A stretch of 52,740 bases of DNA, taken from assembly GCA_008632985.1 (NCBI GenBank), contig QPGO01000094.1:292721-345460 (forward strand), written 5' to 3'. A program made the translations under genes and the position numbers. This DNA is from Psammoneis japonica (Eukaryota). Below the pieces are notes generated by a model, which saw only the letters and a list, made by a program, of their open reading frames with translations, had not been told where the DNA came from and ran no database searches. Below are positions 1 to 52,740 of the stretch, in pieces; positions within the stretch are counted from its first letter, which is position 1; every line of letters begins with the position of its first letter.

Positions 1-2237
1 TGCGGATGAGTACGTTGATATGGAATTTGGAACTGGGGCGCTCAAAATCACTCCTGGTCACGACCCAAACGACTACAACATTGGCAAGAAGTTTGACCTT
101 CCCATCATTAACATTATGAACAAGGATGGATCGTTGAATGCCAATGCTGGGGCCTATGACGGCTTGGATCGGTTTGATGCTCGAGAGAAGCTGTGGCAAG
201 ATATGGAGGAGAATGATCTTACGATTAAGGTGAGCTCCTTTAGGGTGCTTAGTACTCATGACGTGCTTGCGGGCTATGCAGCTAATTTTTTGTTTTTATA
301 GGTTGATCCGCACACCCAGCGAGTGCCCAGGTCTCAGCGTGGGGGCGAGGTCATCGAGCCGCTGGTTAGCAGCCAGTGGTTTGTGAAGACGGAGGGTATG
401 GGCGCTAAAGCACTTGCGGCCGTGGAGGAAGGGGATATTCAGATTGTTCCTCAGCGCTTCGATAAGATCTGGAGAAATTGGCTAACCGACATTCACGACT
501 GGTATGTCTAAATAGGTACTTTGAGTGTTTTTCTTTCAATCTTTCCGCTAAGTGTCAGTTTCCATTTTTGCTTCAGGTGCATTTCACGTCAACTTTGGTG
601 GGGCCATCGCATTCCGGTTTGGTACGTCGGAGAGACTGGCGAGTCGGAGTACATAGTCGCACGGAACGAGGATGAAGCTAGAGAGAAAGCAGTGGCGAAC
701 GGTCACCCAAACGATGTTGTTCTGCGACAAGAAGACGATGTCCTAGACACGTGGTTCAGCTCTGGATTATGGCCTTTTGCGACTGTTGGATGGCCGCAAA
801 ACGAGGGCGTCGAGGATTCCGACCTCAATAGGTTTTATCCAGGAACTTGTCTGGAGACTGGGTATGACATTATTTTCTTTTGGGTTGCAAGGATGGTAAT
901 GATGGGAATAGAATTGACTGGAAAGAGTCCATTCAGTGTCATTTACTTGCATGGTCTTGTTCGTGCTGCAGATGGTAGTAAGATGTCGAAGACAAAAGGC
1001 AACGTAATTGACCCGCTGGATACTGTGGCGACGTATGGCGCGGACAGTCTGCGGTATTCCCTAGTGACAGGTGTCACGCCGGGACAGGATATTCCACTCA
1101 ACATGGAGAAGATCGAGGCCAATCGTAATTTTGCAAACAAGCTTTGGAATTGTTGCAAGTTTGTAACGGGCAATGCTTTGAGAGACTTGAGCGAATCGGA
1201 CTTATCTGAGCTGAGTGTAGGTGGACCAATGACAGAAGAAGAATTCAATACTCTTTCTCTTCCGGAACGCTATATCATCACGAAATGCCATCGTCTTGTA
1301 GCTTCGGTGACGGATGATATCGAGAGGTACCAGTTAGGGGCTGCTGGAAGCAAGGTGAGCTTCTGAAGACTGACAACAGACAACGTCTGGAAATGGTTGT
1401 TATCTAACTTAACTGGGACACTGCTAATTGTTTTTGCAGGTCTATGAGTTTTTGTGGGATCAATATGCAGACTGGTACATTGAAATTTCGAAGACTCGCC
1501 TTTACGAAGGAGCCGGAGGAGGCGGAAAAGAGGAAGCAAAAGCCGCTCGACGCGTTCTTGTCTATGTTTTGGACACGAGTTTGCGTCTGCTGCACCCCTA
1601 CATGCCTTACGTGACTGAGAAGTTGTGGCATCATCTCCCACGATCCGGTCCTACTGCCGACCAGGCTGCTCATTCACTGATGCTTGCGGATTGGCCTCAG
1701 ATGGAAGATTCCGATCTCGTGACAAGTGATGAAGCTGTCAGAAGTTTCGAATGTTTTCAGGCTCTTACTCGAAGTATCCGTAACGCGAGGGCTGAGTACA
1801 ACGTTGAGCCGGGGAAGCGAATCAGTGCGACTGTCGTCGCGAGCGAAGATCTGCTTGAGGATATTGAAACAGAGCTCAAATCTCTTGTTGCTCTTGCTAA
1901 GCTCGACCCGGATAAGGTAGCTGTTCATGCAGCTGGAAGTAAAGAGGCGCAAGAAGCGATGGAGATGGGCGAATCTGTTAAGATCGTGGTCCAAGATGGC
2001 GTTGAAGCGTATTTGCCGCTCTCGGGATTGATTGATGCTGAGAAGGAACGCCAGCGGTTACAAAAACAAAGCGAAAAGCTGACAAAGGAGATCCAGAAGC
2101 TTACAGGGAGATTGAAGTCCAGCGGATTTGTTGATAAGGCACCGGCTGCTGTTGTGCAACAAGCTAGGGATGAGCTTGCAACACTGGAAGATCAATTTTC
2201 CAAAATTGAAAGTAGCCTTTTAGCACTTCCCAAGTAG
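1..2237 (+). CDS. valS: Valyl-tRNA synthetase, 5'-truncated by the window edge; probably the organellar (bacterial-type) isoform
   Basis: Exons ~1-229, 302-501, 577-1354, 1440-2237 joined by GT-AG introns. Motifs [63 protein letters not shown] (KMSKS-like), and a C-terminal coiled coil ending ...[10 protein letters not shown]. Confidence 0.96.
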
Positions 2238-2257
2238 AACTCTCAGATTTCGTCTTA

Positions 2258-2274
2258 TCTCTCTCTCTCTCTCT
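2258..2274. repeat. (TC)n microsatellite just downstream of the ValRS stop
   Basis: tctctctctctctctct read directly. Confidence 0.8.
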
Positions 2275-2599
2275 AGTTCCAAACTAACTTCATGTCTTCA
2301 TGATTGAGGAAGGCCTTGTGGCAATTGACTACAGAATAAGACACGTTGTCAAGTACAGAGTAAGGCAAGCGAAGCTGACATTACAAATTACTTTTAGTAT
2401 TAGTTTCGAACATACACACTTAGTAGATTGCAGTTCTGCCAATTCGATGGACGTTCCTACTAGAGCCCTCTGCTAGAGAGAAGCAGCAATGACGGGTCTT
2501 GCGTTCCTCGCGATCGCGCAGCTGCTGCTCCAGCTTCCGCAATGCGCTTGACGAGGAAAGCACGATCCGCATCCTCACAAGAAGCTGCACTTTATTGTA

Positions 2600-3080
2600 A
2601 TCTGGAATCCTCTTCACATTACTGCCAACCTCGATTTCGAATTGGCCTTTCTGCTCCTTGAAAGTGGAGCCGATCCAAACTCGACCGATCGATGGGGACT
2701 CGTGCCTCGATGCGGCTAGGCTGCTTTCGAGTACGGAGCAAAGCCTGGACACAACAGACGAAGACGGGATGATGGCTCTGTGTTACATCTGCCACGACAG
2801 TAACCTCGGAGGCGTCAAGTTCCCCTCTTGACATTGGAGCTTCAATGCGCGCGCGTGACTCGGAGGGGTGGGAACCAATTCACTATGCAACCATTGAAGG
2901 AAATTCTGATATCGTCAAGGTAATTTTGGAGCGAGGAGCCAGCCCCAATGCAACAAGAAATGATGGAGAGCCTGCGCTCTACCATGAAAGTGCTGCGGGA
3001 CATTGGAGCATCTGCAGATTACTATGATTGATTTGGGTGCGCACTTGACTGTTCGTGGTCGTCGACATCTGCAACGCTGA
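2600..3080 (+). pseudogene. Ankyrin-repeat pseudogene/fragment
   Basis: Ankyrin-like pieces in shifting frames: WNPLHITANLDFELAFLLLESGADPNSTDRWG; DEDGMMALCYIC; LDIGASMRARDSEGWEPIHYATIEGNSDIVKVILERGASPNA; GHWSICRLL/IDLGA. Interrupted by stops and frameshifts. Confidence 0.75.
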
Positions 3081-4107
3081 GAGATCATCAATTGCGAAGC
3101 CGCAAATAAAACGTGTTTTGCATCATTCAAAGGCGAAAACCTCATAGGTTTGAAACAATACAACGTCATAGTGTTGCTCAAAGCTCGATTTTCTTCATGC
3201 TGTAGTGTACCGCGTCACCAATAATCTCGTTTGCTCCGAACCGCGTTCTTGGTACTGACATCCAACTTTTCTCCATCGGCGTCATCTTCTCTTACTGTAC
3301 AAGGTGTGAACCTCCGGCTGACAGCCAAAACGTCTCTCGCATCATAGCGGAGAGTGGCCCTCATTATCGATCGCCAGTTTAAACGATAGAACACGTCAGT
3401 CTACAAAGGACAGTCACGCGGAAAGCTCACAAACTGGGTCTCACTCCTAAACCAGAGTGGTCGAACGGGAATGTCATGCTGGACCAGTAACGCGAATCTC
3501 CAGGGGAAAAAGAGAGCACATGCCAGCACCTCGTTTCTCCCTTCTAAGCATTCGAAGCTCCATAAACCTGTCTTACTTCAATCAAACTTCCTTTCGAGTC
3601 TTTCACCGCGAAATTCGCTTCCATATTCTCCATCGCATTACCTTCGTTGCTCCCAACTCTGTGGAGAGTCCTCTGAAGAGCTCACCGCCTCTAACGCCAT
3701 TTACCACCATCGATACAACCTTCAAGATCGCCTAAAGTGAGCATTAGGCCCTGCACCGGCAGTGACTTTGTAGCCGAGGTTGCTGTCATGGACAACCTTG
3801 ATCTCCTCACGCGCCGCACCGAGATCGCTACTTCGTGTCTTGAATTAACTACCTTGTTTGCCCAATTCTTGTAGAATAAGCACCGGTCACACCACCCGTC
3901 GTTTTCATCCTTGTCCTGTCGTGATAAAAACCTTGACAAACGCATTATGTGCTGATGTTGACTGAAACAGTCCACCTTGTCAACGACACAATCACAATCA
4001 TCGGAGAGAACTCAGATTCAGAGCGCGTGCTCTACCGCCGACTCGGAGATCTGCTGCCATGAACGTCTCCTTTCATTATCCACAATGAAATTGTCAAGCT
4101 CAGCAGA

Positions 4108-4707
4108 CTATCTATTCCTGCTACTCGTAGAATGCTCTTCATACGCTGCTTTCAACTCAGAATACCTTGCGACAGCCGCAAAGCATTCTTTTCTTCCCGG
4201 CAATGATTCTTGATTATGAGCTGCCATGTTGCCATATTCTCGAATGGTGTGCATGGCGTTGATCAATTCTCTCACTGCAATTTGGTTTGGGTGACTTGGA
4301 AGGCATTCAAACTGCTTTATCTTTTCGAACAGATTTTTTGCCTGCCGCCCGGTTAGTTTGATTCTCAAATAGGTTTCTAGGTTGGCACGCATTTGAAGCA
4401 TGTGACTTGACAAACGCTTTCTTTCCGCAGCATCTTCTTCCGATGAGGCAGTTGCACAGTTGTCGTCATCCACCAGCTGCGTCAAGCAAGGCGCCTCGTC
4501 GTGCCGTTGTTGTTGCGACCGGGCTAGAGCGAAACGAGACGCTGGTGCACAGACGACGACGCTGCTTAAGCCCAGCTCTTTCTCGACTTCTTCCAAGGCT
4601 TTCACAAGAACAAAATCAGGCAGACAGCATGATTGAAACTCGTCCTCCTCTTGAGAGACCTCAACAGCGGCGTAAGGAGTGAATTGTGGTGGTGTCATGC
4701 CGTCCAT
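4108..4707 (-). CDS. Single-exon 199-aa protein with a C-terminal DUF4145-like (HEPN superfamily) domain
   Basis: Pattern MRANLE...NLFEKIKQF...AMHTIREYGNMAAH resembles the DUF4145 consensus (RxxLE ... LxxKI ... lRxxGNxAAH). Recognised by eye only. Confidence 0.6.
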   Translation of the reverse strand: MDGMTPPQFTPYAAVEVSQEEDEFQSCCLPDFVLVKALEEVEKELGLSSVVVCAPASRFALARSQQQRHDEAPCLTQLVDDDNCATASSEEDAAERKRLSSHMLQMRANLETYLRIKLTGRQAKNLFEKIKQFECLPSHPNQIAVRELINAMHTIREYGNMAAHNQESLPGRKECFAAVARYSELKAAYEEHSTSSRNR

Positions 4708-5594
4708 CGTTGTTGGTTTCTCGCTCCGTCAGTTCTCGCTGTGTAAGATTTGAACACACCATTCAAAACACGTAAGTCGAATCTCAAGAGGGAGGAAACT
4801 CTCCACTCCTAGCTAGCTAGAGCGGCAATCATACATGCTGATACATTAATATGAAATTGGCTCGAGAAATTTAGCTCCATGTTCGGCTTACGCTGCTACT
4901 ACGGTACAGGAGTGCTGACGTTGTTCTTGCAGTGGGTAGCCGGAAGGACCGACGTGTTTGATTGAGAGCAACGGACTGTGCGTCCCGTTCACGGGAAATA
5001 GCCGTGCATTGTTCAACAATGAGGCGTTGATCTAAAAGTGAAGGTCATAATGTCCTTACTCACTCTACTCACTCTCTCGTCTTCTCCTTTTTTAGTTGTA
5101 CTGTAAAACTAAATCTAATAAAAATATGCCACTTTGTGGCTTGTGAAATATCTAACCATACATCATCTGTCTTAGCGTACAAGCAACCCCCCAAAAGCAT
5201 TGTGAATGAACCCGAACAAATGTAATTCTCGGAGCTCGGAGTGACACAATGTCAAAAAAGGATTCTAAAATGTTTAAGTCGGCATCTGGTCGAGCATACC
5301 GTCTTGTCGGTCGCACGGAATCATGATGACGCATGCTCCTAGAACACACCATGGTCTTTTTTCTACATGGAAGCTTCGTCCGAGCCATAGTCAGGGATAC
5401 CGTAGCGCTCAAGACTCACAATCAGACCAGGCGACAACACAACGTTTTCTTCGCTGGAAGAACGCCAACGATTCTTTGGTGGGTCCAGCGTTCGTGACCT
5501 AGTTTGTTGGCGATAGTCCTGCGCTTCACGATGAAGCCTTTTTATCCTGACTCTTCGACCTCGGTGCGAGAGGGTGCTTCGGGTGGACTTGGTT

Positions 5595-6332
5595 TCAATG
5601 CTGGTGTATGAAAAATCCGTGCTGACGAGGAGTCGTCTTATGATGTAGACACGGTTGCGATAATGGGAATATGGATGCCGTGTTTGTAAATGTCCGTCTG
5701 CTTCGTTGCAAGCTAAGGGATAGACATCGCCTTCGCTTTCTCATCGATGATTGACTATCATCATCGAGTCTGTCCCTGCGACTGAGTCTTCCTGCACCAG
5801 TCGACATTGCTTCATACTTGTCGCTCGCTGGAGTAATAATGGCGTCGTCTCCAGAGGTATCAGTTTCCGCTTCCAAAACTCCGTCATATCCTTCAGAATT
5901 CGACGAGGCGGAGACTTGCGGGGTAAAGGAATCGACGCGGTGCATCCAAGTTGAAGACAGCCCAGAGTCAAGTAGCCGCACGTCGGGAGCTGATTTGGTT
6001 CTTGTCAGCGTAGAGTAGCTGTGGAGGCCGGAGACGGTCGACATGGTCGATGTACAGCTCCTGCTATTGTCCTCTGTATCGCTGTTCTCAAACTCTTCTA
6101 GGTCACGGTCTGTTTCTTCATCAATTGTGGTATCTAACAAGGACGTACCAGAGGCGAGGGAGTTTCCGACACCGCCTAAGTTGTCGACTTCTCGATCTGC
6201 CTCGATGTTGCCGACTCCACCTGGGTATGGTACAGTAGGTGCGTCGCTTTGGGTTTCGAGATTGGACGACGACGACGACTCGGGCAGAGAGCTCAAGAAG
6301 CATGCCGGGGACGACGGGGGCAAAATTATCAA
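5595..6332 (-). CDS. Ser/Asp-rich hypothetical protein; start uncertain (no in-frame ATG at the ORF start, possible 5' exon)
   Basis: 245-codon open frame of disordered composition, divergent from PEX3. No recognisable domain. Confidence 0.35.
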   Translation of the reverse strand: MIILPPSSPACFLSSLPESSSSSNLETQSDAPTVPYPGGVGNIEADREVDNLGGVGNSLASGTSLLDTTIDEETDRDLEEFENSDTEDNSRSCTSTMSTVSGLHSYSTLTRTKSAPDVRLLDSGLSSTWMHRVDSFTPQVSASSNSEGYDGVLEAETDTSGDDAIITPASDKYEAMSTGAGRLSRRDRLDDDSQSSMRKRRRCLSLSLQRSRRTFTNTASIFPLSQPCLHHKTTPRQHGFFIHQH

Positions 6333-6524
6333 AAAACATGATGCCCCCGTTATCCGAAAATGTACGTGGCATTTACTTGGAACGTACAGCGTATCATCAA
6401 GAATGGGGGGTCACTTTGCGACGCTACTTCTATTTTCGATTTTTTGGCGACGGCATGACGGCGGCATGCACTCGATGACACGACACACGATAGCACCCAA
6501 AGCAACAGAATATCCTCTTGCACC

Positions 6525-7832
6525 ATGAGCTCCTCACATGCAAACGCCTCTGTCCGACGGCGACGTTCCTTGTCCGCGTCGTTGGGAAGAATTGCGACGA
6601 CCGCTGTTGTAGCTTATGGTACCTATAGGCTTGTTGATTGGGCCCGAAACGCGTGGTTTCCCGACCAAGAATGGTATGATGATAACTACTTGAACGAACG
6701 GTCACACGATCGTGGCATCACCTCTGGGAACTCGAGGCAGCGTCGGCAAGGCCAATGGAAGCTGCGTTGTCAACGAGTGAAGCGGTGTAGATTAGAATCT
6801 GTGCAAGCGTTGAAGGACCTTTTGCCCACGCTTCGTCGTACACTTGATGAGCTAACAGACACTAGAGAAGAAACACGAGCACTGAAACAAATCCGTGCCG
6901 AGAAACGCCAGAATGATGGAGAATCTCTCGACAAACAGAATTTGATGGAGCGTGAACGGCGTCTATGGGATACAATCAAGGTGAAGACGTTGACTCGAAT
7001 GATAGCTGCGGCTTATGCCCACACATTGGTGTTTCTGGCGTTGACTGTACAAGTTCACATTATTGGTGGACGACTTTTTGAAGAGCAGTCTAGGTCTCCT
7101 GAGGGAAATTCATCCAATTCATGGGCGACAAATGACGAAACTACTGCTTCGGACCGAATGGGATCTTATCAGTCGTCTCATCGATTAGTCCTAACACGGA
7201 CGTACGAGTACTTTTTTGATCAAGGCATTTCATCGCTGGTGCGAACCGTTGAGCGCGCTGTCTCTGATGTTGTCTATGATTGGGACGTTATGGGGCCATC
7301 GTTTGTAAGCTTCTCACAAGAAACACTGGAAGATGCCATTGCTCAAATAAGGGAGATTGTGGAAAGGGACAAACGTCCGTGGCGGTCACGGGTCAGGGGA
7401 AATCAATTGCGTCAAACTCATCCGCGAAGCATCACGCGGTTTTTGTTGCCGCCAGAGCACATTTTGGATGAATCATCGGTCACAGACACCTTGGCTCAAT
7501 CGATATTGGATGAGACTTGGGATATAGTGGAGAGTCCGCTACTTGATGACGCGTTGAAGGATTGTCTGGACGACACATTTCAAACAATGAAGGTGGAACA
7601 TTGGAGCAACATTTTTGCCGATTCAAGCAGGACTGTACCACCGCCTGGTATGCGAGCTGAAGTTATTAGCCAGCCATTAGCAAAGGTCATTTCCCAGCTT
7701 CGACATACTACAAGCAGCTTCTTCGAACCGGCTTCCATCTCATCGGCAAATGATGATGGTCCCAACGGTTACGTGTCTCGATTAGAACGAATACCATCAG
7801 TCTTAGAATTGGGGGATGCAAGCTTCTCATAG
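6525..7832 (+). CDS. PEX3: Peroxin-3 (peroxisomal biogenesis factor 3)
   Basis: N-terminal basic cluster plus hydrophobic anchor (RRRR...IATTAVVAYGTYRL). Pex3-type core LWDTIKVKTLTRMIAAAYAHTLVFLALTVQVHIIGGRLF, plus ILDETWDIVESP and PLAKVISQL. Confidence 0.8.
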   Translation: MSSSHANASVRRRRSLSASLGRIATTAVVAYGTYRLVDWARNAWFPDQEWYDDNYLNERSHDRGITSGNSRQRRQGQWKLRCQRVKRCRLESVQALKDLLPTLRRTLDELTDTREETRALKQIRAEKRQNDGESLDKQNLMERERRLWDTIKVKTLTRMIAAAYAHTLVFLALTVQVHIIGGRLFEEQSRSPEGNSSNSWATNDETTASDRMGSYQSSHRLVLTRTYEYFFDQGISSLVRTVERAVSDVVYDWDVMGPSFVSFSQETLEDAIAQIREIVERDKRPWRSRVRGNQLRQTHPRSITRFLLPPEHILDESSVTDTLAQSILDETWDIVESPLLDDALKDCLDDTFQTMKVEHWSNIFADSSRTVPPPGMRAEVISQPLAKVISQLRHTTSSFFEPASISSANDDGPNGYVSRLERIPSVLELGDASFS

Positions 7833-8126
7833 GGTAAAACTTGGGTAGGTAAAAAAGAAATTGGCAGTGCCTTTATTCGTCAAAACCTTAATTCACCCCT
7901 GACATCTACCGGTACCCTACTAAGTGCGTACATAACATCCACGTTGCGTAATACCGTACTTGGTATTACTGTTTATTGCGATTGCGATGCCATACTTCCA
8001 AGAGTCTAAGCATGCAATGTTCTGCTCATAATGTCACCTTTTTCAGACAAGACAACTACAAAAGGAAGTAGAGTTGTTTCTACAGTAAAAGCCTTTGAAA
8101 CCAGTTCCCGTCATATCCAGCGTGCA

Positions 8127-8910
8127 TCACCCTCTCGTATCTTCTTTTGGCTGTTCCAACCAGTTGGTGTCCACAATGTGTCGCAAGAGCTGAAGTGACA
8201 AAACAGTTTCTCGATGGGAGTCATTCTTAAGCAGCTTCTGGAGAAGCGTCTCGGTTCTATTGGTGGATCCGTGCCGGTGTCTATTGTGACTGGGTTTGGT
8301 TTCTGCATTGCGAAGCGGCGGTTTCCGGGGCTGCTCATGAATGAAATTACAATTGTCTCCATTACGGCACTTCCCATTTCTCGCAAAAAATCTACAGAAC
8401 CGAGCCTTTGTGTCGCCTTGACTGCCAATTTTGGTCTTTCTATCCTCCTCTGGACGCTTCTCGCCATTCCGCTTTTGTGATTCTGACTGCTTGTCGACGT
8501 CTTCATCCGATGAAGATTCGTATGATCCAACAAGCTCGACAGAGGCGTCGCGCTATCCACCGTCGACGCCTCTTTTGTCTTGGAAATTTCTTCTTCCGTT
8601 CTTGAATCCACTTTTGAATATCATCAGGATGATTTCCCACACAAATCCGAAATCTTTGAACCGGGCATCCCGGGACGGCAACCGTGACTGTTTTAAAGCC
8701 AGCCCCCTGACTAGCTGCATCATTATCTAGTCGACTACGTTTCCCTGGTGGGGGATCGGGGAAGGAGCTGATTTGGTCACTAGCACGTCGCCTTGAACTG
8801 GTGCTTGGAAGTTGCTGCGTTTGGCTACTAGAAACATTGGTAGCGCGAGGTGGGGGTGGTGGAGGTGGAGGAGGAGGGCATAGACCTGCTGTGTGGTCGT
8901 CGCGCCTCAT
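8127..8910 (-). pseudogene. NUFIP1/Rsa1-like snoRNP assembly factor with a CCCH zinc finger; frameshifted in this sequence
   Basis: Frame 1 has PDDIQKWIQERKKKFP (NUFIP1 conserved motif). A different frame has YESSSDE, CRFFARNGKCRNGDNCNFIH (C-x8-C-x5-C-x3-H, ~8337-8396) and TLLQKLLKNDSHRETVLSLQLLRHIVDTNW, stop at 8127-8129. At least one frameshift is needed near 8520-8580, with no plausible intron. Confidence 0.7.
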
Positions 8911-9103
8911 TTTGTTTGAATAAAGAGTCTAAAAGTGAGAGTCGGAGATGTCAGTGGGGTGTTGATGGCTTTCGTTGTCGTCGGCTTGGCAGGAGCAACT
9001 AGCAATCTATCTGCAAGTCGTCATCGTGGCGGCAGCATCGTGCGTGCACTCTCACTTCTGTACGCAAAAGAAACTCCTCAGCGAACATAATTCTCAACCA
9101 AAT

Positions 9104-9221
9104 GTTTCACGGCGTTTCACAGCGTTTCACAGCGTTTCAAACGAATTTTTGCGTGTATTTTGTGCGAGGTCTGACAAGCAAAAATGTCAGATTTTGTCAG
9201 ACATGTCAGACGATGTCAGAA
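9104..9221. repeat. Two short tandem motif arrays: GTTTCA(C) at 10-bp period x4 and TGTCAGA x4
   Basis: gtttcac ggc gtttcac agc gtttcac agc gtttcaa (9104-9140); tgtcaga ttt tgtcaga ca tgtcaga cga tgtcaga (9185-9220). Confidence 0.75.
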
Positions 9222-9501
9222 AATTCAAACGCTGGGGAGAGATATATTGGTATTACTTCTACGTGGAACCTACGTAGAAGTATCTGCAGTCTGCATAGCG
9301 CATCAAAAAGAAACCGATTGATTCGACAATGGCGCTTCTGCCGTTGTCTCTAAGTTTGCACCATGGGCTGTATCCAGCTCCTCATGGAAATGGACTCACT
9401 CTTTGTTGCAGCGAGTAGAGAGCAGAGATTCCACCACGAGATGTTATGTTTCGTATTTTGTGATTTGATCGACCGTCGTCTTTCATGAAACACCACGTCG
9501 C

Positions 9502-10443
9502 GTGACCGAGGGAGGATTTAAAAGTGTGCGTTGGATTTGGTCACGTATATTCGTAAAGAATATGGAACTGAATTTGGAATTTCCGTAGCCGGATATCCCG
9601 AGGGACATCCCAATGCCATTTCGAAAATGGATAACAAGGAAGAAATGACCGATACCCGATACGGAAAAGGCGCGATCGTCGTGTTTTGATGGAATCACGT
9701 ACACGTGCAAGGATGAAGATTACAAAAAGGAAATGGAGTATCTCAAACAAAAAGTGGATGCTGGAGCAGGTATGTTCTTTTTTGTTGTTGTATTGGTATT
9801 ATTATTGTTGTTCTCAGTTATTCTCACTACTCTCTTCTTTCTCGTTTTGTTGTGTGTCTTAGATTTTATAATTACACAAATGTTTTTTGACATTGATGTA
9901 TTCAAAACCTTTTGTCGTGATTGTCGTGACATGGGTATTACCGTCCCCATTGTTCCGGGTCTCATGTGCATCAATGCCTGTCCTGGATTTCGAAAAATGA
10001 CGAAATTTTGCAAAACACGTGTCCCCCAATGGCTCGATGAGAAAATGGAATCTCTCAAAGACGACGCCGATGCCGTCAAGGCGTTTGGTGTCGAGTTTGG
10101 TGTACAAATTTGTCAACAAATTATCGATTCCAACGATTTGACGCCCGTGTTGCATTTTTATACATTGAATTTGGAAAAGGTGGTTTATGGCATTTTGGAT
10201 GGTGTGGGATTGGCACAAAATGCTTTCGACAAGGCCAATGAAGCCGATGCCAAAGACATGGTGGCCATGGGTAGTGCGTGGGCGCGTGTGGGGGATGCCG
10301 TAACAAGTGTCCATGGACAGCATATCGTCAAGGAAGTGCGCAAGGGTGGAGTAGCAGTGGTGGAAATGAACAAATGGATCATGGCGGATGGACAAAAGCC
10401 CATGGCGTATTTGCAAGGAGGACAATACAAAAAGGTGTTCTAG
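9502..10443 (+). pseudogene. MTHFR: 5'-truncated, frameshifted methylenetetrahydrofolate reductase (MTHFR/MetF family)
   Basis: TEGGF..CALDLVTYIRKEYGTEFGISVAGYPEGHP; YLKQKVDAGA|DFIITQMFFD; PIVPGLMCI; LHFYTLNLE. About +2 nt frameshift near 9520; 7-bp tandem duplication ccgatac (9649-9662) shifts frame; 93-bp GT-AG intron 9770-9862; N-terminal part absent. Confidence 0.88.
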
Positions 10444-10905
10444 ATAGACGAGCGAGTAGCAGCAGTGGTAGTGTAGCTAGAGCGTGTTGTTGTTGAAATG
10501 AGTGGTTCCTGTAAAGTCGTATCGCGTGCTTGTATGATTAAACTATGAATGCAGGGACGGGGTAGTTTTGTTCATTCCAGGTGGACGCTTCTTACTTGTG
10601 ACTCTCTTGTGTGCCGCACGCCTCTAGAGCAAGGTGCCGGATATAGTAGGGCCTTCTAGTCCATTACATCTCACCTGCCGGCAGCCCTACTAGCTCTACT
10701 ATTATACGTGGCGTTATGGAGAGAGGTGGATTCAAAAAAAAATTAATGAATGGAAAAGGTGTTGCTATTCAAAGGAGTTCACATTCGTATGACACGATTC
10801 ATCTCTAAGGTTCGTTGGTCTTTGTTACTTTTTTTATCGGTTTTGTAGGATGTATCTACTTGGGCTTTTAGAGATAGACCTAGCAGCTATGGTGTACAAC
10901 TATCT
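10431..10905 (+). repeat. TA-retaining copy of a ~480-bp segment (MTHFR 3' end and flank) duplicated at ~16118-16600
   Basis: Shared blocks such as gttgttgttgaaa.gagtgg.tcctgtaaagtcgt, gaatgcagggacgggg.agttttgttcattccag, aatgaatggaaaaggtg and gcttttagag. Confidence 0.85.
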
Positions 10906-11762
10906 CGACCTGCAGTACCCTCTAGCTAGAGTAAAGACTGCTAGCAGTGGAGACAGGTGCAGTAGAGTGGAATGACGAAAACAGACGTTCGAAGCGAAGA
11001 TATCATGCTAGCTCGTAATGTCCACTTTCCCACGCACAGAAAGCCCTCAAAGAAAGAGAAATTGCGTGACAACTACGTGGCAGATAGAAGAAAGCAAGCT
11101 CAATTTGCTTTCTCACACTCTCCGCTCGCTCACCACACAAACTCGGCAACGTCGGCTGAAACCAAAAAACATTGAACCTGACGTGATTGCGGCTGCAACA
11201 TTTCGGAAAAGATTGACACCAGAACAGCTTGATCATTTCATTCCACCCCGCACCCCGCCCTTATTTTCATTGGCCAGGGAAACTACCTGGCAGTACGCGC
11301 GCGTGAGAAGTTCACGTGCAACGTCACCCAGTGGCGCGGGGGAAGGGACAGACGCGGGGCAATGGCGGAACGGAGTCGTCATGCAGGCAGGAAAAGGGAT
11401 GGATTTCGAGTTGGGGTTTGATGTTTGCGATTGTAGTTTGGTGGAGTAGCGGGTTAGTTGGTCAGCGAGCGATTTGGTGATCGCGAGGCTCAGGCTCTGT
11501 AGACCCCATTGTGATGGTGTTGAGGAGTGGTGGGTCAGGCCAAAGGAGCACTCGGCAGAGATGGTTTGCCAGGTGGCGGTGGCAGCAGGGAGGATGACAG
11601 ACGGGGATTGTTGGGCGCAGGCGTGTGCAGCATGGGCAGCTGTGGTGGGGGAGAATGTGGTGATGTCATGGTTGCATGGCAGTTCATGTCTCATTCATCA
11701 CATTTTTGCATGAATGTTCTTGCACTCATTTGTGCATTTGCACACAAGTGCCAACAGCAGCA

Positions 11763-13758
11763 GGAAAAATCCTGAACCACATTCTCCCCTAAAACTCTGA
11801 CCACCAAAAACTGAGGGTGCAGAAGCACACTTTTGGCAGCTCTTTTCTCCGCACAAAAAACACGTGTTTTGACCACTCAACCATGACGGTGCCTCGTGGT
11901 TCTTCCCCATCGCCTTCCCAGGATGCCGATCCTGCTGACACCGTTGCTGATGACACTGATGCAACAGGTGATGTCATTGTTCCGGTTCTCATGGGTGTGA
12001 TGCATGCAAAATAAGATGCCACAAACTCACACTGTTGTTTGCATGCTCCACCGCCTCCCACAGATGCCATCACGAATTCCAAAGCCGCGCCTGCATTTCG
12101 GGCCCCCAGCATGCCCGACGCTGTTGCTCCTGTCCTCACTGCCGCAGGTGCTGTTGATGCTGTCATTGTCTTTTGCCAACAACGTCCACAACGAAGTGCC
12201 AACAACTCACACTTCTTTCATTCTCACCCTGACGCCTCCCACAGATGCCATCACAAATTCCAACGCCGCACCTGCGTTTCGGGCCCCTGGCATGCCCGAC
12301 ACTGTCACTCCCACCCTTGCTGCGCAGGTGCTGTTGACACTGTCATTGTCTTTTGCCAACAACACCCACAATGAAGTGCTTGTAACTCACACTTCTTTCA
12401 TTCTCGCCCTGCCGCCTCCCACAGATGCCACCACGAATTCCAATGCCGCACCTGCGTTTCCACCCCCTGGCACGCCCGACACTGTTAATCCCACCCTTGC
12501 TGCTGCAGTTGCTGTTGACACTGTCATTGTTTTTGCTTTGGAAGGAGCACAGTGGATGACGGCAGACCAGGAAACCCACGCAACCATGGCCTGCTGATGG
12601 ACGACACATCAATGGACATGAACAGCGCCTCTTGGTTGGCTCTCGAGTGCAGTCTGATCCTTGGAATGTGCAGACACATCATGTGGCTCCCTGCAAATTA
12701 GAAACCTGACAACAATCAGATGGCAGGCATGCTTTCACAGTTTTTTAGTTTCAAGTTGGAGAGGTCAGTGAATTGGTGTTTGTTTGCAGGCAACTTGGCA
12801 AGGTTTCAAGTGGTGCATGTGACTTGGACACTGCTCTGTTTTCCAGGACTGAGTCATCATGTGCAATTCCACAAGAGGCCACTCTCGCCATTTGAAGTCC
12901 ACACATGATGTGCAACATGCTGTTTTTGTAAGTTGCCAAAATGGAGGCAGGCAGCAACGTGCTTTTGGCAAATGCTTGCCATGTTTGTCGCTGTTGGACC
13001 TTCAAAAGTGGTGCCATGTCAACAGCTGTGCTGCCACTTTGCATGCCGGAACCTTCTGTGCCCGCACTCCATCAGTTGCATCCTCCTTCACATGTTGCTG
13101 CAGTTCATCTTGACACCTGTTGTTGGCTCCGATTGGTTCCACTGGGCTCTGGGTGAGTCTCAATCACCTCCAGATGGAGGAGGTTCTGCTTGGGAATGAT
13201 CATCCTGAGAAAAGTCATCACCACACCTCCCATCATAGATGCTCCTCTGCCATGCCCACGCCCACACAAGGAGCATCGACCAGTGCATCAGTGCTCGTTG
13301 ATCCCATGCCTTTGTTGTTCCAAGCAAAATCACCTCGCTCTGCTGCCACCAGGCCCGGTTGCACCCATGGCAGTCAGAGCACAAGTGGGATTGTTTTGCC
13401 TTGTTGTTGCATTGTGCTTGATTGCAGTGCTCAATGACAAATGGCAGCAATGTCGTCCACGGTCAATTTTAGATCCGGTGAAAATGGGCCCAAACTTCAG
13501 GATCGCAAATCTGCTGTGTTGGGGTTGCAACAGCGGGTTCAACGGCACTGGCCAGTGCAGGAGAGACTGCCATGTCAGGAACAGCAGGTGAGCATGCGTC
13601 AGGTGGTGTGGGGGACAAAGAACGGGAGGTCGTCATGGTCGAGTCGTCAAAACGCGTGATGTTTTGGTGTGTGCACTGTCTTCCAAAAAGTGCGTTTCTG
13701 CACCCTCGGTTTTTGGTGGTCAGAGTTTTGGGGGAGCTGTGGAACAGGAATTTTTGCT
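11763..13758. mobile_element. ~2-kb degenerate element with ~125-bp terminal inverted repeats (MULE/foldback-like)
   Basis: 11763-11888 (ggaaaaatcctgaaccac...aaaactctgaccaccaaaaactgagggtgcagaa...ccatgacg) is an imperfect reverse complement of 13631-13758 (cgtcatgg...ttctgcaccctcggtttttggtggtcagagtttt...caggaatttttg). No TSD and no transposase recognised. Confidence 0.65.
12020..12535 (+). repeat. Tandem repeat, ~180-bp unit x3
   Basis: cagatgcc anchor at 12061, 12242 and 12422; unit ends in ctgtcattgt(c/t)tttgc. Confidence 0.9.
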
Positions 13759-13931
13759 TGTGGAACACACACACACACACATGTGGACATCAACATTGAA
13801 ACTCAATGCACGGTGAAGCCGTGCGCGCGCAACCACGAACACACACACACAGCTCCCCCACCACAGGGGTGATTTCATTCATCACTTTGGGCCTCCTTTT
13901 GAATTGCCAACTGTCTTGCATTGGTTTTGAA

Positions 13932-14222
13932 GTGCATTCAACGGTCCAATGCTTTTACATTGAAAATGTTCATTGATCAATGTTTGCATGTTCCCTTTCC
14001 ACAAAAAGGCCCAGAATTCGCAATCGCGGCCCAGCAAATCGCAGTCGCGGCCCAGTCTCAACGCATTCAACGGTCCAACGCTTTCACATTAAAAATGTTC
14101 ATTGACTGACATTTGCATGTTCATTTTCTACAAAAAGGCCCAGAATTCTCAATCGCGGCCCACCAAATTGCAGTCGCAGCCCAGTCTCAATGCATTCAAC
14201 GGTCCAACGCTTTTACATTAAA
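13932..14222 (+). repeat. Tandem repeat, 129-bp unit x~2.3, with a partial direct copy at ~27831-27910
   Basis: gcattcaacggtccaa at 13934, 14063 and 14192. aaatgttcattga.tgacatttg..tgttcattttct...caatc.cggcccac recurs at 27856-27906. Confidence 0.85.
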
Positions 14223-14316
14223 ATTAGACGCGGCAATCATGATGTTTTCCGTTCGGTTTTGGCTGCACCGACACATGTCCTTTGTCCATCACAACACAAG
14301 CACCTGATGAAACAGT

Positions 14317-16080
14317 CTCTCAAGTGCAATCAGCTTGCATTTCATCACCCACTGCTGCATGGCCGGGTGTTGGTGGCTGCCATGCATTGGCTTTTGATCT
14401 CTCAAACTCGGCCTGAAAAGAAGGGTGCAAAGCATCCGTCAACAGCCCACATCCAAACCCATTGTGGGGTGTTCCCCGGCTTTTGCTGCAACTCAACTTT
14501 AGCTTCCACAGGGCTGTGCGGTCTTTTACTTCCCAACTTCACCAGTCTGAAGCAACGCCAGTCAGCGATGTTGTGAGTTTTGGCTGCCAATCACATGTGG
14601 TTTCATCACGTGTGATGCTGTGCCACTGGGAGATGCAACACCAGAAACTGCACCACCAGCAGATGCTCCAGTGCTCTTGCTTGTTCAGGAACAGCAATGC
14701 TGCAGCCTCCACGATGCCGCAGCCATCATCCCTCATTGCGAGGAGTGCAGAGCCGGAAGTCAAACATGCCGATTTTCTAGAGGGGTTCGGGACCGTCAAA
14801 TTGTTGCTGGGGCAATTGTGTCAACATGACATGGAAGAGAAAATGCCGTTGGCGGACGCTCACTTTTTTGGCAATCTTTGTTTCAGTTTTTTGGCACAAC
14901 AAACACAACATCACCATGATGGGTCGAATCACCACCTCGCCTTGAAACGGATCACTCAACCAACATGAGCAACGCGCTGCCTCAAATGGGGTGACATTGC
15001 CATGTTCCACTTCAGTGATTGCCTTTGCCACCGGCAAAAATGCAGAAATGAGTGACATGAATTTTCAAGATGAACAAACCGCTGAAACCACTTCTTGGCA
15101 AGAAGAAGCACACTGGATGTCCTTTCGACAAGCTGTGAAGCAATTTTCCTCATCTCGCCTGGTGCCGAAAAAGAATTTGATCAACAAACAGCCACAGACG
15201 TGTGACAACATTGCAGTTTCGTCATCGTTGTCAAGGCTGACAAACCAAGCACGAGCATGCCAGCATGACGATGATTTCTCCTTCTTGTCCTTGACACCCA
15301 GCAGCAGCTGCACGGACACCATCATTTCTGCCACTGACTTTTCATCCAAGCAAGAGCATTGTTCATTTGCATCTGAGACCACCAAGTCAAGTCCACTGTC
15401 ATTGGCATCAGATTTGGCAGAAACAAAAATGAGACTCACCCTTGCTCAAGTGGAGTGCAACAAATTGGAGTTTGCCTTGACACAGAACAAGTCAATGTGA
15501 GATGCACCCAAACACCACAGCACAAAGCACATTTTGCAATCCTGACATGGCTTCCCACGAGACTTGTTTTGGAGTGCAGCTTCCTGGAAAACAATGCTGT
15601 TGAGGCCTTTCTTGTTTTGTGTGGATTGCTGGAAAAATGGTGATGCTCCTGCCAGCCACGCAGCTGCGCTTCCTTCTTGCTCAGATGATGCCTCTTTCAG
15701 AACAGAGCATTCATTGACATGCGTCATGGAGGTCCTTGGTTGTTCTTGCTGGATCAGCCAGCACACGGGCAATTCTCCTCAAAGCATTGATTCAAAGCCT
15801 GCTGGCGCAGCGCAGTCCACTTGATGATGCTGCGTGGGATTCATCCAACTTGCGTGCCTGCGCTGTGTTCAAACAAAGTTGTGCTTTCTTCCGACTGCTG
15901 CATCCACAGTGTTTGATCTTGTTTTAACCAGATGGCTTCATTTCCCACAATGACAAAAAAGCTGAGCCAGCAGAAGGCATGGTGGTCTGGCAACGGCAAG
16001 TGAAGAACCGATTGGACGAATCAATGGCAAGTGGCAGATCAGTTTGAAAGCTTTGGCAAAGGCACATGCAAAACGTTCAA
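14317..16080 (+). repeat. Copy 1 of a ~1.8-1.9-kb diverged direct duplication (copy 2 at ~23858-25798)
   Basis: Shared tcagcttgcatttcatca, ctctcaaactcggcctgaaaag, ctcttgcttgttcaggaacagc, aagaatttgatcaacaaacagcc, cagaacaagtcaatgtgaga and atcaatggca.gtggcagatcagttt. Confidence 0.9.
14991..15500 (+). pseudogene. Mutated copy of a small Ser-rich protein with a coiled-coil C terminus (paralog at ~24590-25093)
   Basis: Both copies end ...SPLSLASDLAETKMRL(T/A)LAQVECN(K/E)LEFAL.QNKSM*. Reverting TG/CA to CG gives the more heptad-like AQAERDELEFAL (inference). Confidence 0.55.
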
Positions 16081-16117
16081 GTGCACATCGCAGAGAGCAG
16101 AGCCCAACGTCATGTCC

Positions 16118-16600
16118 AAAGGTGCTCAAGAGAGACAAGCAAGTGATGGCAGCACAGCCAGAGCATGTTGTTGTTGAAACGAGTGGCTCCTGTAAAGTCG
16201 TGTCATGTCATGCTTGCAAGATTAAACTTAGAATGCAGGGACGGGGCAGTTTTGTTCATTCCAGTTGATGCTTCTCATGTGACTGCTGGAGCATGGACAC
16301 TTCTCGTGCAGCTAACAGGAGAGTGTGTTTTCGTGTCATGCTTGTGTGATTAAACTTTGAATGCAAAAAAAGAAAGACTCTCTGTCTCTCTTTCTTGTGT
16401 GTGCTGCATGCTGGCAAGGTGCCGGGCACCATTGTCCATCTCAACCTTGCCTCCATCAGTGCACATGCCATTCTGGAATGAATGGAAAAGGTGCTGCTTT
16501 TTTAAAAAATGGAGTTCATTAGAGTGGCGCTGTTCATCTCTGCGGTTGCACTTGTGCTTTTAGAGTTCAAGACTGGCGGCCAAGCATTTGCAACCAATGG
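16118..16600 (+). repeat. TA/CG-converted copy of 10431-10905
   Basis: Examples: gacgagcgagta->gacaagcaagtg, tagctag->cagccag, gtcgtatc->gtcgtgtc, ggggtagtttt->ggggcagtttt. Confidence 0.85.
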
Positions 16601-19600
16601 CTGTCATGTGCGACTGTCTTGAGCTGGCAGAGACTCACAGGCAGGCACTGCATTCATAGATGCTGAGGGCACGTCCCCATGAAAAGTGCACCCACTTTGA
16701 AAATCTGGTGTCATTCTTTTCGTGCTCTTCACAACATTGTCGGCCAATCAGGGCCCACTCATCACATTGTGGATGACTGCATTTGGTGAGCATTTCATCC
16801 TCAAAATGTCTGCATCCTCAGTCATGATTGATTCTGACTCACATTCCCAGGAGACCTCATCATCCAACCCAACGTAATCCACGCTAAACTGTTCTTCCAG
16901 ACGGTTCTTGGCCATCTTCCACATTGCTCCAACAGTCCTGTCTTTCTTGCGTGCAACCAAGATCAGATGAAAGGGGGGGCAAAAAAGGTTTTGTGCCCAC
17001 ATTGTGTCCATCCACACATCTCCCTCCTTGAAAAAGAGTGCTGGTTTCGGAATCTCCAAGTGGCACTCGTGCATCAATCGCAAAACTTCAGATGGGAGTG
17101 CAGGGACAATGTGTCTCAAGACAAAGGTTTCAGGATTGAAAGCATCACACAGCTGTCATGCTTCTACTGTCATGTTGAAATCGATGCTTTGGAGTTGTTT
17201 CATGTCACATCTGGTCAGGTCGCAAGTGCCCGGCATCCAGCGCACCGCTCCATGCTCTGCAACAACTTTTAGATTGCCAAAATGAGTGAATGACAAGAGG
17301 GCGTGTTCTGGCAAATGTGGTGTGTCAACAAAGAGTTTCCCGACCCCCTCTTTGTCACAGAACAATGGAGGCAAGCCATCAACACCACCCAGATGAGTTG
17401 GCACATTTGTCTCATCCAATTGTTTCTGAATGAAAGTTGCACATGCATGTCCGTGACCACATGAGATGCAATTGTGCTTCTGTCTCTGCCAATCTGACCA
17501 TGAAGACGAATCCTCTCGACTTTTTCATCATTGCCATCATTTCTGCTTTCAGGGACAATGGCATCAAAAACCACAGTCCCCAGTGCATGACGATGACTGG
17601 CATCACTGACACGATCATGCCTGGAAAAAGGACAAATCGACGCACTGCAGATCAAATCATGCATTCCTTTCAAGTCCTCAGGACGCAGCATCCTGAGCAA
17701 ACACCAAGCCCGGCTCTGGAAGACCAAAAAACTCAATCATTCATTCCTCTGTGAACGGCAAACCAGTGAGACTGGGGCACTGGCAACCCAAGCTTCGTGA
17801 TTGTTCACAGCAATGCATGCACTCCGTGTCCAACATTCTTGCTTGCTCCACTCCACGACTGATGACACCAACTCTTTTGTGTCATGCCCTCTGCCAATCC
17901 CTCATTTCTGTTGCCGGGAATTCTCTGCAACTGCATCAAACACAGCAAACAACCAATTCCATGTTGCTGATTCACGTCCATTGGAGGCGCACATTGTGGA
18001 ACAGCAAAACCACAACAACTTCTGCACAGGCACGCAGAGATGCACCCGGGCTAGATTTTCTCTCTTGATTGTGTCACGCCTGAAAGCAAACTGAATTGAC
18101 AAAGAAGAGTCACACAGTTCTGGCACCGTACAGTGGCACAGCAAGGAGCGACAAGCTTGAGCAATCTCTGCTCCTGCGATGGCTCCATGGTGCATGCCGG
18201 CACAGCAGAGCAAGAGAAGTCAAAAACTTGCACCAAAAAAGCATGAGGGAGGATGGGCTGGTGCACTGCACACAAATGGTGCTTGCTTCTGACAAAGGGC
18301 CATCTCCCATGATTGATTTGGACTGTGCAGCACCTCAGCAGAGACAATGTCAGCAGGACCCAACTGCAAAAAAGCAAGAACTTGTTTTTGCACAAATGAG
18401 GAAAGTGAACGTGACAACCACAACAACAGCTGATGTTTGATGTTGCTTTTCTTCCCACAGCACTCACCAGCCAGCCAGAGGCTCCTGATTTCCATGTGGC
18501 AGAGGCAGATTTGAAAAATTCTTGAGAAGGACCACACCCCTCCACCAATCTCCCTTCCAGCATCCCTTGGCACCTTTGCATCTTGCTCATGGAAGGGGGG
18601 GGAGGCAACTTGCAAAGTCTGGCAACCAAGACAGTGTTGCTTGCTTGCCTTGTTTTTCAGCCCAGGCAAAATGAGATGCACAGCACACAAGCTGCTTTTG
18701 CAAGCACAGCTGCCAGAGCCAATGCTGGGCTGAACATGTGCTGGTGTGTTGGCCCCCTTTTGTCTGTCATTGTTCACTCACAATGATGATGATGACACAC
18801 GATGACACACACTGCCCTCTCTCCTCTTCACTTGTGCTTGGTGGCCCAGCAGCACCTGTTTAGAGCTTCAAACAGAAATCTGTTGTGACAGCAAGTTGCT
18901 CAAAGGTGAAGGAGTGATGTGTGTGCAATTGCCAGCAACACATCATGTCTGAAGAGAGAGAGGGGGTTGTTGGCCGGCCAGACATCATGTGGCCACTTGC
19001 ACATGTGACGGAGAAGACACACCACTTCACACACCAGCCAATTGGATTTCTTTGCCCACAAAGTTCTCTCAAAAGGACTCAGACTGGAGATGACTTTTTG
19101 CCAAAAAAAAGAGTGAATGGAATGGCAGCTTTGTCTTTGGTGTTTGGTTTTGCTCCCATGCCTTTTCTTGGCATTTGTTTGACTGCACAAAGTCACTCAA
19201 AACCCCAAAGCTTTGGTGGGAAGAGAAGTCATTTTCATTGGCAACACAAGGCCTCTGAGTGAAAATTCTTCCTTTTGATTGTTTTGATCTGTGGCAGCCT
19301 TGATTGTTGAGCCCAGCTTCTTTTTTTTTTTGCCTTTTTTGACAGAACAAACTTGCTGCTTGCTTCTCACAAAATTCCTGGACAATCTTCAGCTGTGGCA
19401 AGAACAAGTCATTTTGGCAAAACAAAGCCTCCAAGCAAAAAAATTCTTTCAGTGGCCTTTGGTTGCCATGTTGAGTTTCCATTCTTTGTTGTGCCCACTC
19501 AACTGCACATGCTTGTCACTTGCTCCTGAACAAATCTGAGAAAATCATTTTACAGTTTGACCCACAGCAGCCTTTGATTGCTGCACTGAGCTTCCCTGTC

Positions 19601-20810
19601 TCATTTTGGCACTTGCCAAACCCGGCAGTTCTTCTTTTGGAAAAACAAGTTGAAAAACAGTGTGCATGTCTGCATCAAAATTCTTCTTGGATGTTTTGAT
19701 CTGCAGCAGCCTTTGGTTGTTGTGTTGAGTTTCCATGTTTTTTGCAACACTCACTTCTTGACTGCATGACTTGTGGCTTCCCAGAGCTGAGGATTGAAAT
19801 TGTCCCACAACCCCTCAACTCAGAAGAAGTTTGTCTTTCAACCACATTGAGTGCATGTTATGGTCTGCCTTTTGTGCAGAAATGTGATGCACTGCTCTGC
19901 TCTGCTCCTGCATGTGCATCACATTCCAAAGAGCTTGTCATTTTCAAAATGAGTTGATCCTCCTGCAGAGTCTTGTCAAGCTCCAGTTGCAGGTTTGTTC
20001 AAGATGGACAATTCTTGTGAAGGATCTTCTTTCTCTTTCTCTCTTGCAATGTGGTGCTGCACACTGGCACAGTGCTGGGTGCAGCAGGGCCCTGTCACAA
20101 CTTGCCTGGCTGCGCTGGCACTCATGTCATTCTGAACAGAGCTGGGCACTCAGAAACCAAAAAATGAACAAATGGAAAAAGAGTTGATGTTGTCAAAGGA
20201 GTTTGCTTGCATGGCACAATTTGTCTCTGAGGTTCATTGCTTTTTTTGTCAGAATGTTGCTGATTTTGCAGGATGCCACACTCACTTGTTGGGCTTCTGC
20301 TGGAGGCAGAACCCAAGTGGCTTTGATGTGCAGGAGTCATCTTGAGCTGCTGGCACAGAGCAGAAGCTGCAAACAGGGAGACTGCTGCAGCCAGCTTGAT
20401 GAAAGCAGAGCAATGGGGACAGACACTGGAAGTCATGCAGCATTTGTTCCATCTGCAGTTAAAGAGAAATTGTGTGGCAACTGCCCCAAATGTTGGAAGA
20501 GACTGTGTGACACCAGAAAAAAGGACACACTCAAGCTGCTTTAATTCTTTCCACCTGCACAACAACAACAAAAAATCATCCAACAACACTGAAACAAAAA
20601 GTGACAAGGTGACTGTGGCATTTTCTTCTTGGTTTCAGCCAACATGCACATCCTTTGTGTCCATCCCAATTTTTCAGCATTGCAAAACAGCACCAACAGG
20701 ATCTTTTGGGGCTGGGGCTGTCCCATGTTCCATGTGTCTTTGAAGCTGCAACTGTCACAGTGTCCTTTGCACTGTGTTGTTCCAAGCTGTTGCAGTCTGC
20801 TTTTGTCAAT

Positions 20811-20970
20811 GCAGAAGCAACATGCAGCCCCACAGCTGTCATCACCATGTTGTCCTCTCTTGTCTTTGTGATCATCATGATCAATGTGGGCAAAAAGCAA
20901 CACACAGCCACACAGCTGTCATCACAACCATGCTGCCTTCTCTTGTCTTTGTGAACATCATGATCAACAT
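20811..20970 (+). repeat. ~80-bp tandem duplication
   Basis: gca(g/a)aagcaaca..cagcc.cacagctgtcatcac...tctcttgtctttgtga.catcatgatcaa occurs twice. Confidence 0.8.
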
Positions 20971-23857
20971 TGATTGCTGACTGCAACTTGGTCGGAGTTG
21001 TGATTTGTCACAGAAGAGCATGCACAGCTGGCTTGATGCTGCTCTTTGGCTCAGCTGTGTTGCATTTTGCCACAAGATCTCAACACAGCTGCCATCACAA
21101 CATTCTTGGTGCTTCTCTGTTGGGCTTGCCAGGAGTGTGCACAAAGCTCATGGACACATGCATTTGCTCATCAAGTGGCAGAGCTTTCCAGGTGTTGCTT
21201 TGAATTTGGTCTGGTTGTCTGTGTCACTGAGTCTCCCACCTGGAGAGCAAAGTCTGTCTCTTCTTTGTCAACAGTTCAAGCCATTCTTACAAAAGTGCAC
21301 ATGGCTTGCTGTTTTCATGTTCCAGGAAACCACGAAGCATGTTGGCTGGACATGCATTGTTTTTTTGTTCAAGCATGTTGACAGGACAAGAGCTGTCATC
21401 TTCTTCTTGTTCAACAAATGATTTTGTGATGTCACAGGCCTCATGGGATTTTTCTTGCATCTCATCATGTTGGGAGTGGCGCTGGCATTTTGCATTTGTG
21501 TGCACAGGACGGGGTGGATCGAACTTGTCAGCAACCAAGGGCAATCTGTCTTTCCTCACCAATGGTCATGTCAAGAAGCTTTTGAAGGCACCAACATCTG
21601 CTGAACTCAAGAAGGGTCAGTGTGCATGTTGCCACGACCATCAAAATTGACACATTCAGGGCAAAAATTTTAAAAGTTTGTTTCAATGATGACCGTGCCC
21701 CTTTTGCAATGTAAAAAAGAGCAGCGCACACAAGCAGCAAATGACTGGTGACCACCTTTTTCAGATGCTTCAAGTTTTTCAGTGATGTCTGTGATGGTGA
21801 TCCCTGGGGCACAACTTGTGAGATTCTGAAAGTGTGTGCTGTTGCTTGAAGTCTTGTGACAGAAGCAGGATGCCACCAAGATGTCAGACTGGGGAGGATT
21901 GCTGAGTGCATTGTTGCAGATGTGGTTGTGGGGTGTCTGGGTTCATTCTTTGTTTGATGGTTGCTGTCCAAGCAGCTCCATTCAAGCAAAATTGGGGGCA
22001 TGGATGGCAGCACTTTTTTGAACAAGAGTTTCAAGACAATGCTGACTGTCAAGCTCAAGCTTGTGTTGGCTGCACATGTGAGCCAAATTGACTCACCCAA
22101 ACTCAGCCCCCCACATTGTGGTGGAATTGCAAATGAAGTTGCTTCAAAGCTTGCCAGTGCAAAAAGAGAACCTTTTTTTAAAACCAAGATGTGCAAGAAT
22201 GATGGCCCCCAGACAGTTGGTGGAAAGAATTGAAGCCAGGCAGGACTTGTTCTTCTGCTGCTCATTTTGTGTGTTGAATGTTCAAGAACATTGGTGTCTT
22301 TTGCAAAATGCATGTTGGGTTGATTTGTCATTGCACTGGTCTTCTCCATCTCATGGCACAATGGTTTTGCTTGAACAAAGTTGGGGCTGCTTTTTAGCAC
22401 CAGCAGTGCCCACTCATGCCATCCCCTCTTTGAGTTGTTCACAGTTGTCACAATGCTGCAGACAGTTTTTTTGCCCTCTGGATGCCAGCTGGGCAGTGCA
22501 GAGAGCAGACCAACATTGACTTTGACTCATTGGAGACAATGTGACAACCAAACTGTTGCATCTTCCTGGTGCAAAAAGCAACAGACCATGAGAACAAACA
22601 GATGTTTTGATGAACATTTTGGCATTGTTGCTTGAAGCACAATTGTGGATTAAGAAGCACCCACAGCTCTCAGTTCTGGTTGAAGACATTGCAGCACCTG
22701 TCCAAACCTGTGTTCTCACAAGGCAACATCTTGTGTCTCTGCAAGGAGAGCTCTCACAAAAGCCATGCCACTGCTCATCCAAAGGCTTGTTTCAAGAAGA
22801 TTTTTTCTGTGGCTTGGGCTGCATCAGCCTCCTTGACATCAGAGGAGTTTGAGAGGTTCTGTGAGGGGATCTTTTCTGTCTTGGGAAGTGGGTGGGTTCA
22901 TGCTTTTGACATTTGAAGGATTCTGGCTTGATTGCATCACTTGAGACCTGCAGGAGGTCTCACAACGTGGCATCCTGCCACCACAACACAAATGTTGGTG
23001 TCAAGTGCCTTGAGCAGCAGCACATGTGCTGCTGCCACTGAGACACAGAGATGTCCTGCCATCATGGCAAGAGTTGCTTTGAATCAATTGCATTTGCCCA
23101 CAATGATGGAGAATGCCAGCTGTGGTGTTGTGCTGGTTCTTTTCCTTGTGGTGCATCTGACTCCCCCTTTCAGTGCACACTGAGCTGTCATTCTGAGGGC
23201 ATCCAAAATGCCTTGACAGTCAAAGCAGCCAACATTGATGGGAGCTCTGCAGGCTTTTGTGTTTGTTGCAATTGTGGTGGCAATGGGTTGTCTCTCAGTT
23301 GTTGCTCTTGTCATCCATTTTCTTGTGGTTCAATTTGTTGTTGAAAAGTGGTGCTGGAGGTGGCCAAAGCCTCTTGAGAATAAGAACATCGATGCTTTGC
23401 ACAGGGAGCAGAAAGAGAATTGGACATCAACAAAAAAGCAAACTCGATGTGTGCAAGCCCTGCATCCCCAATTTTGCAGGTGCACACTCTTGCACCCATC
23501 ATCATCCAAGGGAGGTTTGGCAACAATTGAGAAGTTGTTTGAATTCTCAATGGCATTTTCTGGCATTTGGCTCTGACTGCACAAAAAGCAAATCATCACA
23601 TTGGCGGTGGTGTGGTTTCTTCTGCCCAAGGTCATGAGCATGATTTGGAGCGACAGTGTCTTCTGTGCTGGCTTGATGTGCTTGTAAAATGGCAAACAGT
23701 TGATGTCTTTGCCTTGATCATTTCTCTTGAATCTGCTCTTTGCATGTCGTCCATTGAGAAAGCCCGGAGCCTGGATGTGGCATTTCTTGTTTGCTGGGAC
23801 CTGATCATGGCTGGCCCCAATGTGAGGTTTGCATGCCAATGCAACTGTTCACCCAAT

Positions 23858-25798
23858 CTCTCAAGTCAGCTTGCATTTCATCATCTGCTGTGCTGCAACT
23901 GGGTGGTTGCTGCCACATCGGCTTGCTGCTGAGCTCTCTCAAACTCGGCCTGAAAAGGACAAACCCATTGGCCCATGCTCCACGTCCGAATCTAATGTGT
24001 GGTGTTCCCCAGCCCTTGTGACAATTTGAGCTCAGCTTTTGCAGGACTGTGTGGTCTTTCACTTCCCAAGTTCTCTAGTCTGAAGTGATGCCAAGCTTCC
24101 ACCTCTTGTGAGTTGTTGCTGCTTTGCCAGAATCACACACGTGGCATGTCACACAATGTGATGCTGGATGCTGTGCCACTGGGACATGCAACACTGGATG
24201 CTGTGTTGCTGGCAGATGCTCTCGGGCTCTTGCTTGTTCAGGAACAGCGACGTTGCGGCCTCCACGATGCCGCAGCCAGCCATCATCCATCATCATCATG
24301 ATGCTGCACACAGCACTGTAGAGCTGGAGCACAGAGTTGCGCACAGACTCTCTCTGCCAGAGAGCCGGTGCTGATTTTCAGGAGGGGTTTGGGACCGTTA
24401 AATTGTCACTGGGGCAATTGTGTGCAGTGTGATGTTGAAGAGAACACCATTGTTGGACGCTCACTTTTTTTGACTTTTTTGGCATTTTTTTGTTTTGCAA
24501 CAACCAACACATCCACAATGATGGGACGAATTACCACCTCATCTTGCAACGACTTGCTTGACCAATGTGAGAGACGTGCTGTCTCAAACATGACATTGTT
24601 GCATCCCACTTCAGTGTGCACCGGCACATTTGCTGCCAACAATGCGGAAATGAATGACGTGAATCCACACAATGATCAAACCGAGACCACTTCTTGGCAA
24701 AAAGAAGCGCACTGCATGTCTTTTCGACAAGCTGCAAAGCATTTTGTCTCATCTTGCCAAGCACCAAAGAAGAATTTGATCAACAAACAGCCGCCGACAT
24801 GTGATGACATTTCAGTTTTGTCATCGTCATTGTCAAGGCTGACAAACCAAGAATGCCAGCATGATGATGAATTCTCCTTGTTGTCCTTGACACCCAGTGG
24901 CAGCTGCACAGACTCCATCATTTCCACCACAGACTTCTCATCCCAGCAAGGCTGTCATTCGTTTGCATCTGAAACCAAGTCGAGTCCACTGTCATTGGCA
25001 TCTGATTTGGCAGAAACGAAAATGAGGCTTGCCCTTGCTCAAGTGGAATGCAACGAATTGGAGTTTGCCTTGATGCAGAACAAGTCAATGTGAGACAGGG
25101 CCACACCTGAATGTTGTGACAAAGCGGGTTTTGCAATTCTGACATGGCCTCTCACGAGACTAGATTGTGAGTGTAGCTTCCTGAATGACACCGCCGACAA
25201 GGCCTTTCTCATTCATTGTGGATCGCTGGAAAGAAGAACAGCGACACTCTTGCCAGCTGCGCAGCTGCACTTCTTTCTTGCTCAGATGGTGTCTCCTTCT
25301 GAACAGAGCATTCATGCATCATGGAGGCCCGCCGCCATTCTTGCTGGATCAGCCAGCACATGGGCAATTCTCCTTGCAGCATTGATTCAAGGCCCGCAGT
25401 CCACTTGATGATGCTGGTGCAGAACCTGTCCAACATGCACCAGCTTTGCAATGCCCGCATCTTTGGTTGGCTTCACGTGCCGGCACAGAGTTCAACAAAG
25501 TCAGGCTTTCTTGAACTGTCAGTGATGCACCGACTGCCGTGTCCACAATGTTTGATCTTGCTTCAACCAGACACCTTCTTTAAACACAATCGACAAGAAC
25601 AAAGTTGAGCATCTACAGCGCTTCTTGATCTTGCCTCAACTGCGGTGGATGCCTTCTTTGATCACAACTGACAACAAAATGGCTGAGTCATGAGAAGGTG
25701 TGGTGGTCTGGCAAGGGTGAGTGGAAGACCGATTGGATGAATCAATGGCAGGTGGCAGATCAGTTTCAAAGCTTCAGCAAAGGCGCATGCAAAACGTT
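23858..25798 (+). repeat. Copy 2 of the 14317-16080 duplication
   Basis: Same shared blocks as copy 1, including the 24368-25093 ORF. Confidence 0.9.
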
Positions 25799-27442
25799 TG
25801 ACTCTGCGCTGCACATGCCACAATGAAGTGTTGAACATCAGTGTGTCTTTCCTGCAATGCCGGGAGCATTGCAGGCATCACTGCACTTCACTTCCAAAGA
25901 AGGTTTTTTTGGAACAGCATTTTCTGACTTGGTCTTCACAAGAACCCGACCTTGTGTCTTTTTTTGCTTTGAACGTGTTTTGGAACTTAGAAAGACGAAT
26001 TAGAACCAATGCTCTGTGAGCTTTGTTGCCATTGTTGTTGAGCAGTGCTGCTGTCACCTCAGCCGTGCAAAATGGGTTTTTGCTTTGTTGCCGCCAAAGC
26101 AATGTGCCAACCAGAACATCCTTCCACAACCCAAGCCCACAACAACGAAGGCCACCAAAACCACACTGACATCTCCAGCTCTCATTGAAACCTTTTCCGC
26201 ATGGCCCAAAAATGTGACAAAACAAAATCAGGTGCCATGACCACACAGCCTTTCTGCCGGCATGTCCTGGAGAGCATGTGAGCAGCATCGACACAGTGTG
26301 ACCCCACTCGAAGTCTGCCAGCCACTTCCTGAATTCGTCTGCAATCATTTGCTGGTGTCGCTTGTCTTGAGTCAAGGCCAAATCCATGTCGCTCTCCTCA
26401 GCTGCTGCTGCCTTCAGTTCAAACCTTTGAACTGGTTGCAGACACAAACTGGTGCATCACGAAAGCAAACAAACCTCCCGCTCCCTCTGTGAAATCCACC
26501 GACAAAACAATTGCAGGATTTCCTCAATGACAATGCCGCACTGTGTGCAACAGATGCTTTGGACGCACCATGCTGTTCAACATCTCTGGAGCCACAATTG
26601 GGGTGAGACACAGTTGACGACGCCAATGGCGAGGCAACATTGTTGATGAACCATCCCATCCTCTGTGCTTCCGTGCTGCACAGACACAAGTTCCTGGTCT
26701 CCTCCATGCCCTCATTGGTTCACTCTTCCACAAAGCTTGCTTGCTTCTCGAGACGGGTTCCAGTCCTGGGTGGGACTCCGTGCGACATTGGGCCCGTGGA
26801 ATTCTGCGTGCAAGCTCCACAGCAAATTTGTGCTGCAATGAAAACACAAATGATCGCCAATGGAAAAAGAGGCAATTTTACAAACGCATCTCCTTCTTCA
26901 TGCTTGGAGTGCATCATCAACAGTTTGCCCGGGTGTGTTCTCCAGACTTTAAAGAACACACCCAGCGCATTTTCATTCTCGCAAATGATGAAAACAGAAA
27001 GCCTTTGGCTTCGCAAAACAGGGAGCATGAAACAATTTCATAGAATGCAACACGCAGAAATGTGCGTGCGCGACATGCGACGTGATCCAAAAAACTGTTG
27101 ATGTCACAGTGCAGCAGCACGAGGTCCCACCCAGAGCTGGAGCGCGTCTCGAGTTGACTTGTTCAAGATGCTGTGTGTTCAGTTGCACGATGACTGCACA
27201 CTGCTGCATGGCTTGCCACTTGCTGCTTGTTGTTTGTTTTGTGTTTTTTGTCTTGCCATTGGCCATCGCCATTGCACATCGCAGCGGCAACACGGCAAAC
27301 AACACCCAAGACCGGCGGGGGAGATTCTCTCCCTGGCGCTCGGGAAAATGAATGTTGTCGTCACATGTCAGCAAAAGAATTTCATTCGTGCATGGCTGGG
27401 GGGAGCATTTCTCTCACCTTGCCCCACCCCGTCGCATCTCTT

Positions 27443-27662
27443 CACATTGTGGGGGGCATCTTTGGAAGTGAGATCGTCGAAGGCGGTCTGATCGCCAGCG
27501 CATTTGGGGGTTTTCCCAGTGCATTTTGTGCACGCCAGAGAACACATGGGATCTGTCCAGAGATCACAAATGCCCAATCGCACTGATTGACAGACTGTTC
27601 CAGTGCAAATTCCATGCAACTTTCTTCGACAGTCTCACTTCCGAAGACGTCCCCCAATTGTG
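27443..27662. mobile_element. ~220-bp MITE-like element with ~38-bp imperfect inverted termini
   Basis: cacattgtggggggcatctttggaagtgagatcgtcgaa (27443-27481) versus the reverse complement of 27625-27662, cacaattgggggacgtcttcggaagtgagactgtcgaa. Confidence 0.6.
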
Positions 27663-28111
27663 ACCATGCGGCATCCCATGGCCCATGGGACAAGTGCAAA
27701 TCAAAACACACACACACACAACACCAACAACACAACCTCGTGAAAACGGTTGCACACTGAATGACCTGCATTGCGGTCGTTGAGCTCCTCGTCAAAGCTC
27801 AATGCATTCTTCCTCTAATGTTGGGAAAAATCAACGCATCCAACGCTTCTACCGTAAATGTTCATTGATTGACATTTGTGTGTTCATTTTCTCAATCACG
27901 GCCCACAATTACACAGCGGTTTGCGCGAGAGAACGGTGAGCGTGTTTGTCTGTGTAAAAATTAATCGGGTGCGTCATAAATGTTAGGAATTAGGAATTTG
28001 TTAAACGGAAGATCTATGAAAAATGCACGGTATCACCGCACAAAAATATTTTCTTTCTCAGAACGGCCATCAAGATGAGGTGACGAACGCGAACTGCATT
28101 TCATGTAATCC

Positions 28112-28192
28112 ACCCAGACCCAGGAAAAAATGAGATATGTTGTTCTTCATGGTGTTATTGAGGTAATATGTCATTATTTCCTGGGTCTGGGT
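28112..28192. repeat. Inverted repeat with 27-bp arms (2 mismatches) and a ~27-nt loop
   Basis: acccagacccaggaaaaaatgagatat ... atatgtcattatttcctgggtctgggt. Confidence 0.85.
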
Positions 28193-28938
28193 TGTGCTGA
28201 TGTTTCATTATCGATATGGCTGACAATGGCGGACGGAATCTTGCTCGCCGGGTTTCTCCCAGTTCATCTGTGTAGAATTCTACGCAAAGAATGTACCAGC
28301 TGTCGGCATCAAATCTCTTGGCGGCATTAATGCTGGCGGTTGTAACTCCGTTGATCTTAGTTGTTCGCTCGGCGTCATGCTTGAAGTACCTTACATCCAT
28401 CAGTTCCCCAACATGTTGAACTACCGCATTGTGTAATATCATTACCTGAGTGGAGTCACGCAGACCAAAAATTTGGTTTTTCGAAACCGCTCGATCAACC
28501 ATGCGATTTGTCGTCGAGAAATCCACCGTCGGCCGAATAGATCAAGGATCCAGGCGATTCAATTGCAGGATCTCAGAGGTAGCTCTAGAGAGTAGAGAGA
28601 GAAGTAGTTGGCCCTCTAGAGTAGAGACTACTAGAGAGTAGAAGAGTAGATAGGTAGAGAGTCTACAACACCAAGACTCAGACAAGTACACAACAGCGCC
28701 GGCTCTCATACATCCAACAAGGAAAACTGTTGCAAAAGGCATCCATTTACCTTTCCATGAATTAACAGCAATCCAGTGGCCAACCTACGGTAGCAACAAA
28801 ATCTCAGTGTAGCTCGAATGTCCCGTAACACAGCGGCGGAGTTCAGGTAGTTTTCTTGTTATTATGATGCAATGGAAATGGAATCGGATACATCTTGCAG
28901 ACTGTACAGTCACGCATAAGCTTCGTCCACTCATACTA

Positions 28939-31900
28939 TCAAACCACACGGGAAATCAATGGTTGGCGTTCACCTCCCTGAAAGCTTCCATCCGCGTCTT
29001 CGTACCTTTCGTGACCCGACTGTTCACTATGAACAGGAGAGAATGCAGTGCCAAAACCCTGTTTCGACTGTTCCGCACGCATCTTCTTTTCCTGCTCATG
29101 CTCATACCTCAAGTATCGCCCGTTGAAAGTGGCAAAAAACACAGTCGCGGTAGCATGTAGCACAATGAGCAGGTAAAACGAAAACGTGTACTGAGGTCTC
29201 TCCACCGTCTCTCCATTTTCGATAGTTTCTGTTCCGACATCCCGCACAGCTTTGAAAAACGGAATAAACAGAGCACTCAGAAGATTCGAGAAGAGCTGCT
29301 GAATTACCAAGACCGTGTTTTCGCTCAGTGGATACGCTACATCGACACCCAGTTCTGTTGACACTGGTTGCAACGGGCCAACTAAGGCGGCCACAACGAC
29401 TAATGCCCAACGAAGCTGGGTACCCCTGTCGGCATCAAGACTGACGCCACACTCAGCCAGACCAAAAGCACCGAGAACCAGCATGCCTACCGTCACTGAG
29501 TAGTAAGCTCGGGTTTTGTCTGTTTGCTTCCCTACAATCAAGCTTGAAATCATGATGACAAATTGAAAAGAACCACCGACGATTCCGACGTACTCCCGGC
29601 CCGCTCCATTCAGACGTACGAGATAGTCCATAAATGTAGACAGCGTGTTGATGACAATACCGGACACCGTGAACGAAACGAGAGCGTGAATAAAACCTGG
29701 TCTGGAAAAACAGGCCCGGGCGGACAAGATGATCTGATCGTCTCGAATGTTGATATCAAGGTGGTGTGGCGTTAGAGTCAATACAGGCTCAGCACCATCG
29801 ACTATCGTTCCAGTGTTGAGCCACGACGAACGCGTCGCCTCGTTGTATTGCTGATGAGAGTACATCTGAGGATAGTAGTAAGAACTTCCAGGATAGTAGT
29901 ATTGATTTTGCTGCGGATATATGTTCCATCCAGGCTGCTGCCAATATGGATCACCGTAAGCACCCTGGTGAGAACCGGTGAAGTACATTCCTTGATCTCC
30001 AACTCGTTGCTGGGGTTCATTTGAAAAAGCTATGTTGTCGCGTTGTGGTGAGCTATTGTCGTCTTCATTTTGGGGTGGTCCAACTCTGCCGGGCAACATG
30101 GGTGACGGACTGTACGTATCAACAGGTTCTTCTCGATCGAAGGCTGCAACAGCGTCACGCGCAGCTTGATCAACCTCTCCAAGAAGAGTGGGTGAAGGTA
30201 CGGATGCCTCGGAAGGATTTCCCGCTCGAAATCCATGGTCCGAAGACGCTGGCATAGATCTTGATGAGGGCCCCGTCCTTCGACGCGTGTTTCCAGCGGA
30301 GGAGCCTGTGGTGACCCCAGCACCTGCACTAGGCTTTGAAGCTTCTGCACTGCCCACGGAAGGGCCGGCGCTTGGTTTTGCGGATGACTTACGATTGGAT
30401 GAAGGACGGCTCGATCGACGGCTAACCTTTGTTCCCTCGCCACTTCTGCGCTTTGATCCACTACTTCGCTTGGACGTGTTCGAGCTCCTCTTTTGATCCG
30501 GACCTGGGACATGATCATTAGATCCTGAACCGGTCTTTCGTTGGCTTACACCGTCTCGTGTTCGTGCGCTTCCGCGTTCCGCGGTCGATTGCCTGTCTTT
30601 TCTGCGAGACATTACTGTTGCCGCAAGTAGGTTATTGTCACCAAGCGACCTCACCGAACTCCAGATCATGTCACCAACACCCGAAAAAGGAAGTTCAAGT
30701 GTCCCTCTGATTATTCGGGCAGTTTCCGACGGAGGCGTTGGAGGGGCGTCCTCAAACTGAATCAAGCAGCCTGCAAAGGTGATGGTAGAAATGATACTCA
30801 ACAGCCCAAAGTACTTTGGAATATCGTCGCTGTCAGCAACTAGAAGCGTCCCGAAAATAAAGGCGCATCCAATTCCAAGTTGATTCGCGTTGAGAGCGAC
30901 ACCTGTTGCCATCGTGCGTTCCTTCTCGGGAAACCAGGAAGCAGACAAAAGTGCAGGCGTGCACTGATACAAAGGTTGAGACAGTCCTACAAGGAAGAAC
31001 CCGAAATAAATTCTCCATTCGTCTTTTCCTTTGACCAAGCTACTAGGAAGAATTGGTGGCAGGCCGCCACTTTTCACAATGCTGCCCATCATGAGTAATA
31101 ACGCTCCAAAAATGACAGTCCTCCTTAACCCAAGCCTGGACAAGATGATCGGTTCACACGCGGTTGAAATCGCGTTTGCTCCAAGAAAGACAACAACAAG
31201 CAATTCTGGGTTCACCCGTCCGAACGCCTGATTTGTAAGGATAGAAATTGGAGCAACTGAATAACACGTCCAATCCGACATTAAATTGAGAATGGACATA
31301 TACGCCAACATCATCCAACGCTGCCAATAGACCCGGAAGTTCGTTCCGTCCGGTGACGTGTTTTCACCTCCATTGTCATCCGCCGCCTTCACAGCCTCGC
31401 TCTTGGACGCGCGTTGGAGACTTCTTGGCTCACGGTCGTCACTCTCAGCAAAACTGCGCTTCTCATCTCCATTAGGGTCTTGATACGGATCACGTTGCCC
31501 TGTGCCACTTTCGATCGAGTTAGATATGTCACTTCTCCTTGCGGGCTTTCTCCTCCCAACTCCATAATTGTTTGCAAACCTAGCGCTGTCATCTGTTTCC
31601 TCATCTTCGCTATATACAAGTGGCAGAGTAGTGTTGCTGTCGGCTGTCGACCTGGAAATTTCGCCGCGAAGTATAGATCTCTTTCCCGGCTGTGCCGAGA
31701 AATAGTCTGGCGCGTATGGTCCATAGCGAGGAGGACCCATTATCATGGCGCCGTACTTGTTCATAGGTGGGTAGTACATTTGTGGCGTTGGTATATAGTG
31801 AGCTTGGTGACCACCCCCTGGCATCCATGGGGGCATGTGATCAGATGATAGGGGCTGCGGGTGAGCGACACTGTGGACATCAAATGATGGCGGGTAGCCG

Positions 31901-33024
31901 TGCATGATCATTGGAGGAGATGCGTGTGGGTGTGGGTGCATTGAGCCACCTGCAAACATTCGTCCGACGAGCTCATCGCTTCCATGTGCGAACTCGCCAT
32001 CTGGAAGTGGAACTGGAGACTTTCGTCCACTTGGAGTCGGGCCACTTTCGAGCGATCCTTGTTCGCCTGGAGGCCACCCTTTTGAAGCAGCTACATCGCG
32101 AAGCTCGGATCTCACACTTGGATCGCTTGTACTCGTACCAAGGCTTAAATCCGACGACGCGGCACTTCCTGATATCCCAATCGGGGTCTCTGGCGAAGGG
32201 TCGTGATGTCCCGATTTCTGTTCTATTCTCACGTCTTCGCCAGAGCTCGTACTGACCAGGGAGTTTACAGAATGCATCCTTGTGATGCGCTCAGGGTACA
32301 TTTGCCACTGGCCTCCTCCTGGTGGATGCCTATCGTGCAATGGTGGAGAAATCAACGGAGATTGCCTAGTATTCGATGCAACATCATTGGACTCATTCCA
32401 ATCTTCTTCGTCATCCGAAAATGACAGGCTCGCGTCACTCTCGCGATGCGCATTTGTCAATTCGACGTTATTTCCTGAACGAGCAGGTGCAGAGCTAGTG
32501 GATGCAGCACTCGAAAAAGAAAAGTTTCTTCCGCTCTTTGGACTTGGCAGATGCTTGGCAAAGTAAGAGCTTTCTCCGTCGGAGGTGTTCGAGCCCGAGC
32601 TGTCATCGTCTTTCTCATCGTGAGAGCTATCTTCTGTGTTTCCAGAGGTTGCCTTTTCCGGATAATGATTAGCATCTCCATCGTGTTCCGATGTGGTGTC
32701 CGAGGAGTGATCCGAATCTCCCTTGGCGACTTTCATCAATTCCCGTCCGCGATCCAGCGACACCACCCGTCCCCGATTGATTGGAACAAAGTTGTCGGCA
32801 AGAGTTTTCGTGTCACTCTTTTTCTTAGGGATCGGGACGCTTTTCCGCTCTGGAGATGATGCTTCTGTGTCTATAGTAGATTCTGTCTTGTCGGTCCCAC
32901 TTTCCTTCGGTGCCCTTTTCTTTTCGTCATGTTCCTTCTCAGCATTCGTTTCGTGGGACTGAGGAGGGTCCTGCGGCTGAGGCACAACCTCGGCGGCAGT
33001 CGTTGTGTCACCTTTATCTGGCAT
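28939..33024 (-). CDS. Major facilitator superfamily transporter, FLVCR/SLC49-like, with a long disordered N terminus and a large central loop
   Basis: Single 1361-aa ORF. FRVYWQRWMMLAYMSILNLMSDWTCYSVAPI, LSASWFPEKERTMATGVALNANQLGIG, PPTPPS, ELGVDVAYPLSE; two 6-TM halves. Confidence 0.88.
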   Translation of the reverse strand: MPDKGDTTTAAEVVPQPQDPPQSHETNAEKEHDEKKRAPKESGTDKTESTIDTEASSPERKSVPIPKKKSDTKTLADNFVPINRGRVVSLDRGRELMKVAKGDSDHSSDTTSEHDGDANHYPEKATSGNTEDSSHDEKDDDSSGSNTSDGESSYFAKHLPSPKSGRNFSFSSAASTSSAPARSGNNVELTNAHRESDASLSFSDDEEDWNESNDVASNTRQSPLISPPLHDRHPPGGGQWQMYPERITRMHSVNSLVSTSSGEDVRIEQKSGHHDPSPETPIGISGSAASSDLSLGTSTSDPSVRSELRDVAASKGWPPGEQGSLESGPTPSGRKSPVPLPDGEFAHGSDELVGRMFAGGSMHPHPHASPPMIMHGYPPSFDVHSVAHPQPLSSDHMPPWMPGGGHQAHYIPTPQMYYPPMNKYGAMIMGPPRYGPYAPDYFSAQPGKRSILRGEISRSTADSNTTLPLVYSEDEETDDSARFANNYGVGRRKPARRSDISNSIESGTGQRDPYQDPNGDEKRSFAESDDREPRSLQRASKSEAVKAADDNGGENTSPDGTNFRVYWQRWMMLAYMSILNLMSDWTCYSVAPISILTNQAFGRVNPELLVVVFLGANAISTACEPIILSRLGLRRTVIFGALLLMMGSIVKSGGLPPILPSSLVKGKDEWRIYFGFFLVGLSQPLYQCTPALLSASWFPEKERTMATGVALNANQLGIGCAFIFGTLLVADSDDIPKYFGLLSIISTITFAGCLIQFEDAPPTPPSETARIIRGTLELPFSGVGDMIWSSVRSLGDNNLLAATVMSRRKDRQSTAERGSARTRDGVSQRKTGSGSNDHVPGPDQKRSSNTSKRSSGSKRRSGEGTKVSRRSSRPSSNRKSSAKPSAGPSVGSAEASKPSAGAGVTTGSSAGNTRRRTGPSSRSMPASSDHGFRAGNPSEASVPSPTLLGEVDQAARDAVAAFDREEPVDTYSPSPMLPGRVGPPQNEDDNSSPQRDNIAFSNEPQQRVGDQGMYFTGSHQGAYGDPYWQQPGWNIYPQQNQYYYPGSSYYYPQMYSHQQYNEATRSSWLNTGTIVDGAEPVLTLTPHHLDINIRDDQIILSARACFSRPGFIHALVSFTVSGIVINTLSTFMDYLVRLNGAGREYVGIVGGSFQFVIMISSLIVGKQTDKTRAYYSVTVGMLVLGAFGLAECGVSLDADRGTQLRWALVVVAALVGPLQPVSTELGVDVAYPLSENTVLVIQQLFSNLLSALFIPFFKAVRDVGTETIENGETVERPQYTFSFYLLIVLHATATVFFATFNGRYLRYEHEQEKKMRAEQSKQGFGTAFSPVHSEQSGHERYEDADGSFQGGERQPLISRVV

Positions 33025-33614
33025 GCTGTGATTTTTTGTTGTGCTGGGCTATTTCAGAGGCACTCTGTATCGCTATGATATTCGTTCCGGGGTAGAAACT
33101 GAAGTGATGGGGGCTCCAACCTCCGTCTACAACACGACGACTGATCGGTTAGCGAGACCTGATGCCACCTTTGACTCCCCTGCGGATGTACAGCTAGTGG
33201 TATCAGTGACGACTCAGCAATCGAAACCAATCACACCTTCGAATGGCAATTTGCTACAGCAGGAAGCTTGCAATCCTTGACCTTGTTATGGAAATGGAAA
33301 GAGATTCAACGGCAATTCCCACATCCGTTCATTTATCGCCGTCTCTTTCGGTGAGAAGTTGGCGTGCCATCTCCACTTTCCCGCGCAAAATCCAGATCTT
33401 TGGATTATGTAATACTCATATTAAATCTTTAAATTGAAGATGCTCAACGGAAACTGTTATTAGACGACCTATGCGTTGGGCGAGTATAAATGTATTAATA
33501 TTCTATATAGATATGTTTGCATAATTGACAAGTTATCTCCATCATGAATATCATTATCCGTCACACATTGCCTCCACACGGTGGGCCCTACTTGTTCTTA
33601 CGGTCTGGGTCACC

Positions 33615-34522
33615 ATGGCGTCCCATCAAGCATGCCTGCCGGTCCCGAGACGACGGAAACGGGCCTCTTCAGATGACGAGAATGTCGCTAGTACTGCGAT
33701 GGAATTTAGTGCGATTGAATCAATGGATGCAATGGAATATATGGCTGCTGTGGTGCAGCAGGCAAATTCCATGCCTGATCATTTTGTTCCAACGAAATCC
33801 CTGAGCTAGAGAATCAAGCACGGCCATCATCGCCTCCATCGATGGATCAGCTTCCTCTCTGCTTATCTTACGTCTGATCGTACATCGACCATGGATCCCC
33901 CAACCATTCAACATTTGCCTCGAAGGCCTGAAGAGTGGGTCGATGCGACGCTTGGCAACTTTTATCAGCTGAGAGAGTATCTAGAAAGATGCTATCAAAA
34001 TGGTGTTGGAGCAAAGGGAAACAAACAGTTCTTGGTACCGCCGCTGCGAGAACGTGCAGGCTGGCATATTTTTTGCGTTGGTCCCGAAGAAGCTCGTGGA
34101 AATATTGGAGCATACTTTGAACAAGACGACAGTAGTGATGACGAGGAGTCGGTTTCATCCTGGCAGCGTGATGTGCCTGCATCTGGTCACGAGCCATCTG
34201 TTCGATTGCTCTGCCAGATGGATCAAGTTATGGTCCGCCGAGTCATTTCACATTTGACATACTATTTACAAGAAGGCTGGCAGTTCACCCCCAACGGTCG
34301 GCATGGTTGTATGCCCTGTTGGCGAGCCTTGAGCGTCCACTTCATCGAGAGGATGCAGCGTTGCTATACAGTCTGCTGAAACAATTGACGCAAATCCGTA
34401 CAAAGATTGATGTTGTTTCTGATAGGCAAAAGCTTGGTCAAGTTAATGTTCTTATCGCAGTCATTGGCATTTACTTTGAACAAGGCGGAGGGTTCAATGG
34501 CATCATGTCTGTACGGAGGTAG
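33615..34522 (+). pseudogene. Gemin2/SIP1-like SMN-complex protein; disrupted in this sequence
   Basis: DAMEYMAAVVQQANSMPD; WVDATLGNFYQLREYL; PSVRLLCQMDQ; WLYALLASLERPLHREDAALL; VNVLIAVIGIYFEQ. In-frame TAG at 33807-33809 (or two compensating frameshifts around IDGSASSL) and a frameshift at the C run near 34290. Confidence 0.75.
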
Positions 34523-34559
34523 CTAGCAGTTTGCTCCTCTCTCTGACGGCGTCATCTAG

Positions 34560-34700
34560 TAGTACATCCGAATATTAGAAGCCCTGCTATTTGTCGATAA
34601 AGTGACAAGCTGGAGAAAGCAAGGTGGCAACTCCACCAGCTTACTCGTTTCATACCTCACAAAGAACTTGAACGGGTTTGTATGATACGGAACCATGTTG
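34560..34700 (-). pseudogene. Degenerate duplicate of the 3' end of the FIT-like gene
   Basis: atccgaatattagaagccctgct...gagaaagcaaggtggcaactccaccagc matches 35640-35715 atccgaatatcagatgccgtgct...aagaaagcaaagtggcaactgtaccatc. Confidence 0.65.
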
Positions 34701-35019
34701 CCGTCTGTGCCAATTATCGAACCAACCCGATGAAAAGCGTATTCCCATGGTAGTGACCTTGCAGGGTGCGGAATTTGGAAATTGTCCCAATTCTTGGGAA
34801 CGAATCTTAAAGCTAGCTGTGTTGTTGTAAACGGAATAGTTCATTACCTGAGACCTGCATGGTAATATCAGATTGGTCCATGATTTGAACTTCACACTAC
34901 AGTAGCGCTAGAATGCATGCCCAGCAACAGCTGCCAGGCGCGGCCCAGTGAGGCCAGGATGTGCTCAGCAGCAGTGCCAGCAAAACCCAGCAGAGCGCCT
35001 GCTCCCCCTCAACCAACGT

Positions 35020-35325
35020 TTGCCCAATGGCAATCCATAGCATCTTGCCTGCTCAGGATAAACCAACGCTCGATGGAACTCCAAGAATGTTGTTCAAGGA
35101 AGTACAAAGTTTAAGTTGCAGAAGCCGACAAATGAAGAACGAGAATGATAGCACTCTTTGTGCCGACCAACATTGCCTGCAGTGGAGCTGAATCCAAGCG
35201 CCTTGGATCAATCTTGGTCTACCATATCGGGAGGGGAAGCACAACGTGCCTCACTTGCGATTGCACAATTGTTGAAACCAACAGTTCTGCTCTTGGATGA
35301 ATCCATGGGAGCACTCGACAAGAAT
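35020..35325 (+). pseudogene. ABC-transporter ATPase fragment
   Basis: Q-loop-like QDKPTLDGTPR, signature ISGGEAQRASLA, Walker B LLLDE, D-loop ALD. Frameshifted; no Walker A. Confidence 0.75.
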
Positions 35326-35463
35326 AAAAATCCAGGGAGCCCCGTTTCATGTTTGTCTCGGTATCTCGCCGGCTCCAATTTTAAAAGATATTTTCTTCCT
35401 TCGGCCCAACTTTCGATGATGGGAGGAATTTGAATTCTTCGTGGCAGGACAGGGAAGGACCAA

Positions 35464-35565
35464 TCGGTGTTGCTTCTGATAGGCAGAGAATTGGACGAGT
35501 AAATGTTTGTATCGCGGTCATTGGCACACACTTTGAACAAGGCGGTGGGTACAATGGCACTCTAG
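35464..35565 (+). pseudogene. Duplicate of the Gemin2 3' end
   Basis: IGVASDRQRIGRVNVCIAVIGTHFEQGGGYNG versus IDVVSDRQKLGQVNVLIAVIGIYFEQGGGFNG at ~34406-34501. Confidence 0.8.
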
Positions 35566-35628
35566 ATGACTGTGCGGAGATAGCTAGCAAAAAAGTATTA
35601 CACAGAGTTACCGTTTATTCGCCTGGTG

Positions 35629-36778
35629 TCATCTGGGAAATCCGAATATCAGATGCCGTGCTTTTTGCCAATAAGGAAAACACTGAAGAAAGCAAAGTGG
35701 CAACTGTACCATCATACTCATAACATACCCGACGAGGATTTCCGGTCCAGTGTGAAAGTACTCAGCTGTCTTTTGGACACTCATGAGAATGACAATGTAC
35801 AATTCAATGAGGTAGACAACCAAGATGAAGCTTGTCACTCGCGCCAGCCATGAACGGGAGGCACCAGCACCGCTACTCATTGGTACTGCTTCTTGTATCG
35901 GAGCCACCAAGTAATGAATAACCTCCACGAGTGCAACGGGAAGCATTTGAGCAAAGAAAAGTACTGTATGGTCTGAAAAATCAAATTGTCGTCCGTAGCA
36001 TCCAGGTTGGTCCGAGCCTAGCAATTCCCCGTACCAGCAGTTGCTTCTATCATGAGCACCTCCAAAGTGATCCTCCAGACCGTTGAAAAGTAGGAAAAGA
36101 ATCCACCCACGAAAATTCATTACTAAAATGTAAAAGCCCAATCTCCGAAGTAAAGATTCCATATTCGCGTTTGCTCCTTGGAATGACGCCACCGCCCAAC
36201 GAAAAACCAAGGGTAAAAGCGGCAGACCCCAAGCCTCAGGAAATCGCGTGAGTCGTCCAGAAAGAATATGATGCTTAGGCTGCAAAGTAAAGAACAATAT
36301 TAAACGCAAGGATTAGTACATTGCAATTGTTGCGAAGTAACAACACACGCTGACAAACGAGAAATTCACTAACCGTTGGGGCGCATATCCCGTGCTCGTC
36401 GATACCGCTACAACAAATGAATGCATCTAGACCATCCGATGAAGGTGAAAGAGTATTAACAAATGATTTTTGACACTCGGTTGAAGCATTTGTCGAAGAC
36501 ACCGGAATGTACTTTCTGCAAACAGAGCGTTGAAAAAGCGGATGCGGAAATACTTGAGAACTCAACGCGTGGCGATCAACAATTTACAGTCCATTATCCC
36601 ATCAACAGCGGAAACCCTACCTTGTCCCATTGTTCCGACAGATGCTTATAACTAAAACTGCTAATGTGACAGCAAAGTGAATGCCCCACGCAGCTCTCAT
36701 CCACGGCTGACATGCCTGTACTCTCTTTCTCGTTATCTGGTTCGTCCGCGAAACCTTGCTGTTACTCGGCGTTGACAT
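35629..36778 (-). CDS. Multi-pass membrane protein, FIT (fat storage-inducing transmembrane)/lipid-phosphate-phosphatase-like
   Basis: Predicted exons 36778-36621, 36560-36374, 36279-35629 (GT-AG introns). Motifs FDFSDHTVLF and KTAEYFHTGPE resemble FIT2/Scs3 FDISGHxFLL and TxxYFHTxxE. Confidence 0.6.
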
Positions 36779-37204
36779 TGTATTTGTTATTCTCGGCTGA
36801 CTGCTTGCACAATAGACGCTAATGAAAAAGGAGCTCTTCGTTAAATTTGAGGTTTCTGAAATTGCGATTTGACGCCAAGCTTTCTTGCTTTCTCGTTCCG
36901 CCTGTCGCATCGCAACAACGTGAACGGTGTCTTTCTCGGTTCTGTTTTTCTCGTTCGCGTGGCTCGTGCTTCGTTCGTGGATGATGCCTTGGCGGTGGAT
37001 GGAACTCTGAAAAAAATGTGTCGCGTGGCGCCAAGACTGAATCGTACGACTCAAACACGTTGCACTTCGATCCACGTACTTTTTATAATATTAAACTTTG
37101 GATACAAATCATTCGCACATGACGTAAAGCGTTCTGTTGGCGAGAACCGCCAGCTTTTCTTCGCACAAATCGAAAAAACACCACAAAGAACAACGACGAC
37201 AAAA

Positions 37205-39154
37205 ATGGATGGGCAAAGACGGGAAGAAAGCAATTTGTCGGCAACCATGACCTTGACAGATCACGCTGATTTGTCATGGGATAACAAGTGGAACATTGAA
37301 ACACACAGTTCCGATGGCTACTACGACGAGTACGAGGAGAAAGAAGAGACGACAACATGTTCATCATTGTTTTTCTCTCGAACCATGGACCCGGTTCTTT
37401 CTGTTGATCACCCCGAACAAAGAACTTCCTTCTTGGGACAATGCCTGTCGCCAAACAAACAAGAGGACTCAGTTCTTGGGTGTGTATCACCCGCTTCGCT
37501 GTCTCGGCCTTCTTCGTGGTCAACTTTTACGGAACTACCGTTTTCTGAGGACGAGCTAGAAATGTTGGACGGCGACGAGCCAATACCGGAAAGCGACCTG
37601 CGACCGACCTCCGAGGGGTTTCGACACTTTTGGGTGGTGACAACAGCAGCTTTACCATGGATGACGGGGACAGCTGTCAACCCACTTCTCAGGGCAGCGT
37701 ATCTATCGAGACTCAATCGACCTTATGCTGACAAGAGCTCAGTGACGCTTGTGATTCCATGGTTAGAGTCTTCTGCCGAGCGAGTCAGGCTCTATGGTAA
37801 AGATTGGGAGGATGCTACGCCCTCTGATCAAGAAGAATATGTGCGATCTTGGCTTGTGGACAAGGCTAACTTACCAGAAGAAGCCGACCTAAGCCAAAAC
37901 GGTATCAAGATTTTGTGAGTGCAACTGAGATTCTAGTGCGATTGTTGTTTTACGAGTTCACAGTGGGCTCATCTACCTTGTCGTCATTTCCACAGGTTTT
38001 ATCCGGCGCGTTATGCTTCAGCTTGGGGTTCTATATTTGCAACGTGTGATATCTGTAGCTTAATTCCAGAGGATTGCATCACGGACGTTTGCTTCTTGGA
38101 AGAGCCTGAACATTTGAACGTCTACCGCGCGCAGGAAAAGATATCGTGGATGGAAAGATTCAAACATGTGGTTGGAATCATCCACACAAATTACAAGGCT
38201 TATGCTAGCGCTCACTACTCGGGAATTTTATCGAGTCCTCTTGTCACCGCAGGCTGCTCTCTAATTGTAACAAGTTCATGTCACAAGGTGGTCAAGTTGA
38301 GCCCTGTTTTGCAGTACTTTGCTCCCGAAAAAGAGGTGGTTTCTAACGTGCATGGAGTGAGAAAGGAGTTTCTAGAGGAAGGAAGTCGACGAGCCCGTTT
38401 CGGTGGGAAAAACGGTGTTTATTTTGTGGGGAAGCTCTTGTGGGCCAAAGGCTTCGACATGATGCTCTCCCTTCAAGATGCTCATATGAAAGTTACAGGC
38501 GAGTACTTTGCGATACACATATACGGCTCCGGGCCAGAAGAAGCGGAGATTCAGAAAGCATTTTGTGGTCCTGAGAATTCAGCAGATGTAGACGGGTCGA
38601 AAAGCAAGGCGCGCGGCCTTCCAATGTGGCGCCGCCAAGCAATTCCCGCAACCTTCATGGGTCGTCAAGACCATGCAGCCCTTACCGAGGATTACAAGAT
38701 TTTCGTCAATCCAAGTGAATCTGAGGTCTTGTGTACGACTACCGCCGAGGCTCTCGCAATGGGAAAGTTCGTTTTGATACCTCATCATCCATCGAACGTC
38801 TTTTTTGCGCAGTTTCCCAACTGCCTTCAGTATAACAACAAGCTCGAATTCGTAGCATTGCTTCAGTACGCTTTATCACACGAGCCAGAGCCTCTTACCC
38901 ATGAGTTGGAATACCAATTCACTTGGGAGGCTGCCACGGAGCGATGCCTCACTGCGTCGATTATCACAAAGAGAGAGGAACGACGTCGTGAGCGAGCTGG
39001 ACAAACCAAGCGTGACGAACGCGCCGCAAAAATCCACCATAAACTTAACAAGGGAATCAAAGGAGCTGTCATTCGCAAGATGATGGGTGCTGAACCCATG
39101 GAGGACCTCACGGCAACAATGAATATGATCGAGACAAGCACGTCGGGACAATGA
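37205..39154 (+). CDS. DGD1: Digalactosyldiacylglycerol synthase (GT4 family)
   Basis: VTTAALPWMTGTAVNPLLRAAYL, intron 37915-37995, FYPARY, EEPEHLN, GIIHTNY, NVHGVR, YFVGKLLWAKG, NPSESEVLCTTTAEALAMGK, HPSNVFFAQFPNC. Confidence 0.92.
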
Positions 39155-39211
39155 GATGACTACTAGCTAGGAGAAGTTAAACTATGGCGAAGTCATCATC
39201 AACAACATTTA

Positions 39212-40696
39212 TTAATCGCGTGTCGGATCCACAAATACGGCCATATCGTGTCTCCCGGCGGCATCGTAAATATCTGCCAGCTTGGGTCGGACGTCACTCC
39301 ATTTCCCTCCTGTGAGAGACACTGTGTCCATCAGATAGTTGGCCTCGTCGATTGCAATTTGCTCGGGCGATTTACCTGACCCTCCGGTGGGGTCTTCTTC
39401 TTGTTCCCGTTGTCTTATTTTCTCGTGCATGATTTGCAGCTTGGCAATGGCCTCATCATCGGGGTCGCTCTCTTCTGCTAGTCCTCCAAGGACGGCGACT
39501 TCCACCAAGTCTTCTTTTTCTATACCTAAAACGACCGAAAAGAACAAACTCCTCATGATTGAGAAAGAGAGAGGTAAGGTACGCTAGGGAGGTTGGAAGG
39601 AACTTTCATAACGTACCGAGACTCCACAACGGTAATCTCAAGCAAACACGAGCTGCGTCTTTGGCTTCTTCCTCGCGGTTGGGGAATGACGATAACAGCT
39701 TCGCGTAAAACAAAAATGTGGAACCAAATCCAGTAAACTTGCCGTTTGACGCCTCGGCTGCAATGAGCGCAGACGATTCGTCGCTACGAGCTGCATGCTG
39801 TTCCGCCATGGATTCGTACAGATCTGGAAAGGGCCCGACTCGCAATAATACGTACTTATCAACGCCGTATCTAGCATGGCAAGTTGTAGAAGTGGCATTT
39901 CACGGATGAGGAATGCATGCTATTGAAACCAAATTTCCGAATACGTTGGAGGAAGTTAGACTTACCCTAAAGCTTCTACGGAGCCCGCTTCGTAAGGCGA
40001 ATCTAAACCACTTTCTTTAAGCAGACCCTGGCCGAGACCATCATTATAAAGCGCAATGATTTCTTCATCTTTTCCGTCACTTTCGCAGGCGATTCTTCTC
40101 ATGTAATGCTCACTGTTCGTACGAACGTGTCAGTCAGGAAACACGCTAACAGGAGCCAAGTAGCATGCAGTTGTGAAGAGGAATGACACTTACCTATTCA
40201 GTGCCAGCAACCTCATTCCCGGGCTATCCACTGCACTTTCAACGATTGGCCACGGGTCGTCTTCCGAAGGACCAACCCCAGCATCTTCAGCAAACACTCG
40301 TCGCAACGCGCAAATATAATTTCCAGTAGACGAGCTCTTCGAAATTGGAAACAAGTGGGGATGAAGATCTGAGGGGAAGTCATCAATTCCTGAAAGAGAT
40401 GAAACCAATTCCGGTGTATCAGCGAGGCTTGACACTGGCATCAAGTCGCCTGCTCCCTTGCAGCCTTTGCTTCCGGGAGCACCGTGCTTTGTCAAGAGAG
40501 TTTGCAAAGTACTCAAACGGGAAACTCCACTCTGAACCGCGTCTGCCATGACATCCGACGATGAGGAGGCCGAGAAAGATCGGCATAAACGGGGCCGCGG
40601 TGAGGAAGATATGACAGAAAAAGCTCCAGTCAGCGAAGGACGGAGCGCCCATGACACTGCAAAGCACGAGAGAACATTTTGTCCCGCCATTTTCAT
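39212..40696 (-). CDS. PAB: PAB-like (protein in chloroplast ATPase biogenesis), plastid-targeted
   Basis: Exons ~40696-40194, 40112-39966, 39870-39617, 39525-39212. LHPHLFPI, RVGPFPDLYE, GFGSTFLFYAKLL...EAKDAARVCLRLPLWSLG, PEQIAIDEANYLMD. Signal-peptide-like N terminus ending ...TGAF followed by a Ser/Arg-rich transit-like stretch. Confidence 0.78.
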
Positions 40697-41121
40697 TTTG
40701 CTATGTGTGTAATCAAAGAATAAACAAAATTTGAATGGAGAATCGAGAGCCGCTCTCAACTACAGAATGCAAACAAGCTTCCGAACTCCACTACAAACTG
40801 GACGCTACTGCAGCAGCGAAGACTCGCCCCCATGATGTGTTGTTGCATGCGGTCGTTTCTTGCGTTCCTCTGCGGCTTTTCCAGGCGCGGAAGCATTTTC
40901 GTACGTGGTCGTGTTGTACTGAAATCTTCGTAGAATCCTACGGCATCTGAGAGCTGATAACCTTTCAGAAAACAGACGAGGGAAAGACAGACCGTTTCAT
41001 TCCGATCGACTAACTCGATCAACTCAATCTTTCGAAGATTTGAGATGGTATTCCGCCATGGCTGGGCAGCGCCGACGCAGCCGACGACAAAGTTGCGACT
41101 CACCGCAACTGAAATTCAACT

Positions 41122-44100
41122 ATGAGTTCTTCGACTGATGATATGTGGGAAAATGTTGCCTGGATGCCACACTCATCCCTGTCACAGACTTCGCACGTGA
41201 GCGTGGCTATTCGCTCCTTGCATGCGAACATTGATCGCGAGCTGTCACAAGAGCCAGAAGATTTGCGGGTAACGATTGCCGTTCATGGCATGGCAGGTTC
41301 CCCACTTTCCGTCGCATCCAGCACTCTCTCAGCACCGCTTTATGCGCGAGCTGATCGGATTAAGGAACCTGAGAAACAGCACAGTGAGTTTGCGTGGGGA
41401 ACGCATAACTGGAGCTGGGAGCAAGTCGTGGAAGTTCCGATTAGGTGGAAGGATTTGCCTCGAGATGCATACTTGCTACTTGAAGTAGTCGGGCCCTCAA
41501 ACTCAGTGGTATGTCCGTTGATATGTCAATGGTATTTCTATGGAACCTTCTCATCTGGTTTCATGCGTGCTTTGCAAATTTGAATGTGACGAATACCGTA
41601 GCGTTTTAGGTCGTCTTTTGTACTTTTTGACACGTATGGGCAGCTTCGGACGGGACTGCAGCGTTTAGCACTCTGTGATGATCCAAATCTTGCCTCAAAA
41701 ATAATGGCAGATCCTCTTCCTCCCATAAATCCAATGAAATCATCTCCCAACGTTGAAGAAGACCCGGTGTGGAAGGTATCCTCCATCCTTGATCAGTTGA
41801 ACCGAAAACCTCCGCCGCAAGCGAAGCAAATGGGCAATTCAACGCCTCAAGTATCCACCATAGCTAGCAATACAGATGATGGGATCACGTTTGATCGAAT
41901 TCCCGATGTGCCTTGGCTGGATAATATGTTGCGCGAAACTTGTGAGGACATTCTTGAGCGCGAAGTTGAAGAAAACTCTCGTGCTTTGTATGGCGAAGAA
42001 CGTGCGCCCTACTTGATATTGGAGATGCCCAGTTTTGACGTACCTGTAATGCATGAAGAAAGCTTCTATCCGGTTTCGCAACAGGGTGCTTCGGGCCCAG
42101 TGACTGTTCTGGACCTTTCGCTTCATCGTCAGAGTTCCGATGCAAACATACGAGAGGACGGGAAAATGGAGTTGAGAGACGCAGATTTCGTTCCGTTTCT
42201 TGACTATGAATTTGAAGGTGACAACCCCGTAGAAGACAAATATCGAACGCTTACGCATGACCTGCTCCGAGGCCTCGTTGATCCGGCACTCAAGCCTGAC
42301 AGAGAACAACGAGCGAGACTTACCGCAATCATTATGTCTCCATCTCACCATCCCTCCCGGGAAGAAAAAGGTGAGTATTCTTGAATCAAATGGTCAGTTT
42401 CTTGCCTTCTCATCTCACTCACGCTTCGTCGTAAATACGCTCCTCCAGATCTGCTTTGGCGCTTCCGCTTTAGCCTTGTGGATAACAGAAGGGCTCTGAC
42501 GAAATTCCTTCTTGCAGTTGATTGGACGGTTGAAAGTGAGGTTGTTCAGGCTGCGGAACTTCTTGAGCAATGGAGGAGGAGATCTCCGATTGAAGTGACA
42601 GATGCTCTCAAGCTCCTAGGAAAGAATGTGGCGTTCCAGACCAGTCTGGTATGTTGAATATTCTCTCCGTGAATGTGGTCGCGCATCGTTTTAGGTTCCG
42701 TCTCATGTTGCGGTTTGTTGTTTTCTCTTCTTCAGGTTCGAACTTACGCTATCGACACTTTGGCTGCTGCCCCAGATAATGAGTTACGACTTTACTTGCT
42801 CCAGTTAGTTCAGGCGCTGAAGTACGAAAACGAGACGCTGTCGTCGAACATTGTGATGCCGAACCAGTCCAACGGCGATGAGAAGGAGGCCTCCGGAAAG
42901 GTCTCATCGCTAGCGAAATTTCTTATTGACCGAGCATCGGGCAGTGTGGAACTTGCAAACTACCTTTACTGGTAATTAATTTCAGGCTGCCTTACTTTCA
43001 AAGCAATCCCTTAATGACTTGCAGATCCTCTCATCTGAGTTCTCCTTGCCGCTGCGCATCAGGTATCTAAAAGTGGAAATTCAGGATCCGACACATGGAG
43101 CACGATATCGCGACATTTTCTCAGCACTCGGTGACAAGCTCTCGGCAACGCCATATCGACAACCTAGCACCAACAGTTCGACCGAGCTTGAAAGAGAATC
43201 TATTCCAACGTCCGTTTGGGACGTTCTTGTTGCGCAGGACAACTTCATATCTGGAATAATGGACTGCCAGATGAAAAGTCGCGATGCTAGGGGAAAGAAA
43301 GACGCCAAAGAGACCTATCTAAGAGAGATGCTGGCTTCTGAGGGATTGGACCGATTGAATTTTCACGAGCCCGTTCCTCTTCCGTCCTGTCCACAGATAC
43401 TGGTGAATGGAGTAAATGCGCATTCGGCAAAAATGTTTAAGTCTGCACTCTACCCGGCGGTGGTTGAGTTTCGCGTTGATGGAAGCAATGATGCAGAAAC
43501 CACTTTTGACAGTGAAGGCTCTCTGTTAGTAGCTGGCTCGTCAAGTCAGAGTGAAATAGAACGGTCGTCTCTGGATAGTTTGGCGACGTACAAGGTGATC
43601 GTGAAAACAGGAGACGACCTTCGACAAGACCAGCTTGTCATCATGATGATTAAATTGATGGACGGACTGCTGAAGCGCGGAACGTTGGACCTATGCTTGA
43701 AGCCTTATTCGATTCTTGCTACTTCTCCCTCTTCTGGGCTTGTCGAGTTTGTCGATGGCTCTGTACCAATCTCACAGATCCTTGCAAGTCACAACAACTC
43801 AATATTGAACTTTTTTCAAACATATGCACCCCAGGATGGTGCGAAATATGGTGTCAAACCCGATGTAATGCAAACATACGTGAGAAGCTGCGCCGGGTAC
43901 TGTGTCATCACCTACATTCTTGGCGTGGGCGATCGCCATCTTGATAACATTATGCTGCAACCCAGTGGCCACTTCTTTCACATCGACTTTGGATTCATAT
44001 TTGGTCGTGATCCGAAACCCCTGCCACCCGCTTTCCGCTTAACACGAGAGGTAAGAAATCATCGCGCTGTATCATTACAACTGCTTTTTAAAAAATTCGA

Positions 44101-44457
44101 ATCTCTAACCGCCGTATTGTAATGGAACAGATGGTTGACGGGATGGGAGGAATGGATTCGACAGAGTATCGATTGTTCGTGTCGCTGGCATCGCAGGCAT
44201 TCAACACACTTCGCAAGGGCGCAGGCCTTGTTCTAAACTTGCTTCATCTTATGAGCGATGCTGGCATCGAGGATCTATGCAATAACCCATCATCGGATGC
44301 TGAAGGCATCATCACCAAAGTAGAAGAACGCTTCAGACTGGAGCTCACTGATGAGCAGGCGGAGCATTTTTTCCTCGGCCTTATTAATGATTCACTTGCA
44401 GCATTTGCTCCGAGAGTGATGGACGTCTTCCACTCGCTTGCTGTTTCGCGACGGTAA
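41122..44457 (+). CDS. VPS34: Class III phosphatidylinositol 3-kinase
   Basis: Multi-exon. C2-like N terminus (PIRWKDLPRDA), helical domain (LLWRFRF, YLLQLVQALKYE, LANYLYWYLKVE), kinase domain KTGDDLRQDQL, YILGVGDRHLDN, HIDFGFIFGRDPKP. Confidence 0.95.
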
Positions 44458-44718
44458 AGAGATCACTTAGGTTTTGTTGAGTGATTTATCCTTGAGAACC
44501 CTTGAGTTGTCGATCTCAAGGTGAGCCGGAATCGTTCGATTACACGAAGTGGCAATTGCAACGTGCCGTTGCAAATAGAGTATGCACAACTAAACATGTG
44601 TCAGACACTATAGCTACAACTTGATTCTTTAGATGAGAACAGAACGAGCATGACTGCTGTCTCCTAAAACTCATTACAATTTACAGTCCTACAGTTATGC
44701 TGATAGTCTACGGCCCTA

Positions 44719-47346
44719 CTACATATCAAACTGCTCCCCAAAGTCTTCCATGTTAAGCCCGTCCAGATCAATCGAGTCCGGGTCCACCTCCGGGGCTTCC
44801 TCTTCTTCGACAGGCGGGTCGATCTCGTCTTCAAGCTCCAAAGAAGAAAGATCCATTTGAGACTGTAGAATGCGCGTCATCCGCTTCGTGTGGGCAACGG
44901 TGTCAGTAATGGGGAAGCCTCCATTCAACAACGCCATGTCGTGCAGAATCCAAGCAGCATTCTCGAGTTCGGGAGAAACTACAAATGGTTCGGCCCCCTC
45001 TTCTTCCTTCTCAGGTGGGCATCCTTCGAGCAGCTTCAAAACGAACGGATGACGAGGGTTGATCTCGAAGATCTTCATGGCTCGCATCATGAATTCGTTC
45101 TGGGTACCAGACTGGTAGGCCTGCGCTTGCATAATCCTTTCCATATTGGCACTGTGTCCATACTCACTGTTGCTGATGATAGCCGGTGAAGTTCCGAGTC
45201 GCTTGGACACGCTTACACGCATCACCGAGTTTCCGTAGAGTTTCTTGAGCCACTTGGTCAATGGCTTAAACTTTTTGTTGTACGCCTTTTCCCTTCGTTT
45301 GGCCAGGTCCTGGTCTTCGTCCTTGAACTTGACTGATTCACTAGTGATGGATACAAACTTTTTGCCATCAAAGTCGCGCACCTGCTGGAACATGTACTCG
45401 TCCACTGGATCCGTAAGGTAGAGAACTTCCACGTCCTTCTCTTTGAACCGTTCCATGAATTGACTCTTCTCTACCTGTTCTACAGAAAGTCCGGCAATCA
45501 CATAGATCTCGTCCTGCCATTCCTTCATTCGGCCCACGTATTCTTCAAAACCAATCCATTCTCCATCCGATTTGGAGGACTGGAAACGGAGGAGTTTGGT
45601 AAGCTTGCCACGATTCGGTTCGTCCTCCATGACACCAATCTTGACAGCAGGCCCGAACTGTTTGTACCAGGCAATGTACGGAGGGTCCTTCTTTTCTGGC
45701 TCGGTTTCAATGACATTTCCGTCAGCATCAACTTCTGCCTCTGCCGTCTCATCCTCGGCCGGTGCCTCTTCTTTTGATAAATCACGAATCATCTCGATAG
45801 CCTTTCGTACCAGCTTTTTCTTGATAACTTGAACAATCTTGCTCTCTTGCAATGTTTCGCGATTGACGTTGAGTGGAAGATCTTCAGAGTCCACAACACC
45901 CTTGATGAAGGAAAGGTAGCTAGGCATGAGATCAAACTCATCAGAGATGAGAACTTTACGGACGTAGAGCTTGAGCCCGCCCTTGGGTGGAGTCATACTT
46001 CCAAAGCGAAAGGACTGCGGTGGTTCTTCCGGAAGATAGAGGATTGACTTGAAGTTGATGTTACCCTCGGCGTTGAAATGAGTCCACCGGGTAGCATTCG
46101 AATACGTTTCTTTGGAAACAACCTTCCAAAATGCTTGATACTCTTCTTCGGTGATGCTGTCCTTGTCTCTCGTCCAGATAGCGGGGTTGTCGTTCACAAC
46201 ATCCCAGGAGTGAGTCACGACCTCTTCTGTCTTTTTCTCCTTTTCTGGTTCCTCTCCATCCTCGGCTTCATCTTCGTCGCTAATCTCCAAATCATCCTTA
46301 TCTTCGGCAGCGTCCTTTTCTTCCGCATCATCGGAGACATCCTCTTCGTCTTCATCCACCTCAACAGTCTCGGTCTTGGTCGTCCTGAGATAAATCGGGT
46401 GAGTCACAAACTCAGAGTAGTGCTTTGTCAACTCCTCCAGACGGTTTGCATCAGCATATCTAAAAAAGAAGAAATAAAACAAAATGTTATGAGAAACGCC
46501 ATCAAACTCTTTTCATGTTTCGCAAGAGTCACATTACTTACTCTGTGCAATCTTCCTTGAGATGAAGCGTAATTTCCGTACCTCGACCAAGAGTGTTTCC
46601 CCGAGGGTCCTCGTAAATGTGGAATTCACTTTGTCCATTGAGACTCTCCCAAACGTGCTGCTTGTCGTCCTTGGGGTGCTTTGACGCAACCGAGACGCGA
46701 TCCGCCACCAAAAAGGCGGAATAAAAGCCCACACCAAACTGTCCAATCATGTTCATATCAGCCATACCCTCATCGAGTGCTTCAATAAACTTGGTAGTAC
46801 CACTGCGAGCCACAGTTCCTAGATTCTGAACCAAATCATCATGAGTCATACCAATACCCGAATCCCTCACCGTCAGCGTCTTGGCGTCCTTATCGTACTC
46901 GATACGAACCTCAAGCTCTGGCTTGTCGGCGAGCATTTCTGGTTTCGTCAGCCCCATGAATCGGAGCTTATCGAGCGCGTCAGAGGCGTTACTGATGAGT
47001 TCGCGGAGAAAAACGTCCTTGTTCTGGTAGAGACTGTTCACGACAATGTCCAGCATTCTGTGGACCTCAGCCTCAAACTGAAAGGCTTCTGCGCCTTGTG
47101 GGGGAGTGTAACTGTCGGATGCGACGGCTTCTTCTGCTCTTGCAATGCCTATTATTCATACACAACAACAAACGTCAGCACATTATGAGAACCCCAAACC
47201 GGTCATTGTCCTCGCTCTCAGTGCTTGATCTGATTCTGAAAACATTCTGCTCGTACTCTCTCTCACTTTTACTCACCATTGCTCCCTGAAAAGACACTCA
47301 AAGCCAATATGGCTGTAGTGCCAACTGCCAGTTTAAGCAGCTGCAT
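44719..47346 (-). CDS. HSP90B1: ER-type Hsp90 (endoplasmin/GRP94)
   Basis: Exons 47346-47277 (signal peptide [19 protein letters not shown]), 47148-46542, 46459-44719. [77 protein letters not shown]. Confidence 0.94.
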
Positions 47347-47854
47347 GACCGACCGTTCTTGTTGATGACAATCGCAATGCGTTGGAGGTTGTGATTTATG
47401 GATGCAAATGGAAGATCAGTCGGTCTCCAAATCTTTGCAGAATGTCTGGCCAAACGCGGTTCGTGACCGCGAATCGATTTTTTACTGGCGAATTCGTAGA
47501 TTCTACGCATCGTGAAATTGTGGTAGTTGGTGCGTACGTGCAAATCAACACACAGCTATACTTACACGTCAGTATTAATATAATTCATATTATTTATTTT
47601 CCTTCCTGAATATAATTTTGCGCGGGAAAGACCGTTTCCGTTTTTACTGTCTTCTCAAGTATGAAAGTGTGTATGTATAAAACATACCAATGACTACGTA
47701 TAGAGCAACATACCGTTTTGCGATGGCTCCAAGTCTTTTTCGTGATCGCATCCTCTTTTCTCGCAATGGCCGAGAGTTGTAGTAGTAGATAGAAGGCTAT
47801 CTCCGAGTATTCGACACCACGCAAACTAGTACCCCAATCTAATCTATTCACAAA

Positions 47855-50180
47855 ATGAGGCTATTGTTTCTTGCTTTGACTGCCCATGTGGCTCATTCGG
47901 TTTCGACAAGCGGACCTGTCAAGCAAGCGTCGGCTCGTCGAAGAGCTCAATCACAACGTCGACAGCAAGTCATGAAGAAGAGTCAAGCACGAAATTACAG
48001 ATTACTGTCTTCGGAAGAGATTCGCAATCGCCTACTGGAGTGGAAAGATTCGTATCCAGACTTGTGTCACGTCACCACCTCTCAGGAAGCTTATGGACTC
48101 CCAGCTGCCGGTGATGCTTCGGATTGTCCCTTTGACGATGGGCCGGGATGTAAGAATTACATATTGACTATCCAAGACTTTGTCGCCCACCCCGAGGGAT
48201 CCGATTCTTCGAATAGGTTACCCGAAGTTTTCCTAAGTGGCCTTTTACATGGCAACGAGAGGGTTGGACCAACGGCTGTGGTAGAGTCTGCAACTCTTCT
48301 TCTCGAAGCTGCTTCCTGTGAAGCCAAGCCAAACTTGTCCAAGAAACCAACCTCAGATGATTCGAGTCTGGCCTGGGAAAAGGAATTAGCTCAAGCGCAC
48401 GCATGCCGTGAATCTCTACGCATCAATAAAGGTGTAGATGACAAACATCGAAAGTGGCTTGCCCGATTAGTCACAACACGAAGAATCGTAATCGTGCCGA
48501 CTTCGAATGCGCTGGGTTATTACAGAGACGAACGGGAAGAAGACGGAGTCGACCCAAACAGGGACTTTCCCTATGATTTGAAAAATCCTAAAAAGTGCAT
48601 GCAGTCCATTGCCGCGCGCACCCTGAATGAGATTTTCCGCGAGCACATGTTTCAATTGAGTCTGACCTTTCATGGAGGTACGTACTTGTTGTCATTTGAT
48701 CAAGAAGCGAAAATCGATTTTGTGATTGATGCTCATTGTTCTTTTCATTTTTTAACAACAAGGCATGGAGGTGGTTGCGTACGAATGGGGCGCACCTACA
48801 TATCTAAACTTTTTAAGTCCAGACGACGAAGCTCAAAGCCAAATTGCACACGCGTACAGTCAATACGGCGGTGGGTGGCCAGGCACAAGGTCCTATGATG
48901 TGGGCACCATGAACGATTTGGTGTATTATGTTCGCGGAGGATTTGAGGATTTTGCTTATGCGGGATCGTGGGACCCCGACCGTGTCATACCCTGCACCCC
49001 AACCACCTTTGGCGGGTACGACCGCAAAAAGACAATATACAACAAGTCCACTTTGCGTGTGTTCAATATGCTAATTGAAACAAGCGACGACAAGAATCCG
49101 CCGAGCCAGATACTGGGTACTAGTTTAGATGTGTTGGATGCCGACACGACAGGAAACGGACACGTGTCGCGCAACATTCGCCTTTCCCTTTTAGCGGCGG
49201 AAATGGTTGAACCCTACGTTTCTTTGCTTGGAACTGACGACTTGTTGCTGACGGATGATGTAGTCCCACTTGGTGATCGTGGAGACAAGGTATGTCAGGA
49301 CATTAAAACAATCATGATTTCAAAAGATACAAAAGAGACAACAGTTTATTGGACGGTGGGTGGATCAATGACGATTGACGACACATCCGTTTGGTACGGC
49401 AAGTGGGATGACCTGCCCCACGATTCATCTATTGGTTGTATGGGGCAGCCAGATGTGAATGTTGTACAAAAGTCACTCAACAAGGGTACTCCAATCACCA
49501 GTCAAAAAGGATCTGGAAGGTTTTCAAAAGATGGAGCGCAGCCCAGCACCGAGCTAGGAACGAACAACTCTTCCCAGCTCGGTCCAGTCTTTGCTGCTAC
49601 CATTGACACGTCTCAATTTCAGCCACACGACCGAATCGTTGTTATTGCAGTAGCCCGCGTCGACCAAACATGGAAGAACCAGCCAGATGATATCTCACCA
49701 AATATTCCACCACAAAGTCATATTGTGAATGCTAGAACAAATCCTGACTGGAAACATAAGAGCGCTGGAAAGATTCTGCAAGGAAGACTCGATTGGTATT
49801 CCATTCCACTTACGGTTGTTATAGGTGATGGCATTGGGCATGAAGTGGGTGCATTCGAAGTCTCAAACAGACTTATTGCTATTGACTCAGACATTGTGGA
49901 CGTAGTAGACCAGGGGTCGCCAGTGGATGACGTTAAAAGTGATGATGCAACGGATTCAGGTTGGTCGCAGGGTGGCATTATACTCGTTGCACTATCATTT
50001 ACGGGATTCGCATGCATTATACTCGTCAAGAAACGGCGAAGATTCCGGCATCGTCCTTTGGTAGTGAGCGAGTATGAGGAGGGGTATTTTGAGGGTGCGA
50101 AACAGTACACCGACAAAGTCGATGATGAGAATGGCGAAAAGAATGAGGCGGGAGATTTAGAGCTAATGGAATACGCATAA
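47855..50180 (+). CDS. Secreted/membrane-anchored zinc carboxypeptidase (M14 family)
   Basis: Signal peptide; GLLHGNERVG (HxxE), DPNRDFPYD, LTFHGG; intron 48678-48762; C-terminal TM GGIILVALSFTGFACIILV followed by KKRRR. Confidence 0.88.
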
Positions 50181-50259
50181 TTTTTAGATTGCGTCATTTC
50201 ATGTCTATGGTCACTCTCTAGAGAGGGCGAGAGTTTGTAACATCTGGTAGAATTTAGAT

Positions 50260-52317
50260 GAAAAGGAAAAAAGAGCCCAAAGAGCCAATTGCAACAACTT
50301 CCAACGAGCAATCGTGCAACTCACAGGAACAATGTGTCACTTGACTGACGTTCAATCGTGTGACACAAGTGCAAGCACCGCCCTGTCATTTTTTCCTGTG
50401 AACATCCAAAGATTTGCTCAGAGCCGGTCTTTTTCTTTGTTGGCTGTGCCGCTGCAGTGAGATGATGTTTTGTCATCAATTCATGACCCCCGTGTCCCAC
50501 CAGCATGCTTTTTTTTGTTCAGCAGTGGTGAAAGAGCTCTTTCCTGTTTTTTCATCCTTTCACCCCCCACGGGCACTGTTTCTAAGTTGGGGTGACTCAA
50601 GATTTTGGCTTGAGCACACTTTGGTGCTGATGTTGGGGCTCTCAGTCTGGTGGCTTTCTTGGCTGCAGCAACAGTGTTCATTTTTTGGGTTCTCACCATG
50701 GCAGACAGCCAAGTTGCAGCAAATGTGGGCTTCTGTTTGTTGCCTGGGAAGAGGCTGCATTTGCAGCCCTCTCCAGACTGTTTGAGCCATGCTGGGTGAC
50801 AGGATTTGAACAAGATTTTAGTTTGTCACACACAATTGTGTGTGCTCTCAGTTCCGCACGCGTCGCGCGATGCAGTTTGCTTTCGAGCCACCGGCTCACA
50901 AGAATGATGACAGCAGTGCCGACATCACGACACCAGTCTTTCGGCTCCTGTGATGGTCTCTGCATGGAGACTCATCTGCTGTTTGGACAGCAGCAAGGAG
51001 TTGTTGTTTTCTTCCACCCAGTCATCTTCATTTTCTGTCAGATCAACAGTCTCGCTCATTCTCACCCACTGAGCATTCATCATCGTCATCGAGAAATTTT
51101 CGACGACGCGCACGGTTGGCGGTGGAAGTGTGTGTCCACCTTCTTCGCTGCTGGATGCTGGATTAAATCTGTGCATTTGGATTCATCCAATGCCTCCCAT
51201 CGTTGGACACATTTGTTCAACGGACATTTGTTTGGTCAGGAATTCCCAAATTCTCAGACATCCGAGATTCCGGATTCCTCATGGCAGATTCTGCCCTGGT
51301 TGGCAGACAGACCAATCCAAACGCTCACGTCCACGCGCACACGACACAAACCCTTGACTCTGGCTCCGCTCCAAGCATGCCAAGTCTGCTGCCTTGCATC
51401 CACACTGGATTGCTGGTCTTCTGCAGTCCTGCAAGGTCCACCAGGACAACTGTGAGAGGAAGCAGTTCATGATTGCAGCCTGCGTTGGGGCGAGGGTGCC
51501 TTTCCCACATTTGTTTGTCCCTCCACAGTGCCAAATTTGGCAGGCCTGATTGGGTTGTCCAACTCATGTAAAATGAGAACAGTTTGGGGGTCTTGTCCAC
51601 CTCTGGCTGGCTTGTCAGCAGGGGTTTTTAACCTGTTGCTCCATTCTCAAGCAACCCAAAATGCCGCTGGCTGCAGGTTCGGACGTGCTGGCACAACTCC
51701 GTGGACCGGATGGGAAGCTTGGCACTTGACTGCAAACGGGAAGCTTGGCACTCAACTGCAAACGGGGTGTCACAGCCTGGCGGCTTCTGACTCTTGAGAT
51801 GGTTCAAGACTTCAAGCCAAGATTCAAGTCAAGTTTCAAGTCATTTCAAACTCACCCTCCGACTCCAGCTGGTTCCGACATCCACCAGTTGCAACATGGT
51901 TCTCACCAGGCAACAACAAATTGATGGCCTTGAGCACATTCTAGGTGCTGTTCTGAGTCAAGCCACAGACAGTCCATTGTGCTCTGCCCTCAACATTGAC
52001 AGAACCGACTCGCATCAGGACCTTTTCACATTTGCTCCGATGCAACTGGATGCCCTTGTGTGTGATGATGGCACCAATCAAGTGCCCTTGCCACATGGTT
52101 GCAAAGCACAGATGGCTGCACTGATTGGCCTGCACATGGCGAAAGCACGCGGCAGCGCTGATGTCAGCAACAACCCTCAATTGTTCACACACGAGGAGTT
52201 CACCAACTGTCGTCTTAGTCCTGAGCATGTGGCGTCCCTCTCCATGGGCACAGCACCATCTGCTCCCACTCCTGGCTCATTGCCACCCAAACCACGTGAT
52301 CCCGTGCGTGACTTTAA
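50260..52317. other. Second TpA-depleted repeat domain
   Basis: Hand count of 8 TA dinucleotides in ~2.06 kb, 7 of them in TTA/TAA context. TA is common immediately outside both edges. Confidence 0.92.
51451..52317 (+). mobile_element. Truncated Ty1/Copia (CoDi-like) LTR retrotransposon: candidate 5' LTR 51451-51774 plus gag N terminus 51896-52317
   Basis: TGTGA...TCACA inverted termini; caagtttcaag-rich leader; gag-like MVLTR..LEHIL..VL....DSPL..AL...DL...FTHEEF..RLSP...DPVRDFK, broken after DFK. Family recognised by eye. Confidence 0.65.
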
Positions 52318-52324
52318 GGCACGT

Positions 52325-52401
52325 TCCCACCCTGATAATTTCGGCCGTAAAATAAATATAATTTGGCCAAATTTACGTATTTACGGGCGTCAGGCTGGGA
52401 A
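52325..52401. repeat. Imperfect AT-rich hairpin at the gag truncation point
   Basis: ttcccaccctga...ccgtaaaata...aatttggccaaatt (palindrome)...tatttacgg...tcaggctgggaa. Confidence 0.6.
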
Positions 52402-52740
52402 TGAATTCGAACAGGAAAAAAGATCAAAATCACACGTCGAGCTCGGTGAGGACGCTACTACAGCCAGAGCTGCTCTAGTACGGTAGCTAGAGACACCATT
52501 CTGGATATTATGTAGTTGAGATCACTAACCTTGTTAGTGACAATCGTTGTCCATTTTGCGATTGCTCTACACTCGAGACTCATGATAACACCAGTGATCG
52601 TCAGAAGAAAAGCATCCAATCCACGGGCATGAGGTGCAGAGAGAGCAGAAAGACAAACAATCGCAAGCAGTGCGACTACAGCATTCATCAATACTAAATG
52701 AAATTTCTACAGCATATACGGTTCTAAAAGTACTAGACTT

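Follow-up and report, generated by a model that had tools for sequence, protein, structure and literature searches.

A TA-Erased Island in a Diatom Genome Suggests In-Place, Position-Restricted Conversion of TA to CA or TG

The window analyzed here, a 52,740-nt stretch of the diatom Psammoneis japonica (contig QPGO01000094.1), contains a 16.3-kb island in which the dinucleotide TA is almost absent and a copy of island sequence, 600 bp outside it, in which TA is retained. Comparison of sequences inside and outside the island suggests, with a probability that we put at roughly three in four, that a position-restricted process converted 5'-TA-3' to CA or TG in place, and that CG decayed to TG or CA in the same domain. 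Conversion of TA would have been nearly complete across the island, and a second island of ~2 kb is in the same state.

Two TA-Erased Domains and Their Surroundings

The domains and the genes that flank the larger one are:

11500-27816 (about), unstranded: TA-erased domain 1, with 61 TA against ~642 expected over 16.3 kb
18501-23500, unstranded: CpG-free core nested in domain 1, with 0-5 CG per 500 bp
50255-52200 (about), unstranded: TA-erased domain 2, with 7 TA in 1950 bp, CA 210, TG 192
9522-10443, plus strand: last exons of MTHFR, with Pfam MTHFR matches at 9522-9689 (E 3.6e-10) and 9733-10443 (E 2.7e-37) and the stop at 10443
28939-33024, minus strand: MFS-type transporter gene, convergent with MTHFR

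Each 1-kb window of domain 1 (11001-27001) has a TA observed/expected of 0.01-0.23, compared with 0.40-0.80 outside, and in 1-kb windows CA stands at 1.5-2.2 times expectation, TG at 1.4-1.95 times, and the two together at 1.62-1.94 times. Calculated by hand, the excess of CA and TG (~0.079 per bp) is roughly equal to the joint deficit of TA and CG (~0.072 per bp). An earlier note on this DNA claimed that both strands are affected, and at the scale of the domain the totals agree (CA 1828, TG 1784). The longest run without TA measures 1147 bp in domain 1, against a maximum of 203 bp outside. The cluster thresholds of a 2026 preprint on the chlorarachniophyte Bigelowiella natans (Mettrop et al., bioRxiv 10.64898/2026.01.13.699255) are passed by 17 of 52 1-kb windows, comprising 16 consecutive windows (12001-28000) and that at 51001. 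GC-biased gene conversion, an AT>GC drift that yields higher GC, is ruled out by a GC content of 0.485 inside the domain, unchanged from the flanks (0.477 and 0.481).

The right limit of domain 1 is sharp, with 0 TA over 27041-27816 and 11 TA within the following 200 bp, while on the left the TA-free zone starts ~190 bp into multi-copy sequence whose own start is near 11307-11344. CG observed/expected falls to 0.02-0.17 in the 1-kb windows of 18001-23001; this CpG-free core (18.5-23.5 kb) occupies only part of the TA-free zone (11.5-27.8 kb), and everywhere TA has been lost more completely than CG.

Domain 1, an island made up of repeats and pseudogenes, is flanked by two expressed genes that converge on it with their 3' ends. 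The MTHFR exons flank a 93-nt GT..AG intron (~9770-9862), a contig from a public run skips 9768-9860, and a cDNA-like contig of the MFS-type transporter extends down to 28069. Three repeats mark the domain:

11765-13754, unstranded: high-copy element of ~2 kb delimited by ~145-nt inverted repeats (11765-11908 and 13611-13754)
13934-14223, plus strand: tandem repeat with a 129-bp unit, found by repeat search and self-BLAST (pairs P4a and P4b)
26401-27700, unstranded: very high-copy repeat at the right edge, with summed contig depth 17700-31300 (read in 650-bp bins) against a baseline of 70-130

The ~2-kb element contains 180-bp tandem repeats (11937-12534) and has a summed contig depth of 2000-5700 on the same baseline. 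The DNA at 14051-26400, by contrast, has the depth of single-copy sequence (67-134, as in the flanking genes), but TA is as scarce there as in the high-copy edge repeats. A TA-retaining relative of the 129-bp repeat is found just beyond the domain, at 27808-27910. Contigs of the public run, which may share the window's sample, match 13844-14931, 15107-16377, 17092-18080 and 24488-26156 with 0-2 differences each. Recognizable host function is absent from most of domain 1. A search of 57 ORFs from both domains and their edges for viral or transposon protein domains returned no Pfam family above the cut-off, no homologue was found for the ORF at 21528-22526, and no deaminase gene was found in the 52,740-nt window.

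An Outside Copy That Retains TA and Its Inside Counterparts

Three related sequences allow the inside of the domain to be compared with the outside:

10431-10915, plus strand: copy A, TA-retaining, in the 3' flank of MTHFR and beginning 12 nt before the stop
16118-16630, plus strand: copy B, the converted counterpart of copy A, identified by alignment and repeat search
20123-20275, plus strand: copy C, a third and converted relative of copy A (10707-10852), at 68% identity (pair P2)

Copies A and B, which the earlier note had put forward as a before/after pair, are both present. Their core alignment (10431-10598 with 16118-16281) shows 78% identity counting gaps over 171 columns, self-BLAST pairs 10466-10592 with 16147-16275 (83% over 130, E 9e-28), and repeat-search families D7-D9, D13 and D14 cover the same stretch. 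The comparison over the full 475-480 bp made in that note holds for the core and a number of blocks but not throughout: past ~10600 the copies can be aligned only as patchy blocks, out to 10915 and 16630 (for example 10745-10823 with 16477-16560, 70%), and reliably comparable sequence amounts to ~250 bp. The example strings that it quoted are all found, with gagta to aagtg and gtcgtatc to gtcgtgtc sitting in gaps, where they depend on the alignment. Copy B also contains insertions, among them an internal duplication (16203-16237 and 16331-16365).

Copy A, ~600 bp beyond the boundary, is spared as the earlier note had it, with TA observed/expected near 1 (~0.9-1.35 by composition count). Its depth is that of single-copy DNA, and a 755-nt contig of the public run spans 10553-11307 with 0 differences; a contig over 15751-16377 likewise matches the sequence of copy B with 0 differences. 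Eight TA remain in copy B, every one in a TTA or TAA context.

At the 14 aligned TA sites of copy A (pairs P1 and P1b), copy B has CA at 6, TG at 1, TA at 2 and another state at 5, whereas in the reverse direction TA is found inside at none of 31 outside TG/CA sites (7 vs 0, p ~0.016 in a sign test by hand). Pooling five outside/inside pairs, which are short (75-161 aligned sites each), chosen by alignability, and use outside 10737-10823 twice (against copy B and against copy C), we find 24 aligned outside TA sites, of which 13 read CA/TG inside, 2 still read TA and 9 have some other state, against 0 of 74 in reverse (13 vs 0, p ~0.0002). The dinucleotide spectrum is therefore asymmetric, as the earlier note predicted. 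Its view that TA is ancestral is supported by this asymmetry, by the 61 TA found where ~642 are expected and, from the inside duplicates described below, by the 41 CA|TG doubles and the TA-normal relatives of a pseudogene. Both TA sites kept in the pairs lie in TAA/TTAA contexts, and the pair counts confirm that tgTAAag and atTAAac were retained.

CG is altered too, again as had been claimed: 5 of the 11 CG sites aligned in the A/B pair are CA/TG in copy B and 2 are kept, with 2 outside TG/CA sites reading CG inside in the reverse direction. In the five pairs pooled, half of the outside CG sites (12 of 24) read CA/TG inside, compared with 2 in reverse, a CpG depletion with the matching gain of TpG/CpA that characterizes CpG decay. 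Strand outcome in the pairs is skewed, with 10 CA and 3 TG at TA sites and 8 CA and 4 TG at CG sites. These comparisons make A and B a probable true before/after pair, produced in place by position-restricted mutation.

Independent Conversion of Duplicates Inside the Domain

Two long duplicates within domain 1 record changes that followed their separation:

14300-16112, plus strand: inside duplicate 1, holding pseudogene copy 1 (14946-15500), which belongs to a conserved family of small proteins
23841-25840, plus strand: inside duplicate 2, holding pseudogene copy 2 (ORF 24302-25093)

These duplicates, which include 3' flanks, are 80% identical over 1755 aligned bases and have diverged through independent conversions. 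They differ at 41 adjacent CA|TG doubles, of which ~16 are expected from CpG alone; the next class, CC|TT, numbers 8, and adjacent transition pairs total 55 against 27.3 ± 4.6 in shuffles. Since CA|TG doubles need a TA or CG intermediate, they argue for conversion in place, after duplication. A rough calculation by hand gives ~92% of TA and ~58% of CpG converted per copy since duplication, from which we estimate, equally roughly, that the TA process here was ~3 times faster than CpG decay. In inside duplicate 1, derived CA number 46 and TG 23, and the skew toward CA in this duplicate and in the outside/inside pairs sits uneasily with strict strand symmetry.

The same duplicates bear on a reservation in the earlier note, that copy A might have escaped by being younger. 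This is disfavored: on a transversion clock that presumes the same rate inside the domain and outside, A and B differ at 20 of 238 sites (8.4%), not below the 125 of 1755 (7.1%) at which the inside duplicates differ, and because the duplicates kept converting after their split, copy A does not appear to be younger.

The pseudogene gives an external reference for polarity. Its family is cellular in metagenome loci, and no relatives were found in a viral contig collection. TA observed/expected is 0.52-0.86 in nine loci that code for its relatives in other organisms, and in five of these coding TA runs at 24-38 per kb, compared with 0-3.8 in the window copies. The family motif A-E-R-D, in which E is invariant and A, R and D are conserved in all aligned homologues, reads V-E-C-N in both window copies (GCG>GTG, CGN>TGC, C|GAY>C|AAC), and their cysteine content is 3.3-6.8%, compared with 0.4% in 17 homologues.

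Sequence Context of TA Loss

Loss of TA follows the hierarchy ATA > GTA > CTA > TTA, with domain/outside trinucleotide ratios of 0.02, 0.05, 0.12 and 0.23, respectively. Among the 68 surviving TA, TTAA is over-represented 6.2-fold and CTAA 3.5-fold, and ATAT and ATAC are absent. AA and GA are not depleted in the domain, which makes T at position -1 a near-absolute requirement, and TC observed/expected (0.74-1.29) resembles that outside. The specificity of TA loss thus looks enzyme-like. TA is palindromic, and A>G on one strand is therefore indistinguishable from T>C on the other.

Possible Mechanism and Alternative Explanations

In the scheme that we favor, position would have decided the outcome, with copy B converted within the island and copy A left unconverted in the 3' flank of MTHFR, 600 bp outside. 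The TA changes may result from enzymatic deamination of adenine in a T-A context to hypoxanthine, which is read as G, as has been proposed for B. natans, and the CG changes from deamination of 5-methylcytosine. Both deaminations would be guided to the island by its silent state and not by sequence repetition. The earlier note had likewise attributed targeting to a chromatin domain rather than to pairing of duplicates. Dependence on position and independence of copy number stand, given that single-copy 14051-26400 is TA-free and copy A is spared; for the chromatin component, limits as sharp as those seen here would also fit targeting by the ends of inserted elements. The signature, read from assembled contigs of one sample in which no de novo event was seen, is historical, and the process may now be inactive.

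An in-place domain process could also act on thymine. A TET/JBP-type enzyme could oxidize the T of T-A to 5-hydroxymethyl- or 5-formyl-uracil, mispairing of these bases with G would then lead to T>C, and TA>CA and TA>TG can be read equally well as T>C. In dinoflagellates, 5-hydroxymethyluracil is reported to take the place of T preferentially in TpA and TpC. TpC, however, is not lost from the domain, and the sole experimental precedent, B. natans, is interpreted by its authors, as a proposal in the preprint text, as adenine deamination; we regard thymine chemistry as unlikely. A fungal-type, RIP-like process would recognize repeats by homology, and the interior that is now unique would once have been repeated. 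High-copy repeats do form both edges of the domain, and old duplicates lie in its interior, but TA here is destroyed and not created, copy A is untouched despite its homology to B and C, conversion is as complete in DNA at single-copy depth as in the repeats, and the inside duplicates kept converting down to ~80% identity. The direction of change and the sparing of copy A rule out membership in fungal-type RIP, and a duplication-dependent mechanism of any such kind is very improbable.

Editing might instead have preceded arrival, through ADAR-like A>I changes on double-stranded RNA followed by reverse transcription, or on viral DNA before integration, so that the domain is the sum of pre-mutated inserts. 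The sharp limits near the ends of high-copy repeats would suit this, and ADAR favors U ahead of the edited A, according to the preprint's discussion (bioRxiv 10.64898/2026.01.13.699255). Yet the loss of TA reaches 77-98% in all four NTA contexts and spans at least six unrelated blocks (among them the inverted-repeat element, tandem repeats and host-type pseudogenes), the near-absolute T at -1 is unlike ADAR, the duplicates, 3' flanks included, diverged by independent conversions, and the TA-free zone starts ~190 bp within multi-copy sequence and not at its start. We consider pre-edited inserts very improbable as well. Intrinsic composition, whether from foreign DNA or from selection against TA and with no conversion at all, would accord with the scarcity of recognizable host function in the domain, but homologues just outside (copy A and 27808-27910) have TA where the inside has CA/TG, the pseudogene family is TA-normal in other organisms and yielded no match in the viral contig collection, and the inside duplicates are discordant at CA|TG positions; this account is scarcely credible. 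An assembly or sequencing artefact, for which nothing was found in favor, has next to no probability, as contigs of the public run, possibly from the same sample, match copy B and other inside stretches with 0-2 differences.

Comparison With Known Systems

In-place conversion of the kind favored here has one close parallel. In print, hypermutation of TpA to TpG/CpA was found for B. natans alone, in the 2026 preprint (Mettrop et al., bioRxiv 10.64898/2026.01.13.699255), whose text describes 124 TpA-poor, CpA+TpG-rich genomic clusters, mostly unannotated, and mutation-accumulation lines with 231 de novo changes in two integrated viral regions, of which 230, every one on TpA, were A>G or T>C. The two cases share change of TpA to TpG/CpA on both strands, local TpA depletion with CpA+TpG enrichment, an effect on single-copy DNA, and a region that is silent or foreign-looking. 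They differ in host, a diatom here and a chlorarachniophyte there, and in stage, the present signature being historical and near-saturated (TA observed/expected 0.01-0.16) and the other de novo, with 0.45 given for the NCLDV region. No viral gene was found in the diatom domains, where the converted sequences include pseudogenes of a host family and a copy of the flank of a host gene. Co-located CpG loss, the order ATA>GTA>CTA>TTA and sharp limits go unmentioned in the main text of the preprint ('CpG' and 'boundar' each occur 0 times), whose supplements may hold context data.

Other systems resemble the present one in part. RIP, known from Neurospora and other fungi, likewise introduces irreversible transitions into repeats and selfish DNA, with a dinucleotide footprint as the result, but it changes C>T at CpA and thereby creates TpA, and it requires a duplicated partner and mutates both copies, whereas here TpA is lost, conversion extends to DNA at single-copy depth, and copy A outside the domain has escaped it. 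The decay of CpG in methylated repeats is matched by the change of CG to TG/CA in the same island, with a core at 0.02-0.17 and polarity given by outgroup codons; it accounts for the CG part only, and not for the wider and more complete loss of TA. Cytosine methylation is documented in the diatom Phaeodactylum, as cited in PMC6604790. ADAR and APOBEC3 of animals also produce deaminase-type clusters of transitions that inactivate selfish nucleic acids, but they act on RNA or single-stranded intermediates and leave strand-coordinated clusters in individual copies, in contrast to a fixed chromosomal domain changed on both strands. Runs tests for strand coordination among converted sites were not significant (p 0.21, 0.08 and 0.53), and this result and the near-absolute T at -1 argue against ADAR-type hyper-editing in this domain with its inverted-repeat element and tandem repeats.

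Implications

Three features add to what the published text of the preprint contains. The natural before/after pair, with its spared copy 600 bp out, bears on targeting; the ATA > GTA > CTA > TTA hierarchy constrains any candidate enzyme; and the nesting with CpG decay would link the process to silencing. For genome annotation, tracts from which TA has been erased lack TAA and TAG, and would consequently show long spurious ORFs and hide decayed transposons. A natural activity that changes A in duplex DNA would interest builders of base editors.

If our reading is true, TpA-directed hypermutation is not peculiar to one chlorarachniophyte but occurs also in diatoms, a major and experimentally tractable algal group, and there has run to saturation. 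It is possible, although on balance doubtful, that diatoms hold a dedicated TpA-specific DNA-editing defense that acts on duplex chromosomal DNA in silenced domains, beside CpG methylation and with a preference for 5'-RTA over 5'-YTA, irreversibly scrambling even copies of host genes. Such a system would be an adenine-based counterpart of RIP and APOBEC, relying on a naturally occurring enzyme that targets adenine in double-stranded DNA, and, given the same signature in a rhizarian alga, it would be old and widespread in SAR lineages.

Paired copies inside and outside a TA-erased domain

The contrast between a TA-retaining sequence in the 3' flank of MTHFR (copy A) and a converted relative of it (copy B) is confirmed. 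The features discussed below are as follows:

10431-10915, copy A, TA-retaining, 3' flank of MTHFR
16118-16630, copy B, converted
20123-20275, copy C, converted relative of copy A
about 11500-27816, domain 1, TA-erased ("inside" and "outside" refer to this domain)
14300-16112, inside duplicate 1, with pseudogene copy 1
23841-25840, inside duplicate 2, with pseudogene copy 2
left edge of domain 1, element of about 2 kb with inverted repeats of about 145 nt at its ends and 180-bp tandem repeats within (repeat search and self-BLAST)
50255-52200, domain 2, TA-erased, 7 TA in 1950 bp, CA 210, TG 192, CG observed/expected 0 to 0.9

All eight before/after strings quoted in the earlier note were found in the two stretches. 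The local alignment of copies A and B begins exactly at 10431 and 16118, with a core of 171 columns (10431-10598 against 16118-16281, 78% identity with gaps counted), and self-BLAST of the window recovers 10466-10592 against 16147-16275 (83% over 130 columns, E 9e-28). Past about 10600 the copies can be aligned in blocks only, such as 10745-10823 against 16477-16560 at 70%, and copy B carries inserted material that includes a short internal duplication (16203-16237 / 16331-16365). The pair is real, and base-by-base comparison is possible over only about 250 bp. Copy A starts 12 nt upstream of the MTHFR stop codon (10443). In transition-tolerant alignments, the MTHFR coding sequence showed no homology to the DNA preceding copy B, nor did the stretches downstream of the two copies to each other, and copies A and B each aligned to the stretch after inside duplicate 2 only with scores within the shuffle range, as in the other two comparisons. 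Because these extension scores do not exceed shuffles, the duplication is confined to about 480 bp without MTHFR coding sequence; the intact MTHFR locus, proposed earlier as a means of polarising the changes, therefore polarises nothing beyond copy A itself. One contig from a public run skips 93 nt inside copy A, joining 10436 to 10530, a junction that may reflect an allelic deletion or a paralogue.

Composition and limits of the domains

The dinucleotide profile places copy B within a large, sharply limited domain (domain 1) that holds 61 TA against approximately 642 predicted from the outside density. CA and TG each reach 1.4-2.2 times expectation, and by a hand calculation their joint excess (about 0.079 per bp) is roughly matched by the shortfall of TA and CG taken together (about 0.072 per bp). 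GC content is 0.485 in the domain compared with 0.477 and 0.481 outside, unchanged because conversions of TA to CA/TG and of CG to CA/TG cancel. The longest run without TA is 1147 bp in domain 1 and at most 203 bp outside. On the right there are no TA over 27041-27816 and then 11 within the next 200 bp; an (AC)n-like microsatellite, 'acacacacacacacaacaccaacaacacaacc', lies at 27706-27740, about 100 bp inside this limit. On the left, multi-copy sequence begins near 11307-11344, where a unique contig stops and several contigs show variant letters, and a cDNA-like contig of 1602 nt that originates elsewhere shows 6 differences in its match to 11344-11514. The first 190 bp or so of this multi-copy sequence keep 4 TA, so the start of the TA-free zone lies within the repeated sequence instead of coinciding with its end. 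CpG depletion is nested within the domain, with a CpG-free core at 18501-23500 (0-5 CG per 500 bp) and CG at 0.4-0.8 of expectation toward both edges. The core has single-copy depth, a search with its longest ORF (21528-22526) found no homologue, and this core may be older than the rest of domain 1.

Contigs from a public run, which may share a source sample with the window, were matched to 9501-29000 and reproduce several inside stretches, including copy B, with 0-2 differences, ruling out an assembly artefact. A high-copy repeat lies at each edge (summed depth 2000-5700 at 11451-14050 and 17700-31300 at 26401-27700), and the interior (14051-26400) has a depth of 67-134, as in the flanking genes. 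The inverted-repeat arms of the left-edge element (11784-11834 / 13686-13736) are 92% complementary, and where one arm has CCCCTAAAAC the other, reverse-complemented, has CCCCCAAAAC, a small TA-to-CA before/after within a single element. A second public run behaves like cDNA, since one spliced contig omits 9768-9860, corresponding to a GT..AG intron at about 9770-9862. On the left its cover ends near 11514 (contigs 10760-11197 and 11344-11514); on the right it resumes from about 27657, and a 5260-nt contig begins at 28069. There is almost no cover within domain 1, an absence that is no evidence of silence. Because cover of the flanking genes stops at its edges, domain 1 occupies the gap between the 3' ends of the convergent MTHFR (+) and MFS transporter (-) genes.

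Domain 2 starts about 75 bp past the stop of a 471-aa ORF (48765-50180), its right edge is crossed by ORF 51794-52486, and window self-BLAST shows no similarity between it and domain 1. No Pfam family was found above cut-off in 57 ORFs of both domains and their edges, and Rfam gave 0 matches over the whole window. Outside the domains, a direct repeat (34406-34665 / 35463-35738, 69% identity) has normal TA content.

Direction and timing of the changes

Within the A/B pair alone, the 14 aligned outside TA correspond in copy B to 6 CA, 1 TG, 2 kept and 5 other, and 0 of 31 aligned outside TG/CA are TA in copy B. Self-BLAST supplied further outside/inside pairs: 10707-10852 against copy C (20123-20275), 8922-8998 against 26123-26197 (inverted), and 27829-27910 against a 129-bp tandem repeat at 14065-14147. 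When five pairs are pooled, 24 outside TA become 10 CA, 3 TG, 2 kept and 9 other inside, with 0/74 outside TG/CA becoming TA; 24 outside CG become 8 CA, 4 TG, 5 kept and 7 other, with 2 changes in the reverse direction. Sign tests by hand on these pooled counts, which use the outside stretch 10737-10823 twice (against copies B and C), give p ~0.0002 for TA (13 vs 0) and p ~0.013 for CG (12 vs 2).

The earlier proposal that TA is the ancestral state agrees with three independent lines of evidence: discordance between the inside duplicates, the TA content of metagenome relatives, and outgroup codons. The inside duplicates share 80% identity across 1755 aligned bases and differ by 41 adjacent double changes in which CA in one copy faces TG in the other, compared with 8 for the next commonest class; there are 55 adjacent transition pairs, where shuffles give 27.3 +/- 4.6. 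CA facing TG requires an ancestral TA or CG that was converted separately in each copy, and conversion therefore continued in place after duplication. CpG is expected to account for about 16 of the 41, as judged from 17 sites with CG in both copies and 47 with CG facing TG or CA, and the remainder are attributed to TpA.

The inside duplicates carry an ORF (24302-25093) and its paralogue (14946-15500), which belong to a conserved small-protein family of unassigned function that has SWQEEAHWMSFR and SDLAETKMRLALAQAERDELEFAL as its motifs. A search of 1.84 billion representative proteins found 18 relatives at E <= 1e-3; Pfam detected no domain in any of the 17 homologues scanned, a viral contig collection contained no relative, and those found in metagenome loci are cellular. 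In the nine metagenome loci that encode relatives, TA observed/expected is an ordinary 0.52-0.86, and coding TA per kb is 24-38 in the five loci counted versus 0 and 3.8 in the two copies in the window. Those two also contain no Tyr, and 3.3-6.8% Cys versus 0.4% in homologues. The family's A-E-R-D (with E invariant and the other three residues conserved in every aligned homologue) reads V-E-C-N in both window copies, by way of GCG to GTG, CGN to TGC and C|GAY to C|AAC. Polarised by outgroup codons, these changes read as CpG decay, and with the conserved A-E-R-D lost both copies are pseudogenes.

The sparing of copy A might have been explained by its being younger than the converted copies, as the earlier note allowed. 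Transversions can serve as a clock because neither process makes them, and they amount to 20/238 (8.4%) between copies A and B and 125/1755 (7.1%) between the inside duplicates. On an equal clock, these values would place the A/B split no later than that of the inside duplicates, which gathered many conversions after splitting, and TA observed/expected in copy A is still about 1. A younger outside copy is thus disfavored, given small numbers and assumed equal rates inside and outside.

Sequence context and strand

The loss of TA depends on the base preceding T, as the ratios of domain to outside trinucleotides range from 0.02 (ATA) through 0.05 (GTA) and 0.12 (CTA) to 0.23 (TTA). Among 68 surviving TA, TTAA is over-represented 6.2-fold and CTAA 3.5-fold, and there are 0 survivors in ATAT or ATAC. 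All 8 TA left in copy B lie in TTA/TAA context, as do both TA kept in the pair, which are the tgTAAag and atTAAac named earlier as survivors. Because TA is palindromic, a rule at position -2 on one strand is indistinguishable from one at +1 on the other; strand choice scored by hand in 13 pair conversions was informative in 12, with 7 fitting the -2 rule and 5 the +1 rule.

The similar numbers of CA (1828) and TG (1784) across domain 1 indicate that both strands are used, and at this scale the earlier claim that both are hit holds. Locally, TA sites in the pairs are skewed toward CA (10 CA vs 3 TG). Over 14000-16300, CA exceeds TG among derived sites by 46 to 23 in inside duplicate 1 and by 10 to 1 in copy B next to it. 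TA-derived and CG-derived changes both show this excess, which hints at a strand bias shared by both processes there. Runs tests on CA/TG outcomes gave no significant strand-coordinated tracts (p 0.21, 0.08, 0.53).

Mechanism and relation to known systems

The pattern is most likely the product of an enzyme that would deaminate adenine to inosine at T-A steps, in place and in silent DNA, with decay of methyl-CpG probably running alongside. A hand estimate from the inside duplicates makes the TA process roughly three times faster than methyl-CpG decay. Oxidation of thymine instead of deamination of adenine is a chemical rival that fits the same sequence, and we regard it as improbable. The suggestion that targeting follows chromatin domain rather than pairing of duplicates is borne out only insofar as conversion is position-dependent and independent of copy number: the interior at single-copy depth is converted and copy A is spared. 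The very sharp domain limits are also compatible with targeting set by the ends of inserted elements.

Several known processes were considered. RIP is a functional analogue, and both of its defining tests fail here, in the direction of change and in the need for a duplicated partner. Editing of mobile intermediates by ADAR- or APOBEC-type enzymes does not account for a fixed domain of several elements in which both strands are converted, and GC-biased conversion is ruled out by the unchanged GC content.

The closest precedent is a preprint describing TpA to TpG/CpA hypermutation of integrated viral DNA in Bigelowiella natans (Mettrop et al., bioRxiv 10.64898/2026.01.13.699255). Of the 231 new changes in two integrated viral regions of mutation-accumulation lines, 230 were A>G or T>C, all on TpA, at approximately 1000 times the background mutation rate, and the genome holds 124 TpA-poor, CpA+TpG-rich clusters, mostly unannotated (bioRxiv 10.64898/2026.01.13.699255). 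Its authors propose an ADAT2-like adenine deaminase, put forward without a test (bioRxiv 10.64898/2026.01.13.699255). Candidate enzymes for the present case would include paralogues resembling ADAT2/TadA, and CDA-like deaminases joined to SAM and tudor domains that Iyer et al. 2011 (PMC3239186) note as specific to stramenopiles. The preprint's main text does not mention CpG, boundaries or extended sequence context, and its supplements may hold context data. A literature search that covered subscription journals thinly found no further account of hypermutation directed at TpA or of domains depleted in TpA, in diatoms or elsewhere; the consulted passages of a diatom mutation-accumulation study (PMC6604790) mentions no TpA hot spots.

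The host here is a diatom or close relative, as opposed to B. natans. Organism-named matches to the HSP90 and Pex3 proteins of the window are all from diatoms (Synedra-like, Helicotheca, Odontella, Nitzschia, Epithemia, Cylindrotheca, Fragilaria and Amphora), bar one ciliate transcriptome entry, with best identities to the collection of 85% and 50%, respectively, and no near-identical protein among the entries searched. By the thresholds given in the preprint, 16 consecutive 1-kb windows form a cluster here. The domain is of the same kind as those described in that single preprint, and what is new is its occurrence in a different lineage and the saturation that the process has reached.

What the first reader, a model, noticed from the sequence alone, without database searches (positions are those of the whole stretch)
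11500..27950. Candidate repeat-directed TpA->TpG/CpA hypermutation ('reverse RIP') in a probable diatom
Seen: across ~16.4 kb of repeat-derived DNA the TA dinucleotide nearly vanishes (none in 14780-15924 or 27043-27815 by hand scan), while CA/TG are abundant and flanking genes have ordinary TA. Established: 5mC deamination explains CG->TG/CA but not TA loss, and Neurospora-type RIP (CpA->TpA) creates TA rather than removing it. Inference: a targeted A:T->G:C transition process at TpA acts on repetitive or silenced chromatin as genome defence. Candidate mechanisms are adenine modification/deamination at TpA, thymine oxidation (5hmU/5fU mispairing), or error-prone Pol eta-type gap filling at WA motifs. 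I know of no named system for this in diatoms but cannot check the literature.
Basis: partly seen in the sequence, partly recalled or inferred. Interest (0 to 1): 0.92.

Follow-up and report, generated by a model that had tools for sequence, protein, structure and literature searches.

The report
TpA-erasing hypermutation island in a diatom
A gene-free, partly repetitive 16.5-kb stretch of a diatom chromosome has had nearly every TA (and much of its CG) turned into TG or CA, the same unusual mutation signature reported so far in only one other alga, which points to a targeted DNA-editing defence.

Summary
In 11500-27950, TA has observed/expected 0.06 (66 found, about 651 expected at flank density). 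CG is 0.37, while TG and CA rise to 1.75 and 1.80, and G+C is unchanged. The edges are sharp, and a second block lies at 50256-52215.

Independently built read contigs reproduce the sequence with 0-2 differences per 595-1100 bases, so it is not an assembly artefact.

Paralogue comparisons show mutation rather than native composition. In normal-composition homologues, 8 of 10 TA appear as CA or TG in the block. Two in-block copies carry 41 TG-versus-CA double differences, against 4 or fewer for any other type, and a control pair outside the blocks has none.

TA loss depends on context: TAT and TAC are lost far more than TAG, and TAG more than TAA. It is equally complete in every sub-block, whereas CG loss varies from 0.06 to 0.67. 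I therefore read these as two processes: CpG decay plus TpA-specific A:T>G:C hypermutation.

It is no longer without precedent: a 2026 preprint measured TpA-only hypermutation in integrated viruses of Bigelowiella natans. I found no report for diatoms. The enzyme, the targeting signal and whether the process is still active remain inferred.

The parts
11300..27815 (.). Main TA-erased island. TA o/e is 0.03-0.09 in every sub-block and TG/CA o/e is 1.6-1.9. It holds no recognisable gene, RNA family or tRNA.
   Evidence: composition; 170 ORF queries (150 of the 154 ORFs of 70 aa or more, plus 20 partly overlapping longer ones) gave no Pfam hit above a curated cut-off; no Rfam family, no tRNA.
11101..11500 (.). 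Left transition zone: TA already thinned (o/e 0.28), CG still normal (1.04). A unique read contig ends at 11307, where high-depth sequence begins.
   Evidence: table 8 (record 1, 10553-11307, 0 differences) and table 2.
11451..14050 (.). Multi-copy repeat segment. It contains a 180-nt tandem array (12052-12536), a 129-nt tandem array (13934-14223) and inverted arms (11765-11908 / 13611-13754). TA o/e 0.07, CG 0.47.
   Evidence: summed depth 2397-6712 against 117-147 in flank bins.
14330..16080 (+). Copy A of an in-block direct duplication (partner at 23866-25800). The pair shows independent TG-versus-CA outcomes at the same sites.
   Evidence: 1713 aligned nt, 355 mismatches, 41 TG|CA double differences.
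23866..25800 (+). Copy B of the in-block duplication.
18201..23400 (.). Core where CG is also almost gone (16 CG, o/e 0.06; TA o/e 0.03; G+C 0.463).
26401..27815 (.). Highest-depth repeat at the right edge. TA is almost absent (3 TA, o/e 0.03) while CG is largely kept (o/e 0.67), so TA loss does not depend on CG loss.
   Evidence: summed depth 20545-37157.
10466..10592 (+). Normal-composition homologue, just outside the island, of in-block 16147-16275. Its TA sites read CA in the block.
   Evidence: 7 TA: 2 kept, 5 CA.
10737..10823 (+). Normal-composition homologue of in-block 20159-20245 (3 TA: 2 read TG, 1 reads CA).
8936..8989 (+). Normal-composition homologue (inverted) of in-block 26131-26184. 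It has no TA; 2 of its 3 CG read TG in the block.
50256..52215 (.). Second, unrelated TA-erased block (6 TA, o/e 0.05-0.07; CG 0.45-0.48; CA 1.82-1.89, TG 1.41-1.52).
   Evidence: One search found no similarity to block 1. One search found no Pfam hit.

Best explanation
The island is ordinary diatom DNA: gene-free, partly multi-copy repeats, partly unique or long-diverged sequence. After its internal duplications arose, it underwent two superimposed, heritable mutation processes at the DNA level.

(1) The usual CpG>TpG/CpA decay expected of methylated silent DNA. It has gone to different degrees in different sub-blocks.

(2) A much more complete, locally targeted A:T>G:C transition process that acts only on TpA. 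The A of either strand can be hit, so a TA site ends as TG or CA. The process strongly prefers T-A-pyrimidine (equivalently purine-T-A).

This is the same signature that a mutation-accumulation experiment measured in integrated viral DNA of Bigelowiella natans.

Most likely mechanism (inferred, not shown): an enzyme recruited to silent or foreign chromatin deaminates adenine in 5'-TA-3' of transiently single-stranded DNA to hypoxanthine, which is then copied as G. A TadA/ADAT-type deaminase is the leading candidate, because its natural substrate has U immediately 5' of the target A (recalled knowledge).

Shown here: the signature, its direction, its context, its independence in paralogous copies, its sharp confinement and its separation from CG loss.

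Inferred: enzymatic origin, deaminase identity, chromatin targeting and a defence role.
For: Composition and chance: (66 TA against 651 expected; edges within a few hundred nt).

Real sequence: contigs built from run X1 match 13844-14931, 15107-15767, 15751-16377, 24488-25082 and 25059-26156 with 0-1 other letters (plus 2 gaps in one record), at depths of 66-77, similar to unique flank contigs. This also excludes a mixed TG/CA read-out of a modified base.

Direction:
- In 3 normal-versus-block homologue pairs (265 nt), the 10 TA of the normal copy are 2 kept, 6 CA and 2 TG. The 11 CG are 3 kept, 4 TG and 4 CA.
- Of the 23 variant places listed inside the block, out of 40 rows shown with 1359 not shown, 6 have TA in other contigs where the window has CA or TG, and 7 have CG.

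Independent hits after duplication:
- There are 41 TG|CA double differences in 1713 nt between the two in-block copies, against 4 or fewer for every other double difference.
- Over six in-block pairs (2326 nt) there are 50 such differences, including between neighbouring units of the 129-nt and 180-nt tandem arrays.
- A control pair outside the blocks has 0 in 256 nt.

Ancestral composition (hand arithmetic): CG states 16 both kept, 47 one kept. This gives about 97 ancestral CG with 40% survival and about 17 CG-derived discordant sites. The other roughly 24 discordant sites need about 57-60 ancestral TA. Both figures are close to flank densities (97 CG and 66-68 TA per 1713 nt).

Mass balance: TA -585, CG -582, TG +577, CA +721.

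Context: relative survival is TAA 0.225, TAG 0.114, TAC 0.050, TAT 0.016 (chi-square 86.7, p about 1e-18). Sites with a pyrimidine 3' on both strands survive 1 against 395 in the flanks (0.005); TTAA survives at 0.58. TGY and RCA are the most enriched trinucleotides.

Separation from CG loss: TA o/e is 0.03-0.09 everywhere while CG o/e runs from 0.06 to 0.67.

Precedent: in B. natans, 230 of 231 new mutations in two viral regions were A>G or T>C, all at TpA, at about 1000 times the background rate. That genome also has 124 TpA-poor, CpA+TpG-rich clusters (10.64898/2026.01.13.699255, Results read).
Against: - No ancestral or consensus sequence could be built, because no whole genome is held. 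Direct TA>TG/CA evidence therefore rests on small numbers: 8 of 10 sites, 6 read variants, and 17 TA-versus-TG/CA sites between in-block paralogues.
- Some changes run the other way or sideways in the normal-versus-block pairs: TG read as CA at 2 sites, CA as TG at 2, TG as CG at 1.
- In the long in-block pair, a TA in one copy faces CA in all 9 countable cases and never TG. Two of these are TAC sites. This fits new C>T changes or a strand bias better than simple survival, and I cannot explain it.
- The flank baseline is mostly coding DNA, so context ratios are approximate.
- Run X1 is probably the sample the assembly came from, so it is not independent biological support.
- No viral or transposon protein remnant was found, so the 'foreign DNA' parallel with Bigelowiella is unproven.
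- The only natural ADAT2 with reported DNA activity prefers GAA for adenine, not TA (PMC10354150, passages read).
- Nothing here shows that the process is still active.
Confidence: 0.75

Rival explanations
1. The same targeted TpA>CpA/TpG outcome, but caused by modification of thymine rather than adenine. A TET/JBP-type dioxygenase oxidises T in TpA to 5-hydroxymethyl- or 5-formyluracil in silent chromatin, and the product mispairs with G, giving T>C.
For: TA is palindromic, so T>C and A>G cannot be told apart from sequence. The purine-T-A preference is just the mirror of T-A-pyrimidine. Recalled, not checked here: 5hmU in dinoflagellates and base J in kinetoplastids favour T followed by A.
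Against: No call here bears on thymine modification. No such base is known to me in diatoms (recalled). The Bigelowiella authors favour adenine deamination, but they did not test it either.
Confidence: 0.12
2. RNA-level A-to-I editing (ADAR- or ADAT-like) of transposon transcripts followed by reverse transcription, so that copies arrive already edited.
For: RNA editing enzymes favour U 5' of the edited A (stated in the Bigelowiella discussion). Parts of the block are multi-copy.
Against: - Both TG and CA are raised about equally in every 1-kb bin. That needs hits on both strands, whereas a reverse-transcribed sense RNA would give TG only.
- Neighbouring units of DNA-level tandem arrays differ by TG|CA.
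- No reverse transcriptase remnant was found.
- The edge zone thins gradually into unique DNA.
- The 3' preference is for pyrimidine, not the G that ADARs favour (recalled).
Confidence: 0.04
3. Native composition or selection: the sequences never had TA, or purged it by selection, for example to avoid a TA-cutting nuclease or TA-targeting transposons.
For: TA-poor stretches kept by selection exist in phages (earlier unrelated notes of this scan; leads only).
Against: - Homologous copies with normal TA exist just outside the island and in other reads.
- Paralogues show independent TG-versus-CA outcomes.
- The DNA has no detectable genes on which selection could act.
- The block comprises several unrelated sequences: block 2 has no similarity to block 1.
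Confidence: 0.04
4. Untargeted neutral decay: the species has a genome-wide TpA>TpG/CpA bias, visible only where selection is absent.
For: The flanks are gene-dense, so selection could hide a general bias. TA o/e is already 0.57-0.60 there.
Against: Non-coding flank DNA right at the edges is TA-rich: 10806-11085 and 27955-28300 have a TA about every 10-20 nt. The change of density is abrupt. A diverged duplicate in normal DNA keeps 7 shared TA and shows no TG|CA discordance.
Confidence: 0.03
5. Technical artefact: assembly, polishing or base-calling errors at modified bases.
For: Heavily modified repeats can mislead some base-callers (general knowledge).
Against: Contigs assembled separately from a public run agree with the window over 595-1100 nt stretches with 0-2 differences, at normal depth and without the bubbles that a strand-dependent read-out would cause. 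The flanks in the same assembly are normal.
Confidence: 0.02

Closest known systems
TpA-specific hypermutation of integrated viral DNA in the chlorarachniophyte Bigelowiella natans (Mettrop et al., bioRxiv 10.64898/2026.01.13.699255; abstract, Results and Discussion read)
   Same: A:T>G:C transitions confined to TpA, giving TpG or CpA according to strand. Confined to delimited regions beside normal DNA. Long-term footprint of TpA-poor, CpA+TpG-rich clusters that mostly lack annotation. Both organisms belong to the SAR supergroup.
   Different: - There the process was measured as new mutations in culture; here it is only a fossil footprint.
- There the targets are a giant-virus and a virophage insert that are still TA-containing (Rho TpA 0.45 for the giant-virus region). 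Here the target is gene-free, partly multi-copy DNA, with no viral remnant found, that is almost saturated (0.03-0.09).
- Here CpG decay is superimposed; that text does not mention CpG.
- A 3' pyrimidine preference is seen here.
Repeat-induced point mutation (RIP) of fungi
   Same: Transition hypermutation that riddles silent or duplicated DNA and leaves a dinucleotide footprint with sharp edges. Diatoms carry DNMT4 enzymes related to the RIP factor RID, whose function is unknown (PMC9998398, passages read).
   Different: RIP is C:G>T:A, typically CpA>TpA, and it raises TpA and lowers G+C. Here TpA is destroyed, the change is A:T>G:C, and G+C is unchanged. Triggering by duplication was not shown here, because the normal-composition homologues just outside the island are unmutated.
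5-methylcytosine deamination (CpG decay) in methylated transposons
   Same: It explains the CG>TG/CA half of the footprint. CG flanked by A/T is lost more than CG flanked by G/C (CCGG 0.66 and GCGC 0.65 against 0.18-0.27).
   Different: It cannot remove TA. CG loss varies tenfold among sub-blocks while TA loss does not.
Polynucleotide adenine deaminases (TadA/ADAT2-3; amphioxus BjADAT2 acting on DNA, PMC10354150; ADARs)
   Same: A>I read as G gives the observed transition. tRNA enzymes act on an A preceded by U (recalled).
   Different: BjADAT2 in E. coli preferred GAA for adenine and TCG for cytosine, not TA-pyrimidine. ADARs act on double-stranded RNA. No enzyme of this kind could be sought in this genome.

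Membership tests
Bigelowiella-type TpA hypermutation | Changes are A:T>G:C transitions located at TpA, giving TpG or CpA | tested here: met
   8 of 10 TA in normal homologues read CA or TG in the block. 6 read variants have TA against window CA/TG. Mass balance holds. This is a footprint, not new mutations.
Bigelowiella-type TpA hypermutation | Confined to delimited regions next to DNA with the ordinary spectrum | tested here: met
   Edges at about 11.1-11.5 kb and 27.8-27.95 kb, plus a second block at 50256-52215. Longest TA-free gap is 203 nt outside against 1147 nt inside.
Bigelowiella-type TpA hypermutation | Target is integrated viral or other foreign DNA | tested here: inconclusive
   170 ORF queries gave no Pfam hit above a curated cut-off. 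The longest ORF had 1 marginal hit among 1.84 billion representatives. No Rfam family or tRNA. The sequence may be too degraded, or never coding.
Bigelowiella-type TpA hypermutation | Mutation rate about 1000-fold above background, measured in culture lines, and active in only some lines | not testable with these tools
   Needs mutation-accumulation or population data.
Fungal RIP | C:G>T:A transitions (CpA>TpA) that raise TpA and A+T in duplicated DNA | tested here: not met
   TpA o/e is 0.06, and G+C is 0.484 against 0.477-0.481 in the flanks. The direction is the opposite.
Fungal RIP | All copies of a duplication are mutated | tested here: not met
   Homologues at 10466-10592, 10737-10823 and 8936-8989 keep normal composition while their in-block partners are mutated. 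These homologues are short.
5mC-driven CpG decay | Loss of CG to TG/CA, sufficient to explain the footprint | tested here: not met
   The CG deficit of 582 covers less than half of the TG+CA excess of 1298. TA loss is uniform where CG o/e ranges 0.06-0.67. It is met as a partial contributor only.
ADAR-type RNA hyperediting fixed by retrotransposition | Changes on one (sense) strand of a retroelement; 3' G favoured | tested here: not met
   TG and CA are both raised in every bin. The 3' neighbour preference is pyrimidine. No reverse transcriptase remnant. The 3' G preference of ADARs is recalled.
ADAT2-type DNA deaminase signature (BjADAT2) | Adenine hit at GAA, cytosine at TCG | tested here: not met
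   Adenine context here is T-A-Y. TCG is lost only slightly more than other NCG (0.31 against 0.38-0.46). Contexts for BjADAT2 come from PMC10354150.
Pol eta WA-motif mutagenesis | A>G at both TA and AA | tested here: not met
   AA o/e is 1.23 in the block against 1.13-1.14 in the flanks. The motif definition is recalled.

The most novel reading that the evidence does not exclude
Diatoms and chlorarachniophytes share an ancient, enzyme-driven genome defence. It marks silent or foreign chromatin and edits adenine (or thymine) in DNA specifically at T-A-pyrimidine, erasing TpA faster than methylated CpG decays. This would be a natural DNA adenine editor with RIP-like consequences but the opposite chemistry, possibly inherited from the common ancestor of the SAR supergroup.
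Probability: 0.3. Interest if true: 0.92.

Novelty: new member of a known kind. Interest (0 to 1): 0.72.

Why it matters
TpA-specific hypermutation has only just been described, in a single rhizarian alga, and its mechanism is unknown.

Finding its footprint in near-saturated form in a diatom suggests the process is widespread in the SAR supergroup rather than a curiosity of one species.

The footprint here adds three constraints for any candidate enzyme: a trinucleotide preference (T-A-pyrimidine), action on both strands, and independence from CpG decay.

Diatoms are ecologically dominant and several are genetically tractable. The question of which enzyme edits TpA in DNA and how it is aimed therefore becomes testable. 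A natural DNA adenine editor would also interest the base-editing field.

For annotation, such islands lose TAA and TAG stops and so produce long spurious ORFs. Their transposon or viral origin becomes invisible to homology searches.

Tried and rejected
- Whole genome: none is held. So no genome-wide scan, no family consensus and no proteome search for deaminases or TET/JBP enzymes.
No credible domain. Three weak hits (E 0.0017-0.0078) all fell below their curated cut-offs.
- Longest in-block ORF (21531-22526, minus strand, 332 aa) against 1.84 billion representatives: 1 hit at E 7.5e-4. Treated as noise.
- ORF 26607-27098 against the 5.8-billion protein set, to collect paralogous copies: none.
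- tblastn of all flank ORFs of 60 aa or more against both blocks: only 4 chance-level hits (E 0.001-0.006). No pseudogene of a flank gene was detected.
- An exact 28-mer of the high-depth repeat in metagenome contigs: 0 matches.
- Earlier notes of this scan by place, words and sequence: nothing relevant.
- RNA evidence: no RNA holder is listed for the stretch. Run X2 may be RNA-derived, but I draw nothing from its thin cover of the block.
- LTR-retrotransposon reading of the 14330-16080 / 23866-25800 pair: not adopted, because the 7.8 kb between the copies shows no gag/pol remnant.
- One row (11937-12353 against 12117-12534) was dropped because the two ranges overlap and aligned to themselves.
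- Literature searches that found no diatom report. The SPLASH paper and a 2026 phytoplankton mutation-spectrum preprint proved irrelevant.
They could confirm or contradict the 3' pyrimidine preference.

Full report
**What is there.**
The window is nuclear DNA of a diatom. An Hsp90-family ORF (44719-46512, minus strand) has its named best matches in diatoms (Synedra, Helicotheca, Odontella, Nitzschia, Epithemia, Cylindrotheca and others) at about 55-65% identity. Its best unnamed match is 85%. The flanks are gene-dense, with valyl-tRNA synthetase, peroxin-3, MTHFR, a long MFS-containing ORF, PI3/4-kinase, a glycosyltransferase and an M14 peptidase.

Between about 11.3 and 27.8 kb the dinucleotide make-up changes abruptly:

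| Dinucleotide | Count in 11500-27950 | o/e in 11500-27950 | o/e in the flanks |
|---|---|---|---|
| TA | 66 | 0.06 | 0.57-0.60 |
| CG | 352 | 0.37 | 0.98-1.01 |
| TG | 1797 | 1.75 | 1.14-1.16 |
| CA | 1842 | 1.80 | 1.12-1.13 |

G+C stays at 0.484, against 0.477-0.481 in the flanks. At flank density 651 TA are expected, and the Poisson log10 P is about -190. The longest TA-free gap outside the blocks is 203 nt, against up to 1147 nt inside. A second, unrelated block with the same make-up lies at 50256-52215.

**Is it real sequence?**
One public run (X1, probably the source sample) holds 77% of the sampled words. Its separately assembled contigs match the TA-free DNA almost perfectly:

| Window range | Other letters | Gaps | Contig depth |
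|---|---|---|---|
| 15107-15767 | 0 | 0 | 76.8 |
| 15751-16377 | 0 | 0 | 76.1 |
| 13844-14931 | 1 | 0 | 65.9 |
| 24488-25082 | 1 | 0 | 76.2 |
| 25059-26156 | 1 | 2 | 67.7 |

A unique flank contig has depth 53. If a modified base were being read as TG from one strand and CA from the other, the k-mer graph would split at every site. These long clean contigs argue against that. An assembly or base-calling artefact is therefore very unlikely, although the run is not an independent sample.

**What kind of DNA is it?**
Summed depth of contigs at least 80% alike is 2397-6712 in 11451-14050 and 20545-37157 in 26401-27700, against 117-147 in flank bins and 80-169 in 14051-26400. The tool warns that this is not a copy number. 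So the two ends of the island are multi-copy repeats, while the 12 kb between them is unique or long diverged.

The island holds two tandem arrays with 180-nt and 129-nt units, plus a 1.7-kb internal direct duplication (14330-16080 and 23866-25800, 79% identity). No gene could be recognised:
- 170 ORF queries gave no Pfam hit above a curated cut-off.
- The longest ORF has one marginal hit among 1.84 billion representatives.
- There is no Rfam family and no tRNA.
- Flank proteins have no pseudogene copies in the block.

Long ORFs here are expected by chance, because TAA and TAG are gone.

**Mutation or native composition?**
Four lines of evidence point to mutation.

1. Three short homologues with normal composition lie just outside the island. 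Of the 10 TA in them, the in-block partner keeps 2, has CA at 6 and TG at 2. Of the 11 CG, it keeps 3, has TG at 4 and CA at 4. Against a simple picture, the same pairs also show TG read as CA at 2 sites, CA as TG at 2, and TG as CG at 1.
2. Forty variant rows were displayed (1359 more were not), and 23 lie inside the block. At 6 of these, other contigs have TA where the window has CA or TG. At 7 they have CG where the window has TG or CA. At 1 the window has CG and the reads have CA. The other 9 are different changes.
3. The two in-block copies differ by 41 adjacent double changes of the type TG versus CA, while no other double change occurs more than 4 times. Over six in-block pairs (2326 aligned nt, one self-overlapping row dropped) there are 50 such sites, 62 CG-versus-TG/CA sites and 17 TA-versus-TG/CA sites. 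Some of these lie between adjacent units of the tandem arrays. A diverged duplicate in normal DNA (34406-34665 against 35463-35738, 256 nt) has none and keeps 7 shared TA. TG facing CA is what results when a self-complementary TA or CG is hit on opposite strands in two copies. The hits therefore came after the duplications, in DNA, and independently in each copy.
4. The mass balance closes: TA -585 and CG -582 against TG +577 and CA +721.

By hand, the CG states of the long pair (16 kept in both copies, 47 kept in one) imply about 97 ancestral CG with 40% survival. That predicts about 17 CG-derived discordant sites. The remaining roughly 24 need about 57-60 ancestral TA. Both ancestral figures are close to flank densities for 1713 nt. 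This suggests the copies had ordinary composition when they duplicated.

**Two processes, not one.**
TA o/e is 0.03-0.09 in every sub-block. CG o/e ranges from 0.06 (18201-23400) to 0.67 (26401-27815). CG flanked by G/C survives best (CCGG 0.66, GCGC 0.65) and CG flanked by A/T survives worst (0.18-0.27). There is only a mild extra loss at TCG (0.31 against 0.38-0.46). This looks like ordinary decay of methylated CpG.

TA loss is more complete than CG loss everywhere. If the island were at equilibrium, the counts would require TpA transitions to run about 28 times faster per site than the reverse G:C>A:T changes at TG/CA. That figure is hand arithmetic: 3639/(2x66).

**Context.**
Counting the 3' neighbour of the A on each strand, survival relative to the flanks is TAA 0.225, TAG 0.114, TAC 0.050 and TAT 0.016 (chi-square 86.7, p about 1e-18; 67 surviving sites in both blocks). 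Sites with a pyrimidine 3' on both strands survive 1 against 395 flank sites (0.005). Mixed sites survive at 0.067, purine on both strands at 0.313, and TTAA at 0.58. Matching this, TGY and RCA are the trinucleotides that rise most. The target is therefore T-A-pyrimidine, or equivalently purine-T-A. The flank baseline is mostly coding, so these ratios are approximate.

**Unexplained.**
In the long in-block pair, a TA in one copy faces CA in all 9 countable cases and never TG. Two of these are TAC sites, which should be good targets. They may be recent C>T changes in a process that has stopped, or a sign of local strand bias. TG-minus-CA asymmetry wanders between -0.20 and +0.17 along the block.

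**Mechanism.**
The following are shown: the signature, its direction, its context, action on both strands, independence between copies, sharp confinement and separation from CpG decay.

The rest is inferred. An enzyme aimed at silent or foreign chromatin changes A (or T) at TpA. I favour adenine deamination to hypoxanthine by a TadA/ADAT-like deaminase, because such enzymes act on an A that follows U (recalled) and because the Bigelowiella authors reached the same proposal. The one natural ADAT2 shown to act on DNA prefers GAA, so a standard ADAT2 is not an obvious fit. Thymine oxidation by a TET/JBP-type enzyme gives the same footprint and cannot be excluded.

Other candidates fit poorly:
- RNA editing followed by reverse transcription. 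Both strands are hit, tandem units differ, and no reverse transcriptase remnant was found.
- Pol eta at WA motifs. AA is not depleted.
- RIP, which runs in the opposite direction.
- 5mC alone, which cannot remove TA.
- Native composition and untargeted bias, for the reasons given above.

**Comparison with what is known.**
Seven full-text searches found no report of this in diatoms. They did find one close precedent: bioRxiv 10.64898/2026.01.13.699255 (abstract, Results and Discussion read; supplements closed). In a mutation-accumulation experiment with Bigelowiella natans, two integrated viral regions mutated about 1000-fold faster than the rest of the genome. Of 231 changes, 230 were A>G or T>C, and all of these fell on TpA. 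Only some lines were affected. That genome also holds 124 TpA-poor, CpA+TpG-rich clusters, mostly unannotated.

The diatom island shows the same signature at a far more advanced stage (TA o/e 0.03-0.09 against 0.45). It lies in gene-free, partly repetitive DNA and has CpG decay on top. Diatom DNMT4 enzymes are related to the fungal RIP factor, but their function is unknown (PMC9998398, passages read). Nothing here links them to TA loss.

**Verdict.**
It remains unproven as to the trigger (repeats or otherwise), the defence role and the enzyme, and it is no longer without precedent. I class it as a new member of a very recently described kind. It is of high interest because it extends that kind to diatoms and adds mechanistic constraints.

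Noticed in passing
window 50256-52215: A second, shorter TA-erased block (6 TA, o/e 0.05-0.07; CG 0.45-0.48) directly after the ORF that ends at 50180. It has no similarity to the main island and no clear terminal repeats.
   Followed up: partly
window 9768-9860 and 10168-10233: A contig of run X2 skips 9768-9860 inside the MTHFR gene region, which looks like a spliced intron, so X2 may be RNA-derived although it is labelled 'DNA?'. A 66-nt skip (10168-10233) stands in contigs of both X1 and X2. It may be an allele without that stretch.
   Followed up: no
window 14460-15925 vs 23993-25564: Where one copy of the in-block duplication has TA, the other has CA in all 9 countable cases and never TG. 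This is a strand asymmetry that the simple two-strand model does not predict.
   Followed up: partly
window 34406-34665 vs 35463-35738: A diverged direct duplication (about 70% identity) in normal-composition DNA. It was used as a control: it keeps its TA and shows no TG-versus-CA double differences.
   Followed up: yes
window 28939-33048 (minus strand): An uninterrupted 1369-aa reading frame in which only residues 584-777 match a family (MFS_1). The rest is unassigned.
   Followed up: no
window 23151-24450: Run X2 has one contig of very high depth (3818) that matches 23321-23855 only in pieces, with skips of 201, 30 and 190 nt. A related sequence is therefore abundant in that run.
   Followed up: no
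window 13964-14147 and 27856-27910: A 55-nt motif of the 129-nt tandem unit recurs at the right edge of the island. One read contig joins 27907 directly to 14146. This suggests that elsewhere in the genome the two island parts are adjacent or arranged in tandem.
   Followed up: no

Follow-up and report, generated by a model that had tools for sequence, protein, structure and literature searches.

The TA dinucleotides that survive in two TpA-erased domains of a 52,740-nucleotide stretch of Psammoneis japonica DNA (referred to as the window, meaning the whole stretch analysed) followed a graded one-strand rule, T-A-Y with extra protection by an A two places beyond, and this rule is a better account of the survivors than a duplex VTAB target. 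It is likely the fingerprint of an A-to-G enzyme that acts on one strand at a time, and not of a symmetric double-strand mark. In the reading we favor, to which we give a probability of roughly 60%, a host enzyme would act on each strand separately in silenced mobile DNA and convert the A of TpA to a base that is copied as G.

Two TpA-erased domains

The window was gene-dense, and a Pfam scan of its frames revealed, among others, valyl-tRNA synthetase, peroxin-3, MTHFR, a PI3/4-kinase and Hsp90; among the best matches of this Hsp90, those with a name came from diatoms. In the two domains D1 and D2 (Table 1), the observed/expected ratio (O/E) of TA was 0.01-0.16 in kilobase bins lying fully within them, compared to 0.40-0.80 in gene-bearing kilobase bins. 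This TA loss was matched by a gain of TG and CA, and it was restricted to repeat-rich blocks while the genes were spared. Across the edges of D2, TA O/E changed from 0.69 (49500-50256) to 0.03-0.13 within the domain and then to 0.90 just beyond it.

Table 1. Positions of the domains, repeats and surviving TA steps in the window.
Feature	Position	Strand	Remarks
TA-rich repeat copy	10466-10960	+	relatives in D1 at 16147-16660 and 20020-20400
Domain D1	11501-27815		61 TA; degraded repeats; source of most statistics
Domain D2	50257-52317		8 TA in 2061 bases; both edges sharp
Low-copy part of D2	50257-50795		TA-erased; 1 TA; O/E 0.03
Surviving TA of D2	50583, 50819, 51164, 51569, 51629, 51942, 52216, 52315		
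High-copy repeat upstream of gag	50796-51895	+	summed contig depth in thousands from the 50759 bin
N-terminal part of copia-type gag	51896-52317	+	cut off at 52317
TA-rich repeat interrupting gag	52318-52740		TA O/E 0.90, CG O/E 1.02; directly after TAA 52315-52317

CpG was also depleted in D1 and D2, with an O/E of 0.02 to 0.83 block by block. Since the extent of this CpG loss varied across blocks while TA was low throughout, CpG decay is a separate process. At 18000-23500, CpG O/E was 0.02-0.17, compared to about 0.4-0.8 in the remainder of D1, with TA equally low, and this stretch may be a nested block of other age or methylation history.

Scanning the D1 frames against Pfam yielded no convincing match, and neither a transposon domain within D1 or D2 nor a deaminase gene turned up among the 25 and 64 window frames scanned. 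D1 did contain a 2-kb element (11784-13736) bounded by 51-base terminal inverted repeats, inside which lay a 180-base tandem array. Adjoining this element was a 129-base tandem array (13934-14223), of which an extra copy was located at the far D1 edge (27839-27910). Just beyond D1, at 28112-28192, lay a 27-base inverted repeat that was 93% complementary around a 27-base spacer.

Judged by its coding remnant, D2 is presumably a dead copia-type retrotransposon. Its gag piece had 12 alignable relatives at E<=0.001, and the alignment of gag relatives led to locus L001, which carries a 1870-aa ORF with the copia-type reverse transcriptase domain RVT_2. A word-based search with the gag piece gave no match, and the 12 relatives gave no Pfam match and, among the 8 looked up, no useful name; we take the element to be of the kind labelled CoDi-type among diatom Ty1/copia elements. 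The high-copy repeat upstream of gag is likely the 5′ part of the retrotransposon (LTR and leader, unmapped), and loose contig ends were seen just before 50796/50797. No LTR pair was found in the window, in which gag is cut off before the window ends at 52740.

The left edge of D2 was located about 80 bases past a gene's stop, and the low-copy DNA that follows it was as TA-free as the adjoining repeat. Depth over 50411-50758 was 48, stemming from a single contig of run X1. Erased low-copy DNA next to a retrotransposon suggests either spreading or homology-independent targeting. On the right, the TA-rich repeat is likely a younger insertion, so that this edge of D2 would be that of a later insertion. 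A contig from run X2 shared 52317-52364 behind another flank that also ended in TWA (TTA), a target typical of PIF/Harbinger elements; run X2 covered just these 48 bases and run X3 next to none. Transposons targeting TWA would find target sites among exactly the words spared by the mutator.

Translated to 52324, the D2 gag had no Tyr in 143 residues. In a 36-row gag alignment (38 of 78 loci offered; L025, L028 and L073 dropped for stops), only its H111 and A82 stood in columns with >=30% Tyr, while by eye its C56, C69, C105 and H111 faced Tyr in 8, 4, 5 and 4 of the 12 relatives, respectively. With so few Tyr-rich columns at D2 gag positions, Tyr loss in the window itself is weak evidence.

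Flanks of the surviving TA steps

An earlier sequence-only reading had listed eight residual TA in D2 together with their flanks, and all eight matched exactly. It had also pointed out a 5′ T or a 3′ A at seven of these eight, a configuration found at 517 of 1317 TA outside the domains (39%; P(>=7 of 8)=0.0075), and it had claimed the same bias for the 11.5-28 kb domain. The counts for D1 and D2 together bore this out (55/69 versus 517/1317 outside; Fisher p 3.7e-11), and uniform depletion over the 10 strand-folded NTAN classes was rejected (deviance 80-118 on 9 df). A sharper description of the survivors was Y-TA-R, which applied to 7/8 in D2 and to 43/69 in D1 and D2, compared to 240/1317 outside.

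Homopolymer composition did not account for this bias: after dropping TA within TTTA/TAAA, a 5′ T or 3′ A was still present at 20/34 versus 352/1152 (p 0.001), and Y-TA-R at 17/34 versus 177/1152 outside (p 4e-6). These filtered counts leave out the edge site 52315, which is located at the junction with the TA-rich insertion.

The same signature was found beyond the window. Among 78 metagenome loci with a related gag, four had a 500-base stretch with TA O/E <=0.12, namely L005, L036 and the identically overlapping L061/L062, and none of these four matched the window at the DNA level. Between 1461 and 2426 of L036, six TA were left, of which 6/6 were Y-TA and 5/6 Y-TA-R, and a single Tyr remained in 350 codons. 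Conserved Tyr of this gag had become Cys at 4 and His at 1 position after a pyrimidine, and Cys at 2 and His at 3 positions after a purine, counts that are too few for significance alone. The L036 gag (1377-2426) lies on a sediment metagenome contig, and its erasure begins within the gene.

The copia-type gag-pol of locus L005 (821-3516) spans 898 codons, contains 2 stops and has kept 19 Tyr. It had no NTA among 172 NTN codons, compared to 16-41 NTA in three relatives, and only 5 T|A codon junctions, compared to 37-58 in those relatives. From its codons, L005 looks like a case of TA erasure filtered by protein selection, in which the element would stay functional under the mutator. Because of this filtering, and because the TG/CA outcomes were mixed when it was aligned with relatives of 64-70% identity, L005 was left out of the evidence for the strand rule.

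We consider it extremely improbable that the pattern is an artefact of assembly, base calling or homopolymer composition. T runs were indeed commoner inside the domains (TTT 30.9 versus 22.4 per kb), and three T in 50580-50583 (at 50580, 50581 and 50583) read C in the sole run X1 contig over 50362-50822, which leaves one of the eight D2 TA unconfirmed; these differences may reflect an allele, a strain difference or an assembly error. That 461-base contig nevertheless has just 4 differences from the window, none of which brings a TA back, and the depletion over 50362-50822 is therefore no assembly artefact. Moreover, the flank bias persists without run-adjacent sites, and L036, which has no DNA match to the window, has the same Y-TA survivors.

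Survival differed strongly among tetramers. Compared to the numbers expected from the outside rate, D1 and D2 together retained 18 TTAA (30 expected), 20 CTAA+TTAG (62), 14 GTAA+TTAC (94), 5 CTAG (41), 5 CTAC+GTAG (105), 3 ATAG+CTAT (77), 3 ATAA+TTAT (99), 1 GTAC (64), and neither ATAC+GTAT (98) nor ATAT (56). In the models fitted to these counts, expected numbers were taken from three baselines (all outside DNA, genes, and the rest), all of which represent host DNA and not the unmutated elements.

The earlier reading had proposed that a single flanking T or A protects a TA, and hence that the target is a duplex motif of roughly VTAB. Its view of a flank-dependent, enzyme-driven process affecting both strands held up, but the duplex VTAB symmetric mark did not. 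ATAA/TTAT have one such flank, yet their depletion equalled that of VTAB sites; CTAG, itself a VTAB site, survived better. The VTAB model predicted about 19 ATAA+TTAT and 1.3 CTAG survivors, and its deviance was 48-63 on 8 df (p<=1e-7 under the three baselines). Also rejected on the survivor counts were the uniform model, the three-level VTAB model, a model in which both flanks are needed, and one in which either flank protects (p<=2e-6 under three baselines).

In contrast, a product of independent per-strand survivals fitted well with each of the three baselines (deviance 4.4-4.9 on 6 df, p about 0.6), with survival on each strand depending on the base after the A: 0.81 for A, 0.38 for G, 0.15 for C and 0.046 for T. 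An A at +2 gave a further 3.3-fold protection per strand (LRT p 1.4e-11; 33 classes, 68/69 TA, fit p 0.14). This +2 effect was present in TAA, TAC and TAG separately, and TAGA and TACA are not runs.

Because TA is self-complementary, a one-strand rule by itself yields mirror-image flanks. A duplex rate composed as f(left) x f(right) fitted the survivors as well (deviance 3.5-7.7 on 6 df). Since both multiplicative models fit, survivor counts alone cannot part independent strands from a duplex rate, which the products of the change can do.

Strand and direction of the change

The TG products pointed to the strand on which the change occurs. Relative to outside DNA, TGC was 1.99x and TGT 1.66x as frequent inside the domains, compared to 1.24x for TGA and 1.35x for TGG. 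At hot/cold sites, where the two strands read TAY and TAR, respectively, TG was in excess on the TAY strand, with an odds ratio of 1.38 (1.23-1.55) versus all outside DNA, 1.48 versus genes and 1.28 (1.10-1.47) versus the remaining outside DNA, while hot/hot and cold/cold controls gave 1.00-1.01. Forward prediction from the 3′ rule yielded chi2(6) values of 3.0-12.2, and a rule based on the 5′ neighbour was rejected on the products (chi2(6) 63-94).

Block by block, the odds ratio was 1.68-1.97 at 19.5-23.5 kb and 1.04-1.24 at 11.5-15.5 kb. As it peaked where CpG loss was deepest, CpG decay may contribute to the TG excess. The C..T class nevertheless exceeded 1.3 in 5/5 blocks under all three baselines. 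For D2 alone the odds ratio was 1.17-1.39 (p 0.025-0.29), which is non-significant under two of the three baselines.

These products bear on the proposal of an enzyme that recognises the tetramer as a duplex and marks its two strands symmetrically, the mark decaying later in the manner of methylated CpG. Such a mark was expected to leave equal TG and CA, but an even split was rejected under the three baselines (chi2(6) 20.7-36.0, p 3e-6 to 2e-3), as was the VTAB form, with CpG decay as a possible confounder of the split. The symmetric adenine mark 6mA set by AMT1 occurs, according to the accessible part of the source, at ApT within VATB, is lowest at TAT and is not accompanied by dinucleotide depletion (PMC12695648). 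Here, TAT was the most depleted trinucleotide inside the domains (0.02), while AAT stood at 0.90 and CAT at 1.37, a pattern that does not fit AMT1 6mA. On the other hand, the multiplicative duplex model fits the survivors as well as the per-strand model does, a symmetric mark would still be compatible with the data if the 3′ neighbour governed its decay, and TG/CA differences between copies lacked strand runs: 29 TG/CA-discordant sites formed 14 runs, compared to 15.0 expected. A survivor-skew test for strand clusters gave p values of 0.08-0.94. Such clusters would be expected of a deaminase working on single-stranded DNA, and their absence counts against the one-strand reading, although repeated episodes would blur them. 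On balance, we hold a symmetric mark to be decidedly unlikely.

The direction of the change could be read from the TA-rich repeat copy upstream of D1, since its comparison with the D1 relatives indicates that TA became CA or TG. Among 11 site comparisons in these directed pairs (equal flanks, local identity >=60%), seven had become TG/CA, two had kept TA (GTAAA and TTAAA) and two had changed otherwise. The hot/cold sites among them were altered on the TAY strand in 3/3 cases, too few for significance alone. In other D2 copies, hot/cold site 52034 fits the TAY rule and 51401 contradicts it (among 40 of 388 difference rows).

Comparison of D1 repeat copies with each other yielded 13 TA-versus-CA/TG differences, and in 12/13 the partner was CA on the + strand. 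All 4/4 Y-TA-C sites faced Y-CA-C and none Y-TG-C, which is contrary to the rule if TA is ancestral; some TA may have been regained by C-to-T change, or a local strand bias may override the flank rule. More generally, some survivors might be new TA that arose by later C-to-T change in Y-CA, in which case erasure would be less context-dependent than it appears. Such regain would be in line with TCG/CGA being the CpG context depleted most (0.31), and with the CA that the sole contig covering 50583 has in place of TA. However, TTAT/ATAA would then return like TTAA, yet 3/617 of the former compared to 18/291 of the latter are present, so that a loss rule is still required. In addition, a steady state between loss and uniform gain fitted worse (deviance 13.5, p 0.036), and the GTAAA and TTAAA survivors are common to a TA-rich copy. 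That the flank bias partly reflects where TA was regained is, in our view, very unlikely.

Candidate mechanism and known systems

Under the favored reading of a host enzyme acting on each strand separately, the A of TpA in silenced mobile DNA would be changed to G, most rapidly before T or C, more slowly before G and most slowly before A, while an A two places on would slow the change further. Once one strand has changed, the site would no longer be a TA. The chemistry could be adenine deamination to inosine, which is copied as G, and the enzyme a TadA/ADAT-like one that acts in silenced chromatin while the DNA is transiently unpaired. The process may serve as host defence. The proposal of such an enzyme stems from this chemistry and from the match to the preference of ABE7.10, and by this analogy a TadA/ADAT-like DNA adenine deaminase is our best guess for the candidate. 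We more tentatively suggest, at somewhat less than even odds, that diatoms might possess a natural adenine base editor with the ABE-like rule T-A-Y-(not A), which would work on silenced transposon chromatin in more than one lineage (L036) and be so strong that some copia elements lost all silent TA of their reading frame yet kept their tyrosines (L005).

Alternatively, the lesion might be on thymine, with the T of R-TA being modified or oxidised (of the 5-hydroxymethyl- or 5-formyluracil type) and mispairing with G, as oxidised thymines do. A-to-G in TAY equals T-to-C in RTA on the other strand, and all counts thus fit both readings equally. The TA core with its following pyrimidine nevertheless matches a known adenine deaminase preference, while no T-modifying enzyme that follows an RTA rule is known to us, and we regard a thymine lesion as unlikely.

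In fungal RIP, C:G is changed to T:A at CpA, which makes TA from CA. The process described here resembles RIP in that dinucleotide-specific transitions occur across repeats on both strands while genes are spared. It differs in that TA is lost and CA/TG gained, and in that the low-copy part of D2 is affected as well. The loss of TA with a gain of CA/TG rules out RIP itself. With CpG decay under 5mC, for which the accessible text of PMC9998398 describes the diatom DNMT5, it shares a self-complementary dinucleotide.

For deamination of A in DNA by a natural eukaryotic enzyme, amphioxus ADAT2/3 offers a precedent, its ADAT2 being, as stated in the accessible text, the sole natural ADAT2 for which this was shown (PMC10354150). 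Unlike the TAY found here, amphioxus ADAT2 prefers GAA, TCG and hairpin loops, and no anti-transposon role of ADAT2/3 is shown in the accessible part of that report (PMC10354150).

The closest parallel is found in Bigelowiella natans, in which A:T to G:C hypermutation restricted to TpA was measured in integrated NCLDV and virophage DNA (Mettrop et al., 10.64898/2026.01.13.699255); according to the accessible text, an adenine deaminase was proposed there but not shown (10.64898/2026.01.13.699255). Both systems display A:T to G:C change at TpA, yielding TG as well as CA, in foreign or mobile DNA and with long-term TpA loss accompanied by a gain of CpA/TpG. B. natans, however, is a rhizarian alga with viral inserts and a mild depletion (O/E 0.45; 10.64898/2026.01.13.699255), whereas the present case concerns transposon relics of a diatom, an O/E of 0.01-0.16 and a rule reaching beyond the dinucleotide. 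The main text of that report does not contain the terms 'context', 'flank', 'trinucleotide' or 'diatom', though a supplementary table may hold flanks (10.64898/2026.01.13.699255). No report of TpA hypermutation in a diatom was found in the literature covered, from which subscription papers were mostly absent; term look-up in the accessible text of 10.1101/2025.10.24.684338 gave no such report, and the accessible parts of PMC2806351, PMC13674456 and 10.64898/2026.08.24.746577 contained nothing on such a process.

A natural A-to-G DNA mutator directed against mobile DNA is so far known from the single report on Bigelowiella, an unrelated alga, in which the enzyme is not named. A strand-resolved rule extending two bases past TA is what any candidate enzyme must reproduce in vitro. 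It narrows the search by favouring one-strand chemistry over a symmetric mark of the CpG kind, and other genomes could be screened for this signature at little cost.

In its flank preference the rule comes close to that of the TadA-derived laboratory editor ABE7.10, which, as far as the accessible text describes it, favours YAY and disfavours AAA (PMC10188366). Both involve A-to-G change on one DNA strand, favoured by a 5′ T and a 3′ pyrimidine and disfavoured by a 3′ A, a match for which a thymine lesion would give identical counts. ABE7.10 differs in being engineered and Cas9-guided and in also editing after C (PMC10188366), while CA is the stable product here. Should the enzyme prove to be a deaminase, the engineered adenine base editors would have a natural counterpart in it.
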